This document shows, one piece after another, positions 1 through 64,000 of a stretch of 64,000 nucleotides of DNA. The notes under the pieces were generated by a model, which did no database searches, was not told the DNA's origin, and was given only the letters and a program-made list of their open reading frames with translations. The stretch covers positions 434,001 to 498,000 of the forward strand of contig NW_026515678.1 in NCBI RefSeq assembly GCF_025526975.1. The letters run 5' to 3'. The translations under genes and the position numbers were made by a program. Each line of letters starts with the position of its first letter. Within the stretch, counting starts at the first letter, position 1. This DNA comes from Fimicolochytrium jonesii. Its lineage: Eukaryota.

Positions 1-978
1 TACAAGCCAAACCGAACGAGGGGATCTTTGACAGCAGCCGAACGATGGAGTGCATACATAGCCGCTGTAGACTGTCGTTGCCATATGTCAAGCGAACCAG
101 GCGTCCCATGTGCATGAGGAAGCCGGCATCAAGCAGTCGTATTTGGACGTCCTCTAAAAGAACACTGCAATAAGACATTGTCTGAACTCCTTTCAATACG
201 ACCACATGCCCTTTCACGTACCGCACAGAGTAAGCTGATGCGCCAAAAGCTGTACTCAAAGTCAGCTAAACGCCAAATCTCGCATGAGATCAAACCCGCG
301 CCTCACCAAAGTCCAATGAACCAAATCATCAACGCAAGAACCAGAGAGCGCAATGATGGAAGCCAGCGGAGGAATAACACCGTATCGAACGATCCGCACA
401 GCGCGGCTCTCGCTCCCGTCGATCAGCCGACACAGACCCATTAGCGCGAGTCGGGAGACGTCTTGGTCCGTGGACGATAGGAGGAGCTCGACGAGCTTCT
501 TGAGGAAGCCGCGACGGGCGAGGTCCTTGCTAAATGTTTCCTTGTTAGATCAGATGGGGATCGATGCCGTGCCCAGATTCAAGGAACCAACCGATATTCT
601 TCATTCTTAGCAAGCTGATGCACGGTGCTCAGAGCGGTTCGAACGGTGCTCAGCGGCCTCCCCGGTTGCAACGCATCCATGATGACCGAAGACTGTTTCA
701 TCCTGCTCAGAAGCAACTGGACTACGTTCATCCGCAACTGTGGATTGGTGCAGGATAGCATTTCTTATTGAGGAGCATGTCAAAATCATGATTGATGGGC
801 TCATGGCTACATGGATATGATTCTTTCGCTGACCTTGCAGTTCATGAACCTTAATCACTATGCACACAAACAACGCTCAGACCACTTTTACATACGCGAG
901 TTTTGTAGCAATTTGAGGATACCCACCGTCCTTCGACCGCCGCCTCCTCCCAGAATGCGGACCATGGTCCAGCGACAT
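1..978 (-). CDS. Armadillo/HEAT-repeat-like protein, multi-exon, runs off left edge
   Basis: Minus-strand exons read e.g. 'GFLKKLVELLLSSTDQDVSRLALMGLCRLI...IVRYGVIPPLASII' (ARM-like) and 'LSTVRTALSTVHQLAKNEEYR'. Candidate ATG at 978; exon boundaries approximate. Confidence 0.5.
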
Positions 979-1269
979 CTTTGCTAGCGCTTTCCTTGAA
1001 TGCAGGCCGTGGCGAAGGCGGAATTGGTTGCGAAAAAGGGCTAGTTCCAAAGTCAATAAGGCCAAACGTGGCTGCGCATCGCGTCGATTACGTGTGGACG
1101 CGACTCCAACGCGCTGGTGTCCGAAGGTGAGTTCTCATCAGAATTTGGACAACGACCTGGTAAAACAGCAATTAGAAGCTCCAATATCGGATTCAGCACA
1201 TCCCGGTCCTAGGCGAATATATCATAGAGAAAGATTCCAAAACCATCGGGAGCGGACAACACTGAGAAA

Positions 1270-4200
1270 ATGGCCGCCGCTGCCGCCGATAATGCTGCCT
1301 TGGCTGCCGGAGCCGCAGCACTGGCAGCTATGGCAGAGCAAGAGGCGATGGGAAACGAGCGGGTGGAGGCCGAGATACCCGACGAGCTAAAAGAGCAGCC
1401 GCCGCCTGAGAGTTTATTTGCTCTGGATAAGCGCATGGATGAGGTACCGTTTCCCACATGCATATGGCATACGGCGAAAACCTGGGAGTCATAATGACTT
1501 CTGTTGATAGCTGTTATCCGATATCAAAGTTTTACAGCAACAGCGGGCGAAGGACTATCAAAACACGAGTGGGAGAGTTGACCGGCTGGCTGCGTTCCAA
1601 TCCATAAGGTATGCACTTCGAGGAGTACCCTGAACCTGAACAGGATTGTTAACATCTCTCAGTGTGTTCGAAAAGTACAAGCATATGCGCGCGGAGCGCA
1701 TAGAGGAAATAGTCAAGACCAGCGTCCCAGAGAGAGCTGCAAGCTCCTCCAAGCTCATAGCTGATGAGGTATGTGTGCTGAATCCAAGCGCTTTCTTTTT
1801 TGGCTGCTCCTGACATTTCTTTCGCGCAGCTCGATACCTACTGGCAACTTGATGATAGTCTAGCGCACGACCAGCTACTCGTAATGCTGGTGGATTTCTT
1901 CAAGCATAAAGCATCTCTCCTGTTGGAGCAAAACGCCCTCATGCTCTCAAGATGGGCTCGTTTCTGCCGAACATCACATGACGTCGCCAATTTCTTCCCT
2001 GTGTTCCAACGGTATCAAGAACATCTACATGCTGAATATGTGGACACAGCAGAAAGGTTCGAAAGGCTGTCGGAGGCGCACGAAGCCCATCTACAAAAGC
2101 TGAGGGAGGAGGAGGTAAGGCACATATTACATATTTCCGTATGGGACGCCTGACCAAATCCTTGAACGTAGGCGCGAGCAGAAGCCGACAGAATCGAGCA
2201 AGAGAGACGTGGCCTGCTTCCTGGGCGGGCAAAGCCGGCTGGAACACCGTCAGGAAAGAGTCGAGCAACCACCAAGTCTTCTGGGGTATCGAATGATCAA
2301 GATACTGGGAAGAGCAATGGTTCTGGCGCAAGCAACTCGGATGGGCTAGGACTGGGTCACAGCGACCTCGGTGATGACCCACAATTCGACATTGGCGACC
2401 TGGTCGTGTTCTTACGCTGGGCTATAACCCATGGGGTTGGTCGAAAGCATGTTCAGATCTTCTTGCAAAGAGCCAAGGTGCGTCCGACACATCCAATCTA
2501 AGTTTAGCCCTTTCTTCAGTTGTGCTTGTGTCGCTTATGCTCAAACAGATGTTCGTGCACAGCGATCGGATCCAATTCATCAAAGACTATCGAATGATAT
2601 GTAACACGAAACCCTCCCAAGGATCGCTTAACACCCTGAATGCGTTCGAAGGGATCAACAAGTATGTGATTCCGGCGTGAATACTGAAATACGCAATCGC
2701 ACCTCTAACACGACATCTTTCAGTTACATTGAGAATCTCCCTGTGAAAAGGTCATCCATAGAGGATTTCCTGACGGAGTTCGATATTCTGGTCGGATACT
2801 GGAACATGGAAACTCCGATTTTCCGGGAAGATGGAAGACCTTTCGCATACGAGGCGGACTCTAAGTTCCGAGAGGCCTTTGCGAAGCAATCCGCCGAAAG
2901 CTCCTTTCCGCCCTATGAAGGCATCTCAAGTTCGGATATTGATGGGCCGGCCCCTCCAGGAGACGCTAGCAGAGCCCAGCCGCCTGGGCCAGCACAAACC
3001 ACTGCTCCGCCGAAATCTTTGGCTGCGATATCTGGCATTTTCTCGCATCCTGGGTACAAAAGTGAGGAGAACCGTTGGGTCGCGTAGCTTGTGGTGACAC
3101 CTAACTGAACTTGCATTCGGGTGTAGATGCCAACATTCCACGGCTCATCCACGCGGACTGGCTGGATAATCTGCGCTACTTCTCAGACCCAGAAGTGTGG
3201 AGGCAGGGTCAGCTGGATTTTCTGGGACAGGTATGCTGCTGAGAGAGCAAGAGTTCCCCGCATATGGACACCCACCGACCCTATTCCGAACAGCTAATAG
3301 ATATAGACTTCGAGCTCCGATACGAGCATGATGTTCTGTTATCGAATGATCTGGAATACACCGTCAGCAAGCTTAAAGAGGCAGCACGCCGAATCTATGA
3401 GATGGGAACCTCTTCACAGGGTGGCAATCCCGGCAATAGCGGGTTCAACCGAGCCAACTCCGATCAAATGGGACACGATCGAGCCAATGAGAGCGACAGT
3501 TCCGCGGTTATCATCGCTAGCTCGAACATGCCAAGCAAGACGTTCGAGTTGGGAATCAAGGTTCCTGATCCGCAGGACATGGAGTCAGCGAAAGACTACC
3601 GCGTCTTGGATGGCAAAAAGCACGCATATGGCGTACTGTTGCGTAAAAGCGCTGAGATGGAAAAGATGGAACAAGCTGTTGCAGGGGACGGCGAATTTGG
3701 AGCTTCAAATGCTGGAAGGATAGCTGGTCCTATGGTCTCCGCGTTGTTCTCAGAACACGAGATCATGTCTTTCCTGCAACTACGGCATGTGCGCATCCGG
3801 AATTTGAGGAACTCCTTGCTGTCTCAGTTCAACTTTTATCGGTCTGTGGAGAAGCGCTTGACGATGGACCTGCATGAAACTTCAGCCCGCGTGAACGCAG
3901 ACGTCTCCGATCCGATCCGTGCGCGGGAACAAGGACCCGACATCTTGGCAGCTTCCGCGGCTGCAACACATATGTGGCATCAGCAAGAACTCTTTGACAT
4001 GCCTGATGCCGAGCGAGGAGGGCCTGGTGGGGCACCGGCAGGCGCGTCTGGACCAGCCAAACCCATCCTCCCATCCGAGGACATCCGTCAGCTATGGAAT
4101 AACCAAATGATCATCAAAGATCAGAAGGGCACTCCGCTCATGTACGGTGAGTTTGAAGCCGCTTTGAATCCTCCAAACGGCTTCTAGACCTTATAACTTC

Positions 4201-7200
4201 TCAACTCAGATGCGGCGATAGAGGACATGAAGAGCCATGAAGCGATTCTTCTGAAGCTGGCCACCATGTATATCAACCATGGCCGGGCAAGTCGCGAGGG
4301 CAGGGAAGACGACGAAGTTTTTGCCAAAGATTTGGAGGCTGAACGAGCATATGGGGAAGCTATCCGATTGCGCATCGCCGAGCGAAAATGTGAGTTCAGT
4401 TTTATATGCGAGCTGTAGCTCTCCACCCTGAGGAGGCGAGCCTAATCCCATCTTGTTTTGTAGCGGAGGTTCTGCAATTCATCGAGGGTAGATACACTTT
4501 TCTCAACCCAAATGCGGATAGGATGCAAATGCTTTTGGAGCTCTACGACCACGAAGTCAAATTCCAATTTGCAAAAATTGAGGTAACCATCATCCCGAAC
4601 CAACTTTTTCCTCGAACGTCCCGAAATATTTACGATGTTGTGATTTTCCAGTTGATCAATGCATATCTGGAGATTTATGAGCACACCAGCGATCCGAAGA
4701 GCATCAAGGAGATAGGCCAGCTGATAACGAACATCGTTCATACTCGCCCTGGATATGACTTTGAGGTAGTTATCCTGCCTACGAAAAGCGCTGATGGAAA
4801 CGATGACTGATCACAAGTTCTCCGTCATCTAGAGTCCATATTTCTCGAGGGCATACGCAATGGCAACTCGCACCTTCCGCATCCAAGCTCAGCTAATTCT
4901 TGACATGATCAAAGACGGGGTCGATCAGCACCGCAGCTGGTACCAGAAATGCTTTGGGCGTTTGGACCCAACACTGGCACAAAACGATCTTGACGGAAGC
5001 CAAGAGTTGACTGTCAAAGACGAGTGGGAGAACGCCGAGACCGCGAAAGGATTAAGGAAGCTGGACAGCCCGATTTCTGCCGGTTTGCCACCGAAAGAGG
5101 ATGGTGAAAAACAAACCGTCACAATGCACCATGCATCTGTCATCCTGGGCATGACCGAGTTTGTTCCCACACTGGATGGCATCATACAGATTCACAAGAT
5201 TGCGTTCAGTGCAGCGTCAGAGATGTTTGGGGTTACAGAAGAGTTGTTTCGACAGGGAAGGGCGTCGAACCTTGTGGACAGTAAGAAGAAACCGATTGCC
5301 AAAATCGACAGACAAGCGGTGGAATGTGCTGTATGGAAGGGATTCCACAACATGTGGCAGGCCCTCTATGACCACAGTTTCCATATACCTCAGCCACGAA
5401 ACCGGCGGCTCATAGGGCGAATTGATGCGGAACTCTGGATGGAGAACCCGCTGATGCCCGATATCATTCTGATGGACCACTATCAAACTTACGGCAAAAC
5501 GGATGCGGAGCCCGAACTGAAACATATTGCTGCCCGCACTCCATTTACAGATCCGGTATTCAAGCCGAAGGCAGCACATATCTGCCAGCGCCTGATCAAG
5601 CTAGTGGTACTGAAGGATAGGCTCTATTATTCATGGCGCAGTACCGAGAACTGGCGGAGAATCTACGAAGGGCAGTTTCCGCAGCTTAATGTCAACAAAG
5701 ATGCGTTTACGGGCAGATTGAACTCGTTAAAGTTCGATTTCCCGGATGTGGCAGATAATACCGCCGTGGAAGAAGATTATGAGGAGGAGACCACGGACGG
5801 TGGCCCAGATGATGCGCAACAGGTGGCGGCAGAGTCGGACGATGAACGAGACCCTGCAGTGCAATTCGGGCATTCTTACCTGCGCTTTGGCCCGCTAGCT
5901 GTTGCCGAGCTTGACGAGCATCTGGCTTCAGCGATTTCACTGCCGACTCCTTCGGCCCCATTTGACCTATCGACTGTTTCCGGTATCAATACCAGCTTGC
6001 GGCCAGAGCCTATGCGGCAGATGGCTTTCAGTTTGAAGATTCAGACTGTAGAGAAGTTTTGGCATATGGCAGCCGTTGAACTGCATCACTTGCTGCTATC
6101 GGAAGTGCACGCCAAGCTGCTCATCGAGGGCACTCCTGCAAAGATTGAAAAAGCGAAAGGTTGGGAGCGGCGAAGCCCTCAACGCCATGGCGAAACGCCG
6201 ACAACACAAAAAACGCTCGATGTGGACTATCGCCTTCTCATTACCGCCATCGTGCCAAAAAAGAAAGCGTTACGCAAAATGATGCTCACGGAGTACAATA
6301 AAGGGTTCCGAACCAGCGGAAACATGACCGAAGAAGAACGTGATCAAGTCTCGACAACATACAAATACAATCTGTACGAATGGTACTACAATAACATGCT
6401 GGAGATCACACTCGAGGAGTGTGAGAGAGCAGAATACGCGAAAATCATGATTGACTTCCGCAATACGGTCCAAAAGACTTCCTATGGACGTCTCCTGTTT
6501 CGGTCGACGAAAGTTGCGCGCCACTTCGATTATTTCTCGAATCAGGATAAGCCATCCGGGGCAGAGGCGGAATTGGATCCTTCGCAGCTCAGTATGGATG
6601 GCGTGGCCACTCAGGAAATCATTCAGACGGATCTCGTTACAACCGAGAAAATCTCCAAACTATGGTTTCTTCCCTCAGTAACCGAAATCGTCATGACCTC
6701 AAACTCGAGCGAAAAGTCCCCAAAAGGGCCGTTTGATCTGTCTCAGAGGGTCTATCGCAATATCGGCACATTTAGGAAAGCTCTCAGCATCCAGTCTATG
6801 CTGTTGGACATCTTCTTGTTCGTCAAGTCATATGCACATTTGCTGCAAGACAACAGACGTTATGTTGTCCAAGGTAAGCTCAAGTTCAAAAAGTTGGAAT
6901 ATGTTTAGCGAACCTCAGCATTTGCGTTTTGCACAGTGCGCCAAGTTCGTGAGGCCGATTACGTCGTGAACACCATTGGCGCCATCAAGAAGGATATGTC
7001 TTACCAAGGACAACAAGCAGACTTTGTGCGAGTGGAACAGTATTTGGCAGCGAAATGGAAGCTTTGGATCTTGAAGTTGAAATTGGCACTTGGCTGCTCC
7101 ATGTATACTCTGGGAATGACAGTCAAGCCATACGCATATATGCGACTGCTGTCTTATCAGGAAAACCTGGCGAAAGAAGAAATACCGGACTCCATACCTC

Positions 7201-10200
7201 TCTTCCAGCAACTTACGACAGTCAGAAGGATCTGTTTCACGCCGCGCATAACGCCTTATCCCAGTCCACACATCTTTGGGGGTACAGGGCTCAAAACTGA
7301 TGCCAAGCGGTTATGCGATAAGAAAATCCTAGAGCTGGAAGAATGCTTGGATGAATTTCTGCAAGCCACGATGCTGAACTTCGGTGAAAATGCAGACGAA
7401 GTGAACCGTCTCCAGAGCGATTTCTTGCTTACGGGCCTCAAGCTGTTGGCGCTGCGTCGCAAGTTCTTAGCGGGCATTGTACCCAGTGGCATAATCCATG
7501 TACGTGTTTTGTCTTTGAGCAATGAAAGCGCCGGAGGAATGAACTGATATCAACGCATCTCCCCCTCACAGACTCGCGAGCAGTTGCAGGAGTTCTTTCG
7601 CCTGTACAAGATGAAAGTCATGGTACCGGCCATACGTCTTTATCACAAAATGGGAGCGAAGGGAAATGCCAGCATACGTAAGATATAATAGGAGCTTTTT
7701 GTGAATTCTCCCAAGCTCACTCTTCTTTCCTGCAGCGATGTTGCTGAGGGACGAGATGGTAACTGCTACTGTGGACTTTGACTTCAACCGAATCGCCCAA
7801 GCGGTAAGGGTTCTGCAATTATGATACACTTTCTTTGGCATCACATTCGTCAAGATCTCACACCATTCACGATTTGATAGCTCTTCGATCGCTGTCAGGT
7901 TGCAGTCCTACAAACCGAGCTTCAGCGCGAATACACATTCAAGCTTATTCGTCAAACTCGAATCTTTTATGATCGATTGGCGGACGAGCGCACCGGCCGC
8001 CTGTTCAGGGTCTACGATAGCTTGGATATTCCGTCGTCCACAGCTAACAAGGCCTTTGCATTCCGGATGACTGAGGATGATTATGCTGTTAAGACCGCAA
8101 TGATTCACGATTTCGTCAAGGACCTCTGGCGAGCGAATTCAGCTTTGGTGCGCCCTTTCTCTGCATTGTGTCCTATTTACCTCAGGGTTACTCATTCTTT
8201 TCGGTCAACTAGCTGAAGGAGATCCAGGAACCAGAAAAGAACATGCCCGCCAATAAGCAGCCAAAGGTTGTTAGTGGCCCCAATCCGCTCTTAGAGCACG
8301 GAAGAGTCTTTACGTGTACCAGAGATATGCTTGGTCAAGCGGTGCGTTGAGTTACTTTGTCTTTGAAATCTGGAATGTGCTCCTAAATGCTTTCCTTATC
8401 ACAACGCAGATCACCAAGCTAGCTCGACAAATGAGCAAATGGCAGGAGAAACGGCGAGGGGAGCAAGAACACTTCATGGGCACATTGATGGGCCGAATGA
8501 TGGAGATGGCCAAAACAGGGGAGAAGCTTGTTAAGCACTTGGTGCAGGAGAAGAAGGAATGGATGGAGGTATGGACATGACACCCTGAACGCGCAAAAAG
8601 GGCTTGAGGTAACGAGACGCTTGAAACCAAACCTAGACGTACAAGAGAGATGTCAGAGTCTCCGCATTCCAGCTCAGCAGCGAACTTCACACGGAACTAG
8701 CGTCCACATCCGTTGAGTTGGCCGATTTGCGGAAACAACGACGAACGGATGAGAGACGAATCCGATATCGGATTCTAGACGAGTATGATGATCTCGTACA
8801 AGAGCTGGTCATGGAAATCAACGTGCTTAGAAACCGCTTCTCGGAATATCGCGTAAACACATTCCAGGAAGTGATGAGCATCATGAGCGAAGCGAAGAAG
8901 GACGAGCTTCACGTGCTCATTGATAATCAGGAGATGCCGGCGAACATGAAGGACAGTGCCAAGTGGATGATCCGACATGAGGAGGAGGCCCAGGCTTTGA
9001 GACAAGAAAACCACGAGTTGAAAATGACCCTGCTGAAAGTACGCTCGATGTTTATCATCAAGGAGCAAGCCTTGCGCTCCATGTACGAGAAAAAGACGCG
9101 CAAACTAGCTGAGGGGAGCAAGTCCGCGGAAGAGAAGCTGTGGGATAGCTATCGAGAAGCGGAAGTACGCGAAAGTACGCTGAGGAGGCAGCTTGCCAAG
9201 GCTCAAAAGACCTTGAGCAGCAAAGAAGCGGAGTGCGACACGCTTCAACGGCACCTCCGCGAGGAGCAACAGAGAGTTCGGCAATTGACACCAATCACGA
9301 GTAGCAAAGATCGGGCTGTTTCCGCTGGTGCCGGTGGCCGCCGATACGCTGCTGTCGGTGGTGATAACGATCTGAACAAGATTGCGGAGCTTCAAGACAG
9401 ACTTAGCAGATACGAGGCGCTCAAGATTGACCTCATCCTCAACGAACTACAAGAGAAGACCAAGCTGGTGGAGCAAATGGTGGACGAAAAGCGGAAGAAA
9501 GGCGGTGTGGGCCAAACCGGGCGAGCAGGCGGGATGGCCGGTGACAGGAGCAGCGGAGGCCATCCATCTGACCACCGTCGAAGAGCTGTATCGGCTCGAT
9601 TAGCCAGACCACCAATGGTCATTAAAGCTATAGCACCGCGACGGAAGGGTCTGGGACCTTACAGTGAATATCGGGAGTGGACTGCAGAGGATGAGTCGCT
9701 CTCAGGACCCGGACAAAAGATCGAGAAAGCCGTGAACGATCACATGGTCGAGAAAATGAACAACCTAGCCCTCCAGAACAAGATTTTACGCCAAGTACTT
9801 GAACAGTGCAACATACCCGTACCGTCAGAGGCTGGTGATTTTATGGAAGAGTCGCCTCTCAAGCGAGGCACATCGGAATCGAGAAAAAGCGTCATGTGGG
9901 TGGATCAACAACAGCCCAGCACCTCGGACGATCTGAACTCCGAAGACGAAAACGATGACGAACCCGATGGCAATGGAGACCTACCAAGTACACCGAAAGC
10001 AAGGCCGGCGCAAAGCGCACCACCAGGGGGTCGATTGCGCGCAGCCCAACTCCGATCGAAACCCCTGGGAAGTGCTGCATCAGCAGGCGATGTAAAGCGC
10101 CCACCACGACTACCACGTCCAAATTCATTTGGTCTGGAGCCGGGACCAGTCGTCGGATCGGAAGGCCGCTTATCCGGTGCCCGTGAGTCGGCGACACCTG

Positions 10201-10596
10201 GATCATCCACGACCTCTCTCGGGCCCGAAGAGATGCAAAAGAGCGTGCAACCGGGCTCCACGAGAAGCATCAGAGCAGCTTCAGCAGTGTCGCTCACCGG
10301 GTCTACCGTGTCCGTGCGACAGTCTTCTTCTCTTTTGCACTCAAGACCAACGTCAGCATCGGATTACAGAATATCAGATGGTAAGAACTCAGACTGGCGC
10401 ATATTCGCTTCCCGGTCACTCAGTAACACGGTTTTGCGATCTTCTAGCATTGCGTACTGGCACACCCCCGCCGTTACTACCTCAGTCTCGCACATCTAGT
10501 GCCCGTCGGGACTCGGTGGGTTCACTCCATGCTTCGGGATCCGAAGCTCGGTTTTCGCTACCTTCATCACCACGTCCGATGACTCCGCGAATTTGA
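1270..10596 (+). CDS. Very large multi-exon coiled-coil protein, N-terminal region resembles DUF4549/CCDC162-like
   Basis: Chain of same-strand ORFs (1270, 1800, 2677, 3264, 4860-6908, 6936, 8718-10499) joined by short GT..AG introns. 'MLSRWARFCRTSHDV...EYVDTAERFERL' resembles DUF4549 from memory. Coiled-coil C-terminal half. A last intron at ~10381-10447 puts the stop at 10596. Confidence 0.6.
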
Positions 10597-10965
10597 ACAA
10601 GTTTCATTTCTCCTCACACACCTTCGATTTGTAAATCGAGATCTGTCTCGGACGCCCAATATATGGGTTTATTTAGCTCTTATACATATACGAATCCAAC
10701 GGAGTAAGCACAGTATGGGCCTATGGTCTCGGTGGGCGGAATTGAACCCTTTTGCACCTCTTCGCGTGACGTACAGTCAACGGACATAAACCTGTGCACC
10801 CCCTCTAATTGAAATCAAAGTCGGTCACTCACGTGAATTTGGCGTTGCGGCAGTCGCTGATTTATATCGTCTCAAAGTCCCTCGGATACCCATCATCCAC
10901 ACACTCCCGCCCACGAACAACCTCGTTGGAGCCAAATCATCCGCTTGTCATACTGTCCGTGCCTT

Positions 10966-11660
10966 TCACGCCTTGGGTTTGCGGTACCGGTCTATATCTC
11001 CCTGGCAGTTGGTCGATCCGCAGCAGCACTGGACAGCAATCGACAGGGTTTTAGATCTTGTGACTCAGCCCGTACCCAAACACTCATGTCCCTTCGCCTC
11101 GCCCTCACCTTGAAGTTCCATGCCGGATCCCAATAATCTGTATCATCCCCCAGGTTATACAATAATCTCCTCATCCTTCTTTACGGGCCGAGTGAGGATG
11201 ATATGGAGGTTGGAAAGTTTCGCGTTTGGGTCACAGGAGTCTGAGATTAGAGGGGAAAGGAGGGGTGATTTAGAACGGGTTGTGCTGGAGTGTTGTGGGA
11301 TTAAGCAAACTTACGATTTGCGAATCGTGCGTCGGAGGTGGGGAGAAGCCTTAGCTGGGAATGAGAAAGGACGTTTAACTCCTGCATCATCTGATCTGAT
11401 ATCGTATGTCGCAAACAGATCACGGGTGACGATTGGAAGAAGCCTGATGTGCAGGCGCAACATGGGCTGGAGCATTTCTGATCGCATATCCGGAAGAACA
11501 TCATCAAGGCAAGGGCGAATGGTGCGAGAGAGGGTGAAAGTGATGGGAGGAGGAAGTTGCAGAGACTGGGTGTGGAGGGGGAGTTGTGAGAGAGGGTGAA
11601 GGTGGGGGTCTGGGCAAGGTGAGCCGCTTATGTGTATATATCAGATCTCTGGTGCGTTTG
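10966..11660 (-). pseudogene. SET-domain methyltransferase, C-terminal half (SET-C + post-SET), frameshifted
   Basis: Splicing introns 11241-11314 and 11029-11108 gives 'ARFAN|HSCDPNA...TRPVKKDEEII' then, in a shifted frame, 'YNLGDDTDYWDPAWNFK|CCCGSTNCQGDI' (NHSC motif and post-SET CxCGSxxC). In-frame TAA/frameshift near 11157. Confidence 0.75.
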
Positions 11661-11795
11661 CAGTGCTCTATTCAGTTACATTCCAAATGATATTTGAGAA
11701 TATATAGTGTTGATTAGTACAAGTTGCCTTCATCGGCGACGCCTCAGGCAGAGGTACAATGATGTGGATGGCAGATAACCACCACGGAAAATGGG
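11661..11795 (-). ncRNA. Candidate Fanzor omegaRNA scaffold (predicted guide = flank 11660-11646)
   Basis: Lies between the Fanzor stop (11813) and the element end. Three hand-foldable stem-loops on the minus strand: 11785-11764 (GTGGTGG..CCATCCAC), 11757-11717 (GTAC.TGCCT..AGGCA.GTAC), 11704-11677 (TATATTCTCAAAT..ATTTGGAATGTA). Confidence 0.5.
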
Positions 11796-11812
11796 ATGGG
11801 GTGAAATCTAGA

Positions 11813-12694
11813 CTACCCGTTACGGGAGAATGCGTCTGGTCTGCGGCCATTGCCAAACACCACCGAACGCACAATCGAGAGGAAATTCTTGGTGCTCAGG
11901 ACGTCCCGATTGTACACTCTCATCCATAGTCGTAGTGGTCGTCTTCCAGGAATCTCAAATGCTGTCCAGTCTTGGTTGATACATTCGGGGTTGGGGCAAC
12001 CCACCAATCCATGGACGTATTCCATTCTTCCCTTTCTAGCTTGCCATGGCCGAGATGACAGCTGCTGTCGGATGTTTTTCTTCACACGGCCGTGGCAGTC
12101 TGGGCACACAGAAGAAGTTCGATACTCATCTAGCAAGTAGCACGGAATGCTGTTCCTTGCAAAGAGTGTGCGGAATCTGATTTCCATGATGAGTTAGCAT
12201 ATTATAATACATAGTAGGTACCACGAATGATGGTCACTCACCCCTTGGTCTTCGATGACTCCTGAAAGCGCATGGTTTTTCCAGCGTCGCTCCAATCACC
12301 CAAGATGACCGAAAGATGCTTTCCATACAGGCGTTGCATGTTCTTGATGAGCTTGCTCTCAGACTTTTGCCGCAGTGAGAACGCCTTGAACCTGCGAGCA
12401 ACGTGAATCTCATCCTGGTAAAACTCATCCAGGGCGGGATCTGGGATATGGATGGATGTCAGCCCATGTGTTACTAAATTTGAAGACAGCGCATAATACA
12501 TCATACCTGCATGTATGTGATCCACAATGAACGCTGAGAACGCCTCGATGTTCATGCTCTTGTGCGATGGAATATGTGATTCCATCTCAGCGATGCCAGC
12601 ATTGATCTTTCGCTCTCGCATGTCTCTTTGAAAGTACCGAGACTTTGTCTCGACCGCCCGTTGATTGGATGTGTATCTGGTATGGGGTGGTGCA
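11813..12694 (-). pseudogene. Fanzor1 (TnpB-like RuvC nuclease), C-terminal part
   Basis: Splicing introns 12441-12506 and 12177-12241 gives 'RYTSNQRAVETKSRYF...RRFKAFSLRQKSESKLIKNM...VILGDWS...KGFRTLF...LLDEYRTSSVCPDC...VHGLVGCPNPEC...YNRDVLSTKNF'. This includes the Fanzor-type relocated RuvC-II Glu (DEYRTS), the zinc-finger Cys pairs and RuvC-III NRD. Confidence 0.9.
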
Positions 12695-13245
12695 TGTTAC
12701 GGACGACGCGCCCATACCGTAAGCTTACCTACTGACGGCCGCCAATGTCAACCGCCAAATGTCAAACGCCAATGTCAATGTCAATGTCAGTGTCAATGTC
12801 AGTGTCAATGTCAGTGTCAATGTCAATGTCAATGCCACTCCCCCTCTCTCATCTCATTTCGCCAATCCTCCCGCAATATCGCCACTCCTCCTCTCTCCTC
12901 TCATTTCGCAAATCCCCCCTCGGCTTCTCCACACCCCCCACTACTTCCCCATAGCCAGCAGCTGTAGCAATGCTCTCTACGCTCGCCACCCACGCTCTAG
13001 GAGCATAGCTGGCGCCCCCCCAGTCCCCTCTTGTTGTTGTTGTTCTCTGATCTGCTGGGTTGCCTATCTATAAATAGCCGGCCTCTCTTCGTCCATTCCC
13101 TTCCTCCCCAGCAGTTCAAAACCAGTTCTTCTCATCTCCTGTTCTAGTCCTTGCTTCTTGTTTCGCCAATACAATCTCTTGTCGCCTATCACACTCGCCC
13201 TGTCTTCTCTACTTCGCTTCCGCCCCCGTTGTCGAGATCATAACA
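12695..13245 (+). repeat. 5' LTR of outer retrotransposon (contains (TCAATG/TCAGTG)n array)
   Basis: Starts TGTTACGGACGACGCG, ends TCATAACA, contains TATAAATA; direct repeat of 24092-24628. Confidence 0.95.
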
Positions 13246-13926
13246 GTTTGATCTGCTCCAACACTGCGAAGTTCAGAACCTGTCCAGCCCTGCATCCGAC
13301 AAACCTTTTTCGCCATGTCCCAACCCGAGTCCGTACCTTTCACCGCCAAGCAATGGAACGATATGTGCCAAGCCATCGCCGCCTTGCAAACCCAAAACGC
13401 CAACTTGCAGGCCAACCTAGCGCAAGCCCAAGCCGACGCACAAGCTGCCCAGAGCATCGCCGCCCAGGTTCAAGCCGATATGTACACCCGTCCCCAAGTC
13501 GCCAACCCTGCTCTGGAGCCAAGAATCAGCTCGCCCGAGAAGTTTGATGGTACCCGCAGCAAATTCCGTGGGTGGTTGAACAACATCCGGTTGATGTTTG
13601 CTCTCCAGCCCAACCGCTACCCCAGCGACATCATCAAGATCCAAACTATTGGCACCTACCTCACCGGCACTGCGCAAGCCTGGATAGCGCCCCTAGTCGA
13701 ACGCCAAGATCACAGCCTTCAGGACTTCGATAGTTTTATCAGTCAGATGCAATCGGTCTTCGGAGACAGCGACAGGGTCCGCACCTCTGAAAACAAGCTC
13801 CAGAACCTTCGCCAAACCCGTGCAGCAACCAAGTACGTCGCTGAGTTCCGCCAGCTACAATGCAATGTCTCCTGGAACGCCCAGGCCCTGATTGCTACCT
13901 TCCGCCGTGGCCTCAAAGAAGACGTC

Positions 13927-14457
13927 TGTTATGGACGACGCGTCCATACCATGCGCTTACCTCATGACAGCATCCCAACAGTCAGTCAATGTCAATTCCC
14001 TGTCAAAACCTGACATCTGCCAAACCTCGCAGCCGCACGCAGCTGCGCTACCCCACACCTGCCACTGCCTTCATTTCTCCACGCAGCCGCACGTAGCCAC
14101 ACCTCCCAACACTCGGCGCTTACAAACCCTTCTCCATACTTCCCCACGTACCCGCCCACAGCCTCAGCGTAGCCACCCCATCCCCGGTCTTCTGTTTCTA
14201 TGCTTCCCCACCCTTGGCGCTTCTCTTGGCTTCCCTCTCATTCCGTACCCTTCTGCTTCCCCACGCTTCCCCAGCCTTCCCAGAAAAACATAAATAGCCG
14301 CCTCCCCTGAGCTCCCCACTTCCTGATCCCCCCAGCAGATCAACACCAGTTCTTCCTAGTCTTGTTCTAGTTCTTGTTTCGGTCTGAATACCATTACCTG
14401 TCAACAACCTGCACCACAAGTCGCCTCTATTTCCATCGGCTCCGCCCATTCATAACA
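13927..14457 (+). repeat. 5' LTR of inner retrotransposon
   Basis: TGTTATGG...TCATAACA, near-identical to 19275-19805. Confidence 0.97.
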
Positions 14458-14469
14458 GTTTGATCTGCT
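14458..14469 (+). promoter_or_regulatory. Primer-binding site, self-priming type
   Basis: TTGATCTGCT (14460-14469) is the reverse complement of AGCAGATCAA (14334-14343), ~40 nt downstream of the LTR TATA-like box. No TGG tRNA-type PBS. The same PBS occurs at 13246. Confidence 0.7.
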
Positions 14470-14508
14470 CAACAACCCCCAGCCGCTGTACCTCCACGCC
14501 AAATCACC

Positions 14509-15435
14509 ATGTCCGACGCCCTTCCCCTCACGGCCGAAGCCTGGCAAGCCATGTGCAATGCGATTGACGAACTTCGAGCACAGAATACCACCCTACAAGC
14601 CGAACTAGCGCAAACCCAGACCACTGCCCCTGCCACCCACGCCCCCGAACCCAAAATCAGTCTCCCAGACAAATTTGATGGCACCCGAAGCAAGTTCCGT
14701 GGGTTCCTCAACCAGATCCGGCTCATGTTTGCCCTCCAACCCAGGCGCTACCCCAACGATCAGACCAAGATACGAACTATTGGCACCTACCTCACTGGCA
14801 CCGCCCAGGCCTGGCTGGCGCCCCTTGTCGAACAAGACCATCATTCCCTTACGAACCTGGATGATTTCATCCAGCAAATGCAAGCAGTCTTTGGAGACAG
14901 CGACAGGATCCGCACATCCGAAAACAAGCTCCAGAACCTTCAACAAACCCGTGCAGCAACAGAGTATGTAGCTGAATTTCGACAGCTGCAATGCGATGTG
15001 TCGTGGAATGACCAGGCATTGATTGCCACCTTCCGTCGCGGCCTCAAAGAAGACGTCAAGGACTTAGTGCTCACGATGCCCCCTACCGCCTCAATCGACA
15101 CTGTGATGGAACAGGCCATCCAATGTGACAACCGATTGTTTGAGCGCCGTCTAGAGCGAAGCAGGAACCGACAGTCATATGTGCCAGTTACCACTAGCCC
15201 CACCCTCATGAGCCCCGACAACCGCCCAGACGACCCTATGATCATTGACGCTGCTCGTCCGCGAGGACCCCTCACGCCGCTAGAGCGCCAACACCGCATC
15301 ACAAACAAACTTTGCCTCTACTCTGGTAAACCCGGCAACATAGCCAAACTCTGCCCGAACAAGATACGCACGGCGAATGTCGCGGTTAAGGAACCTGCAC
15401 CCATCCAGGATTTTGCCCAAGTCCAGCTGCAGTAA
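14509..15435 (+). CDS. gag: Gag of inner retrotransposon
   Basis: Intact 308-aa ORF with PDKFDG motif; the zinc knuckle is degenerate (CLYSGKPGNIAKLC). Confidence 0.92.
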   Translation: MSDALPLTAEAWQAMCNAIDELRAQNTTLQAELAQTQTTAPATHAPEPKISLPDKFDGTRSKFRGFLNQIRLMFALQPRRYPNDQTKIRTIGTYLTGTAQAWLAPLVEQDHHSLTNLDDFIQQMQAVFGDSDRIRTSENKLQNLQQTRAATEYVAEFRQLQCDVSWNDQALIATFRRGLKEDVKDLVLTMPPTASIDTVMEQAIQCDNRLFERRLERSRNRQSYVPVTTSPTLMSPDNRPDDPMIIDAARPRGPLTPLERQHRITNKLCLYSGKPGNIAKLCPNKIRTANVAVKEPAPIQDFAQVQLQ

Positions 15436-18400
15436 AGGCCGAGCAGCTGGGCAACACCTGTCCTGGGCCTTCTCACCACGCAAGTACTGCCAAGGGAGAA
15501 GCCACAAAACCTTGCTCCGATCCTGGCATCTCCAGCAACACCCTTCTCCTGACCACCAACAATGTCAATCTCCTATCTGAGATACCCTCACCCATGCGGA
15601 CTTTGGGCCCATCCTCACCATTCGAGTACCCTGTTACCCTGCAGATATCGGCCCAGCGAGCTCCAGTTCAGCTTTCAGCACTACTCGACACCGGTGCGAT
15701 GTCGTGCTTCATCGACGAAAGTTATGCCCGCAAGCACCGCATCCCACTTGTCAAGAAGGAGGACCCCATTGCGCTTGAACTGGTTGACGGACGTCCCAGC
15801 CATGCGGGCTCCATTACCCATCACACCCAACCTTTGGGCATGTGGGTCAACGACCATTTTGAGGAGGTGGTATTCCATGTGACATGTTCCCCGCATGCGC
15901 CAATCATCCTGGGGCTTCCCTGGTTTGAGCTCCATGATGTGGAGCTACACTGGAAGACTCGCACTCTTTGCGTCCGCTGCCATTGCGGTTTTGGACAATA
16001 CGCCTCCTGGGATGCCCTGCCAACAGAACCTAGCCCGAAGCCCTCAAAAACCCCTGAACCTCTGATCCGTATCCATCAAGACGAGATTTCAGTCTCCCTA
16101 GCCCAGACACCCAACACACTGGACCCAGCACCCACACCGATCCACGTATCGTTTATCAGCGCCCCAGCTTTCCGTGTGGCGGCAAGGCATGACCAGGCAT
16201 TCATTGCCTACGCCAATCCGACCAAGTCAGATTCCCAAGCCCTGGCGACCACTCCTCCAAAAGATCCGAAGGCCATCATTCCTGAAGAATACCAAGATTT
16301 TGCGGACGTCTTCGCCAAGAAGAACGCGGATACCCTCCCAGAGCACCGACCCTACGACTGCCCCATCGACTTAGAAGAGGGCAAACAGCCACCGTTCGGC
16401 CCGATCTATAGTCTCAGCGAGCCTGAAATGCAGGCACTCTGTGACTACCTTGAAGAGAACCTAGCTAAGGGGTTCATCAAGCACTCCAAGTCTCCCGCCG
16501 GTGCCCCAGTCCTCTTTGTCAAGAAAAAGGACGGTTCCCTCCGTCTGTGCGTCGACTATCGTGGACTCAACAATATCACCATCAAGAATCGCTATCCCTT
16601 GCCCTTGATTAACAGCATCATGGATCGTCTTCGAGGGGCACGCCGGCTCACCAAGATTGACCTCCGGGGAGCCTGCAACCTTCTTCGGATCCGGCCAGGG
16701 GATGAATGGAAGACAGCGTTCCGATGTCGCTACGGCCTATTCAAGTATAATGTCATACCGTTTGGGCACACCAATGCCCCTGGAGTATTCCAACACCTCG
16801 TGAACGACATATTCCGTGACATTCTCGACGTTTTTGTTGTGGTCTACCTTGACGACAGTCTGATCTTCTCAAAAAACCCAGAAGACCACCCCAACCACGT
16901 CCAAGAGGTGCTCTCACGACTCCGCCAGCACGGGCTGTATGCGAAACCGGAAAAATGCGAATTCAACCGTGACTCTGTTGAGTTCCTGGGGTTTATCATC
17001 TCTCAGCAAGGCATTTCCATGGACCCAAAGAAGACGGCTGCCATTACCAAATGGGAACCCCCGACGAATGTCAAAGGCATCCAACGCTTCCTTGGTTTTG
17101 CCAACTTCTACCGGCGATTCATCAAAGGGTACTCTGCGATCGTTGCACCCCTGACCTCGCTCACTCGCAAAGACTTGCCATTCAAATGGACCCACGCTGC
17201 ACACCTAGCTTTTGAAACCCTCAAGAAAGCCTTCACCTCCGCACCTATCCTGACTCACCCCGACCCTGACAAGCCCTTCATTGTCGAATCCGATGCCTCC
17301 GACTTTGCCCTTGGCGCCGTCCTCCTTCAACCCGATGACACAGATCAACTCCACCCCGTGGCCTTTCACTCCCGCAAATTTACTCCTGAGGAAATCAACT
17401 ATGAGATCTACGACAAGGAACTCCTGGCTATCCAAGACTCATTTGCTCAATGGCGACACCACCTCATTGGTGCCCGCCACAAGGTCATCGTTTACTGTGA
17501 CCACAAGAACCTCCAGTACTTCATGACTACCCGTACCCTCAACCGCCGCCAATCCCGCTGGTCAATCTTCTTTGCTGATTTTGACTTTGTCATCACATAC
17601 CGCCCTGGTACCCAGCAACACCAAGCTGACGCCCTCTCTCGTCGCTCTGAATACGAGCTAAGGGAGGGGGAAGAAGCATTCCGCTCCCAGGAAACCACGA
17701 TCCTCACCCCTGACCATCTCCGCCTGGCCGCCACTTATCTGACCCCACTGGACTCCTCGCTCCTTGACCAAATCAAAGCTGCCCTGGCATCCGATGTGTT
17801 TGCGCAAACCATCCGGCGACAGCTTAGGGCCCCCATTGCCCAGCAATCTCAAGAAGACCAAGAACGGATAAAGCGATTCTCCGAGGAAAATGGGGTTCTG
17901 CTGTACGACAACCTTGTCTACGTCCCCACCAACAAGCTCCGTGCTGAGATCTGCCGGGACATGCATGACACGCGTTTGGCAGGACACTACGGCATGTCAA
18001 AGACCCTGGAGCTCATCTCACGCAACTACTGGTGGCCTAGCCAGTGGCGTTTTGTCAAGTCCTACATCAGGTCCTGCGACGTATGTGCTCAAGCCAAGAC
18101 CAGCAGACACAAGCCCTACGGTCTCCTCTAACCCCTGCAGGTCCCTGACCGCCCCTGGGGGTCAATTTCCATGGACTTCATCACGGATCTACCCGCCAGT
18201 GATGGGGTTGATTCTGTGCTCGTTGTCATCTGCCGGTTCACCAAGATGGCGCACTTTGTACCGTGCAGGAAAACTGCCACCGCTGAGTCAACTGCAGATC
18301 TGATCTGGCACCATGTCATCCGGCTCCATGGACTCCCCGACGATATTGTATCTGACCGTGGCCCACAGTTCAACTCCCACTTCTGGAAACGTCTCTTCGC

Positions 18401-19262
18401 TCTCCTGGGAATCAAGGTCAACCTCTCATTGGCGTTCCATCCCCAGAGCGATGGACAAACCGAGCGGACCAATCAGATTCTTGAGCAATACCTTCGCTGC
18501 TTTTGCAACTATCAACAAGATAACTGGAAGGAACTCTTGTCTTCTGCTGAGTTCTCTTACAATAACACCATCCACTCCGCCACCCAGACAACCCCCTTCT
18601 ACGCCAACTATGGGTTCCATCCTCGATTCAGTCTGGCTTCCGCCACCACAACAGAATCCCTTAATCCTGCAGCCGAAGCTTGTGCCAACCATCTCAAGGA
18701 AATCCATGAACAGCTTGCCACTGAGCTCAAGGAGGCCCAAGGACGCATGAAGCGCTTTGCCGATGCTAAGAGGGCACCTGGCCCAGACATGAAACCCGGT
18801 GACAGTGTCTGGCTCTTACAGCGGAATCTCAAGACTCTCCGACCTTCCCAGAAACTTGATCACCGTAAGATTGGCCCCTTCACAATCACGGAGAAGATCA
18901 ACTCGGTCACATATCGCCTCAAGCTTCCCCCATCCTACAAAATTCACAACGTCTTCCATGTCTCCCTTCTTGAACCACGTTTCACCATTCCGGAGCGAAC
19001 TGAGCCAGAACCCACCCCACCAGAAGAAGTCGAAGGACAGGAGGAATGGATTGTGGAAGACATTCTTGACTCCCGTATTCGACGCACGCACCTTCAGTAC
19101 CTCATCCAGTGGCAGGGTTGGCCAAGCTCGGAGAACACATGGGAGCCAGTGGAACACCTTGCCCGATGTCAAGAGCTTGTAGCCCAGTTCCACCAAAAGT
19201 ACCCCGACAAACCCCGACCAAAGCCTGCCAACATCAAAACAACATCCGGACGCCGTGGCTAA
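15408..19262 (+). pseudogene. pol: Pol of inner retrotransposon (PR-RT-RH-IN-chromodomain), one premature stop
   Basis: The -1 frame is open from slippery site 15408 into ORF 15594. Motifs LLDTGA, YLDD, DASD, integrase core, chromodomain YLIQWQGW..NTWEP. A TAA at 18129-18131 replaces Gln in GLLQP; the frame continues into ORF 18171-19262. Confidence 0.93.
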
Positions 19263-19274
19263 AAGAGGGGGTGA

Positions 19275-19805
19275 TGTTATGGACGACGCGTCCATACCAT
19301 GCGCTTACCTCATGACAGCATCCCAACAGTCAGTCAATGTCAATTCCCTGTCAAAACCTGACATCTGCCAAACCTCGCAGCCGCACGCAGCTGCGCTACC
19401 CCACACCTGCCACTGCCTTCATTTCTCCACGCAGCCGCACGTAGCCACACCTCCCAACACTCGGAGCTTACAAACCCTTCTCCATACTTCCCCACGTACC
19501 CGCCCACAGCCTCAGCGTAGCCACCCCATCCCCAGTCTTCTGTTTCTATGCTTCCCCACCCTTGGCGCTTCTCTTGGCTTCCCTCTCATTCCGTACCCTT
19601 CTGCTTCCCCACGCTTCCCCAGCCTTCCCAGAAAAACATAAATAGCCGCCTCCCCTGAGCTCCCCACTTCCTGATCCCCCCAGCAGATCAACACCAGTTC
19701 TTCCTAGTCTTGTTCTAGTTCTTGTTTCGGTCTGAATACCATTACCTGTCAACAACCTGCACCACAAGTCGCCTCTATTTCCATCGGCTCCGCCCATTCA
19801 TAACA
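19275..19805 (+). repeat. 3' LTR of inner retrotransposon
   Basis: Direct repeat of 13927-14457, followed by TSD ACGTC. Confidence 0.97.
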
Positions 19806-20169
19806 ACGTCAAAGACCTGATGCTCACAATGCCCCCTGCGGCCACCATTGATGTGGTGATGGAGCAGGCTATCCAGTGCGATAACCGGCTGTTTGAGCGC
19901 CGCCTGGAGCAAAACAGAAGCCGCCAGACCTTCCCGGTTCCCCATACCTCGTTTACTACTACCACCACTGTCGACCACAGCGAGCCTATGCAGATTTACG
20001 CCGCTTGTCCCCGCGGCCCTCTGAGCCCTCAGGAACGCCAACGCCGCATTTCCAACAACCTCTGCCTTTACTGCGGTGGCGCGGGGCACATTGCAAAAGT
20101 CTGCCCCGTCAAGAACAAGACCACCACCCGTGCCGCCAACATTGACATCAAAGAACCCTCCACCAAACA

Positions 20170-23100
20170 GGGTTTTCCCAAAGTCCAGCCGCAGTAAAGC
20201 CCCAGCGACTGGACAACACACACCGCCCCGGGCCTCCTAACCTCGCAGCTCCTGCAACGGGAGAGGCCACCCCCCTGGTTCCCGACTCCGTTATAGCCGA
20301 CACAACCCTCCTAGCCGCTGCCCATGTCGAAAACTCCGAAATTAACCCCCGCGCCATGCTTGCGCTGGGTCCCGTCAAACCCTTCAACTACCCCGTTACC
20401 ATCATGGTATCATCCAGCCGCGCCCCGATACCTACCTCAGCCATGATCGACAACGGTGCCCTGTCCTGCTTCATCGACAGAGACTTTGCCCGCAAACACC
20501 GCATCGCCCTAGTCCCGCATCAGCGTCCACTGACGATCGAACTCGTTGACGGTCAACCCAGCTCTGCTGGGCCAATCACCCATCACACCCAACCAGTAGG
20601 CATGTGGGTCGACGACCACTTCGAAGAACTCGTCTTCCATGTCACCAAATCACCCCATGCTCCGATCCTCCTTGGACTCCCCTGGCTCCGCCTCCACGAC
20701 ATTAACCTTGACTTCAAGAACCTTTCGGTCGGTTTCCGTTGCGAATGTCAGTACCATGAATTCGCAAATTGGGACAACTCTCCAGCACCCCCGAGCCCAG
20801 CACCCGCCAGAACCCCCGAGCCCTTGATCCGCATCCCCCAGGATGAAGTTCCCGTCGACGAAACATGGTCGATTCCAGTACCCAAGGTATCTCGCTCCAG
20901 CACCCCAGAACCGGCTCCCACGCCGCTCCGAGTCTCGTTCATCTCCGCCCCAGCCTTCCGGGTCGCAGCAAGGCATGACCAGGTCTTTGCCGCCTACGTT
21001 AACCCTGCGAAACCCGATCTCCCAGCCTCGCCTAGCCCCAGTAACCCCCCGACACCCGAGAAAGACATCAAAGACTTCCTGCCCCCCGAGTATCAAGACT
21101 TCGCCAACGTTTTCGAAAAGAGAAATGCTGACACTCTCCCCGAGCACCGGCCCTACGACTGTCCAATCGATCTGGAAGAAGGCAAGCAGCCACCTTTCGG
21201 CCCGATCTACAGCCTCAGCGAACCAGAAATGAAGGCACTCTGCGAATACCTCGAAGAAAACCTCGCCAAAGGATTCATCAAACCCTCAAAGTCCCCTGCC
21301 AGTGCGCCAGTCTTATTCGTGAAGAAAAAGGACGGTTCTCTCCGCCTCTGCGTCGATTATCGAGGCCTAAACAGCATCACGGTGAAGAATCGCTACCCCC
21401 TGCTCCTGATCAACGGTATCATGGATTGTTTGCGCGGCGCCCGCCGTCTCACCAAGATCGACCTCCGCAGCGCTTAAAACCTCTTACGCATGCGCCCGGG
21501 CGATGAATGGAAAACCGCCTTCCGCTGCCGCTACGGCCTATTTGAATACAATGTCATGCGCTTTGGACTGAGCAATGCTCCTTGCGTCTTCCAGTACCTA
21601 ATGAACGACATCTTCCGCGACATTCTCGATGTGTTTGTTGTCGTCTACCTCGACGATATCCTGATATTCTCCAAGAACCCCGAAGATCACCCCAAACATG
21701 TCCGCAAAGTCTTGTCCCGCCTCCGACAGCATGGGTTGTACGCCAAACCAGAGAAGTGCGAATTCAACCGCGAATCCGTTGAGTTCCTAGGCTTCATCAT
21801 CTCCGAGAAAGGCATCCAGATGGACCCCAAGAAGATTGCTGCCATCACGGATTGGGAACCTCCCAAGACTGTCAAAGGCGTCCAGCGGTTCCTCGGCTTT
21901 GCCAACTTCTATCGCCGATTCATCCAGGGTTATTCCAAGATCGCTACCCCGCTCACAGCCCTGACCCGGAAAGACATCCCGTACGCCTGGACACCCGCCT
22001 GGACACCGCCTTCGAGAACCTGAAGAAAGCATTCACCACCGCCCCCATCCTTGCTCACCCTGACCCAGAGAAGCCCTTTGTCGTCGAAACTGACGCCTCC
22101 GACTTCGCTCTTGGCGCAGTTCTCCTCCAAACTGACCAGGACAATCAGCTCCACCCCGTGGCCTTCCACTCTCGCAAATTCACGGCCGAAGAGATCAACT
22201 ACGAGATCTACGACAAGGAACTTCTGGCCATCCAAGACTCCTTTGCCCAGTGGCGACACCATCTCATTGGCGCCCGTCACAAGATCACCGTTTACTCCGA
22301 CCATAAAAACCTTCAGTACTTCATGACCACCCGCACCCTGAACCGCCGCCAAGCCCGCTGGTCGATATTCTTCTCGGATTTTGACTTTGTCATTACCTAT
22401 TGCCCCGGTTCCCAGCAGCACCAAGCCGATGCCCTCTCCCGACGCTCCGAACATGAGCTTAAAAAGGGGGAAGAAGCGTTCCGCTCCCAGGCAACCACAA
22501 TTTTGACTCCCGAACGCCTTCGACTCGCCGCGGCCTACCTCACACCCATGGATACCACGCTGCTTGACAAGATTAAGGCCGCCCAGGCCTCTGATCCCCT
22601 CGCTAAGACCATTCGCCAACAGCTCAAGATACCCCTCGCCCAACGAACCGAGGAAACCCAAGATCGTATCAAGCGGTTCTCAGATGAAGACGGGATCCTG
22701 CTGCACGATAACCTGGTCTATGTCCCCACCAACGAGCTCCGAGCTGAAGTCTGCCACGACAAGCACGATACTCCCCTAGCCGGCCACTTTGGGATGTCCA
22801 AGACGCTCGAACTCGCCTCCCGCAACTACTGGTGGCCCAGCCAGTGGCGCTTCGTCAAGGCCTACGTCAAGTCCTGCGATACCTGTAGCAAAGCGAAATC
22901 CAGTCGACACAAACCATACGGCCTACTCCAGCCCAACAGTATCCCTACCCGCCCTTGGGGATCTTGGTCCCTGGACTTTATCACCGGTCTGCCTCCCGTG
23001 GACGGGTACGACTCCATCCTGAACGTCAACTGTCGCCTCACCAAGATGGCCCACTTCATCGCCTGCAGCGAGTCAGAATCCGCCGAATCCACCGCCGACC

Positions 23101-24079
23101 TAGTCTTCCACAACATCATCCGTCTCCACGGCCTCCCCGACGACGTCATCTCTGACCGAGGACCCCAGTTTAAGTCCCGGTTCTGGCGTTGACTTCTCGA
23201 ACTCCTTGGGGCAAAGCCAACCTCTCCTCGGCCTTCCACCCCCAGAGCGATGGCCAGACGGAACGCACCAACCAGATCCTGGAGCAGTATCTCCGATGCT
23301 TTTGCAACCACCAACAGGACAACTGGAAACAGCTTCTGTCGTCCGCCGAGTTCGCCTACAACAACACCCACCAGTCCGCCTCCCAGACCACCCCCTTCTA
23401 CGCCAACAAGGGTCTCCACCCCCGCTTCAGTTTCGCGGCCTCTGCTACCTCCGAATCCGTCAACCCCGCCGCTGAAGCCCGCGCTAAACAAATCAGGGAA
23501 GTCCATGAACAGCTCGCCCTCGAGCTCAAGGAAGCCCAAGATCAGATGAAGCGCTACGCCGACGCTAAATGAATTCCTGGACCGGACTTCAAGCCTGGCA
23601 ACCATGTCTGGCTCCTCCGCAAAAACCTCCAGACAGCCCGGCCCTCTCAGAAACTCGACCATCGCAAGATCAGGCCATTCCCCATTGTTGAAAAAATCAA
23701 TCCCGTCGCCTACCGGCTCAAGCTCCCGCCTACGTACAAAATCCACGATGTCTTCCATGTCTCGCTCCTCGAACCCCGCTTCACTATCCCCGAACGACAC
23801 GAACCCGAACCCGCGCCCCCAGAGACCGTTGAGGGTCAAGAAGAGTGGGTTGTCGAAGCCATCCTTGACTCTCGCATCCATTGTCGTCGCCTTCAGTACT
23901 TGGTCAAATGGCAGGGCTGGCCTGACTCCGAGAACACCTGGGAGCCCGTGGAACACCTCACCCATACCGACGCACTCCTCCAGGACTTCCACAGCGCGTA
24001 CCCCAACAAACCTTCCTCTGTCCCCGTAGCACCTCCTCTGCGGCCACACCAAACTCGACGCCGCCGCCGCCGCCGCTAA
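20170..24079 (+). pseudogene. pol: Pol of outer retrotransposon, multiply disrupted
   Basis: ORF pieces 20356-21477, 21490-22023, 21852-23192, 23189-23572 and a chromodomain near 23850-23950. Stops at 21477 and 23572; frameshifts near 21990-22010 (GCCTGGACACC duplication) and 23190. Confidence 0.92.
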
Positions 24080-24091
24080 AGAGAGGGGTGA

Positions 24092-24628
24092 TGTTATGGA
24101 CGACGCGCCCATACCATAAGCTTACCTACTGACAGCCGCCAATGTCAACCGCCAAATGTCAAACGCCAATGTCAATGTCAATGTCAGTGTCAATGTCAGT
24201 GTCAATGTCAATGTCAATGCCACTCCCCCCTCTCCTCTCATTTTGCCAATCCTCTTGCAATATCGCCACTCCTCCTCTCTCCTCTCATTTTGCCAATCCC
24301 CCCTTGGCTTCTCCACACCCCCCACTGCTTCCTCATAGCCAGCAGCTCTAGCAATGCTCTCTACGCTCGCCATGCACGCTCTAGGAGCATAGCTGGCGCC
24401 CCCCAGTCCCCTCTTGTTGTTGTTGTTCTCTGATCTGCTGGGTTGCCTATCTATAAATAGCCGGCCTCTCTTCGTCCATTCCCTTCCTCCCCAGCAGATC
24501 AACACCAGTTCTTCTCATCTCCTGTTCTAGTCCTTGTTTCTTGTTTTGCCAATACAATCTCTTGTCGCCTATCACACCTGCCCTGTCTTCTCTACTTCGC
24601 TTCCGCCCACGTCGTCGAGATCATAACA
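24092..24628 (+). repeat. 3' LTR of outer retrotransposon
   Basis: Direct repeat of 12695-13245 with roughly 25 substitutions and a 12-bp shorter microsatellite (hand count). Confidence 0.95.
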
Positions 24629-25517
24629 ATCCTGGGGAGGAAACAGAGCCCATAACTCGTCGAGGACGGTCCGCTCAAGTCGTGTGAGGCGCGCAAACTC
24701 TTCTTCGGTTGGAAACTCTTCAAACGTCGCATACTTTTTAAACTGACGGACACGCTGATAATAGTGTCGCCGCTGCGCTCGGTTGACTCCAGCTCTACGG
24801 AGATGCAGTACGACTTGCTTCAAACCAAGCCTTTCATTGACGTAGCGCAGAAAAATTTGCATGAAATGCTCTTGTACGTTAACTTTGAGGTTTGTGAAGA
24901 TGCTCGTAGCCGTGTACGCTGCGGTCTGATGGCAATACTGCATGCGGATGGGGGCGAATCCGTGAACATCACAGTAGTCTTGAACCCATGGATGCAACAC
25001 TTGCACGATGACCGGATTGCCGTTGTAGCCTGGATTGTTTAGCAGCTCAAATATCACACTGATGTGCTTGTCGGTGATGTCCGGGAAATCGTGTAGAGGA
25101 TGATCAGCTGTGGTGGGGGGCAGACGTAGCAGTCAGGACATTGGTTTATGGGAAATATACTGTGTACCTCAAAAACTCACCAAGGTAGTACTTGAGAAAA
25201 AAGCTGGTGTGGCGCGCAAGGATGTGAACATTGCCGACGAATGTTGTCAGGCGCTCCCTTTGCTCCCTTTGAACTTGATTATGGATGATTCGGTGAAGCA
25301 AAACCTTGGTGCTGGCATGTGTTTGCGGGCGGGGTCGTTGAGCTGGTGGTGGTGGCGGGGGTTCATACACCAGGGATCCACCCGGTGTGCTGGGAAAACG
25401 GAAAGGGATGGGCGCGGGAAGGTTCAGTGGGCGCTGCAGACCCCTGTCCGCAGGTGAAAGCCCTCGCTGCGGCTGCTGCTGCTGCCTGTCTTCATCGCCG
25501 GAGCTCTCGCCAACCAT
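24629..25517 (-). pseudogene. Fanzor1, N-terminal part (WED-I/REC), truncated by the LTR
   Basis: Splicing intron 25108-25180 gives 'STKVLLHRII...VGNVHILARHTSFFLKYYLADHP..PDITDK...YTATSIFTNLKVNVQEHFMQIFLRYVN...LFPPQD|LTR', matching the Fanzor1 N-terminal pattern (H.F.K.Y.L; T...NN.K.HF..Y..RYVN). Start may be 25517 or 25715. Confidence 0.8.
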
Positions 25518-26075
25518 GTCTGCAATTGCTTGGGGCAAGTGGCGATGGACAGAGGGCGGGAGCTCGAATCGTGGGGTTTGCAATGGTGTGGCTGGCAGAC
25601 ATATGGGCAATTGCTGGGTAACCAGAGCAACCTTCCTCCTCTTCTGCCGTGGTGTGGTTGCTCCAGTAAATATGCACCACCACAGGTGCCCCTGGAGCGC
25701 CTGGTGTGATGACATGTTGGCTGTGCTGTGCCGAGACAGGTGTTGCAGGTGATTGCCGTGATGGCTGTGTGTCAAAGAACTTGCGTCAGTGCTGTGGTAA
25801 AGATTGCGGAGAGCAGGAAGGATTTACAGCCTGGCGCAGTCGTGGCGCAGTTGTGGCTTGTCGCCGCATCTCCAAGACCACGCTCTCCTCCTCTCAAACG
25901 AAACGTCAAGCGCTCGCAGCTCACGCAACTCACGCAGAGCACACTCTGAGCATGGAAACGTCTCGACGACAGCCCCCTCACCCCTGGCCAGCGCCCACCT
26001 CCTTCCAGCTCAAGCCCGGCAACTCACGCAGAGCAAGCGCATTTGAGCATGGAAACGTCAAGCAAGGTGAGTGGC

Positions 26076-26264
26076 CGCTGGCTGTTGACCGCCTGGGCTG
26101 GCGGTCCATATGGAGCACGACCGCCGCTTGCGGGAGGTCGACCTGCATGGGCCGTGCTGTCTGGGCGTCTCCGCTGGGTGTTGGCCGCCTGGGCTCGCGG
26201 TCCATGTTGAGCACGACCGCCGCTTGCGGGAGGTCGACCTGCATGGGCCGTGCTGCCTGAGCGT
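26076..26264. repeat. ~96-bp tandem duplication inside the Fanzor element
   Basis: 'GCCTGGGCT.GCGGTCCAT.T.GAGCACGACCGCCGCTTGCGGGAGGTCGACCTGCATGGGCCGTGCTG' occurs twice. Confidence 0.85.
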
Positions 26265-26294
26265 GTTTGCTATACGCTGATCTCACGGGCTGAG

Positions 26295-26803
26295 ATGCTA
26301 ACACCTTCCCTTCCCCCCTTCCCCTCTACCGCGCCGCAGGCCACGCCCCCGGTCGCACCCACCGCGGTCGAGGCTCTTCTGATGGGCATGGGCGAGACCT
26401 GCGCCACAGCTATCTTCGGCGACACGGTGGCCTTTTTGTATCCGCTGCTGGTAGACGCCGGCCTTGCCGCCCGGGACGCCAGCCTAGAAGACAAGGCCAA
26501 GGCGATTGGCCTTTTTTCACAGAAGATCAAGCAAGACAACCCCACCCTTGCTTTTTATATGGCCTTGATCCGTGGAACATGAGCATGGTGGAGGCCGCTG
26601 AACAGGTGCGCGCACCAAGTGGCACGGTCCTGGTGATTGCTGGCACATCGTTGGCGGAAGGGCCCACACAGACACTAGTCAAGAAACTCGCGAACAAGGT
26701 CCGGGAGGTAATCAACATCAACAGGCGACGGTTGACTGTCGACCTCGAACGTGCCTTATATATGCTGGGGGACATCGAAGACTTCTTCGGCAACCCCGAG
26801 TGA
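26295..26803 (+). pseudogene. Cargo ORF pair; second part resembles a sirtuin (SIR2) C-terminal Rossmann segment
   Basis: 'VLVIAGTSL...LVKKLANKVREVININ...LGDIEDF' resembles sirtuin GTSL / IN / GD motifs. Out of frame with upstream ORF 26250-26582. Confidence 0.4.
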
Positions 26804-27157
26804 CCCCGAGTGACCCGGGGTCATCTGAAGAAATGGCTAGTGTAGCGTGGGTAGCGTGTAGCAGTAGGTAGCGTGGCGAACGTCGTGGCAGTAGCGATGA
26901 AGCCCCTTTTGTATTACCGTGGCCTGTGGCGTGGCAGTAGCGATGAAGTCCTTCTGTTGATAAAAGTTAAGCATGGATAGCGTAGCGGGCTAGCGTGGCA
27001 TAGCAGTAGCAAGGAAAGAAAAGCTCTGTTGATAAATATGGTACAATCGCGCGGCAGCTACCCTACTTTCAGTTCCCGTATACAGCAGCTGCAAATAATA
27101 GGGCGGGGTGAGCCCGAATATACCTCTCGAAGGCGTCGCTTGACCATCGAGCGCCCC

Positions 27158-27370
27158 TCATATGGTACAGTACCTCTCTGTGTCACTCTTTACGGAAGAA
27201 ACTGTCAAAACTGTCAAAATCCTCCAACGCCTTCCCCCTGCTCTTGCTCTCTCGAGACTCAACACCATCTCCTGGACGATGCACGTACGGCAAAATAGGT
27301 GCCCGCACGGCCCGTTGTAGTTGGCAGGGTTGATCATACAGATCGGGCAAGTTGGACCGCCGTTCGGCAT
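27158..27370 (-). CDS. Small RING-finger-like cargo ORF
   Basis: CPIC..PCGHLFCRTC C3HC4-type motif; the final Cys pair is not clearly present in frame. Confidence 0.55.
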   Translation of the reverse strand: MPNGGPTCPICMINPANYNGPCGHLFCRTCIVQEMVLSLERARAGGRRWRILTVLTVSSVKSDTERYCTI

Positions 27371-28459
27371 CTTGATGGATTGGTTGGATTTGGGTGTCGG
27401 AAAGAGAGAGTGTGTTGTTGATTGGAATGGAGTTGAGAGCGGGAGTTGGACAGGCTGACTTTTGGACAGCTCGAGTCGGGGGAGTGTTGTGCAGAGACGC
27501 GAACTATCCTGTCAGTTGCTGTCATTGCGTAAGCAGACGCGTAAGCAGTCTGGTCACGGTCAGAGAGACAAAGACCCCGACGCCAGAGTCCGGAGTATAT
27601 AGACATACAACAAGTAATACATTAAGACCAGTAATGGTTCTACTCTTCATCGGCTACTTCCCAGTAATAACTCAACAAGATACGACCTCGCACGGTGGCC
27701 ATATGCGTTGTTAGTCTCAACCGGCCTCGCTCGTTGGTTCTTTTTCAACTTGTTTAATGGTGCTTTGGTGAACTTCCGCATCCTGCACGTCTTCCAAGTC
27801 CTCCACTATGCTATCGTCGTCCCTCGGGGCGTCACCATCGTCCAGACCATCTGCAGCGGCGGCCTCTGTGGTCTTTATATGCGTGTCTTTGACAGTTTTC
27901 TCGTAGGATATTCCCACCCGAATGCAACGGTACCTGCCCTGATCCATAGTACCATAATACAGGAAGGGCCGTTTTTTGAGGCTTGTGCTGCAACGGAGAT
28001 TCCTCACAGTGCCGTCAGTATCCAAGAATCCGACATGTTCGCCTGACTTGGTGCATCCGCCAAATTGTGTTGTGCGAACATCAAAGCCTGATATGAAATG
28101 AAGATGCCCACACCCCAGATCCCACCCGTAAAGAAGCAAAGAACGTAGAAGTTTCCGAGAGTTGTCACGCCTGAGGAAAAGAGGGCATATGTACGGTAAC
28201 AGTTTCAACCTCGGTGATCCCGAATGGCAGCTCTTGAAACAGGTGAAAGCTACCTATCAAGTGCGCCAACGTGACGCCCACGCTCAATGTTTAAGCTCGG
28301 AAAAGGTGATACTCCGACGGGGACCATATGTCACGAGAACCAAAAATCGTAGTCAGTGATTTTCAATACATATCATTAATTTGCATCAGGCGCTAGCTCA
28401 CCATTGCGTCCTTGAAGAATGCTGAAGTGTACGGCTAGGTTCAGATGGCAGCAGGTGTG

Positions 28460-28706
28460 CGCGGGGCGGAAACCGAAGGTCCCATCACACATAGGCGACG
28501 GTCCGTCCCTATGGCTAGCCCGTTGCCGAACGATGGGATCGCCGTTTCCCAGCTACCACTGTCCTTTATATGCCGTTGCTCGGCTGGATCACGGTTGCGT
28601 ACAGGTTATGCGCAGGGCGGAAACCGAAGGTCCCATCACACATAGGCAACGGCGTAAGATCCGTCCCTATGGCTAGCCCATTGCCGAACGATGGGATCGC
28701 CGTTGC
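28460..28706. repeat. Subterminal direct repeat (~90 bp x2)
   Basis: 'GGGCGGAAACCGAAGGTCCCATCACACATAGGC..TCCGTCCCTATGGCTAGCCC.TTGCCGAACGATGGGATCGCCGTT' at ~28463 and ~28615. Confidence 0.85.
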
Positions 28707-28762
28707 CCCGCCGCAATCGTCCACACCGGCAGAAAACTATTACTCTGCATTGTAGAGCACTG

Positions 28763-29333
28763 TCGGATGAACACGTTGATTGAAACGAGCACGCAAAACA
28801 TCCACACCCCGTCCTGGTGCAATCAACTAACCTGAGTCACCGTTCAATGATCGGACCCAGGGCGGCCTAGTTCCTTAGTGTGAAGCGGTCAAGCCCAGGG
28901 TAGGGGCGCGCGCGTAGATGCAGCGCGGTAAGGAGACCCGATCAGTTCAGAAACGGAGGAGACGGAGGTAATCCGGAAAGAGATGATCTACGACTGTGCA
29001 TGGGAGGGAGGAGAACAATGAGACAAGGCATTCCCGTGATGTTCCCACGCGTGTCGGATGGAGATTTGTGCGCAGACGGGAAGATGTTTTACCTTCACCC
29101 TCGAACCGCTCTACCACCGTTCCTGCCTTTCGAATAGCATGGCGTTGGTCTATCAGGTGAGGGATGGTGTGTATGAAGCAGGACAGTGGGAAGGTGGTGC
29201 TTACCGGGAGATCAGCATCGGCGAACAAAGCCTTCCCATAAGAGACTCCGCGGACATGGGACGCGTAGGTTTTGCGTGGAGTTGGAAGGAAACGGAGAGC
29301 CGCAAGGGGCGTTTGAATTGCTGTTGCTGCCAT
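28763..29333 (-). pseudogene. SET-domain gene, N-terminal half
   Basis: ATG 29333, 'YGKALFADADLP|intron|AGTVVERFEGE' matches the SET N-terminal GxGLFA..DI..G....Y.GE pattern. Same strand as the C-terminal half at 10966-11660; middle exons unresolved. Confidence 0.7.
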
Positions 29334-29537
29334 TCTAGGGATGGCTAGGGACTGCTAGGGATGGTTATGGTTGATGGGGGGGACGACGATGGGATTGAGA
29401 ATGTCACGGCGTCCTGCTCTGCGTCCAGCTCTGCGTCCTGCTTCCGCAGTTCAAAACGTCGTCCGCGTCTCTTTTCTCGGTTGTTCTCCACTCTCACTTA
29501 CATGAATAACCTAGTTTAGCAGCACTAATATACGACA

Positions 29538-31570
29538 ATGTCGGAAGCTGCTTTGAACATAAGACGCAACGCCGAGGAGTTGAAGGTTCATGTCCTCTGT
29601 AGTGTTGCTGACTTTGGGACGCTTAACTCATAGAGCAGCTTATGCAGGAATACCTTCGCGATCTACAGTCGTGGGAAAATGACATCAAAGAGAAGGACAA
29701 GTCTGCGAAGAAGCTTGCTCGACCTACGAAGGTGGAAGGACAGGTGCTCTATCTAGCGGTTTCGTCGAATGAGTGGACTGTAACATTCGGCCCATAGAAT
29801 CTCCCGCCAGTTCGCGGGCAACCAGCAGCAGACGAAAGTCGCACACCAGCTGGAATGATAGGCGCAACCAACGAAGAACTGAAGAGCGTTGCGAAGGAAG
29901 AGAAGATAAAGGCGTACGACTATCGGTCTTGGGACAAGTTTGATGTGGTTAGTACCATCACTGTGCACAGACCGTTTACGTTGCACCCATATTGATAGGT
30001 CGCGCAGGACAAGGCACCAGGCGAGATAGATGCCCCACCGACAGCGAAGTCGAACGAGCAGCCATCATCCATTACCCCAATAGAAGATGAGGAAACAAAT
30101 CTGGAGAAGGCACTGTTGGAGAAGGAAAAGGTTGGGCATCGGTCACAGTTTCGCTGCAAGTGGGATGCTCTGCTCATCATGGACTCTCTCAACCGTGCAG
30201 GGCAATGCCTGGTTCAAAAAGGGACAGTACGAGAAAGCGATATCATGTTATACCAAGAGCATGCGTCTAGATCCCTCGAGCCCAATCATGCCTGTGAATC
30301 GGGCAATGGCGTACCTGAAGCTGAACAGGTGAGGCCTACTTTTTCTGTTCATTTTCAGATGTACCATGTGGCTGACAACACCTGTCAGATTCGCGGAGGC
30401 GGAAGCGGACTGTAGCCAAGGGCTGAATTCAGACCCAAAGAATGTGAAAGCGTTGTGGCGGAGGGGCATTGCGCGGAGAGAACTGAAGAAGCTGAATCTG
30501 GCAAAGCAGGGTATGTCGGGAACTCTGGAAGAGTTCTCATTAAGAGAAAGCTAACAATGTCGCGACTTAGACCTAGAAAGCGCGTTGGTCCTGGAACCGA
30601 CGAACAAATCGGTGAAAGACGAGATGAACACTGTGATGGGGCTCATCAGGAGTAGCACCGCCAAGCCACCAAGTAGCACTTCGAGCACGGCGAAACCATC
30701 AGCACCCACGCAACCGACGAGACGAAGGTTGCACATCGAGGAAGTGGGCGAAGAAGATGACAGCGATCAGCCGATTCTCTTGACCCCAGCTGCTGGCAAA
30801 AAGGCGCGAACGGAAGCCCCGAAGCCTGCCAGCACTGAAATATCGGGGCCCAAGGCAGTTCTTCCCACCGCTGCCACCAAACCGTCATCACCAAGCAAAA
30901 ACATATCCGGTAACGTGAAGCTTGCCCAGTCAACGCCCCGGACATTGTCCCCGATACCCGCAAAGAAAGCAGAATACGCTGTCCCCAAAAGCATGTACGA
31001 GTTTGAGCGGGATTGGAAGTCGCTGAAGAATGATGCAGATGCAATCTACACGTATCTGAAGGTATGGACGCAGACGGCTTGGCCTTCATACCGGATAAAA
31101 GACTGATGATGTTGACTTTGATGATCTAGGCAATCGATCCAAAAGATTACAACCGTATATTCAAGAGCTCCCTCGAGAGCAACTACCTGTCTAAGATAAT
31201 AGAGGTGCTGCATACCCATTTCCGCAGGTAAGAAGTCACTTCACAGCCAAGCATCGTTCTGTGTAGAAGATCTCTCATCTCCTGCGGGTTGAACAGAGAC
31301 AATGACTACAATGTTGCGTTCGGGATGCTGAAGAATCTGTCACAACTTCCTCGGTTCAACATGACCGTCATGTTCCTGTCGAGGAAAGAGAAGCAAAGTA
31401 GGTGTCTTCCCCCACTTGGCCGAACAGCGCTGTGAATTGTGCTTTGTTGCTGACGCTGTCTCTGCTTTGTAGTGGTCACCGAGGTGATCGCGTGGCTTTC
31501 GTCACGAGAAGATGCCGGGGCAACTTACACCCTAAACGATGTCACCGAAGTTGCAAAGGCGTACAAATAA
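29538..31570 (+). CDS. RPAP3: RNA polymerase II-associated protein 3 (TPR + RPAP3_C), multi-exon
   Basis: IKAYDYRSWDKFD motif, TPRs 'GNAWFKKGQYEKAISCY...NRAMAYLK', C-terminal 'PKSMYEFERDWK' and 'RFNMTVMFLS'. Confidence 0.85.
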
Positions 31571-31613
31571 TGATCACGCGTCGCCTCGCCGGGTCGCCAT
31601 ACGTCTGAAGTGG

Positions 31614-33413
31614 TCATATTGGGACCGGTATTGTATTCAGGACATCACCAATGATATCCAACCCCGACAACCCCTTGAACCGCTGGCGAACATCGAGGGG
31701 CACGTATATTGAGTGATGTGCCGGGGTCAGGCGATGACCGAGTACCTTGTCGGTCATGGCAATGACATGATCGGGAGTTATGGATTGGTTGCCGGATATG
31801 AGGGCCAGCAGGCTTCAATAGTTGGGAAGAGTCGTTAGAGAACGAGGAAAGGGGTGGGAGTAACAGACGACGTCATAATGGTTGCCTACCGAGCCGCGTA
31901 CATGAGATCCGTTCCGCATTTAGGCGAGACCCCGGCGCCTACGGATGGGTGGTTTCGTAGTGCCGTAATGAGGTCCCGGAGATAGGAGTGCACGTCGGCG
32001 TGCATGTAGACGAAAGATGCGCTCTGGGTCATTCGTTCGAAGTCCTATAATTGTAACCCCATGACCCAGTTATGGATTGTTGAATAGGAAGGATATGATG
32101 TTTGATCCTTCACTTACGTCGAATCTCAGTAATGGCACTTTGAGTGGATACGTGACGATGCATCGATAGGGTGGAGCTGCGAGAGTATGGCAGAGGAAGA
32201 ACTTGTCTAGCTGTGACCATGTGTGTTAGTTGGCCGATACTTGCTCAGGAGCATATGTGCAGCAACTCACCAATTGTTGGGGTATCGCTTGCTCGCGAGC
32301 GGATGGGGATGTTATCCCAATGATGAGGAATGGGTTCGGGCATGGGAACACCGAGTTCCGATCCGTCACTTGTCCTCGTTCTATCACCTGTGTGAAGGGT
32401 TGATCAGAAGTCGCAACGTGGAGTCGCATGACTCTGCATTCCTTACTTCATGCAAAGCGCTGTAAACAGATCTACTAGCAGCATCTATCCCCTCAACAAT
32501 AACCACATTCGGCAGCTGCTTCGGACCCCCCAACGAAGTGTGCGACTCTGGCGGCGTCGTATCCCCTCCTCCAGTCATCAGCGGGAACAACATGGGCCTC
32601 GACCCCGCCGTCGCCGCAGCGCGCGTATGGCTGCGTGCGGATCGATATGGAACTCCGATTGATGAATGCATGGAGGAATGCACGGAGGTTTCGAGGGGTT
32701 CGGAGGTGTCTGATCGCAAGGATGTCTGCCGCATGTGCGAGCCCGAAAGAGATTTCTACGAATCAAACATCAAGCAATCTGTGGATTAGACGAATAGACA
32801 TCAGAGTCTCTCCCTCGCCAGTGCCCAGATGCCAAGCACATGGCTTACCATTACGTCGCGATCATCCTCCGATGTTCCACGAGACAGATGGCCTGGCTGT
32901 GCTAGTTTCCGAGAGGTGCTGGACATGGGTGTGCCGGTGCCCCCATTGATGTCCCCGCGACCTCTGTAGAGTAAGGAGGACAGGAACTCGACGTGGGAAA
33001 GTGGACGGTCGGGCCGGTCGACTTGAACGTGAGTGACACTGAAGTTGAAGATGTATGACAATAGCTGTGGCCGAGTTTTTCGTAAGCAGGGTATACCCGA
33101 TAAGGCAGGGGCATTCTTGCCTTCCGTCCCAGACGGCCCTCACCTGCTCCAAAGTCCTCCGAAGCTCCCTTGTCACCTCCGGCTTGATGGACACCAACAT
33201 CGCGCGTTGCCCCGACAACAACGCTATGAATATGGTCACCAGCAGCTCCTCCGTAGGTTGCGACCCACTAGATCCAGCCTGGTACATTCGAGGGGTCCCG
33301 GTGCCTGAAGACCTTGCAGAGGATAAGTTGCCCGTCAGCGTCGGACGGATAACATCGAGGACTTCTTGTAGGAATGAGCGGGAACTTTGCCCGAACTTGG
33401 TTCCAGCGGACAT
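31614..33413 (-). CDS. Fungal Mtc2-like / MoxR-ChlI AAA-lid protein, multi-exon
   Basis: 'LPNVVIVEGIDAA..VYSALHE', 'VYMHADVHSYLRDLITALRNHP..GVSP', 'ITPDHV..VLGHRL' typical of an AAA lid. Confidence 0.65.
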
Positions 33414-33846
33414 GCTGAGTGGCTCTATCGGCTTCGACTTTGATACGAGCAGCGTTCAGATCCCCGCCTTCCGCTCGGGTTGGCAAAGCTGTTTGTTGGA
33501 GTGCTGTTTAGGTGACTGGAGTTTGAGCAGTTGGGCCCTGAGGCAGCGCGTTTGACGGTTTAAGCGCTGCAGTGAGATGTGTCATGCTTTCTGTGTTGTC
33601 CCTCAAGGAGCCTCTTCGCCTTCTTCGGCCCCGTCTTGGCGCTCAACTCCGAAGGGCGACCAACGCCAATCTTGCTCTGCTGCCGCAGCTGGTCTGCGTG
33701 GTTTGCTAGTATCTGGTCAGGTCGAGCGCTTGTGTTCGCTACGTTTCAGTCAAGAGAGCAAAGAAGGCCTCGCTGCCATCATAAACCTTCGACAAGCCTG
33801 GGAACGAACAAGTTAGGGCGCAAGTGCCTACAAAAAAAAAGCGAAA

Positions 33847-34768
33847 ATGCTGGTCCCTATTCTCAATGTGCAGTCCATGACAAAGGAAGAGTTCAAGAAG
33901 ATGGTTGACGAGGTCAGCATCGTGATCCCAATATCACTCATCTTACACGCGCACGTCAATAACCGGTCTTTGGTCTGGGACTCTTCTCCCTCGCAGATAG
34001 ACAAAGCCGTTTCCAGCCCTTTCGTCCAGTCAGTCGAAAAGAAAGTGGGCGTTCACAAATTTCACATGCTGGGCATATTGATAGTCCTGGGCGCTATCGT
34101 TGGGATGTGCATCAATAATGTACATGCGGATTTCATCACCGATTTGATTGGATTTGTGATTCCGGCGTTCCTGAGTGCAAAGACGGTTGGCGATAAGAAG
34201 CAGCATGAGCAGTGGGTGGGGTATTGGTAAGTCTATAGGTGAGGGGATGCGAGCTTTGCCTAGCTTGCTGTACTGATTTTGCCCTTAACATCACAGGGTG
34301 GTTTTTGGTTTCCTTGATCTCCTCGAATACGCCATCGAAGCCGTACTCAGCGTATTCCCGTTCTACTACACCTTCAAGCTCGTCCTCATCCTCTGGCTCA
34401 TTGCGCCGAAATCCAACGGAGGGGCCGTCATCTACAACACCGTGCTAAAGCCCCTCTTACCAAAGCTCGAATCGCTGGGCAAGAAACCCAAAGCAGAAGG
34501 CGACCATGCCGCGCCTGCCGCCGAAGGCGCCCACGGGCCAGCCAAATCTGATCATGGGGGCGGTGGGAAGAAGGACGCTCATGGAGACCACGGGAAGAAA
34601 GATGCTCATGGAGGCCATGGGAAGTCGGAAAAGAAAGATGACCACGGGTCAAAGGACGGTGGCCACGGACACGGCGATGCGCATGGAAAGGAGGGGCACG
34701 GCGATGCAAAGGCGAAGGACGGTGGGAAGGACACGAGGATAAAGTGGGGTTATGTAAAATTGAAATAG
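33847..34768 (+). CDS. YOP1: TB2/DP1/HVA22 (Yop1/REEP) ER-shaping protein with His/Gly/Lys-rich tail
   Basis: 'LIGFVIPAFLS...QWVGYW|VVFG..LE...FPFYYTFKLVLILWL..P..GG.VIY..VLKP'. Confidence 0.8.
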
Positions 34769-34981
34769 ATGATAGTTTCCATTTGGTATTCTCGTATGTA
34801 CGCATCTGATATAGGTAGTATCGATACTTTCCTATGATGTCGGTCTGCAAGCTCTAGAGATTCTTCCTACCCTGTCTTGCAATTACACCATTCCCGTATG
34901 GTACTCCGTAAATATAGGTATCAATACCATTCCGGGCCGGCTTCGGGACTCCGCACTGACACTCATCGCTACTCTATTTAG

Positions 34982-36096
34982 TTAAGGGCCGAAAGAAATG
35001 AAAACAAGCAGTAAGACGAACATGACGATGAAGGTCTTCACATCCCCTTTGGCGGCCGAACGATTGCCCTTCTTCCCAGCATCCCGGACAAGCATGACAT
35101 CCCCCTTCTTGAAGTGGCTAAACGTCCTGTTGTGGTACTGCTTCGAACTGATCGGAACCCACAGTTGTTTTGCAGTAAACCGCGGACCAAACCGATGGTC
35201 CATGCTTTGAGACACCCTCGTTATGGCGATGCTCTCCGGTAACCCATCCATCTCGTCGCGCAGCCGTTGCACTGTCTCGGAAAGACGTTCGTTTGCGGGC
35301 GCCAGGAGTGCGCCGTGCAGATAGGCGTTGGGGCGGGACAGGTTGTAGTCGTTGAGGTAGACCAGCAGTTCCACCAGTTCTCCATCGTCTTTACGTTTGG
35401 TTTCAATTGGATTTGGCACAGGTGCAGCCTGACCCAAAGGTTTCAACGTCTGTGCCGACTCCTGATTGACAACTCCGGATGTCCGTTTCGTTATCGTCGG
35501 GGGTTGCCTCTTCTCCGGCACCACAGGAACAGAGATCCCCGAATTCTGTTCCGAATACAGCGCGGCAATTGGCGGGCTGGCCAAATAACTCGGCACAAAC
35601 GCCTTCCCTTCGGTCTCTTCCTCCTTCAGCGTGGCGCTTTCGCCTCTCCCAACGCCGGCGCCCAACAACTCCTTCACCTCCGCCCCTTTGGCGAGATCGA
35701 CTGGCAGCTCCCCTTTTGCGTTCTTCACACTGGCATCTGCGCCGTACTGGAGGAGTAGTCTCACGGCACCCGGCTGGTCACGTTTTGCTGCCCAGTGCAA
35801 GGCGGTCCATTGGTTGACTTTGTTGACTGCGTTCGGGTTGGTGCCTGCTTGGAGGTAATGGGTGCATTTGTCCAGAAGACCGACTGCCGCTGCTTCACGA
35901 AGAGCCTGAGGGTTGGAACGCAAGCAAATTAAACATACTGAGGTCAAGGATTCGCAGGCTCCACCAGCGAAAAGAACCACACTGCCCTCAGTGGCCGGCA
36001 AAGTTAGCTGCACACCCTGGATGCGCCTAGCCGCCAGCTCTACAATACAACACAGCGCCTACATACCTCCTCCCGAGGGTCTTCGATGTTAGTCAT
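34982..36096 (-). CDS. Ankyrin-repeat protein, ANKRD40-like, C-terminal hydrophobic anchor
   Basis: 'EE|ALREAAAVG...NAVNKVNQWTALHWAAKR', 'FVPSYLASP'. First exon ATG at 36096. Confidence 0.75.
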
Positions 36097-36349
36097 GTGT
36101 ACTGTTCTTGTGTTGGACGTCGGCCAAAAATTCTGAGCTGTTTGGGAATTGGACTGGCGCTGGAAACTTAGAAAGCGTCCTGGAAAGCGTCACTAATCAA
36201 TTTGCGAACTCCGTCAAAGAGGGAAGAGTGAGCATCAGAGTGAGCATTTGACATCGGCATTGCACGCAGACTCACGCCGAAGACAGCGTTGTGCGGAACA
36301 CACTCCCCGTAGTACGCAACTACGCAGAGAACATAGCGAACTAGGGAAT

Positions 36350-37610
36350 ATGTCCACCTCCTCGCACCCATCCACCCCTCAACAGTGGTGCGCCAGCAAA
36401 TACCTCATCGCCCAAGATGCCCCCTTCGACGCGGTGCTCATCGTTCTAAACCAGCCCATTGGCGCAAAGGAAGCGTTCTGGAGGATATGGAAGAACAGTA
36501 TGCACTCCCTGGCGTTGTGTTCCGGGGAGAATTGTTTATGCTGTTACTGATCGATTGCAGTGGGTACCGTTTGAATGTATAGCTGCAGCCCATGTTTGTG
36601 CGGATGGAGGGGCGAACCGGTTGTATGACGCTTTTGTCGACGAGGGGGAACGGTCAAAGTGAGGCTTGTTTGATCGTGTTCTGTGAGTAGTCAGTGGATA
36701 TGGGTTGAACTCATCGGTCGGATGCAGATACATTCCTGATTTTATATGCGGGGATTTCGATTCCCTCCGGTCGGAAGTGAAACAATGGTATGAGCGGAAG
36801 GTATGAACCATCCGCAATGTTTCCATCGCATGCACCGCCCTGAACTCAAAGGATTGGCAGGGAACCCAAACCCTCCACATCACCGACCAAGAAACTACCG
36901 ACCTCCAAAAATGCTTCGAGCTCATCCGCCGACAAGTGGAAGGAGGCCAACAACGCGATCCCTCCCCCCCTGCCTCCCCAACAGCCACCTCATCAACCGG
37001 CCAGAAACTCTCCCGCCTGTTCTTCCCGCACTGTCTCGGGCCGACAATGGTATCTGCGGCATCGCAGCCATCGCAGCCATCGCAGCAGCGGCCGTTACTG
37101 GATGTGATTGTGTGGGGAGCGCTTAGTGGACGCTTTGACCATGTCATGTCGGGGGTGCATACGTTATTTATGGTGGAACCGCAGAGGAGGGTGTATTTGA
37201 TGTCGCCGGAGAGTTTTGCGGTTTTGTTGAAGGCGGTGAGTGCTACGTTGAGGTTGTTGTGAAGGTTGGATTTCGACTCATGCATATGTTGTATGTAGGG
37301 CACGCATGAGATACCCTGCAGTCGCGCCCTTGAAGGCCCGACCTGCGGGCTCATTCCCATCGGCGTCTCGTCGGTGCGAACGATCACATCTGGGCTGAAA
37401 TGGAATCTTGGTATGTCCTCCCTGAACTGTTGCAACGATCTAGTGTTCTTCCTCAACCCGCTCCGTCTCTCAGACCGCACAAAACCTCTTGCATTTGGAA
37501 CTCTGGTCAGCACCTCCAACGCTTTTGAGGAGTCTGATGAGCCGGTTGTTATTGTGAACATCGAGACCGATGGGCCGGTACTTTGGACTACTGAGGTGGC
37601 GCTGCATTGA
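36350..37610 (+). CDS. TPK1: Thiamine pyrophosphokinase, multi-exon
   Basis: LIVLNQP, CADGGANRLYD, GDFDSL, DQETTDL.KC, GALSGRFDH, GLIPIG, GLKWNL, FGTLVSTSN. Confidence 0.92.
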
Positions 37611-37911
37611 TTACGGAGGCTTTGGCTTCCTACCGTATGTGGGAGATTAGGCGTAGCAGGTGCCGGGAATGGGGTTCTAGTGCACCACGGGATGGCTGCA
37701 TGCAGGGTGAGCTTGTTCAAGTTTTAGAAAGTTACTCCTGACTTTACGGGATAACCAACCCCGCAACCTGGAGCGAGAGCAGTCGAGCGTATTCAAAAAT
37801 TGTGCATAACCGTTTCGTACGAGGAATCTATAATTTACAATATACAAACGAAAAAGAAACAAAAAATCAAAGACATACTCTCTGGACAATGATGATTCCA
37901 AGTGAAACCGC

Positions 37912-39961
37912 TCAGAGCTTTTCAAGCTTGTCTTTTTTGATGAGCGGGTTTTCCTTCGCGAGCGCGATTCGGCCAGCGCCGCGGTAATCGTAGGTGCACC
38001 CGTGGCGGTCTGAGTACCGATGTACGGAGCAGAATACCTTACGAATCAATATTGGAATGTCAGTCAAACACGACATAGTCTCACATCATGCAGAAAGGCA
38101 TCGTGAAGCATCTTACCTGTGTGCACCGACATTTAAAAGAAGTAGCCGGCCCAATCTTCTTCTTACACAGCGCACACCGTCGCGCAACAACAACCGATGA
38201 AATCGGCGTCCGCGGCGGCATCTGCCTGCTCTCCCGCTTCGACCGCGGCCTATTGATATTCGCCTGACTACCCTGTTGTTTCTCACCAGCACCCCCCGAT
38301 GTCGCCCCATCGCCGCTCTGCCTCCGCACAGCGGTGGTGTTGACGATCCGCGAAACGCGGCCCGATACGGCGGTGGAGATGAACTCGTCCACGTGCTCGC
38401 ATGTCGGGGGTGGGGCGGTAGGAGATATTGTGTGGGTGCTCCCACCGCCCAGTTTATGCGATCTGGTCGTCAACGGTCTCGCGCTTCTGGCTCTCTGTTG
38501 TTTCGCGCGCGCAACGACAGGCGACGCCGGTTTACCACCATGATTCTTTCTCTGCGACCCACCCGGCGGCGTCGACGGCGGCGTATCGTCCATCACGCTC
38601 CTCCGTTTCGCCAACTGGATTGCCGACGCCGGGCGTGCTTTGGGGATCACGATCATCGGCCCGCCTCCACCGGGTATGCGCATCACCGAGATGGCTGTGG
38701 CAGGTCGAACCCGTCGACGAGCGGTCTTGGGCACGACGCCAAAGATGCGTGATCGGCTGCCGACCGTGCTGTTGGACCCGAACATCCCGCCGAAGAGTTC
38801 CCCCATGGCTGATTCACCGGATGACGGACGGGAGGTCGAGTCGGAGAGGGGTGAGATGGGCCGGCCGCCGACCGTGTATGCCGACGAACACATCGATTTG
38901 AATGTAGAGGTTGTCGACCCCGTGTCCCCCGAATCCGGCCGGTCGACACTCTCATCCTCCCTCACACTTTCCGGGGCCGTCCTCACCATCCCCCTCATGG
39001 ATACATAATCCCCATCCGTATTTTGCAAGGACCGCATGATCAACGACGATGCGTCGCCCGAGAGGTCGTGGAAGATTTCTAGCCCGGCGAGTTCGGCGAG
39101 TTGGAGGAGGCGTTTGCGGTTGGGTTGTTTGTTGTCCTTCGTTGATTCAGCCATGTGGAACTCGAGCATGTACATGTCGTCGTCTTCTTTGCAGAGGAGG
39201 AGGACTACCGGGTCGTCTTCTTTTTCAGCGGATTTTACTTTTAAGGGCGGGCCGGATCCTGAAATTCAGAGATATTAGAAACTTCAATCACTTGAAAGAT
39301 GTTTTGTAGTTCCCAACCAATGTGAAACAGCCAAGAGGACTCGGCAAATCACCATACCACTAGACATATGCAAAACCAGCCTCAAACTCGACCCATCCTG
39401 TATTCCAAACGCCGCAATCGGGCTCGCATCATCCGCCAACGCCTTATCCCCCCACAACAAAATCTGGCTCTGCATCGGGATCCCCTCACACTCCTGAATC
39501 CGCCGCTTCACATCCCCAACATCGTCCGCATTGTGCACTTGCAGCGAGAACCGCCCCGTCAGTGTGCCGATATTTAGCGTGAGGAAGTCGGGGTGTCGGC
39601 CGTATTGGCCCCGGGAGCGGCTGGTGCGCGTAAGGGAGGTGGGGGTGGGTTCACGGGAGGAGGCGGCGGAGGAGATTGTGGTGGTTGTGGAGGACGATTC
39701 GGGGCGGCTGTTGTCTTGCCGCTGCTGTTGGGTGTCTTTGGGAGCCTGCGGGAAATGGTCCACCACGATGGCCGGCGGTGCTTCCGCAACCACCAGACTG
39801 CGCCCGTCTTTTGTCCGCAGCGAGGCTTTGGAGGTCGTTGTTGTTAGCCGCCTTGCAGACCGGAGCCCTTTTGTTGGCGAGGCACTGGCAGGGGACCGTC
39901 TAGGCAGCGGCAGTTTGGCGTTGGAGCCGGACTCGGAGTCTGATATGCCGGCGCTCTTCAT
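37912..39961 (-). CDS. ZFAND4: Ubiquitin-like + AN1 zinc-finger protein
   Basis: UBL 'TLTG..SLQV...DVKRRIQECEGIP..SQ.L..GIQDGSSLRLVL' and C-terminal AN1 'CALCKKKIG..FKCRC..FC..HRYSDRHGCTYDY'. Start uncertain. Confidence 0.82.
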
Positions 39962-40658
39962 TTTTTGAGGAGGGGCACGGTGATAGGACTGTGTAGCGGT
40001 GGTGATTTGGACTCTGGAGTGCGACACCTTCTCTCATGAAAATGCACTCGTGTGCCCTCCAGTCCGCCGTTGCTGCTTTGCTAGGCACGGAAAAAGTAAA
40101 GCACGGCATATGACGATTGACAGAAAATAAGCTCTGGGATCAACATGTGAGCGCCAATACGGATTGTACGAGGAGCGGAGGCCAGAAATCGCGCTGTCAG
40201 ATTCCTCGATTGACGGGTACGGTACCTTCAAGCTTTAGTCGCAGCTTCTTTGACCAACGCACATCCAAGACTGCCCACGACAGAGCCAAAGAGAGAGAGA
40301 GGAAACCGCAGGGATGTGGACTCCTTCAGAGGAGGTGGTCCCCATCGTCTTCTTGAGCAATCGAAGAAAGCATGTATAGATGCTCGAAACCTGAATAGGG
40401 AAATCAGAGAAACAGAACTGGTATTTCGGTTACACTAAGGCAAGTGTAAGATCGTCTTCGCTCTCTCCTTTGATTCCTATCGCCATGGTGTGACACTACA
40501 TGTATCGATATCCATCGGTAGCCAAACGCCGAGGTCTTCTAGCACTTTAGCGCGTCGAATTGCACAACACAGTGGAGGAACATGGGCAGGTTTGGGGGAA
40601 AAAGGAAGTACAGACAAAATCAGGTGTATTGAGATATGTGACAAATTGATCAGAAAGA

Positions 40659-41813
40659 TTACTTGGCAGCGGGGGTAGCGGTAGCGCCAGTGCGGATGGC
40701 TTCCTTCTTGGCGTCCAAGCGGGTTTGACGACGGAGACGGGCCTCCTTCGCCTTGACACGGTGAGCTTGTGCCTGGTCCCTGAAAGAAAAAGCAAACTCA
40801 GAGTCAGCATGTCGGAACGGTCATATGTCGTAACAGTAAGAGAAGCAGGACGCAGATACATACTCGAGAAGCTTCACACGGGTCTTCTCGGCCTTGGCCT
40901 TGTGAATGTACTCCATCAACACACGCTTGTTCTTAAAGACGTTACCCTTGGACTTCATGTAGAGCTCGTGGTACAAGTGCCTGTCAATCTTTCCAGCTTC
41001 CCGGTACTTGCGGAGTAAACCTGTACAATGCGAAAACCGGGCCATGTCATTTTCGGTCATATTCCGCCGGGTGGTGGTGAATCGCTGCTACTTACGACGC
41101 AAGACACGCATGCGGCGCATCCAGAGGACGGTGGTGGGCATACGGGCCTCTGAAAAAAACATTGCATGTGAGCTCGAGCTCTTCAGGTGACTTTCAGGTG
41201 GCTCTCAAATTTCAGATTCAATACATACCAGCGGTACCCTTCCTCTTTCCGGGACCTATTCATCGACAAAGAGCGCACATCCCAAGTGAATTCGGTTAGG
41301 TCTCCCTCCAGGACAATCAGCCAACTGGAATCACAATTCCACATACCAGTGTGACGACCCAGACGCTTGGCGGCAGCCCTCTCACGGACACGGTACCGGG
41401 AGTGAGCGGCAACGGGCTTCCTGATGATCAAACCATCCTTGGCCAACTTGCGGATGTTTTGGCCTGAAGATCAAAGGTTCGACATGTTACTGTGGATTGT
41501 CCTCCATGAAAATCATTCCACCCTTCCCCAATTCTCCCGCGGTCTCCAATTCGTTTGTCGACCCCGCCCCTCCAGATGCGAACTGTCTCTACTCACGGGA
41601 GTTGGCGTTGGAGATTTCGTTGACCTCGTTAGGGTCAAGCCAGATCTTACGCTGACCGCACTTAAGGACGGCAGCGGCGAGGCGCTTCTGGGTGCGAAGG
41701 TTGGCCCTACAAGTTGAAAATGAAGTGAGAATTCCCGCTCAACAGCGTAACCCCAGCCACCAGCTGATGTGTGTTCCGTCCGGGCAGCGATTGCCCCTGC
41801 TGTGTACGTACAT
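40659..41813 (-). CDS. RPL19: 60S ribosomal protein L19 (eL19), multi-exon
   Basis: [64 protein letters not shown]. Start codon appears split AT|G by the first intron. Confidence 0.96.
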
Positions 41814-41973
41814 TTTGACGTTCCCAGGATAAGTTTCCGCTCCGAAAATGGGTCTCGGAGAAAGGAAGTTTGCTGTAAAGCACAGAAGCGGTGGCCAAGC
41901 TTCGAGTCACGCACCCATCATCGCTCCCCCTTTGCGAATCGCCGTAAGAAAAACGGTGGATTACGAGAGATCA

Positions 41974-42190
41974 GTCACGTGATGCAACACGCTGATCCCA
42001 CATCCCAATCTGGGCTAACCCGGGCTTTGGGGCAGCCGGAACCAATTCCCTGGATCGAGCGAAGGGATGCAGCAACGGAAAATACTATTGAAACAGCGCT
42101 CACTGCGTGTCATGGGATTTAGGGTTGGGGATTAGGGTTATCACCGGGTTAGGGTTGTGAGGCTGGGGATTAGGGTTGGTAACCCTAACC
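41974..42190. promoter_or_regulatory. E-box (GTCACGTGA) plus clustered TTAGGG motifs upstream of RPL19
   Basis: GTCACGTGA at 41974-41982; TTAGGGTT at ~42119, 42132, 42149; inverted TTAGGGTTggtAACCCTAA at 42170-42188. Confidence 0.45.
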
Positions 42191-42302
42191 GGGCTCGTCA
42201 CTTTCCTTGCTCTTTTTTCCTCCCGGACGAACTTTGCCAATTCCATCCCTTCAGCGAGCGACCCATAACCACCCGCTCATACTGAAAGTTCGAAATCACA
42301 CA

Positions 42303-43082
42303 ATGATAACCCGGGAAGCAGCCCTCTCCCTACCCTGGGTCCCCACCGCCGCCGAAACCGCGCTCACGACCCCCTCCGAATTCACCTTCGGCGTCGAAAT
42401 CGAAGTCTTCTCGCCCTACCCCCGCGACGAACTTGCCGACCTCCTCACCAAGAAACAATCCATCGACGCCCGCGTCGTCTGGTTCACCCACGACGTCACG
42501 CCCTACTGGAAACTGCTGCGTGACGGAACCCTCGTTGACGAGTGTCCTAAAAACCATTATGGGATTGAGCTGGTCTCCCCCGTGTTGAGTGGCGAGAAGG
42601 GGATTGAGGAGACCAAGAAGGTCATTAAGGAGTTAAAGGTTGCGCCGGTTATTACGGATGATCGGACTGGGTTGCATGTGCATGTGGGGAGGCCACGGGA
42701 GGGGTGGACGTTGCCTGAACTCAAGAAGTTGGCAAAGGCGTTCATCCTACAGGAGGAGACGTTTGACGGGCTGGTGTCAGAGAGCAGACGAGGTGATACG
42801 AACCCGCAACTACGCTCCAACGCCGCGTTATGGGGCGACCGGGACCTCGTCGAGATTGACGCCGCGACCGACATCCACACCCTCATCAATCTGGTCAATT
42901 CTAATGGACACGGGGACTCTTGCCGGTACTTCAAGTTGAATTTCGAGGCGGTGAAGATGTACGGGACGGTTGAGTTTAGGCAGCAGACGGCGACGGTGGA
43001 TAGCGCCGCTACGATTGCGTGGATCGACGCTGTGCTGCATTTTTGCAGGTGGACTTTGCAGAATGACTTTGTAGATAGGTAG
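42303..43082 (+). CDS. Putative amidoligase (Amidoligase_2 / COOH-NH2 ligase), intronless
   Basis: TFGVEIE, WKL..DG, IELVSPVL, TGLHVHVG, RYFKLN, GTVEFRQ motifs. Confidence 0.85.
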   Translation: MITREAALSLPWVPTAAETALTTPSEFTFGVEIEVFSPYPRDELADLLTKKQSIDARVVWFTHDVTPYWKLLRDGTLVDECPKNHYGIELVSPVLSGEKGIEETKKVIKELKVAPVITDDRTGLHVHVGRPREGWTLPELKKLAKAFILQEETFDGLVSESRRGDTNPQLRSNAALWGDRDLVEIDAATDIHTLINLVNSNGHGDSCRYFKLNFEAVKMYGTVEFRQQTATVDSAATIAWIDAVLHFCRWTLQNDFVDR

Positions 43083-43222
43083 ATAGAGATGGAGGGATCA
43101 GACTTCTTTTTTTTTTTGAGAATGGCGTCCATTTTGTGTTGAGAGCTTTCTCACGGACTGTAACTTGTTTATATATGTTGGCCGTCTTCTGTATCTATGT
43201 GCCATTATCAAATAGCTCGCCT

Positions 43223-45635
43223 CTAGCGGGATTCCATTTCCGCTAGAGTCTTTTGGAACAGATGCCATTCATCGGGCCGTGGTTGAGCGATCTGCAATCA
43301 GAACAGACAAATGGTATTAGAGCTCAAATTGAGGGATTGGGTCCCCACGACCCAATCGAATCTTACCTCTCCCAGATCATAAACATGGATCTGCCCATCA
43401 GCAGACCCAATCGCCGTCCGCTGTCCCTCCTTATCCCACGCAAGTTTGTTCAGGCCGCCACCGCTGCCCACGGGTATACGCACTATCGGTACCTGCAACA
43501 CAAACGCAACGGTTTCTTGATCAGCACAATGAACTCTCCAACGTGGGCATGCTCTCACCGTACTCACCTCAACATCCTGGTTAAGATTGTAAATATCGAA
43601 CTTCCCAGCCCCATCGACGCATCCAAACAACGATGGATGAGTGGGCGACCACTTGACATCGTACACATAGTCATCCGCCTCTTCGAACGAGTTTAACGGC
43701 GCCACGACTTGTGGTGTTGCCGATGTTTTCGAAACGGACTGTTTCCCACATGCAGCGTCAATAAACTGCCCACCGGTCTCATATACAAGATACCCCGACC
43801 CTACCTTAGCCCGCCAAAGCTTAACAGTCCAATCCACACTACTCGTCAAAAACAGATCCGAGAAATCCGCCGGCCCCGACATGGGATGGAAATCGATCCC
43901 CGTCACGGGTCCAAAATGCCCCTTAAACACGTCGTTGGCGTTGATCCCCGCTTTGCTGCCCGCGCGGTCGTACCGGTTGGCTTGGTACACCATGCCTTCC
44001 TCGGTGCCGACCCAGAAAGTGGTGGTTTCGCCGGGAGGGAAGGACATGGTTGTTATGGAGACGCCGTCGGCGCGGGCGGAGGAGGGGTAGATTAGGTCGA
44101 GTGCTTCCTGGAGTGTGGTCATACGTGTCAGATTTTGTTAAGAAGTGTGACGGCGGAATGGAAGGTTCCACCCACCTGAGGTCGAGCAAGCATATCCAAC
44201 TGCCAAGAGCAAACCAACCCATCCGTCGATGCCGTCAACAAATTATGCGCATTCTGCGTTCCAATGATATTCATCGAATACACCGGATGCGTATGCCCCA
44301 CCGCCGACAACGGCGATTTCAGCACCGGCAGGCTCTTGGCGCGCATATCCCACACTAAGATCTGCCCCGAGTACGCGCCGCCCACCACCAAGTTCGGGTG
44401 GAAATCTGAAAACGTCGCCACCGTCACGTCCGACTGGGATTGGAAGACGTATTCGGGCTGTTCGCGGAGATGCAGGTTCCAGATGAGCACCACCCCGTCG
44501 GCTTCGGTTACAGAGCCTTGGTTCTTGCCGTAGGCGCCTAGGAAGAGCTCTGGGTGCTTTTGGGACCATCGCGTGTCCATTACAGCGCGATTCCGTGTCC
44601 ATCGCTCGTCTGCGTACGACCAGTGGAGCTTGATACCCTTTCCGTCTCCTGTTAGGTGCACCTCATCTGCTACGGTGTAGTCTTTGAGGAAATCGTACGA
44701 TGGTTGATTTAATGCGCGTTCGAGGACTCGCGCGGAATGGTCGAAGAAAGTCAGGAAAGGCTCTGAGGATAGGATCTCCTTCCGCTCTTCCTCGCTCAGC
44801 TCTCTCGGCGGCTGTACTGGCTTTATCTTTTCTTCAGAGTCGCTCAGGGACCCGTTTGTCGTTGGAGACGTTTCTTCTGGCAGCTGCCGTGGTTTGGTGG
44901 GTTGCGTGGGCGACGTGCTTTTCTCCTCCGGTTTCCAGTCTGTATTCACAAAGTCGGTCTGTATCTCTTTCGTGTACATGACTTTCTCCTAAGAAGTCGG
45001 CTGGAGTCAGTCCCACATCTCTCGCTTCTGCAGCTAATGACAATCGTGCACCTTTGGCGGACAATCGAAAAATACAAAATCCACAGACGAAAGGTTGGGC
45101 TGCGGTCTGCAAATGACGGTGAGCAGAATGCACTAACTCACATCGTAACACCCCGCCCCCATCACTTACGGCGCCTCCACAACATTTTCCCCCCCCGTCG
45201 CCCCAACCACACTCCCGGGACTCCTAATCTCACTCAAACTCGGCAACGGCGACGGGCTCATACTCCGGAAAGCATCGGACCCATCATCCGCAACCGATGA
45301 CCGTTCCCCGACCAGCGAGGCAACCAAGCTATCTACATCGCGTCTGCTTGTTGTTCGCGATAGGGTATCTGTAACCTCGAAATCAGAAAAGACGGAGTAA
45401 GGCCAACTTGGAGGCGTGGGGAGTGGGAGGGACTTTCAAGATGTACCTACAGGATCCCGCCGCTGGGCATCGAGGGCTATTTTACGGGCTTCTTTTGCTT
45501 TGCGGATTTCGGCGAGCTTGGCTCGTTTCTTTTCCAGCTCTGGTTGAGTTCAAAGGTGTAGTGGGTTAGGGAGGTTTCAAAGGACGCAGATCACAAGATG
45601 ATAGTACCATCTTTTCTCCGGTCTGAGGGCAGCAT
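43223..45635 (-). CDS. DYNC1I: Cytoplasmic dynein 1 intermediate chain (WD40), multi-exon
   Basis: ELEKKRAKLAEIR, YTKEIQT, GHTHPVY, AHNLLTASTDG, LFLTSSVDWTVKLW, DYVYDVKWSPTHP. Confidence 0.93.
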
Positions 45636-45899
45636 AGCTCTGGGTATCAGAGACTCGGCAGCCGTCCTATCACTCTTGCTGGTCTATTGCTCTTGCTGGG
45701 TTCTGTCCGTTGTGGGAATGCAGTCGAATGCCTCGGCGGGGGTAGGAAGTCTGAGAAGTCTCAGCAACTGCAGAGATGTCCGAGAGAGCGCGTATGCCAT
45801 CTCGGTGAAAGTGTGGCTTTCAACCCTGCTTTCAACCCTTTCAACCCTCAACCGGAACGTTACCGACATTCCTTTGCCTTGCAAACTCACTTGAGCGAC

Positions 45900-47205
45900 A
45901 TGAACTGGCAAGGTGCAAACGCTTTCTCAAGGGCAGCAGCAGCAGGTATATATATGGCGTCCAACCCGGTCTATGTTTGCAAGTCACTTGCTCACCACAT
46001 CCACCCACAGGCGCCCGAAGATCACCGCCCAAGATATTATCCACCCGCCCCTACTCAACAACCGGGTTCTCAGCAGGAGCACCGTCGAGACGAACGTCAG
46101 CATTAGGAGGGTGGCTTTGGGCAGTGCCAGTCACTACGTTCTGTCTGGGCTGCTGGCAGGTCCAGAGACTGCAGTGGAAGCTGGACCTTATGAAACGTGC
46201 GGAGGATAAGCTGCATTTGCCGGCTGTGGACTTGCCGAAGGATGAGCGGTACATATTCGAAGACCTCTGAATATTTGTATCAGAGAGCGTAAGGAACTTC
46301 GCTGATACAGCCCAATTTCTCCGAACAGGCCAGTCTTCGACCGCGCCGAAGAGTTCCGCCGCGTCAAAGTCTCCGGCACCTTCCACCACGACAAAGAGAT
46401 GCTGCTGGGCCCGCGGACGCGAAAAGACCAGCAAAACCAGGGCGGCGGGATCGTTAGTTCGGGCGCGTCGGCGGGGTACTATGTCATTACGCCGTTTGAG
46501 CGGGCGGGCACGGGGGAGAAGATATTGGTGAATCGGGGGTGGATACCGAGGGATCAGAAGGAGAAGAGTAAACGAAGGGCGGGGCTGGTTACGGGGGTTG
46601 TGACGATTGAGGGGTTGTTGAGGGCGCCGGAGAAGGTGGGACTGTGCTGTTTCGTTGGCGGATTGTTATCTTGACGGGGGGCTAATATTCGACATTGTGG
46701 GTAGGGCGGCATGTTCATCCCGGACAACAAGCCAGGTGAGCGGCCTCATTGACCATCAAACCATATGCTGCATCATGTTTGCTTACTGCTGCACACTCTC
46801 AGAAAAGAATGAATGGTACTGGCTGGACATGGACACAATGACAAAGCACACGGGAGCCCTGCCCGTGGTCATCGAGATGGTATCAGGTACGGAACCATAC
46901 CTCCCAATCCTGCACCAACTCGGCAATACGGCAGTATTCACCTTCCTCCGTTATAGATTCCGCAATAAACGCCAAATTCGACAAAGAAGGCTTCCCACTA
47001 TCCCGTACCGCTTTTCTGAATTTCAAGAATGATCACCTCCAGTACGCTATCACATGGTAAGCACGACTCAATTTTCGTCAGCACAACGTTCGTGGCCCGC
47101 CCTAACGCTCTTTTGTTGATTTTTAGGTACGGTCTTTGCATAGCGTCTACGGCGATGATTATTGGGAGTCGGAGAGCTGCGGCAAGGAATTGGAGTCGGC
47201 GTTGA
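45900..47205 (+). CDS. SHY1: SURF1/Shy1 cytochrome c oxidase assembly factor, multi-exon
   Basis: PVTTFCLGCWQVQRLQWK, EFRRVKVSG.F.H, GYYVITPF, ILVNRGWIP, NDHLQYAITWYGL. Confidence 0.92.
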
Positions 47206-47917
47206 GAACGGTGGGCGAGCGTGTGAGGCGTGTAATTAAGGGATGCCCGTAATGGCGTAATATGAACGTGAGCATCGTCAAAAGCTACCCCAGCCCAGTT
47301 GGACCCGGGCCGAGGATCAAATGTGTCAACGAGGTTTTCAATTCTAACCGACGCTATGACGAGCGCTGGCCCATTTGAGACTCCTGTAGACCAGTTGCAT
47401 CCAATAACCTCAGAGCATTAATCTGGTTTGAGTGCCTTCAAACACTTCATTGATTTGAGAATTTCGATATAGAGTACACAAATATCTAAAAGCGAGCTAG
47501 GGAGAAGGGGAAGCCTGGACGCCACCACGCGCCATATTTTGCGCAAACGCACGAGGGCCGCCGCGAACCAATGCCTCCGCAGCGTGTGCCCAATAGGCGC
47601 TCCCATCGGCAAAAGTCGTCCGCCAGCGGATTTGCGGAGAATGAGTCGTGGTTGGGTCCCTGCAGCGTGCGATTTGCCCGACTTTCTAATCGAGCCGATA
47701 AGCTACCTGCGTTCAGGGCGTGTACCGCAGAATATCGGGCTTTCGGGTTTCGGTGCTACTGCAAACGTTCGAGGTTGAAAGCTTTTGCGAATCGACTAGC
47801 AGCAGAGAGCCGGTAAGCAGAGCGCATGTCTTCGGGGTTTATAAAATAAATTATTGGTATTTGGAGCCGACAGCAGAAAAGGGAAATGATCGTGTGTGTG
47901 TCCGTTTTCCAGTTTCA

Positions 47918-48772
47918 CTACTGTTGATTGTGTTGTGGATGCTGTTGCTGATGATTGTTTTGCTGACGTGGATTTTGCGCCTGGGGCGGCTGCTGCTGCT
48001 GTTGCTCATCTTCATCTTCGCTGTTACCCCGCCTTAGTCTACCCTGCTCCATCAACTCGTCTTGTTTACGCTGTTCGTTGGCAATCTGATGTATTCTGAA
48101 CCCAAAGATTTTCGGGACGTATCGTTTCGTGGGTTTTGGTGGGATGAAGGTCGGGTAGGCAAGGAGGAGGTGATGGGGAAAAGTCGTGCCAAAGTGGGCG
48201 CCGTCGATAGCCAGGTGGCGCCGCGAGACTGGGTTGTACACGTCTTCGCATTTCGGGCAGTACAGCTTGACGCACTTGATACCCGGCACGTCCGACAACC
48301 CCACGGGAAGGACCGGCTGGTTATCGCACAGCACACGGGGACATCTCCCGAATTCGTTGTTTCGGAATTTCTCCAGCATCTTCACCAGCCCCCGCGCGGT
48401 GAGAATGAACCGGGCGTGGATCAGCCCGTACAAGTGCCGAGCTGACTTTTCGACCTCCACCCGAATCGGCTCGTCTATGTCTTCCTCCAGGGCGTCGGTG
48501 ATCAGGTCGAATGCCATGGCGTAATGCTGCACTTCGGTGTTCAATCCCGTCAAGTTGAACCGATCGAGAATGTACTCTTCATCCACGTCGCAGTAGAACT
48601 CGTTCCCCTTCAACGAATGGAACCACTCCGCCCAGTACCCGGCCGACTCGACGGATCCGGAGGACTCCCCAGACTGTATTTCTTCCTGCTTTGAAGATTT
48701 TCAAGGTCAGAATACCGTGCGAAACTAAGTGCGGTCTCGTAATCCACCATGAAACACTAAGCTTACCTCCAT
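47918..48772 (-). CDS. CKB2: Casein kinase II regulatory subunit beta, polyQ tail
   Basis: GNEFYCDVDEEYILDRFNLTGL, LYGLIHARFI, FGRCPRVLC, VKLYCPKCEDVY, IDGAHFGTTF, YVPKIFGF. Confidence 0.93.
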
Positions 48773-49361
48773 AATAGCGATTACCCAGTTTCGTTTCAAT
48801 TTTAGTGCGGACAGACACACGCAGACGTGTAAGAGGTCTTTAGCACCGAACTATATGGCGAGAAGATGACCGATCCACCTGCGTGGACTTGAGTTCGAAG
48901 CGGCTACAATGACGGCGAAGTGTAGGACTCAGCGGTACGGGATCCAGCCGACGGCGATCAGAGGGGGTTATGGCAGCCACGGGATATGTCAAATTCACAG
49001 GTCGTGCAGCGAGAGTACAAAAAAGTGGAGTTTTGGGTTGCGTCGCTCAGGTCCTCCTTCTTGTTGCGGATCTTGGATTGCGACAGTGGGCGTGTTCTCA
49101 TGCGTGCACAGCCACGCAAAGCCACTCCAGCGCGTTTTCTCGTCAGCAAATGCGACCAACTCCGATGCAACTGACTCCTGAGAGCAACAGAGCTGTGTAG
49201 CCATAGGCTGTCAACATCTCTTCAAAAGGTATAACACTGTGCATACCACAAGTATGTGCACGCGGGGGGGGGGGGGGATCAAATGCACACTCTGCCTACA
49301 GTACAGTACATCTTTCGAGTATTTAGGGTCCTTACCAATTTGCTGCCGATCCACTCCCATG

Positions 49362-49640
49362 TAGGGGGTCGTCCTGCGCGGGATGGGACGGGATTTGCTG
49401 GTCCCGCGTCTCGTCCCGCAGGATATCCCGTCCCGCTCACAGCACACCCATACGCGCGTCTACTGCCCATAGGGTTAGGGTTAGGGCGGCTTGCTGCTTC
49501 CACCATGTCGAAATGGTGTCGAAGTCATGCGGGATTCCTTAGGGTTAGGGTTAGGGTTAGGGTTAGGGTTTAGGGTTGCATGACGGGTGCAGGACAGGAC
49601 GGGACGGGAGCGGGATATCCCACTGCGGGACGACCCCCTA
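49362..49640. mobile_element. hAT-type MITE (279 bp) containing TTAGGG arrays
   Basis: 13-bp perfect TIR TAGGGGGTCGTCC / GGACGACCCCCTA; perfect 8-bp TSD CTCCCATG (49354-49361, 49641-49648); internal GGGAC/GTCCC motifs and (TTAGGG)n at ~49469-49486 and ~49539-49577. Confidence 0.9.
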
Positions 49641-49688
49641 CTCCCATGAGCCCATGATTAGTGCTACAAAGCAATCTGCACCCTGCGG

Positions 49689-50520
49689 TCAGATGGAAAC
49701 AATATGGTCAGGAAGAGATATACACAAGCATAATGCAGCCCAATCTTGCATCCCTTGACCTGACCTTACACCCAAATGTTCATCTCCGTCTACGGATCCC
49801 CTGAGCAACGGCCAGAAAGATTGAGGGCGCATCAACTTATTGAACTTCTCCCGGTCGATCACTGGGGATTTGGAGGAATTTAAGCCGAGTTTATGGTAGA
49901 TAAGCTCTTCCAAAACGCTGTCGGCCTTGCTCCAGACACAAGTGGCGTGAGGTCGTGTAGCACTGCTTCTGTAGTGCACCGCATTGCCAATCCGATCCAT
50001 ATGAGCTAAGAAATGTCCCAAATCATATACGTGTGTTCTGCGCCCGATCGTTGTGTGCACCGTCGGCACGGAGGGCGCCCGTCCGGATTCCCAGAGCGAG
50101 TTCAAGAACTCAGCAATGCAAGCGTGCCGCAAAATTCCTTTCGGGTGCAGTGGGCGTTGAACGAGGAAACGATCATCCACACTGAGATTGGCGAGGTTTG
50201 GCCTGCATGCCTGTATGAGGAGCATCGCAATTTGTTCGCTGCGGTGACGCACGTGTGAGGGGATCATACGAAACGCCGTATATGTGGCAAGGAGCGTGGT
50301 GTTCTGCTGAGATTCCAAACGCCAACCTCAGCACCGGTTGTCCTGAAATTGTAGAATCAAACTGGAAGACTGACACCTGCAGTGTCAGCGTGAATTGTCT
50401 CATCCAACTGGCCTCCATGTTACTACTCTTATATCGCCCGATAAGCAATTGCAATGCCGAGCGAGAAATGTCTTCTACGCGCTGATACGGGGAAAACCCG
50501 GTCTCCCACCTTTGTACCAT
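49689..50520 (-). CDS. Hypothetical protein, probably multi-exon
   Basis: 209-aa ORF 49689-50318 plus upstream ORF 50173-50769 with plausible splice sites; no recognisable motif. Confidence 0.3.
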
Positions 50521-52461
50521 GGGTGGGTGAAGGCCAACACCAAACGCACACAAAGCCAGCACAAAGTATCCTGTCATTACCCCACCACACACCCTCACGT
50601 CCCATCCTGTCATCCAGCGTTCTCTCCCCAAGAGATTGGTTCGCACTGAAAGGCAACCGCCCTTCGGTCCCGTTAGGAGACAGGGCCGCCCGGCGTCGTG
50701 CGGAAAGGCGAGCACCCGAGGAGGGTTGGGGCCAGGTGGTACCGTCCACGTCCATTGCTTGCCAGTCACTCAGAAACAGAGGGTCCAGCTCCGTTTGTCG
50801 TTCAGAATGAAGTCTGGCTGTTAAGGCTACCGCGGCCCTGCTTGCCCTGCATAAAGATTTGCGTGGCAGGTACAGTCCTATGGCTAGCCTCTAGACGTTC
50901 GGTCGCCCAAGCGTGCGTCCCCTTCATGTTTCCTGACAACTGTGCGATAGTGATGGGCCGGGAGCGTAGCTGGCTGAGGTGGAGCTGGAGCGTAGAGCTG
51001 GGCTTCAGCTACCGCTATGCTGGCCCGCCGACTAACGCCCGGTCGATGGAGCGCAGAGCCGGATCTTACATACGTTTGAGTATTGTAAGATTGCTGATTG
51101 ACCACCAGACAAAAACTTAGGGCAACGTGAGCAGCGACCGTTCAGTTATTGCTCAAGTCATCACTACATTCTCTCTCTGGTGGTAGTTCTACATACTGCT
51201 GTGGTGGTTATGATCTCAATGATCGGAGTCAATCCAAAATCCTCTGCCTCGAGTACCGGTATTGCGTTATGGGGGACTTTTACGGGGGAAGTGACGGACG
51301 CGGTGGAAATTGACGGGTACTGACAGGGAATGGCGGGAATAGACGGGTTCCTTCTGGGTTATTTACTGGGCCACCGTATAGTGGAATATGAAGACTCTTG
51401 CCACTTTTCCAGCCACCCGCTGCATCCTGCAACGATTGAGATTTCCCATGCTTTCGCAGAGATGCACCCATCCCGAAAAGCTCTGTGATTCCTGGAATGA
51501 ACTAGCCAGGCGGACTGAAAGGGGCAGCACAGCGCCTTCCTTTTGGTACTGTGCTAGGACGATCAGGTTGATGAAACAATCCTAGATATGCCCACCCTTT
51601 TCCTAGGACCGCTGTAACATGTGGTCTGCATTTAGCCTTCGCCGGCCCCTATATTGTATGCCCGCTTCTTTTGATTTCCGATCCTCATTCTGCTGCTCAC
51701 GTTCATAGTGCAAGCGGCGAAGAAAACGGACAGCACGGGTGGCCCGTCGTTCCCCTCCCTGGGCATGGAATTTTGGGCATGGAATTTGGCGGGAGATAGT
51801 GCCGCAGATTACATCTATGTGTACGAAATTCGGGCATAATTGGTTGGGTCAGAACACAACACGTAACAATGGAAAAAAAAAAATTACAACATGAAGGGAA
51901 CATCTCTGCAAGAGGTTCCCAACTTCCCAAGGAGTCGGGTTGGGCATGAGACCCATGGGAAGCTGACATGGGACTGAAATCTACAGCTGAGCGGTCCCTT
52001 GGGAGAACATTCCTTCGAGCTAGCGGGACAGCTTTAGGATAACTGCGCACGTCAACGTGCATCAAAGTGAACATTTTGCTTAGGCCGCTTAACCCGAAAA
52101 GCGCGTTGGAGACGGTAGGCTAAATCAACGCTCGAATCCTATTTAGCATCCAGGGTTCACTACTGCAAACGCGTCGCTCGTAAGCAAGCGGAGCCTCCCA
52201 GCAAGGGGTAAACCCCGAAAAGTTATGAGGTCCGCGACGTGCTATCCAGGCCCGGCACTGCCAAGGTCTGAAGGGATTGGCGACCCGTCCGTGCGGACAC
52301 CACCCCGCGAACACCACTATTTAAAGCCTTCTGCCCGCCTCTTACTTGTTCAACTCTCTCTCACATTCATCCTACGAATTATTGTGCAGTTTCGGCTCTC
52401 AGAACCCACAATAACTGAACAAAACATTCCTCTCACACAATTACGACCGCCATTCTCCACT

Positions 52462-55400
52462 ATGACCGCCGTTCGACAATTGAGCTCTAGCTTCGACTCT
52501 CAAAACTTCGCCGAATACATCCGAAACACGGACGATCATCGAGAAAAGGCCCAAAAGTTGCTCCTCCGCGCCTGGGGCCTAAAGCGCGAGATCGGACACC
52601 AAGCGTTCAGGCTCGACATGGAGCGTTTCGATCCGGCCGACACCGGATGCGACTGCCGCGTCCTCGCTGGCGGCGAAGTCGGCTCGTCTTCGGACGAGTC
52701 GACTTGCCGCCCAAAGCACATAAACCGTGCTCTGTGGAAGTATTTCTATCCGGACAACTCCTTCGAAAGTGACCTCTCGTCGTCGTCGGCGTTGACAACT
52801 TCCACTTCCTCGAACGCGAGCTCGGTGAGCCGGGCTCGCAACGAAACCGCGAAGGCGAATAGAGAATCCGCGAGAGCGTACCAAATCAAGAAATTGGCCG
52901 CGCGATCATCAACGGCCACGTCGGCCTCTCGTCGGTCAGTTTCAACTGCCACGTCGGAAAAGTCAACTTCGGTCAAGAAACTTCACTTCGTCGCCGATGC
53001 CTTGGAAAACCACGGGACAGGAGGGATCCCTAACCCAGCCTCCATGGGAAAGCCCGATGAATCCCTTTCCACCCCTTCGGTGGACTGGGAGGAGGGTGAG
53101 TACCCCCTGTCGCAGGAGAACATGCCCAGCACCTACGGAACCTCCCGAGAGCCTTCGATGGCATGGCACTACAAGCCTATCAAGTCCCTCTTCGACCCTG
53201 CTTCCCAGAAAACGGCCTCCGAGAACACCACTACCGACGAGCGCACCGTCGAGCACAGCAAAGAGCCTACTGGTCCGGTAAACCCTATCAACATCGTTTC
53301 GCACGCACCCAAGCCTACAGACAACACCGAATCACGCTCGCACGCTGCAGGGGGGGAATCTACCACTACCGACCAGCGCACTGTCGAGCACAGCAAAGAG
53401 CCTACTGGTCCCGTAAACCCTACCAACATCGTTTCGCACGCACCCAAGCCCACAGACAACACCGAATCACGCTCGCACGCTGCAGGGGGGGAATCCACCA
53501 CTACCGACGAGCGCACCGTCGAGCACAGGAAAGAGCCTACTGGTCCCGTAAACCCTATCCAAATCGTTTCGCACGCACCCAAGCCCACAGACAACACCGA
53601 ATCACGCTCGCACGCTGCAGGAGGAGAATCCACCACTACCGACGAGCGCACCGTCGAGCACAGCAAAGAGCCTACTGGTCCCGTAAACCCTATCGCCTCC
53701 GGACGGGTCGAACGCAGCCGCATTCCCAGCCGCATTCCCCGTCCGGCACGCCTTCGCTTGAAAGTTCCGAAGGTACGCAGAAGCTTCTGTGTGGTTGGGA
53801 AGGGTGTCGGTGCTTATCCTCCATGCTTATATGGTTCATATTCTAATTGCGTTCTTGTTTACCCGCAGGCTCAAGTCAAAGTCAACGACGGACCAGAGCA
53901 TGCTGCAAGGGATCAACCGATGACTTCACCCCAACTCCCAGCCCAGCAAGTAAACCATATCGCCTCCGGACAGGTCGAACGCAGCCGCATTCCCCGTCCG
54001 GCACACCTTCATTTGAAAGTCCCAAAGGTACGCAGAAGATGCTGTTTGCTGTGGTTGGGAATGGTGTTGGTGCTTATCCTCCATGCTTATATGTGACGTC
54101 CATATTCTAATTGCGTTCTTGCTTACACAGGTTCAAGTCAATGACGGACCACTGGAGCATGCTGCAAGGGATCAACCGATGACTTCACCCCAATTCCCAG
54201 CAGTAAATCCTATCGCCTCCGGACGGGTCGAATACAGCCGCATTCCCCGTCCGGCACGCCTTAGCTTGAAAGTCCCGAAGGTACGCAGAGGATGCTGTTT
54301 GCTGTGGTTGGATATGGTGTCGGTGCTTATCATCTGCTATATGCGACGTCCATGTTCTAATTGCGTTCTTGTTTACCTACAGGTGCAAGTCAATGACGGA
54401 CCACTGGAACATGCTGCAAAGAATCAACCGATGACTTCACCCCAACTCCCAGCGATGCAAGTATCCTCGCAGGACGTCGAGCGAGTGTCGGTCCAGCTAG
54501 CCGTAACCGTGGGGGACGCCCTACGTGTTGCGGTTGCTGGCCCGACCGCTGCAACCATGGGGGACGCCCCATGTGTTGCGGCAGCTCGTTTGACCCCTGC
54601 AGGAAGGCCGGAGCGAGTGTCGGGTGAGCTAGCCGTAACCGTGGGGGACGCCCTACGTGTTGCGGCTGCTCGCCCGGCCTCTACAACCATGGGGGACGCT
54701 CCATGTGTTGCGGCAACTCGTTTGACCCCTGCAGGAAGGCCGGCGCAAGTCTTGGAAGATCCGGCGGCAGGAAGTGGTGCCCTGCCGGCGACAACCGTGG
54801 GCCTGATCCCCCCACGCGTCGCCACTGCCCGATCGAACGACCAACCTGACCGCGAGGAGAGGTCAGCGTTAGCGGCTGCTCAAAGAGAAATCAACCGTCT
54901 GCAAGCGAAGGTCGAACAACTTCAACATGATGAAGAAGAACGCGGGGAAGCCGAGTTTAAGCTTCGCGAGGCCGTCCAGGACTTACGTTTCCAGCTGCGG
55001 GAAGCACGGAAGAAATCCGCGGAAATCATCCCACGCGTTGCCCCTTTCCCGTCGAACGACCACACTGAGTGTGAGGAGAGGTTGGCGTTGGCGGCTGCTC
55101 AGGAAGAAATCCACCGCCTTCAAGCGAAGGTCGAACAACTTCAACATGATGAAGAAGAACGCGGGGAAGCCGAGTTTAAGCTTCGCGAGGCCGTCCAGAA
55201 CTTAAAATTCGAGGTTAAGGAAGCGAGCGACCACAGGGAATGCGAGGAGCGGTTAGCGGCAGCCCAGGAAGAGATCGACCGCCTTCAAGCGAAGATCGAT
55301 CAACTCGAACACGATGAACAAGAGCGCGCCGAAACCGAGTTTGCGCTTCGGGAAGCCGTCCAGAACTTAAAATTCGAGGTTATGGAAGCGAGCGACCACA

Positions 55401-56695
55401 GGGAATGCGAGGAGCGGTCAGCGGCAGCCCAGGAAGAGATCGACCGCCTTCAAGCGAACTTCGACTCCGCCACGGCGAAAGCAACCGCCCTGGCCGAGGA
55501 GATAGAATCGCTCAAAATGCAAAGAGAATTGAACCGACAGGCGGAGATCGCGGACCGAGGGGTTGAGATCGGAGAACTCACCGCGAAGCTGAAGGAGGTG
55601 GAATCGAACCGACAGGTGGAGGTTGCGAACCGAGAGGTTGAGATCGGAGAACTCACCGCGAAGCTGAAGGAGGTGGAATTGAACCGACAGGTTGAGATTG
55701 CAAACCGAGAGGTTGAGATCGGAGAACTCACCTCGAAGCTGAAGGAGGTGGAATTGAACCGACAGGTTGAGATTGCAAACCGAGAGGTTGAGTTCGGAGA
55801 ACTCACCGCGAAGCTGAAGGAGGTGGAATTGAACCGACAGGTTGAGATTGCAAACCGAGAGGTTGAGATCGGAGAACTCACTGCGAAGCTGAAGGAGGTG
55901 GAATTGAACCGACAGGTGGAGGTTGCGAACCGAGAGGTTGAGATCGGAGAACTCACCGCGAAGCTGAAGGAGGTGGAATTGAACCGACAGGTTGAGATTG
56001 CAAACCGAGAGGTTGAGATCGGAGAACTCACCTCGAAGCTGAAGGAGGTGGAATTGAACCGACAGGTTGAGATTGCAAACCGAGAGGTTGAGTTCGGAGA
56101 ACTCACCGCGAAGCTGAAGGAGGTGGAATTGAACCGACAGGTTGAGATTGCAAACCGAGAGGTTGAGATCGGAGAACTCACTGCGAAGCTGAAGGAGGTG
56201 GAATTGAACCGACAGGTTGAGTTCGGAGAACTCACCGCGAAGTTGAAAAACCGACAGGTTGAGCTCGCAGGACTCAGCGCGCAGTTGAAAAAGGTGGAAT
56301 TCAACCGACAGCTTGATATCGGGAACCGAGAGGTTGAGATCGCAGAACTCGCCGGGAAGCTGGAAAGGTCGGAGTCGAACGTGGAACGTGCCCGGGAGCT
56401 GACTCGCTCCCAGCACAAGTCACACATGGGCAAGCGAAACGAATTGCAAAGACGCATCAACGATTTTCAATTCAAGGTCGATTACTACAAAAGGGAGAAC
56501 TCAGTCCTCGAGAAGAATGTTCCACGCTTCCGGGCCGAGATAGAAGATTATGCGGCGCGGCTTGCGGAGGCGTCATTATGCGTCAAACGAGCGATGAAGA
56601 ACCTGGAGAAGGAAAAACAAGAGCGGTCCTGCAACGACTTGGCATGCAAATGCACCTGCGACCGAAACGGACAGATCACCCCGCCGGCACGTTGA
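52462..56695 (+). CDS. Repeat-built coiled-coil protein of unknown function
   Basis: Long open frames joined by three homologous introns (53773-53868, 54028-54130, 54281-54382); 45-aa, 44-aa, ~42-aa and 25-aa repeat arrays. Confidence 0.65.
53227..53693 (+). repeat. 135-bp coding tandem repeat (~3.5 copies)
   Basis: TTTDERTVEHSKEPTGPVNP..IVSHAPKPTDNTESRSHAAGGES units starting 53227, 53362, 53497, 53632. Confidence 0.92.
55531..56245 (+). repeat. 75-bp coding tandem repeat (~9.5 copies) with 300-bp higher-order period
   Basis: NRQVEIANREVEIGELTAKLKEVEL units; lines starting 55621 and 55921 are identical. Confidence 0.95.
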
Positions 56696-58578
56696 GCGTT
56701 TGGGCTGTTCGCATGTGGAGACGGCACCGAATGTTATAACTTCAATGGCTATAGAATCATCTCGCGTATCGCGACCCCCATATTGTTCTCCCCGTAGTGC
56801 GTATGTTGTCAGTGGGCATCGGTATTGCGATATTTATGAATAAATGTGACTTCTAATCGGACTGCCTGAAAGCTACTGTACATTCTCGATTGGGTGCTGA
56901 CGAGGCTTGCACGCTGTGAACTTTGTCGTATCAAAATGATATAGCCCGCGGAGATGGTGGTCATCATGGAAACGTCCGCATCGCTTCAGAACGCCCCCGC
57001 ACGTTTATGGATCTCTTTCACCAAACTCGTCTGATCAAAGCCGCTTGTCACGGACTTCGCCAGCATCACTCACAACTACGACATTATTTCCTGCTTCCCA
57101 CTCATCGTTGGCAGCGGCACGCTCATTGACTCCTCTCCAACCCCTCCCTCCTCACCAACTCGGCGTCCACCCCAACCCTTTACAAAAATCTAGCCCGGAC
57201 TCTTAAACCCCAACCCCAGCCATCCCGCTGTCATAACGGCGATGGGTGCTTTGCAGCTGCAGGCAGGGTCTTGATTTGCTGAGAAGCTGTCATGCACGCT
57301 TGAGCTACATAGTGCATATCCGGGCGTGCTCGTTGTGTGAGTATGCCCAACACTGTGTTTTCATCGTATGATAACAGGAAATGTCCATCGACCTGATCTA
57401 TTGCTCTTCCAATCTGTGTGCTAAGAAGTGGGATTCCAGACATCCGTTGCAGTCTATATTAGCTTTGGTGGATCTCGCACTCAACAGCAGCAAATGCGGT
57501 GTATGCGACGACACTACTGGAAAACATATCCAACCCCGGATGCTGATGCCAATCGTTTCCGAGAGCGGCGAACGCGTGGGAGGGCTTGCATACGCACAGT
57601 GGCAGCTCCAAGCGCAGCATTCGTCTCGTCGGAAAGACTTTGCATCCGGACGGCAATTTTCCCACGCCGTAGACCTTAGAACACCACTCCCTCCCACCCC
57701 TTGTGTACTATGTACTGCTGTACCGCTGTACTGCGGATGCACGCCAATATGCTGCTTCTACATCCACGTCGGTAGGGAAGGGGCGCCGAGCACAGGAAAC
57801 CCTACGCTCACGCAACGGCCCCGGCACGGCGTCAGCGGACGAGCATGACGGCACCAAACCTCGCTGCACGAAAGCAGCGAAGCAACGTGGAGGAGATGCA
57901 GCTGATGAAAACCCGGCTTCAGGTCAGTTTGCCTGCCAGAGTAAAGTTGTCCGCTTTACGAGACTTGCTTTCTGACATTCCGTTCATATCTTTCCAATCC
58001 ACAGGAGGAGCAGGAGGTTGAGCGGGACGCGTGCGAGCAAAGATGGACCGACTGCTGAAGAAGAACGCACCCGTCTGCAAGGAAAGGTGGATCGATTCTG
58101 CACGCTTGCTCCCCACTCACACATACCGCAAGCGATCAATGGACGGCACGAGAACCTATCCCAGCGTCCCCTCCTTCCAGAATAAAATATTTTGTCATAC
58201 CCCGCCTCCCTAAAGCCGCGGCACGGGCTGGTGTGACTGGGCTACTGGACGTTGTATGAGATCAGCGGTCTCACTTGATTGTTTCCCTGGTGTGGATATG
58301 GATTGCCAGGGATGCCTATCTTCGTGAACTTACTCCGGGCTTTTTTTCGGGCTGGCTGGACTGGGGCCAAAAGCTCGACGCACTGACGGATACTCACTCA
58401 GAAGCGGGGACATCGGGAACCAAGTGCAGCAATCCGTCGCAACTTCGGCATATCAGAACAATGTTATTGCAAACCTGGAGAATGCCGTCGCCGACTTACG
58501 CTCCGAGCTGCGGGAAGAACAGGAGAAAGCTGCGGAAAAGGACAATGTTACCCACTCAAACCTGCCGCACGAGACCAA

Positions 58579-59080
58579 TTGAGTACTTCAGCGCAGGAGG
58601 TATCTGCGCAACATCCAATTGCTTCCATCCCGGAGTCGCAATTGAAGCGAGAAGCCGAGATAGCAGGGCAACTTCGACTCAACGCTGAGCTGGAAGAGCT
58701 GGAGATGAAGTTGCAAGCCGAGATCAATGGACGAAATAAACTCATCTTGGCAACATCTTGGCAACATCCATGCGGTCCAAGCCCTACCGTAGTCGTCTTG
58801 AACAATCCTGCGCCGTATGCCAACGCGTTCTCTTCCACAGAGAGAGATTGACAATTTGCAAGCGAAGGTCGACCAACTGGAACATGCTGAACAAGAACGG
58901 GACTCCGCCGCGGCGAAGGCAACCTCGCTCACCGAGGAGAGAGACACCTTGCAAATGCAAACAGTCGTCTTGAACAATCCTGCGCCGTGTGCCAACGCGT
59001 TCTCTTCCACACTCCAACATTTGGCGTTTCACTCGCCCGATCATCCACCCACCGCTACGTGCCGTGCGGTAGATGGCTGA
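58579..59080 (+). pseudogene. Fragmentary paralog of the coiled-coil gene
   Basis: 'REIDNLQAKVDQLEH.EQERDSAAAKATSL.EE..LQMQ' matches 55270-55520; a 47-bp internal repeat at ~58792 and ~58964. Confidence 0.55.
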
Positions 59081-59464
59081 CGAAGAACAGTCGGACAGAG
59101 TATGGGACATAGGAGCCAGACTAATTGATTTTGAGGATTCGCCGTCCGACCGCGTCAAACCTATGTCCTAGAAGCTCGAGTCGGGGGAGTGTTGTGCGGT
59201 AGACGCGAGCTCCTAGTTGTGACGGGTTAGGGTTGTGACTAGTTAGCGTTATATGTGTGAGTCACGCGCCTTCAGAGTAGAAAAGACGACGGCATATACC
59301 CCCGTTTTCTATACCTTTTTTTTCCCTTACCATATTCCAATTGAAAACCATTCTCTATACGATCTGACCATCGACGGCTACTTCCGATCTCGCGCACAAT
59401 AGGTTATGGCCACGGCGGCGTTGCTGCCTCCAGAAAAGACTCTAGATCTGTGGGCTGTGATTCG

Positions 59465-59648
59465 CTGTTACTCGCGCGCATGTAACCCTAAATGTAAGTT
59501 AATTTGCGCGAAAGGGTGTTATTTGGCGTGGAAGGCTGTTACTTGCCATGTAACCCTAACTGTAAGTCATTTCGCGCGGAACGTTGTTATTTCGCGCGAA
59601 AGGGTGTTATTTGGCATGGAAGGCTCTTACTCTCGCATGTAACCTTAA
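59465..59648. repeat. Non-coding imperfect tandem repeats (~90 bp)
   Basis: 'GCGCGAAAGGGTGTTATTTGGC.TGGAAGGCT.TTACT...CATGTAACC.TAA' twice plus partial copies. Confidence 0.75.
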
Positions 59649-60382
59649 TCCAGCCGAACTCACGCAAGAATATCATCTTGAAAACGGGGCGCAACTCCGC
59701 TGCAAACCCATAATCCATTTTCAAAAAACACATCTCAGAAAAAGTGGAAAAAGTGGGTTCAATATCGAACAAACCGGGTATATTGTACACTTTTGACTCC
59801 AACCATACGGGGTTGAGCAGGCTGGGACAGAGTGACTAGGTGAGAAAAAAGGGTACAAAATAAGGCAGTAACCAGGGGCTGAACTGCCGTCGAAATCCAG
59901 TTCGCGTCATATCAGACGGGTAGCGAACCATCTAACCGCTCCCGCGACCCGTTCGACGCGGGCCCCGTTGAAAGTCATTCAAAGTGCGCAAGGGGTATCG
60001 TAGAGAAATGCAAAATAAAAAAAAGAAACTAAAACCGGAAATCGATCGGGGTATCTGTGCGGGATATCATAAGTGTCCGTTTCCTTGTGATGGCTTGGCC
60101 GGCTTTGGTTCGAATAAACATAGATTGTCGTAAATGGGTCAGGGTGTGTGGTTCGTTGTTCTCGTCGGTGGGAACAAACATCTGTCGTCTGGGGCACGGG
60201 TGCCTTGATCGAAGGCAATGGGTGTCGGGTGTCGCACTCGTGCTTGTCGCCGATTTACATGATTGGGAAATGGCACAACCTACAGAAAGTCCGTTTTGAG
60301 TTAGGGAATCTATTGTTAAAGGAGCTCAGCAACACCTCCACCTACCCTCCGTGATGCGCAACCCACTCCAGATACAAGCCCC

Positions 60383-61726
60383 TCAAATATTACCCCCATC
60401 CCCCGACTCCACCGCCTCAGCCGGTTTCGGAAACTGAATCGACGCCCTCGTATACTCCCCCCTCGACCCGCCCGGTACCTGCAGGCTAACAGCCTCACGT
60501 CGCTCTCCGGTCGCCATCTTCGGTGTAGTTCCGCCCACACTCCCCGCCGACAGAACTCTCGCGATGATATCGACATCTTCGAGAAGTAGGGAGGGCCCGT
60601 TGACCCTCACAACGCAGCTTTTATTCTTCTGCGTGATTTCGTGTTCGACTGTGGCGGCTTTGTTGGAGCAGACGAGGAGGAAGGGGAGGCGGATGATGGG
60701 TGATGATGGGGTGGATATATTGGTTGGTTGTGAGGGGGTGGGTTGCGGGGGTTGGGGGGGCAGTTTGGAGTTGCGTTGCACGAGGGCTTTGAAAAGACGG
60801 TGTTTGCGGGTGGTTTCTGCGAGGGCTTTGCGTTCGAGTTCGGTTTGGGCTGTGAGTTCGGCGTTGCGTGTCTAGGAGGATGATTGACAGGGGAGGGTGA
60901 GATTTACGAAGTTGAGGGCTCTCGCTCATGATATCTTATGAGACGATCTCCAAAAAACTAAATGGCATTCTTTGCGGACGAAAACGAAAAAACACACCTT
61001 CAAAGCCTCAATGTCGTCCTCAAACGAAGTCTTAGTCGGAACACCCGTCCACCTAATATCCTTCCGATCCTTCACAATAACCCCCATAGCCATAAGCACA
61101 TTCAACGCGTCATAAACACGTCTCCGGATATTCTTATGATCAAACGCATCGGCATTCCGCGCCTGGGTGGTAAACTCCTCCACCAGCTCATCGGCCACCT
61201 CGTTGTATGTGGTCGCGCCCTTCTTTTTGACCTTATCCGCCACACATTTGCTGAAGTGGCGAAGACCTTTGACGCGTCGGACGGCGTCGAGGTCTGGGAT
61301 CTCACCTGGAGGTAAGACGGAGGTTGACGACTCAGGACGTGTCCACGTAGTAGAGGTGTGGGTGATGTCGCTGATGGTGGGCTGTTTGGCGAGTCCGGCG
61401 AGGGGATCTGGGCGGAGGGCTTCGGCGCCGCGTTGCATGTCGCGGTATGATGGAAGAACTGCTGCTTGGCGTTGCTGGGCTGCCCCGTAGTCCGTACCGT
61501 ACAGGAGATTGGAGCTGCTTTCTCCAGCCGCGCTGTACGTTGAGTACATGGATGGGAAGGATTGTCGCTGCTGAGGAGGATAGTTCGGTTGCGAGAGGGC
61601 GCGGAGGTCCATGCGATGGAAGGTGTCGTGTTCGGGAGCCGCGTGCCCTGATGCGCGGAAGGTTGTTGTTCCGGGACTTACTCGGAGCGTCGAATACTGC
61701 TGAAGCGGGTGCCCATACATTGGCAA
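60383..61726 (-). CDS. TFDP: E2F dimerization partner (DP) transcription factor; upstream exons may extend to ~62500
   Basis: [47 protein letters not shown]; second exon has the DP domain '[13 protein letters not shown]'. Confidence 0.9.
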
Positions 61727-63154
61727 AGAATCCCTGGAAACGACGAGGATTTAGAAAGAGCCCCCCGTCAAGGGAAGACAAAATCCCATAGTATGCGCAT
61801 ACCCCGCTCCTGTATGCAATTGCGACTGGTCGCGATACCACAAGTCAGCGGACGCAGAGGGTCCCAAATCAGAACGATCCCCAAAATCGCGTCGAGAAAT
61901 GCTTCCACCACTCCTCACACGCCTCGCGTTGCCCTCCGAAGTCAAAGGAGGGCCAAGATCCTGGAACGCATCCGACGCCGAACGTTTGCGCTGTGGGTCT
62001 GTGTGGAGAGATGAATGGGGGAAGCGAAGGTGGTTGGATGGTGAGTACCAGGATCAACCCTCGACCATCAAACATTGAACAACAGCCATCAACACATCAA
62101 CAAACGATACCCTGTGCTTGCGACGAGGATGTTTCGTTGTGTTGAGCAGAAGCGTAGCTCGCTCCGCTCGCGCTCGCCCGCGTCAAGCATCCCTTCTCCT
62201 CGCTGCGCTCGGCGCAGTCCGCCTTCGCTCCAGGTCGCGGCTCCCTTGCGCACCGTTCTTCTCACCTTCATCGCCCAACGGATTGTAAGCTTGTTTCCGC
62301 CCACCACCCGATCTCCCACCCGCGGCTTCATCCCCACCGTCTCCGCCCCCACCCATACTCAGCGGGTTATTGGTGCTTCCATGGGTAGTATGCAACAAGA
62401 ATTGCGGAGTCTGCGATGTCCTGCTGCTGCTGTCAGCAGCGGTAGGCGGCGCTTGGTTCGGCTGTGCAGAAGCGTTGCTGCTGCTGCTGGTGGCGTCCAT
62501 CAGTGCTCTCTGCCCTGTTTATATTGTGGTGGTTTGGCGATATATTGACAATCCAGGATGTATTGGGCGAGTGGTAGAGTTTCCGTGTTGCGCCCTTTAG
62601 GGGGGCTTTTCGCACGCGACCGGCGAACCTTTGGCCCCGCAATTGCTCCTGGGTGTTGGGTACTGGTATCACGCTCCTGATGTGCGCATCCCACGGGATC
62701 CCTCTCAGACAGCTGTGCAAGATGGGTGAGATCGCTTGACGGCGACGGCCTGACGACCGCTAGCTAGTATTGGGTGGGGTTAGCTATGTCTTGTCTGACA
62801 GCGGAGGTCCCCACGATGTCTGTGCGCCCGCTTGGCGAAAGTGGCTCGTTCGTTGCGATCGGAGCGTTACTAACACCCGCTTCTCTTCTTCTCTTAGAGA
62901 CGCGCGCCGCTTCAATCCTCGTGCAAGCGGTGAGAAAACAGGGAAACAGCAAAGCGCAGCCGCGTAAACCACTGTGACGAACGCAAAATCAACTTCAACG
63001 CGTCGGTCGGTCGCGCGAAGCGAAGCCTCGTCTTTCGCACATCTGAGAATTCCCGAAATATGGATCCAGCTTGAACACTTGAAACATGCCCAAAACCTCC
63101 TCAAAACCACCACCCCCGACGTTTTCATCCCGCTCAAAGGCTCCGACCAAGCCG

Positions 63155-64000
63155 ATGTCTAAAAGTTCAGCCAGCAGCAACATCACGCCCGAGACCGTCC
63201 TCAAGTGAGTTTACGGAGGACGGTGGGAGGGGGGCGAATACCAACGCCTTTCTTGTCGACTTTTACAGATGTTTGCTCATAACCTTCATCGTTTGTCAAT
63301 AGGTATGACAAACCGTCCGAAGGGTTTCTGTGTCCTATAGATGCGAATAAGTACTTCGAGGTGCGTCGGTTGGGGAGATGTGCGGTCTGGGAGTGGATAT
63401 GGCATGTGATGTCCGGGATGACCAAGGGAAGGTGTACCCTGCCGAAGCATTCATACTCATGAGTCGATTTCGGCCGCGCACATTCAGTTCCTGGAGTTCC
63501 GGATCCGAGATATGGAATCAAACAAGGTGCGGTTTGCAGAAGTTGCGTAGGTTCATATGGGGAACGATCAGAACCATAGATTAAAGAACGCAAAAGCCTA
63601 ACATCTCCTCGCCTTCCCTCTGCTTACAGATCATATTCGAAGTCCTCCGCCCCTCCCACGAAATCGACTGGACCCACCCCACCCCACCCGGGTAAGCCGC
63701 CTTTCCCTCCTCCTTCCCTTGCCTTCCACCCCCTCACCCGCGCCGTCCACAAATATATAGCACCGACGACACCCGCACTATAACCTACACATTCCTCGCC
63801 TCCCTCCTCGCCACCCCCACGATCGGCACAACCCTCGTCTTTGCCGTCTGCCCACAGGGTATCCCCAACTTCCGCATGATCGAGCGGCATTATTTCAAAG
63901 GGAGGCTGATCAAGGGGTTCGATTTCGTGTTTGGGTTTTGTGTGCCGGGAAGTGTCAATACGTGGGAGGCCGTTTATGAGGTGCGTGTCAGGGAGAGAGG
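63155..64000 (+). CDS. UNC119: UNC-119 lipid-binding chaperone, partial at window end
   Basis: ITPETVL, GFLCPIDAN, RIRDMES, TIGTTLVF.V..IPNFRMIERHYFKGRLIKGFDF.FGFC.P.S.NTWE.VYE. Confidence 0.9.

What the first reader, a model, noticed from the sequence alone, without database searches (positions are those of the whole stretch)
11646..11812. Candidate omegaRNA ending at the element terminus, giving a testable guide and TAM
Seen: the 150 nt between the Fanzor stop and the terminal ...TAGAGCACTG fold by hand into three stem-loops, beginning near TTTTCCG. Established: TnpB/Fanzor omegaRNAs overlap the transposon 3' end and take their guide from flanking DNA, while the TAM lies just outside the other end. 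Inference: guide 5'-CAAACGCACCAGAGA-3' (11660-11646), TAM within 5'-TTCATCCGA-3' (28771-28763). The reconstructed empty site TCATCCGA|CAAACGCACC would then be the natural target.
Basis: partly seen in the sequence, partly recalled or inferred. Interest (0 to 1): 0.82.

Follow-up and report, generated by a model that had tools for sequence, protein, structure and literature searches.

The report
Fanzor guide RNA, end misplaced

Summary
The Fanzor1 gene and a likely omegaRNA scaffold are real; the proposed end, guide and TAM are not supported. Counted from 11792 on the minus strand, 75 nt end in ...CTTGTA at 11718, the length and layout of the SpuFz1 scaffold (UCC, stem-loop 1, terminal TA). Of 4 soil-metagenome contigs that reach this end, 3 (two studies) leave the window's sequence exactly at 11718 and one at 11707; none runs on to 11661. 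The guide would thus be 11717-11703 (CTAATCAACACTATA), not 11660-11646, and the third hairpin is flank. The 10-bp inverted repeat taken as the element ends has no target-site duplication, and such a pair arises in 380 of 1000 shuffles (21 of 1000 starting CAG). The two halves are joined across a Ty3 retrotransposon without duplication, with about 177 codons lost, including the first RuvC aspartate, so the reconstructed empty site is unsafe and this copy makes no active nuclease. Sister gene models in Fimicolochytrium jonesii keep all three catalytic motifs. A new member of a known kind; expression, binding and TAM are untested.

The parts
11718..11792 (-). Predicted omegaRNA scaffold, 75 nt, starting 20 nt after the Fanzor stop and ending ...CTTGTA; also the likely right end of the element
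   Evidence: 3 of 4 contigs that reach the end leave the window at 11718; length, U5-C6-C7 and A75 as in SpuFz1 (PMC10432273); start set by analogy, not measured
11764..11785 (-). Stem-loop 1: 8 pairs with one bulged U, loop UAUCU, directly after UCC
   Evidence: z -3.08; the same UCC + hairpin motif lies within 60 nt of the stop in L001, L003/L004 and L005
11718..11758 (-). Stem 2 region; several folds within 2 kcal/mol, pairing not settled
11703..11717 (-). Predicted 15-nt guide CTAATCAACACTATA (length by analogy with SpuFz1)
   Evidence: first 15 nt beyond the conserved end; 14 of 15 nt predicted unpaired with probability 0.74 or more; no second match with up to 3 mismatches in the window
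11677..11704 (-).
   Evidence: z -1.77 for 11717-11661; not held by any of the 4 contigs that reach the scaffold end
11661..11670 (+).
11813..12676 (-). Fanzor1 C-terminal exons (12676-12507, 12440-12242, 12176-11813) with RuvC-II E, zinc finger and RuvC-III D
   Evidence: PDB 8gkh SpuFz1, E 2.8e-30 and 1.3e-26; introns of 66 and 65 nt; residue map
12695..24628 (+). Nested Ty3/chromovirus-type LTR retrotransposons. Outer LTRs 12695-13245 and 24092-24628 (515 matches, 23 mismatches, 14 gaps) have no target-site duplication (GTGCA / ATCCT); inner LTRs 13927-14457 and 19275-19805 (2 mismatches) have ACGTC on both sides
24629..25715 (-). Fanzor1 N-terminal exons (25715-25181, 25107-24629), cut off by the outer LTR
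   Evidence: one 73-nt intron gives gene model P0052 exactly; residues 348-524 of P0012 have no match in the window
26552..26788 (+). Fragment of a Sir2-family gene upstream of the Fanzor gene
   Evidence: 51% identical to the C-terminus of P0111, which is Pfam SIR2 at E 1.6e-17
27158..27370 (-). Short ORF with a RING zinc finger
   Evidence: Pfam zf-RING_UBOX E 1.8e-7
28753..28762 (-).

Best explanation
The stretch 11792-11718 is likely a SpuFz1-type omegaRNA scaffold that forms the right end of a high-copy, intron-bearing Fanzor1 element, and its guide would be the next 14-15 flank bases (11717-11703), not 11660-11646. Shown here: the gene is a Fanzor1 close to SpuFz1; related contigs share the stretch and three of four part from it at 11718; the UCC + hairpin start recurs in three other Fanzor1 relatives; this copy has lost its first RuvC aspartate. 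Inferred from SpuFz1: a transcript running out of the element is trimmed to about 90 nt, stem-loop 1 docks on the RuvC/TNB surface, and the RNA would be loaded in trans by protein from an intact sister copy, which would cut DNA that has the TAM followed by CTAATCAACACTATA, that is the empty allele of the site where this right end first inserted. The TAM cannot be read from this window; by analogy with Spu-1 the empty site would read ..TA|CTAATCAAC.., but a TAM-reading residue has changed (N133 to A), so CATA cannot be assumed.
For: Boundary: 11 contigs from 4 runs lay on 11300-12690; 4 reach the scaffold end; 3 (two from X1, one from X2, different studies) have loose ends from exactly 11718, with 1-3 differing letters over 59-87 nt. 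The two X1 loose ends agree at 0.7, which for lengths of 76 and 24 nt works out to about 25% identity in their overlap, so unrelated flanks (my arithmetic). Layout: 75 nt from 11792 end in A at 11718; of 18 scaffold bases named in PMC10432273 10 match at the same number, 3 of them (U5, C6, C7) by my anchoring. Against the SPu-1 consensus end printed, four stem-1 pairs differ but stay paired (read by eye: A-U to U-A, G.U to G-C, C-G to G-C, C-G to U-A). Relatives: a UCC + hairpin + U..CG loop motif lies within 60 nt of the stop in the window and in L001, L003 (= L004) and L005; background 0.02-0.10 per 120 nt; absent in the two distant loci L007, L008. Protein: SpuFz1 numbering maps onto P0023; RNA contacts W570, W596, N604, L583, R317 are kept in the full-length sister models. 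42 of 63 retrieved F. jonesii gene models reach the last exon's end motif and 21 of 63 have all three catalytic motifs by pattern.
Against: One of the 4 contigs (X1 record 1) stays aligned 11 nt further, to 11707; 7 or 8 of 11 chance matches have probability 0.008 or 0.001, so this is not easily chance and is unexplained. All four contigs are short (83-151 nt) pieces of soil metagenomes from organisms not shown to be the window's species. The 75-nt stretch as a whole folds only modestly (z -1.54, 12 of 200). G36 can pair with the next base C76 (11717), so a 76-nt scaffold is possible in this copy. The motif detector was loosened after a strict version found only the window, and it was written after I had seen the sequences; the 3' ends of L001, L003, L005 were picked by eye (they end YGTA). 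No Spu-1-like left inverted repeat is found (83 of 300 shuffles as good; no other match above 12 nt in the window). Only 10 of 18 named bases match SpuFz1.
Confidence: 0.8

Rival explanations
1. The Fanzor unit with its 75-nt scaffold rides inside a larger cut-and-paste element bounded by the 10-bp CAGTGCTCTA repeats (28762-11661), which also carries Sir2 and RING fragments; the guide would then be a fixed, internal sequence (11717-11703) shared by a subfamily.
For: The repeat starts CAG, as many hAT ends do (recalled), and only 21 of 1000 shuffles give such a pair; a 94-103-bp direct repeat lies about 40 nt inside the left arm; X1 record 1 shares 11 nt of the guide region; X1 also holds a 143-nt piece of 27678-27820 (9 differing letters); hAT is the commonest partner of Fanzor1a/b/d in PMC10530073 (passage).
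Against: No duplication of 2-12 bp at the two ends; no transposase family hit in 15 upstream frames; 3 of 4 contigs have other flanks from 11718 and record 1 parts at 11707, well short of 11661; the pair was chosen after the fact; the halves may come from different loci.
Confidence: 0.1
2. One reading: a 130-nt, three-stem scaffold ends at the terminus 11661, the guide is 11660-11646 and the TAM lies in 28771-28763.
For: Long Fanzor1 omegaRNAs exist (GtFz1 150 nt; PMC11423790 section 5); the third hairpin is predicted; the 10-bp repeat exists.
Against: 0 of 4 contigs that reach the scaffold end go on to 11661; the nearest characterised relative has a 75-nt, two-stem scaffold ending in TA, and 11661 ends in TG; the 9-nt TAM window holds no TA; 8 of 15 bases of this guide have a predicted unpaired probability below 0.5; no duplication, and a deletion or recombination joins the halves.
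Confidence: 0.04
3. The stretch is only the conserved, structured end of a decayed transposon copy and is no longer expressed or loaded as a guide.
For: The gene of this copy is split by 12 kb of retrotransposon and lacks about 177 codons; in S. punctatus small RNA was reported for four Fz loci of 42; the base of stem 2 is weak here.
Against: Stem-loop 1 is intact and differs from related contigs by 1-3 letters only; SpuFz1 ghost scaffolds without a gene work with the protein. This rival concerns activity of this copy, not what the stretch is.
Confidence: 0.35

Closest known systems
SpuFz1 omegaRNA and Spu-1 / SPu-1 elements of Spizellomyces punctatus (PMC10432273; PMC3627910; PDB 8gkh)
   Same: Fanzor1 protein, 46% identical over 96% of sister model P0007; 75-nt scaffold shortly after the stop (20 nt here, 14 nt in the SPu-1 consensus), UCC then stem-loop 1, end in TA, variable flank beyond; many copies; Ty3 insertions in some loci.
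   Different: Scaffold sequence is diverged with compensated stem 1; gene has at least four introns and a proline-rich N-terminal extension (SPu-1 is one 633-aa ORF); no 30-33-bp left inverted repeat found in the window; TAM contact N133 is A and R96 lies in a shortened loop; this copy is catalytically incomplete.
Ghost Spu-1 loci (PMC10432273)
   Same: A scaffold plus guide without a working nuclease gene in cis, which would need protein in trans.
   Different: Ghosts are short (about 550 nt) IR-bounded elements; this is a full gene broken by retrotransposons.
PpFz1 and GtFz1 omegaRNAs (PMC11423790, section 5)
   Same: Conserved first stem-loop of about seven pairs; free variation beyond it.
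   Different: 75 and 150 nt in all; protein more distant (9cf0, E 4.8e-10).
hAT-associated Fanzor1 (PMC10530073, passage)
   Same: Would match if the CAG-starting 10-bp repeat were a true terminus.
   Different: No target-site duplication and no transposase found here.

Membership tests
Fanzor1 (SpuFz1 clade) protein | Sequence homology to SpuFz1 over RuvC and TNB regions | tested here: met
   PDB 8gkh E 2.8e-30 and 1.3e-26; P0007 vs P0023 46% over 96%
Fanzor1 (SpuFz1 clade) protein | RuvC triad D383 / E541 / D606 in this copy | tested here: not met
   E541 and D606 present, D383 region deleted
Fanzor1 (SpuFz1 clade) protein | RuvC triad in sister copies | tested here: met
   21 of 63 retrieved models by pattern; P0007, P0080, P0095, P0105, P0107 by alignment. 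Gene models are automatic and not proof of intact genes
Fanzor1 omegaRNA | Conserved stretch just after the stop with 5' UCC and stem-loop 1 | tested here: met
Fanzor1 omegaRNA | Sharp 3' boundary followed by variable flank | tested here: met
   3 of 4 contigs part at 11718, 1 of 4 at 11707; few and short contigs
Fanzor1 omegaRNA | Covariation in the stems | tested here: inconclusive
   By eye against SPu-1 four stem-1 pairs change and stay paired; MAFFT alignments of the four scaffolds did not put the stems in register, so no pair count was run
Fanzor1 omegaRNA | Expressed as an 88-90-nt RNA, bound by the protein, guides TAM-dependent cleavage | not testable with these tools
   no RNA run listed; needs bench work
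Spu-1 / SPu-1 element | 30-33-bp terminal inverted repeats | tested here: not met
   best gapped match in 4 kb upstream equalled by 83 of 300 shuffles; none in the window
Spu-1 / SPu-1 element | Right end closes in TA | tested here: met
   11719-11718
Spu-1 / SPu-1 element | Single intronless ORF in about 2.1 kb | tested here: not met
   three whole introns and the 3' stub of a fourth
Spu-1 / SPu-1 element | CA-TA at the left end, TAM CATA | tested here: inconclusive
   left end not located; Q129, Q130, R291, Y345 mostly kept, N133 is A in all F. jonesii models that cover it in the alignment
hAT-type cut-and-paste element (features recalled) | Short terminal inverted repeats starting CAG | tested here: inconclusive
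   10-bp pair present; 21 of 1000 shuffles
hAT-type cut-and-paste element (features recalled) | 8-bp target-site duplication | tested here: not met
   3 of 8 letters match; may be lost if the halves come from different loci
hAT-type cut-and-paste element (features recalled) | hAT transposase or remnant | tested here: not met
   no such Pfam hit in 15 upstream frames

The most novel reading that the evidence does not exclude
A subfamily of these Fanzor1 units has been captured inside a cargo-carrying, CAGTGCTCTA-bounded transposon, which freezes the guide as the internal sequence CTAATCAACAC..., so that a eukaryotic Fanzor is permanently aimed at one fixed target rather than at each copy's own empty site, with an altered TAM.
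Probability: 0.08. Interest if true: 0.65.

Novelty: new member of a known kind. Interest (0 to 1): 0.3.

Why it matters
The design is published for S. punctatus, so the locus is not surprising. Its value is practical: it gives a corrected scaffold and guide for a Fanzor1 family with dozens of copies in another chytrid, with a changed TAM-reading residue (N133 to A), hence a candidate compact editor with a different target range, and a natural test of which scaffold pairs matter. In the searches made (supplement search) no paper describes a Fanzor of Fimicolochytrium; the one paper with both words has Fanzor only in its reference list. Supplements of other Fanzor surveys were not searched and may list it.

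Tried and rejected
No whole genome is held for the window, so copies could not be aligned directly. No RNA holder listed: no evidence on expression either way. No contig cover of 11300-11706 or 28790-29400: absence of cover proves nothing. Most short pieces laid on 24630-29400 (35-41 nt, under 90% alike) look like chance matches from other organisms. Exact scaffold patterns found nothing in viral contigs; a 14-nt pattern gave 121 loci, none matching beyond 19 nt. Protein-based scans of viral and prokaryotic contigs found no relative (18 and 6 candidates); a pattern from 11661-11689 found nothing in prokaryotic genomes. The metagenome scan gave 8 loci of 99 candidates: L002 and L006 end too early, L004 duplicates L003, L007 and L008 are distant, leaving three. 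No significant left-end inverted repeat in L003, L005 or L001 either (47, 85, 245 of 300 shuffles); TG|TA sites that I noticed upstream of the start codons, and TA-start sites in the window (best 12 of 30), are not above chance and were dropped. Rfam: one chance hit, E 2. The strict hairpin detector found only the window (the L001 search range there was also misplaced). A homolog search with the ORF 27720-28253 found nothing. The bacterial promoter scan does not apply to a fungus. The protein atlas did not answer. No earlier notes by sequence or genome. A Helitron 3' end for the third hairpin was considered from recall and dropped: AT-rich and not followed by CTRR at the usual distance. No structure prediction or covariance model was run.

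Full report
What is there. On the minus strand a Fanzor1 gene ends with its stop at 11813. Its last two coding stretches match SpuFz1 in the PDB (E 2.8e-30 and 1.3e-26). The closest named proteins are Fimicolochytrium jonesii gene models, 13 of the 14 hits (87-96% identical, one 68%). One 73-nt intron turns the window's N-terminal part into model P0052 exactly, and two introns of 66 and 65 nt give a C-terminal part whose printed ends read as P0073. I retrieved 63 F. jonesii models of this family; 42 of 63 reach the end motif of the last exon and 21 of 63 have all three catalytic motifs by pattern. This is a large expansion; the count is a lower bound and the models are automatic.

This copy is dead as a nuclease. 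Nested Ty3 elements fill 12695-24628. The inner pair of LTRs differs at 2 positions and has an ACGTC duplication; the outer pair (23 mismatches, 14 gaps) has none, and residues 348-524 of sister P0012 are missing from the window, including the equivalent of D383. A plain insertion does not do that; a deletion or a recombination between LTR elements does (inference). Model P0068, on a different contig, is encoded residue for residue (391 of 391) by the window's left half from 26648 inward, whereas 11 other models are 79-88% identical over the N-part. So the left half has a recent twin elsewhere, and the two halves need not share an insertion site.

Where the scaffold ends. In PMC10432273 (text parts 1-3 of 8 read) the SpuFz1 omegaRNA is a 75-nt scaffold plus a 14-15-nt flank-derived guide, with U5, C6, C7 at the start and A75 last. 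Setting the window's UCC to 5-7 puts base 1 at 11792 and base 75 on the A at 11718, the end of ...CTTGTA; SPu-1 also closes in TA (PMC3627910, passages and supplement hits). Of 18 scaffold bases named in the paper 10 match at the same number, 3 by this anchoring, which is modest. The independent test is: 11 contigs from 4 soil or straw metagenome runs lie on 11300-12690, 4 of them reach the scaffold end, and 3 (X1 twice, X2 once; two studies) leave the window at exactly 11718 with different loose ends. The fourth leaves at 11707 and also departs at 11756 on its other side; it may be a left-end repeat, a ghost or a related subfamily, and its 11 extra bases are not easily chance (0.001-0.008). 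None goes on to 11661. If the printed loose letters abut the joint, the base after TTGTA is T in X2, not the window's C, so the G36-C76 pair that folding offers here is not conserved. These are short contigs of organisms not shown to be the same species.

Structure. The whole 152 nt fold at z -1.38 and the 75 nt at z -1.54. Stem-loop 1 (11785-11764) is the clear part (z -3.08), in line with PMC11423790 section 5, where stem-loop 1 is conserved and the rest is not. Against the SPu-1 consensus four of its pairs differ yet stay paired (by eye). Three usable relatives from metagenomes (L001, L003, L005; 40-56% identical in the last exon) have UCC, a hairpin and a U..CG loop within 60 nt of the stop, against a background of 0.02-0.10 per 120 nt; the detector was loosened after a strict version hit only the window, and their single hairpins are individually weak (z -0.9 to -1.9). 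Each has a YGTA 47-82 nt after the start that I read as the end, without copy evidence. The third hairpin (11704-11677) lies beyond the conserved end.

Guide and TAM. It has no second match in the window at up to 3 mismatches. No Spu-1-like left repeat is found, nor in the three relatives, so the left end and the TAM stay unknown. Of SpuFz1's TAM contacts, Q129, Q130, R291 and Y345 are mostly kept, N133 is A in the F. jonesii models and R96 falls in a shortened loop: the TAM may differ from CATA.

Mechanism and rivals. Most likely (0.8) a standard Fanzor1 omegaRNA at the element's right end, usable only in trans by protein from intact sisters and aimed at the empty allele; expression, loading and cutting are inferred from SpuFz1. 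Whether this copy is still expressed is open (0.35 that it is not). A larger CAG-ended carrier with Sir2 and RING fragments that fixes the guide remains possible (0.1): the subterminal repeat, record 1, a 143-nt X1 piece at 27678-27820 and the reported hAT association (PMC10530073, passages) speak for it, three variable flanks and the missing duplication against.

Prior art. Intron-bearing Fanzors, Ty3-interrupted loci and gene-less guide loci are all in print. PMC10711439 (passages) added nothing on this locus type. Searches found no paper on a Fimicolochytrium Fanzor; PMC12247965 (passages) names the species for a viral capsid gene only; 9 supplements of PMC10432273 do not name it (one file unreadable); two supplements of PMC3627910 and those of other surveys were not searched. 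Earlier scan notes concern other genomes and were not used as support.

Verdict. Observation partly confirmed, interpretation partly supported: right kind of element, wrong end, guide and TAM. New member of a known kind; interest 0.3.

Noticed in passing
L005:2810-2856: A Fanzor1 relative whose apparent scaffold is only about 47 nt (UCC, stem-loop 1, short CCGG stem, end TTGTA; z -2.13), like the engineered minimal SpuFz1 scaffold; its 3' end is picked by eye. The C-terminus of model P0014 appears to read through a similar stretch.
   Followed up: partly
L001:3190-3228: Here the Fanzor ORF runs 35 nt or more into the scaffold, so stem-loop 1 overlaps the last codons.
   Followed up: partly
window 11707-11756 (X1 record 1): A contig shares only the 3' half of the scaffold plus 11 flank bases and has unrelated sequence on both sides; possibly a left-end inverted repeat or a ghost of this family.
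   Followed up: partly
window 24800-26648: Identical in translation to gene model P0068 on a different contig, including the upstream region: recent duplication, recombination or an assembly artefact.
   Followed up: partly
window 27072-27161 (-): A 30-codon frame, MRGARWSSDAFERYIRAHP..., resembling the C-terminal motif of DIRS/Crypton tyrosine recombinases (recalled); no Pfam hit. Model P0043 joins a tyrosine recombinase to a Fanzor piece.
   Followed up: partly
   Followed up: partly
P0074, P0098: Two sister gene models splice from the Fanzor last exon into different host genes (CHZ histone chaperone, CUE domain); in the window the right flank also looks promoter-like (TATATA then CT-rich, 11640-11520). 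Insertion just upstream of genes may be favoured.
   Followed up: no
window 12695-24628: Chromodomain-bearing Ty3 element nested in a related one (about 72% alike internally); S. punctatus Fanzor loci are also often hit by Ty3.
   Followed up: partly
window 52225-58900: Large coiled-coil-like ORFs with tandem units of 75, 135, 165, 219 and 253-259 nt, no clear Pfam family.
   Followed up: no
window 27468-27505 and 59173-59211: A 39-nt stretch (92% alike) occurs inverted in both places; a 68-nt tandem with TAACCCTAA-like units follows at 59479-59634.
   Followed up: no

What the first reader, a model, noticed from the sequence alone, without database searches (positions are those of the whole stretch)
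11661..28762. Unclassified Fanzor host element: 10-bp TIRs, no TSD, no transposase, several cargo genes
Seen: CAGTGCTCTA...TAGAGCACTG termini. Flanks GCGTTTG / TCGGATG share no duplication except an ambiguous TG, and joining the ends would give a perfect 20-bp palindrome. Subterminal repeats and RING, sirtuin-like and unknown ORFs lie inside. Inference: a non-autonomous cargo-carrying element. Its termini do not fit TA-mariner, 8-bp hAT or CACTA rules, so the mobilising enzyme may be an undescribed transposase or recombinase.
Basis: partly seen in the sequence, partly recalled or inferred. Interest (0 to 1): 0.72.

Follow-up and report, generated by a model that had tools for sequence, protein, structure and literature searches.

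The report
Decayed Fanzor transposon, ends unclassified
This is a broken jumping gene that carries a Fanzor (RNA-guided DNA-cutting enzyme) gene, swollen from 5 to 17 kb by two retrotransposons and likely sitting inside one host gene of a chytrid fungus; it was likely moved by an ordinary cut-and-paste enzyme whose short footprint has since worn away, though a footprint-free mechanism is not excluded.

Summary
The 10-bp inverted ends and the missing TSD are in the sequence. It holds a Fanzor1 gene that lacks 177 residues, including the first catalytic Asp, plus sirtuin-like, RING and unknown fragments. No transposase match was found. The two Fanzor pieces equal database models named Fimicolochytrium jonesii, where the family sits on at least 29 contigs; the nearest solved relative is SpuFz1. 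The flanks score as the two halves of one SET-domain gene, so this is an insertion. A 10-bp match alone is chance level (546 to 1,624 of 3,000 controls). But these ends copy known Fanzor carriers: CAGTG in mariner-type ROr-1 and ROr-3, and inner GTGC in SPu-1. Best reading (0.55): a non-autonomous element moved by a DDE transposase, with an eroded TA or 3-bp TSD. Two open twists: TSD-free insertion into CA^TG, which would give a CATG TAM, and an omegaRNA scaffold that may end 54 nt inside the terminus, which would fix the guide. No second copy's DNA could be read, so the superfamily is unresolved.

The parts
11661..11670 (.). 10-bp terminal inverted repeat, at the Fanzor 3' side
11661..11714 (-). 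AT-rich terminal segment with a hairpin; either a third stem of a long omegaRNA or the source of a fixed guide
   Evidence: GC 16 of 54; 87 of 46,792 flank windows are as low; fold z -2.08, 8 of 200 shuffles
11715..11791 (-). predicted omegaRNA scaffold with SpuFz1-type architecture (5' UUUUCCG, stem-loop 1, 6-nt linker, stem 2 closing at a TA)
   Evidence: z -2.42, 5 of 200 shuffles; expression untested
11813..12694 (-). Fanzor1 3' half with introns (RuvC-II E, zinc finger, RuvC-III RD); database model P0045
12695..24628 (+). outer Ty3 chromovirus-type LTR retrotransposon; LTRs 12695-13245 and 24092-24628 differ at 23 sites; no TSD; replaces 177 Fanzor residues
13927..19805 (+). inner Ty3 retrotransposon nested in the outer gag; LTRs differ at 2 sites; perfect 5-bp TSD
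24629..25715 (-). Fanzor1 5' half (low-complexity N-terminus and REC part), one intron; database model P0022
26075..26264 (.). two tandem 94-bp copies, 93% alike
26295..26803 (+). sirtuin-like C-terminal fragment in two frames (frameshifted)
   Evidence: weak matches only
27158..27370 (-). RING-finger fragment, 70 aa
27717..28253 (-). 178-codon open frame of unknown nature
   Evidence: no relative found
28458..28711 (.). two subterminal direct repeats of about 100 bp
28753..28762 (.). 10-bp terminal inverted repeat, at the Fanzor 5' side
29093..29333 (-). host SET-domain gene, predicted exons 1-2 (N-terminal SET motif)
10966..11354 (-). host SET-domain gene, last three exons (C-terminal SET and post-SET), with a 1-nt frameshift at 11163

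Best explanation
A 5.2-kb Fanzor1-carrying element with 10-bp inverted ends, a broken Fanzor gene and two nested Ty3 retrotransposons, which likely sits inside one host SET-domain gene and was likely moved in trans by an ordinary DDE cut-and-paste transposase (most likely Tc1/mariner type) whose short target duplication has since been eroded. Shown: the ends, the nested retrotransposons, the 177-residue gap, the cargo fragments and the large family at protein level. Inferred: (1) a transposase encoded elsewhere binds the CAGTG ends; (2) the site was TA (now TG and TC) or a 3-bp site (TCG and TTG, one CpG-type change apart); (3) in intact copies the Fanzor with its 3'-end omegaRNA would cut empty sites and so restore the element by repair; (4) two Ty3 insertions recombined, or one was copied in from a sister element, which removed the middle of Fanzor and left this copy dead.
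For: Ends: ROr-1 (mariner transposase, TA TSD) and ROr-3 (TA TSD) begin CAGTG and end CACTG; SPu-1 and SPu-3 begin GTG with a TA TSD. Of the 11 fungal Fanzor families in that table with a TIR length listed, 6 have a TA TSD. Nearest solved relative is SpuFz1, E 3e-192, and Spu-1 elements also enclose no transposase and carry Ty3 insertions. A 2026 review states that all Fanzor carriers other than Helitron, Crypton and IS607EU use DDE transposases. The copy is old enough for decay: the outer LTRs differ at 23 sites in 551 columns, the Fanzor halves are about 90% and 93-96% identical to their nearest non-identical relatives, and the host gene has a frameshift. The junction zone is disturbed: about 640 bp lie between the SET halves, where homologues need some 25-40 residues, and no splice path with strong donors was found (0 paths). 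CpG is lower in the Fanzor segments (o/e 0.79-0.80) than in host genes (0.96-0.97). The left end marks the edge of an AT-rich segment.
Against: A TA TSD needs a change in both copies, one of them a transversion, which is unlikely at 2-3% decay per site. A 3-bp TSD needs only one change, but I know no 3-bp family with CAG ends (recalled, not tested). The TIR is short, 10 bp, against 25-133 bp in the SPu and ROr families. CpG in the cargo segment (0.94) is not depleted. A letter-identical twin of the 5' half exists on another contig (391 of 391 residues), so one of the pair is very recent; if this copy is the recent one, erosion cannot explain the flanks. No transposase was identified, and no other copy's ends were seen.
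Confidence: 0.55

Rival explanations
1. TSD-free insertion. The element proper is GTGC...GCAC (8-bp ends, as in SPu-1) and was inserted bluntly into CA^TG. The empty site would then read CATG next to the guide-matching flank, a TAM one base from SpuFz1's CATA. The mobiliser would be an undescribed enzyme that works like Spy transposases.
For: Needs no mutation in the flanks. The inner four bases equal the SPu-1 termini. SpuFz1 reads its TAM with Q129, Q130 and N133, and N133 contacts the last two positions. In the F. jonesii models the QQ pair is kept in 23 of 27, and the N133 position is Ala in 26 of 27 and never Asn, which fits a changed last base. Spy shows that TIR elements with 10-12-bp ends and no TSD exist.
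Against: One locus only. CATG follows automatically from any CA...TG inverted pair. CAGTG is also the known end of TA-duplicating ROr-1 and ROr-3. No Arg aligns with SpuFz1 R96, so the TAM inference is incomplete, and this copy itself has HQ rather than QQ. Spy ends (GGA) and target (AAATTT) do not match, and the passages seen report Spy from invertebrates.
Confidence: 0.22
2. The omegaRNA scaffold ends at the TA at 11715-11716, 54 nt inside the terminus. An SPu-1-type Fanzor cassette was captured by a CAGTG-ended carrier, and all copies would share one fixed guide (11700-11714, minus strand), aimed perhaps at carriers that lack the cassette. This can hold together with the best explanation or the first rival.
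For: The 77-nt RNA folds into the SpuFz1 layout as its dominant structure (65% of the ensemble, z -2.42). It keeps the equivalents of U35, G37, A72 and A75, with an A-U pair in place of G39-C71. Forcing the matching arm to pair with the outer end costs 4.6 kcal/mol more.
Against: In the 131-nt RNA this stem has pair probability 0.24, against 0.45-0.62 for a stem that ends at the outer terminus. Fanzor1 scaffolds vary in length beyond stem-loop 1. The outer end also resembles SpuFz1's last six bases at 5 of 6. No full target for the fixed guide lies in the window: 16 sites reach 11 of 15 and none more.
Confidence: 0.25
3. The 10-bp match is chance. The true right end is the TA at 11715-11716 of an SPu-1-like element whose left end was lost, and the cargo is unrelated debris.
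For: A 10-bp inverted match arises in 546 to 1,624 of 3,000 controls, and a 12-bp one lies nearby at 11592/29102. The scaffold layout fits that end.
Against: No inverted copy of the 11717 end was found from 12700 to 64000. The twin copy shares at least 930 bp upstream of the start codon. A chance match would rarely begin with CAGTGC (0 and 5 of 3,000 for the motif filter).
Confidence: 0.1
4. An hAT-like or other variable-TSD carrier whose duplication was removed by an adjacent deletion or by gene conversion from a sister copy.
For: Short CAG ends with subterminal repeats are typical of hAT (recalled). hAT is the most frequent Fanzor association in Jiang et al.. The outer Ty3 lacks a TSD, and only the 5' half has a twin among the 55 proteins held, which points to recombination at this locus.
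Against: The 8-bp flanks match at 3 of 8. The flanks score as one gene, so any exchange had to rejoin within it.
Confidence: 0.1

Closest known systems
SPu-1 / SpuFz1 of Spizellomyces punctatus (PMC3627910; PMC10432273)
   Same: Chytrid Fanzor1, profile match E 3e-192; omegaRNA 5' end and stem-loop 1; inner ends GTGC...GCAC; no transposase inside; Ty3 insertions; dozens of copies
   Different: 10-bp against 30-33-bp TIRs; CA/TG in place of TA/TA beside the GTGC ends; 5.2 kb against 2.1 kb; introns and a long N-terminus in Fanzor; cargo fragments; N133 position is Ala
ROr-1 and ROr-3 of Rhizopus oryzae (PMC3627910, additional files 1 and 2)
   Same: CAGTG...CACTG ends; Fanzor1 with introns; ROr-1 is 5.2 kb
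   Different: They have 90- and 133-bp TIRs and a TA TSD, and ROr-1 encodes a mariner transposase; here there is none
PBl-1 of Phycomyces (PMC3627910)
   Same: Short TIR (12 bp), no transposase listed, fungal Fanzor1, 3-bp TSD
   Different: It starts CACTG and its TSD is TAN
Spy transposons (PMC4122938)
   Same: 10-12-bp TIRs and no TSD, a model for the blunt-insertion reading
   Different: GGA ends, AAA^TTT target, invertebrate hosts; no Fanzor mentioned in the passages seen

Membership tests
Fanzor1 | TnpB-like protein with D...E-zinc finger...RD motif, homologous to SpuFz1 | tested here: met
   E 3e-192 to SpuFz1; DPGK, LDEY and NRD all present in 4 of 7 models checked; this copy lacks the DPGK segment
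Fanzor1 | [quoted passage not shown] | tested here: met
   Predicted only; no Rfam match; 3' boundary ambiguous
Fanzor1 | variable guide taken from the flank | not testable with these tools
   No DNA of other copies and no RNA run listed
Tc1/mariner | TA target duplication | tested here: not met
   TG and TC beside the ends; decay possible
Tc1/mariner | CAGTG-type termini as in ROr-1 and ROr-3 | tested here: met
Tc1/mariner | mariner/Tc1 DDE transposase in some copy | not testable with these tools
   None in this copy; genome not held
SPu-1 family | 30-33-bp TIRs with TA on both sides and CA upstream | tested here: not met
   10-bp TIR, no TA
hAT | 8-bp TSD (recalled) | tested here: not met
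   3 of 8 match
CACTA/EnSpm | CACTA or CACTG 5' end with a 2-3-bp TSD (recalled) | tested here: not met
   The 5' end is CAGTG; the 3-bp flanks match at 2 of 3
Spy | GGA ends and AAA^TTT target, no TSD | tested here: not met
   only the lack of a TSD is shared
Helitron2 | asymmetric TIRs with terminal hairpins, insertion after TTTT | tested here: inconclusive
   No stable DNA hairpin at either end in 4 segments folded (z -0.94 to 0.05); the left flank ends TTTG, one of the T-rich sites listed
Crypton / IS607EU | no TIRs; short direct repeat or GG core; tyrosine or serine recombinase | tested here: not met
   The ends are inverted and no recombinase was found inside

The most novel reading that the evidence does not exclude
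A large chytrid Fanzor1 family, close to SpuFz1, moves without any target duplication: an unknown enzyme inserts GTGC-ended elements bluntly into CA^TG, and the Fanzor has shifted its TAM to CATG through loss of N133, so the empty site is cut and refilled without a scar. A second, independent possibility is that the guide lies 54 nt inside the element and is fixed across copies.
Probability: 0.22. Interest if true: 0.75.

Novelty: new member of a known kind. Interest (0 to 1): 0.42.

Why it matters
Unclassified Fanzor1 carriers are already catalogued, so the likely reading adds one family. It is still useful: at least 29 contigs carry copies, some models keep all three catalytic motifs, and they are close to SpuFz1, a Fanzor with solved structures and shown editing activity in human cells, with a changed TAM-reading residue. 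Saito et al. found no transposase inside Spu-1 elements, so what moves them is open; dozens of related copies in one assembly make that testable by alignment alone. If insertion leaves no TSD, this would be a TSD-free TIR group distinct from Spy and a clear case of TAM and target matching. If the guide is fixed, it would break the rule that Fanzor guides come from the flank.

Tried and rejected
No whole genome is held and no sequencing run was listed, so other copies' ends and empty alleles could not be read; this is no evidence either way. Viral contigs gave no relative of the Fanzor alignment, of P0023, of the unknown frame or of the right-end motif. The one metagenome scan gave 3 loci at 30-44% identity, too distant to test the ends. 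The unknown 178-codon frame had no relative among 1.84 billion representatives or in the Atlas, and its fold could not be predicted because the machine was busy. The sirtuin piece had no longer relative among 215 candidates. Exact look-up of 8 cargo frames found none in the collection. Rejected: flanks from two different loci (a translocation), since they score as one SET gene. The first control for this was uninformative because HMMER scored the halves separately, and Pfam did not detect the N-terminal half. Rejected: the tyrosine recombinase fused to a Fanzor piece in model P0016 as the mobiliser. It occurs in 1 of 51 models and looks like a DIRS-type neighbour (recalled). Rejected as chance: a 9-nt match of TA plus guide seed at 26709-26717 and 8-nt seed matches in the LTRs. 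Splice reconstruction across the junction gave 0 paths with strong donors and 108-254 with loose ones; the 8 shown per model were implausible, so the host gene does not fix the breakpoint. Complementarity of the stem-2 arm to either candidate end is unremarkable (1,452 and 1,947 of 5,000 random 12-mers do as well). Four look-ups of earlier findings by place or sequence returned nothing.
Full report
Observation. The inverted 10-mer is at 11661-11670 and 28753-28762 and nowhere else in the window without a mismatch. No duplication of 1-12 bp flanks it; the nearest pairs are TG/TC, TTG/TCG, 4 of 7 and 3 of 8. The inverted repeat does not extend inward. Its length alone is chance level: 302 of 500 random 200-bp segments give a 10-bp match against the 5-kb upstream zone.

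Anatomy. Pfam and self-BLAST show that 12695-24628 is two Ty3 retrotransposons with gag, protease, RT, RNase H, integrase and chromodomain. The inner one (13927-19805) has a perfect 5-bp TSD and LTRs that differ at 2 sites. The outer one has no TSD and LTRs that differ at 23 sites. Without them 5,168 bp remain. A Fanzor gene lies on the minus strand in two halves. Compared with five near-complete models, 177 residues, including the RuvC-I DPGK motif, are missing where the outer Ty3 sits. A missing TSD plus a deletion suggests that the two outer LTRs come from different insertions (inference). Upstream lie a frameshifted sirtuin-like C-terminal piece (weak), a 70-aa RING piece, an unknown 178-codon frame (no relatives) and two subterminal repeats. 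No transposase family matched 54 short frames or the longer ORFs.

Family. The halves match database models P0022 and P0045, named Fimicolochytrium jonesii, which have adjacent accession numbers on one contig. Of the 55 proteins held, 51 carry that name; they lie on 29 contigs of distinct length, and 29 hold the C-terminal motifs. The nearest solved protein is SpuFz1. Model P0030, on another contig, matches window 26648-24798 at 391 of 391 residues across several frames, so the 5' half and the sirtuin-like stretch exist twice. No such twin of the 3' half is among the 55 proteins, and a search of Yoon's table for neighbouring accession numbers found none. Recent transposition, gene conversion, segmental duplication or an assembly duplicate could each explain it.

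Insertion site. The left flank encodes the C-terminal SET and post-SET motifs: Pfam E 0.017; E 5e-4 and 3e-5 with a profile of four prokaryotic SET proteins; 48 bits spliced. The right flank encodes a matching N-terminal motif with canonical splice sites. It scored 10.6 bits on a small N-terminal profile; 0 of 500 shuffles (409 scored) and 0 of 2,233 natural window pieces (1,464 scored) reached that. The profile rests on three sequences, so this is good but not strong evidence. The foreign block therefore lies between 29092 and 11355. Controls give one in 546 or 1,624 of 3,000 trials, and 0 or 5 of 3,000 with a transposon-like start, a filter chosen after the fact. The segment just inside the left end is unusually AT-rich (87 of 46,792 flank windows). 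I take the ends as probably real (about 0.85-0.9). The middle of the host gene could not be rebuilt and it has a frameshift at 11163, so the gene does not fix the breakpoint.

omegaRNA. SpuFz1's scaffold is 75 nt with stem-loop 1, a 6-nt linker and stem 2, and ends at A75; set against the SPu-1 end, that includes the flanking TA (my mapping). Window 11791-11715 (minus strand, 77 nt) folds the same way and also ends at a TA. In the longer 131-nt RNA, a fold with a third stem ending at the outer terminus is about as stable (-31.7 against -30.7 kcal/mol), and scaffold length varies among Fanzor1s. So either the RNA runs to the terminus and takes its guide from the flank (my preferred reading, about 0.6), or the guide is internal and fixed (about 0.25).

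Mechanism. Bao and Jurka list CAGTG...CACTG ends with a TA TSD for ROr-1, which encodes a mariner transposase, and for ROr-3, and GTG...CAC ends with TA for SPu-1 and SPu-3. The simplest placement is a non-autonomous element moved in trans by such a DDE enzyme, with the duplication blurred by age or by local rearrangement. A rough weighing of my own (not a computation) gives TA about 0.35, a 3-bp site about 0.2, no TSD about 0.22, hAT-like with deletion about 0.1 and chance ends about 0.1. The no-TSD reading has one specific point in its favour: CA and TG taken as target give CATG, one base from the SpuFz1 TAM, and the residue that reads that base, N133, is Ala in 26 of 27 family models while QQ is kept in 23 of 27. 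Against it, CATG is automatic for such ends, R96 has no aligned counterpart, and there is one locus.

Literature seen. PMC3627910: parts 1-4 of 7, additional file 1 whole, passages of file 2. PMC10432273: passages and sections 7 and 10; supplements searched with no hit for the genus, with one PDF unreadable and one too large. PMC10711439: passages and supplement. The species occurs 33 times; places 1-2 and 25-33 were seen, all in Table S2, the raw hit list. PMC10530073: passages; its two supplements gave no hit even for Spizellomyces, so that blank says nothing. PMC13565253: passages and section 20. PMC11423790, PMC4122938 and PMC5751038: passages. The proteins are thus in print as hits. Searches listed no paper that describes this element's ends; subscription papers, Repbase and the unread supplements may.

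Verdict. A real, dead, rearranged copy of a large undescribed Fanzor1 family near SPu-1. It is probably an ordinary TIR carrier. The two unusual readings can be settled by aligning the other copies. Interest 0.42.

Noticed in passing
protein P0016: A gene model joins a tyrosine-recombinase domain (Pfam Phage_integrase E 5.6e-4) to a Fanzor fragment; probably a DIRS-type neighbour or insertion.
   Followed up: partly
L001:3190-3262 and L003:1452-1464: A metagenome Fanzor (44% identity, AT-rich compact contigs) has the same omegaRNA 5' layout; a 12-of-13 inverted match lies just past its scaffold, with no TSD, at chance level.
   Followed up: partly
window 27468-27505 and 59173-59211: A 39-bp stretch, 92% alike, is shared between the region upstream of the RING frame and an intergenic region with tandem repeats at 59479-59634; perhaps another repeat family.
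   Followed up: no
window 52225-58900: Long low-complexity ORFs with arrays of 75, 135, 165, 219 and about 255 bp coding for coiled-coil-like repeats; no clear Pfam family.
   Followed up: no
window 42303-43082: An intronless ORF with a putative amidoligase domain (PF12224, E 6.5e-25).
   Followed up: no
window 10966-11354 and 29093-29333: The host gene is a small SET plus post-SET protein of a type also found in prokaryotes (L004-L007), here with introns of 74-80 nt.
   Followed up: partly
proteins P0006 and P0033/P0047: These models on different contigs share several private substitutions, a second sign of recent copying in the family (seen by eye).
   Followed up: no
proteins P0046 and P0053: Gene models splice Fanzor pieces onto what look like host exons, which suggests further insertions in or beside genes.
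   Followed up: no
window 15390-19262: The inner Ty3 is young (2 LTR differences) and its pol is nearly intact, broken by a stop at 18129-18131.
   Followed up: no

Follow-up and report, generated by a model that had tools for sequence, protein, structure and literature searches.

Fanzors are eukaryotic relatives of the Cas12 DNA cutters, and SpuFz1 is the best-studied eukaryotic RNA-guided nuclease. In the window, i.e. the whole 64-kb stretch of Fimicolochytrium jonesii DNA analysed here, a first-pass annotation had described an intron-containing Fanzor1 gene hidden in two pieces on either side of an LTR block, which raises the question of whether an otherwise complete nuclease gene is merely interrupted at this locus or whether the gene itself is broken. 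Judged from its sequence, the minus-strand locus is a broken Fanzor1 gene with introns, closely related to SpuFz1. Beyond being interrupted, it has lost roughly one quarter of its coding sequence, and its two halves are mutually out of frame. It is probable that this member of a multi-copy family, which lost 177 residues including the RuvC-I Asp, no longer provides an active nuclease, and that the gap goes back to recombination between two Ty3/Gypsy insertions.

Exon Structure of the Two Gene Halves

The N-terminal half on the minus strand starts with exon 1 (25181..25715), which comprises the start codon, the NLS-like PRQKRRK, a Pro/Gln-rich extension, and the first strand and helix as far as FLKYYL. 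It is followed by a predicted intron 1 (25108..25180; 73 nt, GT-AG, phase 1) and by exon 2 (24629..25107), which covers the REC region with NVQEHF..RYVN and ends at the LTR after LWALFPPQD. Splicing from 25715 yields an open frame of 338 aa identical to residues 1-338 of the gene model P0001. Position 25715, which the first-pass annotation had offered as a possible start with the NLS-like motif in frame, is the predicted start codon, given that the start motif M[SP][SA][HD]QA[LV]QG is present in 17/17 models bearing PRQKRRK. The N-terminal extension of ~130 aa is predicted to be disordered (pLDDT <50 for residues 1-125 of the paralog P0034). SpuFz1 is the best PDB match of exon 2 (8gkh_P, E 5.2e-19; chain 492-617, approximately Spu residues 98-223), and the homology check that had been proposed for the halves returned SpuFz1 for the N-terminal half as well. 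When the final 55 codons of exon 1 (25346-25182) were searched alone, SpuFz1 was not matched; homology of this tail, from Spu H22 onward, is visible only in the full-length paralog alignment. The model P0015 is a near-identical sister of the N-terminal half, with 100% identity over exon 1.

The C-terminal half, likewise on the minus strand, opens with the 3' remnant of a fourth intron (12677..12694), which ends in CAG and whose donor would have lain in the deleted DNA. Hence, the exon that had been drawn from 12694 becomes coding only from 12676, as indicated by a frame test and by paralog models that read through this intron: in both P0017 and P0045, a low-complexity stretch leads into the same CTTPYQIHIQ, and 16 alignment-block starts, several of them counted per model, fall at P0034 residues 516-520, at the fourth-intron border. 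The first exon of this half (12507..12676; SpuFz1 chain 795-846, equal to P0038) begins with (R)YTSNQR..ETK just past RuvC-I and is separated by a stop-free 66-nt GT-AG intron (12441..12506), a multiple of three in length whose removal closes the gap between two SpuFz1 stretches, from an exon with GDWS (12242..12440; SpuFz1 chain 856-918), which represents the RuvC-II region devoid of the canonical Glu. A further GT-AG intron of 65 nt (12177..12241), across which the SpuFz1 alignment is continuous at chain 918/919, precedes the last exon (11813..12176) with the Glu in LLDEYRTS, the zinc finger, the RuvC-III NRD and the stop codon. From 12675, the half forms an open frame of 243 aa identical to P0038 from the second residue of that model. 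In PDB, SpuFz1 leads the matches for 12696-12241 (E 1.3e-26) as well as for the last exon (E 4.4e-30), which also matches PpFz1 (E 6.3e-10).

Taken together, three coding pieces each match SpuFz1 best in PDB, at a level well above chance, which upholds the Fanzor1 identity; all motifs named in the first-pass annotation occur in the minus-strand translation, and its three GT-AG introns are borne out by the sequence. On the contrary, the single frame of ~520 aa that was expected after removal of the LTR block does not exist: 9 stops interrupt the joined halves, beginning at residue 373 when read from 25715 and at residue 307 when read from 25517. Pfam holds no family for the Fanzor pieces and gave only sub-threshold zinc-ribbon matches for the paralogs, and an NCBIfam scan of pieces and paralogs returned nothing useful. 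The precomputed label PF26935 is attached to Fanzor matches, without a name.

Catalytic Site and Paralogs

In the C-terminal half, the RuvC-II stretch LLDEYRTSSVCPDC is aligned to SpuFz1 E541 while GDWS occupies the canonical site, so that the relocation of this Glu ahead of the zinc finger, read earlier from the letters, is borne out. The four-Cys zinc finger CPDC...CPNPEC is present, and the NRD of RuvC-III is aligned to SpuFz1 D606. A DPG-type Asp of RuvC-I is absent: relative to the full-length paralog P0034 (761 aa), the broken copy is devoid of residues 339-515, in agreement with the loss of RuvC-I noted before. In the structure model of P0034, this deleted part comprises six strands of the predicted core. 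Since the RuvC-I Asp falls within it, the copy is classed as a Fanzor1-family pseudogene and not as a working member, and the loss of one catalytic residue likely renders it unable to cut DNA.

In line with a mobile Fanzor1 gene present in many copies in a eukaryotic nucleus, host-type genes and spliceosomal introns surround the locus, and the F. jonesii assembly features 62 Fanzor models over ~30 contigs, several of which may be pieces of one locus; the cluster members P0042, P0055 and P0059 were left out of all counts as unrelated. All three catalytic motifs are carried by 19/62 models and all 12 motifs tested by 2/62. Uninterrupted copies, whose existence elsewhere in the genome had been anticipated, were sought by protein searches in place of tBLASTn of the genome, and complete-looking sister models are indeed annotated in F. 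jonesii. Among them, the automatic gene model P0034 has the intact catalytic triad D497/E656/D731, D497 in IDPG being aligned to SpuFz1 D383. Its structure model (pLDDT 83, pTM 0.78) retrieved SpuFz1 first in Foldseek (9cey_P, E 1.5e-52, target TM 0.92), followed by PpFz1, GtFz1 and Cas12f, with E-values of 1e-52 to 1e-18 for the three Fanzors, 1e-5 for Cas12f and 3e-3 for TnpB. Judged on this paralog, the predicted fold is the enlarged REC/WED/RuvC fold of Fanzor1 and not that of Fanzor2 or TnpB. Similarly, P0010 matches SpuFz1 with E 3.5e-139, D383/E541/D606 falling on IDPG, LDEY and NRD at positions counted by hand with a 394-residue tag offset. A quick tree with SH-aLRT support was built from 39 rows hand-chosen from 150 matches plus paralogs, and the C-terminal half from the window fills 36% of its alignment columns.

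Nested Ty3/Gypsy Elements and Loss of the Gene Middle

The 11.9-kb block between the halves, formerly regarded as a single LTR block, consists of two nested Ty3/Gypsy elements in plus-strand orientation. According to LTR comparison, Pfam and ORF pieces, the outer element A encompasses a 5' LTR of 551 nt (12695-13245) with the 5' part of gag (12695..13926 in total), the remaining gag and a broken pol with protease, RT, RNase H and integrase pieces (19811..24091), and a 3' LTR of 537 nt (24092..24628) with TG...CA ends, which is preceded by a polypurine tract and is 95.7% identical to the 5' LTR. The inner element B (13927..19805), a chromodomain element inserted in the gag of A, features LTRs (13927-14457 and 19275-19805) that are 99.6% identical, the gag-PR-RT-RH-IN order, a 5-bp target-site duplication, ACGTC, and one in-frame stop in pol. 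We infer that B is young and entered the gag of A recently. As in Ty3/Gypsy chromodomain elements, the order is gag, protease, RT, RNase H, integrase, chromodomain between TG...CA LTRs, with the 5-bp duplication in B, whereas A has no duplication and its pol is broken.

Around A, no target-site duplication of 4-6 bp was found even when the boundaries were slipped by up to 3 nt either way, from which it follows that two insertions likely recombined and thereby deleted the gene middle. One A-family element would have integrated in exon 2 and a second one, in the same orientation, in the intron before RYTSNQR. Recombination of the two would then have yielded a single hybrid, precise at its TG...CA ends and with flanks that do not match, the intervening DNA with the gene middle being lost, and B would subsequently have entered the gag of the hybrid.

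It is improbable that there was a single Ty3 insertion and that the gene middle disappeared independently, by a deletion or through break repair that came to its end at the LTR edge. Such a course would require only one integration, and the CpG-loss profile along A revealed no crossover point. Nevertheless, both block junctions are exact TG...CA ends from which no base is trimmed; a random deletion would be expected to hit an LTR end with such precision only in rare cases. Moreover, the LTRs of A, which are 4.3% apart with 14 gap columns, differ asymmetrically (transitions 13 vs 3 in one direction, p 0.02; 9/13 at CpG), as expected if they had different histories.

The absent duplication and the LTR divergence would also fit an assembly chimera, in which two different Fanzor copies, each with an A-family element, were mis-joined across the repeat, and so would the many similar Fanzor copies in F. 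jonesii and the near-identical P0015 of the N-terminal half, given that no match >96% besides P0038 was seen for the C-terminal half. We consider this quite unlikely, since the same three paralogs rank closest to each half (Spearman 0.93, n=9), a correlation that cannot separate one copy from two copies of the same subfamily and that partly reflects the decay of each paralog. In addition, the parts of A make up one collinear element, its gag being open and continuous across the duplication of B, and a distinct nested element in the block should aid the assembler. Continued expression and use of the halves, for instance as a DNA or RNA binder devoid of nuclease activity, is very improbable: neither half contains a stop or frameshift, but open frames are expected of a recent break at 95-96% identity to the paralogs, the C-terminal half lacks its own start, the two halves join out of frame, and the deleted part held six strands of the predicted core.

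Predicted Right End and omegaRNA, and Upstream Region

Past the stop codon, a 78-nt stretch of the minus strand (11715..11792) is predicted to constitute both the omegaRNA scaffold and the right end of the element, based on its two-stem fold, the SpuFz1 contacts and the end of the relative L001; it finishes in ACTA, and the predicted guide starts at 11714. The fold of 11792-11715, whose boundaries were chosen after inspection, has a z of -2.35 (5/200 shuffles), while wider folds of the 3' region are not significant (z -0.7 to -1.5) and that of the L001 3' region has a z of -1.15. The predicted scaffold matches SpuFz1 at 8/13 contact positions; at least 8/13 contacts combined with an ACTA end occur 17 times across the two strands of the 64-kb window taken together, which is a modest margin over chance, and a nearby scaffold start at 11756 reaches 9/13 without the ACTA end. 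Rfam found nothing over 10500-12000. Judged by eye, a hairpin followed by CTAA and T at 11717-11713 could also be read as a Helitron-type 3' end. The predicted right end at 11715 is preferred because L001, with a likewise TACTA end, and SPu-1 end alike. Terminal inverted repeats of at least 22/30 or 19/24 were not detected between 25716-33000 and 10400-11830, nor was any mirrored copy of the right end upstream at up to 3 mismatches. The ends thus do not show the ~30-nt terminal inverted repeats with TA duplication of SPu-1, although the right end finishes in TA. None of the 41 ORFs scanned in the window encodes a Helitron or other transposase.

Upstream of the Fanzor start lie two tandem 96-nt repeats (26075..26264), followed by a plus-strand, hence divergent, Sir2-like C-terminal fragment (26456..26803) and a short minus-strand ORF for a truncated RING finger (27212..27370; Pfam zf-RING_UBOX, E 9.6e-8, profile positions 1-29 of 39). 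The Sir2-like assignment comes from NCBIfam PRK00481 (E 0.0018, far under the cut-off) and Atlas Sir2 clusters (0.90); no sirtuin match was obtained in Pfam or PDB and no homolog among longer proteins. The upstream match extends over ~930 nt in P0015, which shares the DNA at the Sir2-like fragment as far as 26648, but only to 25761 in P0017, and these two gene models suggest a variable 5' end of the element.

Relation to Known Fanzors and Implications

The closest known system is SpuFz1 of the SPu-1 element of Spizellomyces punctatus (PDB 8gkh, 9ceu-9cez; PMC10432273, PMC3627910, PMC11423790). The F. jonesii family is 41-43% identical to SpuFz1 over the core and shares its fold, the D/E/D triad with the relocated Glu, the zinc finger, a predicted two-stem RNA directly past the stop (78 nt here, 75 nt there) and, with SPu-1, many decayed copies. 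In contrast, SPu-1/2/3 are single-exon while the F. jonesii family has at least four introns, an N-terminal extension predicted to be disordered is particular to the latter, the window yielded no left terminal inverted repeat for the present copy, and RuvC-I is absent from it. Moreover, the SpuFz1 TAM contact N133 is Ala in the F. jonesii family and no Arg faces R96; hence, the SpuFz1 TAM cannot be carried over to this family. CrFNuc of Chlamydomonas is an intron-containing, multi-copy Fanzor1 associated with Helitron2, for which RNA binding but no cleavage was detected, in a paper that reports intron densities up to ~9.6 per kb (PMC10530073); it resembles the present family in its spliceosomal introns and may differ in the Helitron, none having been found among the window ORFs scanned. 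The unequal upstream sharing of P0015 and P0017 bears a tentative likeness to MCi-2 of Mucor circinelloides and SPu-2, Fanzor1 elements whose 5' regions vary or whose ends are undefined (PMC3627910).

Introns in Fanzors (PMC10530073) and Ty3/Gypsy insertions into Fz genes, published for S. punctatus (PMC10432273), are already known, and the C-terminal half is catalogued as KAI8821099.1 among the 33 F. jonesii putative Fanzor rows of Table S2 of Yoon et al. 2023 (PMC10711439). This table is a list of HMM matches only, and a GenBank-id search of it retrieved neither the N-terminal half nor P0034, P0010 or P0060; the available part of that paper does not describe the locus, its introns or its RNA. 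As a decayed transposon gene with a catalogued C-terminal half, the broken copy itself is of little weight. Its value is that of a pointer, supplying an exon map, a full-length candidate in P0034 and a predicted omegaRNA for a SpuFz1 relative that, given its altered TAM contacts, could have a new range of targets.

Judging from homology with SpuFz1, the product of a complete copy (P0034, for example) would, after splicing and nuclear entry, bind an omegaRNA read from the right end into the flanking DNA, whereupon the D497/E656/D731 site would cut TAM-adjacent DNA matching the flank. Cleavage would likely favour spread of the element or its retention at empty sites. Since the predicted scaffold survives in the broken copy, guide supply in trans may persist, as proposed for ghost loci. 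It is unlikely that the family still comprises an active nuclease of the SpuFz1 clade with spliceosomal introns of its own, a disordered NLS arm and a different TAM, carried by an element devoid of terminal repeats that captures 5' host fragments (RING, Sir2) and served by dozens of dead copies whose retained omegaRNAs form a guide repertoire in trans. If true, cleavage would thereby be demonstrated for an intron-rich Fanzor for the first time within the published Fanzor work compared, allowing a paired comparison with the intron-less SpuFz1 on what introns do for a Fanzor. Four introns were seen in F. jonesii, while L001 has two at other positions and SPu-1/2/3 have none; this pattern suggests that introns were gained or lost repeatedly and recently inside one small Fanzor clade.

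The interrupted Fanzor1 gene

The window carries a genuine Fanzor1 pseudogene from a previously catalogued family, divided on the minus strand into an N half (25715-24629) and a C half (12676-11813). Its proposed Fanzor1 homology was borne out by the best PDB match, SpuFz1 of Spizellomyces punctatus, for exon 2 (E 5.2e-19), 12696-12241 (E 1.3e-26) and the last exon (E 4.4e-30), with PpFz1 second for the latter two, and all motifs named in the first-pass annotation are present in the minus-strand translation. The paralog P0010 matches SpuFz1 at E 3.5e-139; in this hand-counted alignment (394-residue tag offset), the SpuFz1 catalytic residues D383, E541 and D606 (as given in PMC11423790) lie opposite IDPG, LDEY and NRD, of which LDEY and NRD are retained in the window copy. 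A structure model of the full-length paralog P0034 (73 input sequences; pLDDT 83, residues 1-125 low) also retrieved SpuFz1 first (E 1.5e-52, target TM 0.92), followed by PpFz1, GtFz1 and Cas12f. At an E-value ceiling of 0.001, P0010 matched 1893 representatives, the named sources among the best 10 being Phlyctochytrium arcticum, Spizellomyces, Gaertneriomyces and F. jonesii. A quick tree places the F. jonesii rows with Gaertneriomyces (SH-aLRT 98) within a clade including Spizellomyces (98).

The three suspected GT-AG introns (25180-25108, 12506-12441 and 12241-12177, minus strand) hold, as the spliced halves are open and equal to the gene models P0001 and P0038. From the ATG at 25715, a start raised earlier as an option and common to 17/17 models with the basic motif, the spliced N half forms an open frame of 338 aa, the same as P0001 residues 1-338, while the spliced C half coincides with P0038 from its second residue on. 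Both models lie on one contig with consecutive GenBank numbers, and the source organism of P0001 in the protein collection is Fimicolochytrium jonesii, a Spizellomycetales chytrid; since they are automatic gene models, they provide agreement with the introns rather than RNA evidence. The notion that the halves join into one frame of ~520 aa was refuted by nine stops in the direct join. The 18 nt at 12694-12677 (minus strand, 3' end CAG) constitute the tail end of a fourth intron, through which the models P0017 and P0045 read, yielding KERPF, a low-complexity stretch and then the same CTTPYQIHIQ. Residues 339-515 of P0034 (761 aa), i.e. 177 residues, are absent from the window copy; they encompass six strands predicted in the P0034 model as well as D497 of IDPG, confirming the RuvC-I loss noticed earlier. 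Because RuvC-I is absent, the core partly lost and the frame broken, the window copy is likely inactive.

Nested retrotransposons and the origin of the gap

The halves are separated by two plus-strand Ty3/Gypsy elements (12695-24628). The inner element B (13927-19805), featuring a chromodomain, LTRs 99.6% alike and the duplication ACGTC, is inserted in the outer element A, within a gag that is open across B. Element B is young, with a single in-frame pol stop (18129-18131) directly upstream of the integrase core, and GTTTGATCTGCTC directly follows the 5' LTR in both elements. The ends of element A are exact (TG...CA) and its LTRs share 95.7% identity, and no duplication was found around it with 3-nt slips allowed. 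Since two exact integrase-type ends coincide with unmatched flanks and loss of the intervening DNA, recombination between two insertions best explains this arrangement; CpG profiling along element A found no crossover. Transitions between its LTRs are asymmetric by direction (13 vs 3, p 0.02), nine of the 13 occurring at CpG. Both Fanzor halves share P0002, P0003 and P0012 as closest paralogs (Spearman 0.93, n=9, reflecting in part each paralog's own decay), a pattern compatible with a single copy or with two from the same subfamily. That the split locus is an assembly chimera is considered improbable; recombination between two insertions is the preferred reading.

Across 11813-26800, the CpG observed/expected ratio is 0.65-0.87 in the Fanzor halves, upstream region and LTRs, compared with 0.99-1.11 in host genes and 0.95-1.02 in A pol. 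The depletion suggests methylation of repeats.

The F. jonesii family and its introns

Pooling two homolog searches with one cluster listing yielded 65 proteins, of which three were unrelated; the remaining 62 F. jonesii models, including the window's two, are spread over about 30 contigs. As anticipated, complete-looking copies exist elsewhere: all three catalytic motifs are present in 19 of the 62, and all 12 tested motifs in two, P0034 and P0060, the latter with an internal shortfall of about 40 aa. Most paralogs share 77-96% identity with the window's pieces, and the N half has a near-identical sister, P0015, with common DNA up to 26648.

Four introns interrupt the F. jonesii gene, at P0034 codons 179, 516, 573 and 639, whereas SPu-1, -2 and -3 are described as single-exon (PMC3627910). 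The metagenomic relative L001 has two, at codons 273 and 698, so that none is shared. Independent gains are the simplest reading, though three lineages are too few to establish the direction. The deleted part may have held additional introns, as the gene models break recurrently near 350-357 and 419-427.

Right end and predicted omegaRNA

A two-stem fold begins 20 nt past the stop (11792-11715; z -2.35, 5/200 shuffles, boundaries picked after inspection). In SpuFz1-scaffold numbering, 8/13 internal protein-contact positions, as named in PMC10432273, match, and the candidate ends in ACTA; at least eight contacts plus ACTA occur 17 times on the window's two strands, which counts against it. SPu-1 and SPu-2 sequences in the PMC3627910 supplement have the same TTTTCCG, then a hairpin, and a pattern joining both ends, built knowing the site, matches once in the window, at the candidate right end (0.04 expected). 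L001 (protein 44% identical) likewise ends TACTA following a similar stem. The right end gave no Rfam match, and wider folds there no significance; neither a left terminal repeat in the window nor a transposase among 41 ORFs scanned was found.

By analogy with SpuFz1, a complete copy would produce omegaRNA from its right end, flanking DNA would supply the guide, and cleavage would occur next to a TAM. Q129/Q130 are retained in the paralogs checked (HQ in the window copy). SpuFz1 N133 is replaced by Ala in F. jonesii and R96 faces no Arg, so the TAM may differ, judging from sequence. The surviving predicted scaffold of the window copy might function in trans, a role that PMC10432273 proposes for ghost loci. 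It is the full-length paralog and predicted omegaRNA, not the window copy itself, that are of value.

Relation to the published record

Gypsy/Ty3 within Fz genes (PMC10432273) and introns in Fanzors (PMC10530073) are both reported; F. jonesii was not found in nine searched supplements of the former and two of the latter. Table S2 of PMC10711439 holds 33 F. jonesii matches, including the window's C half, and the PMC12247965 passages were not relevant. No literature on loci, introns or RNA of this family was found in a search outside which most subscription journals lay; remaining supplements may bear on it.

Neighbouring features

Upstream of the Fanzor gene lies a weak Sir2-like fragment. There, two overlapping plus-strand frames (26211-26582 and 26294-26803) come together at a T run around 26555; the second bears a weak likeness to a sirtuin C-terminus (NCBIfam E 0.0018, Atlas 0.90), with no sirtuin found in Pfam or PDB and no homolog among longer proteins. 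Decay or capture of a sirtuin gene piece, oriented divergently to the Fanzor gene, could account for 26277-26803. Farther upstream, a short minus-strand ORF (27212-27370) encodes a truncated RING finger, followed by short repeated motifs (about 27050-26790). Either fragment could be element cargo.

A very long multi-exon gene (917-10499, plus strand), its last exon coiled-coil-like, had no Pfam or NCBIfam match in scanned ORFs. Long plus-strand ORFs (649 and 892 aa) at 52147-56695 contain tandem arrays (75-nt x10, 135-nt x3, 132-nt x2) and one sub-threshold SSB_1 match. Ordinary host genes occupy 30555-48700 and 60929-61750 (RPAP3-like, ankyrin, ubiquitin-like, amidoligase_2, WD40, casein kinase II beta, E2F/DP). 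On L001, an intronless ORF of at least 434 aa (3792-5093, plus strand) without Pfam match adjoins the Fanzor and has, by eye, higher GC; the Fanzor1 itself (511-2787, plus strand; 717 aa, two introns) looks complete with all three catalytic motifs, its candidate right end being TACTA near 2896.
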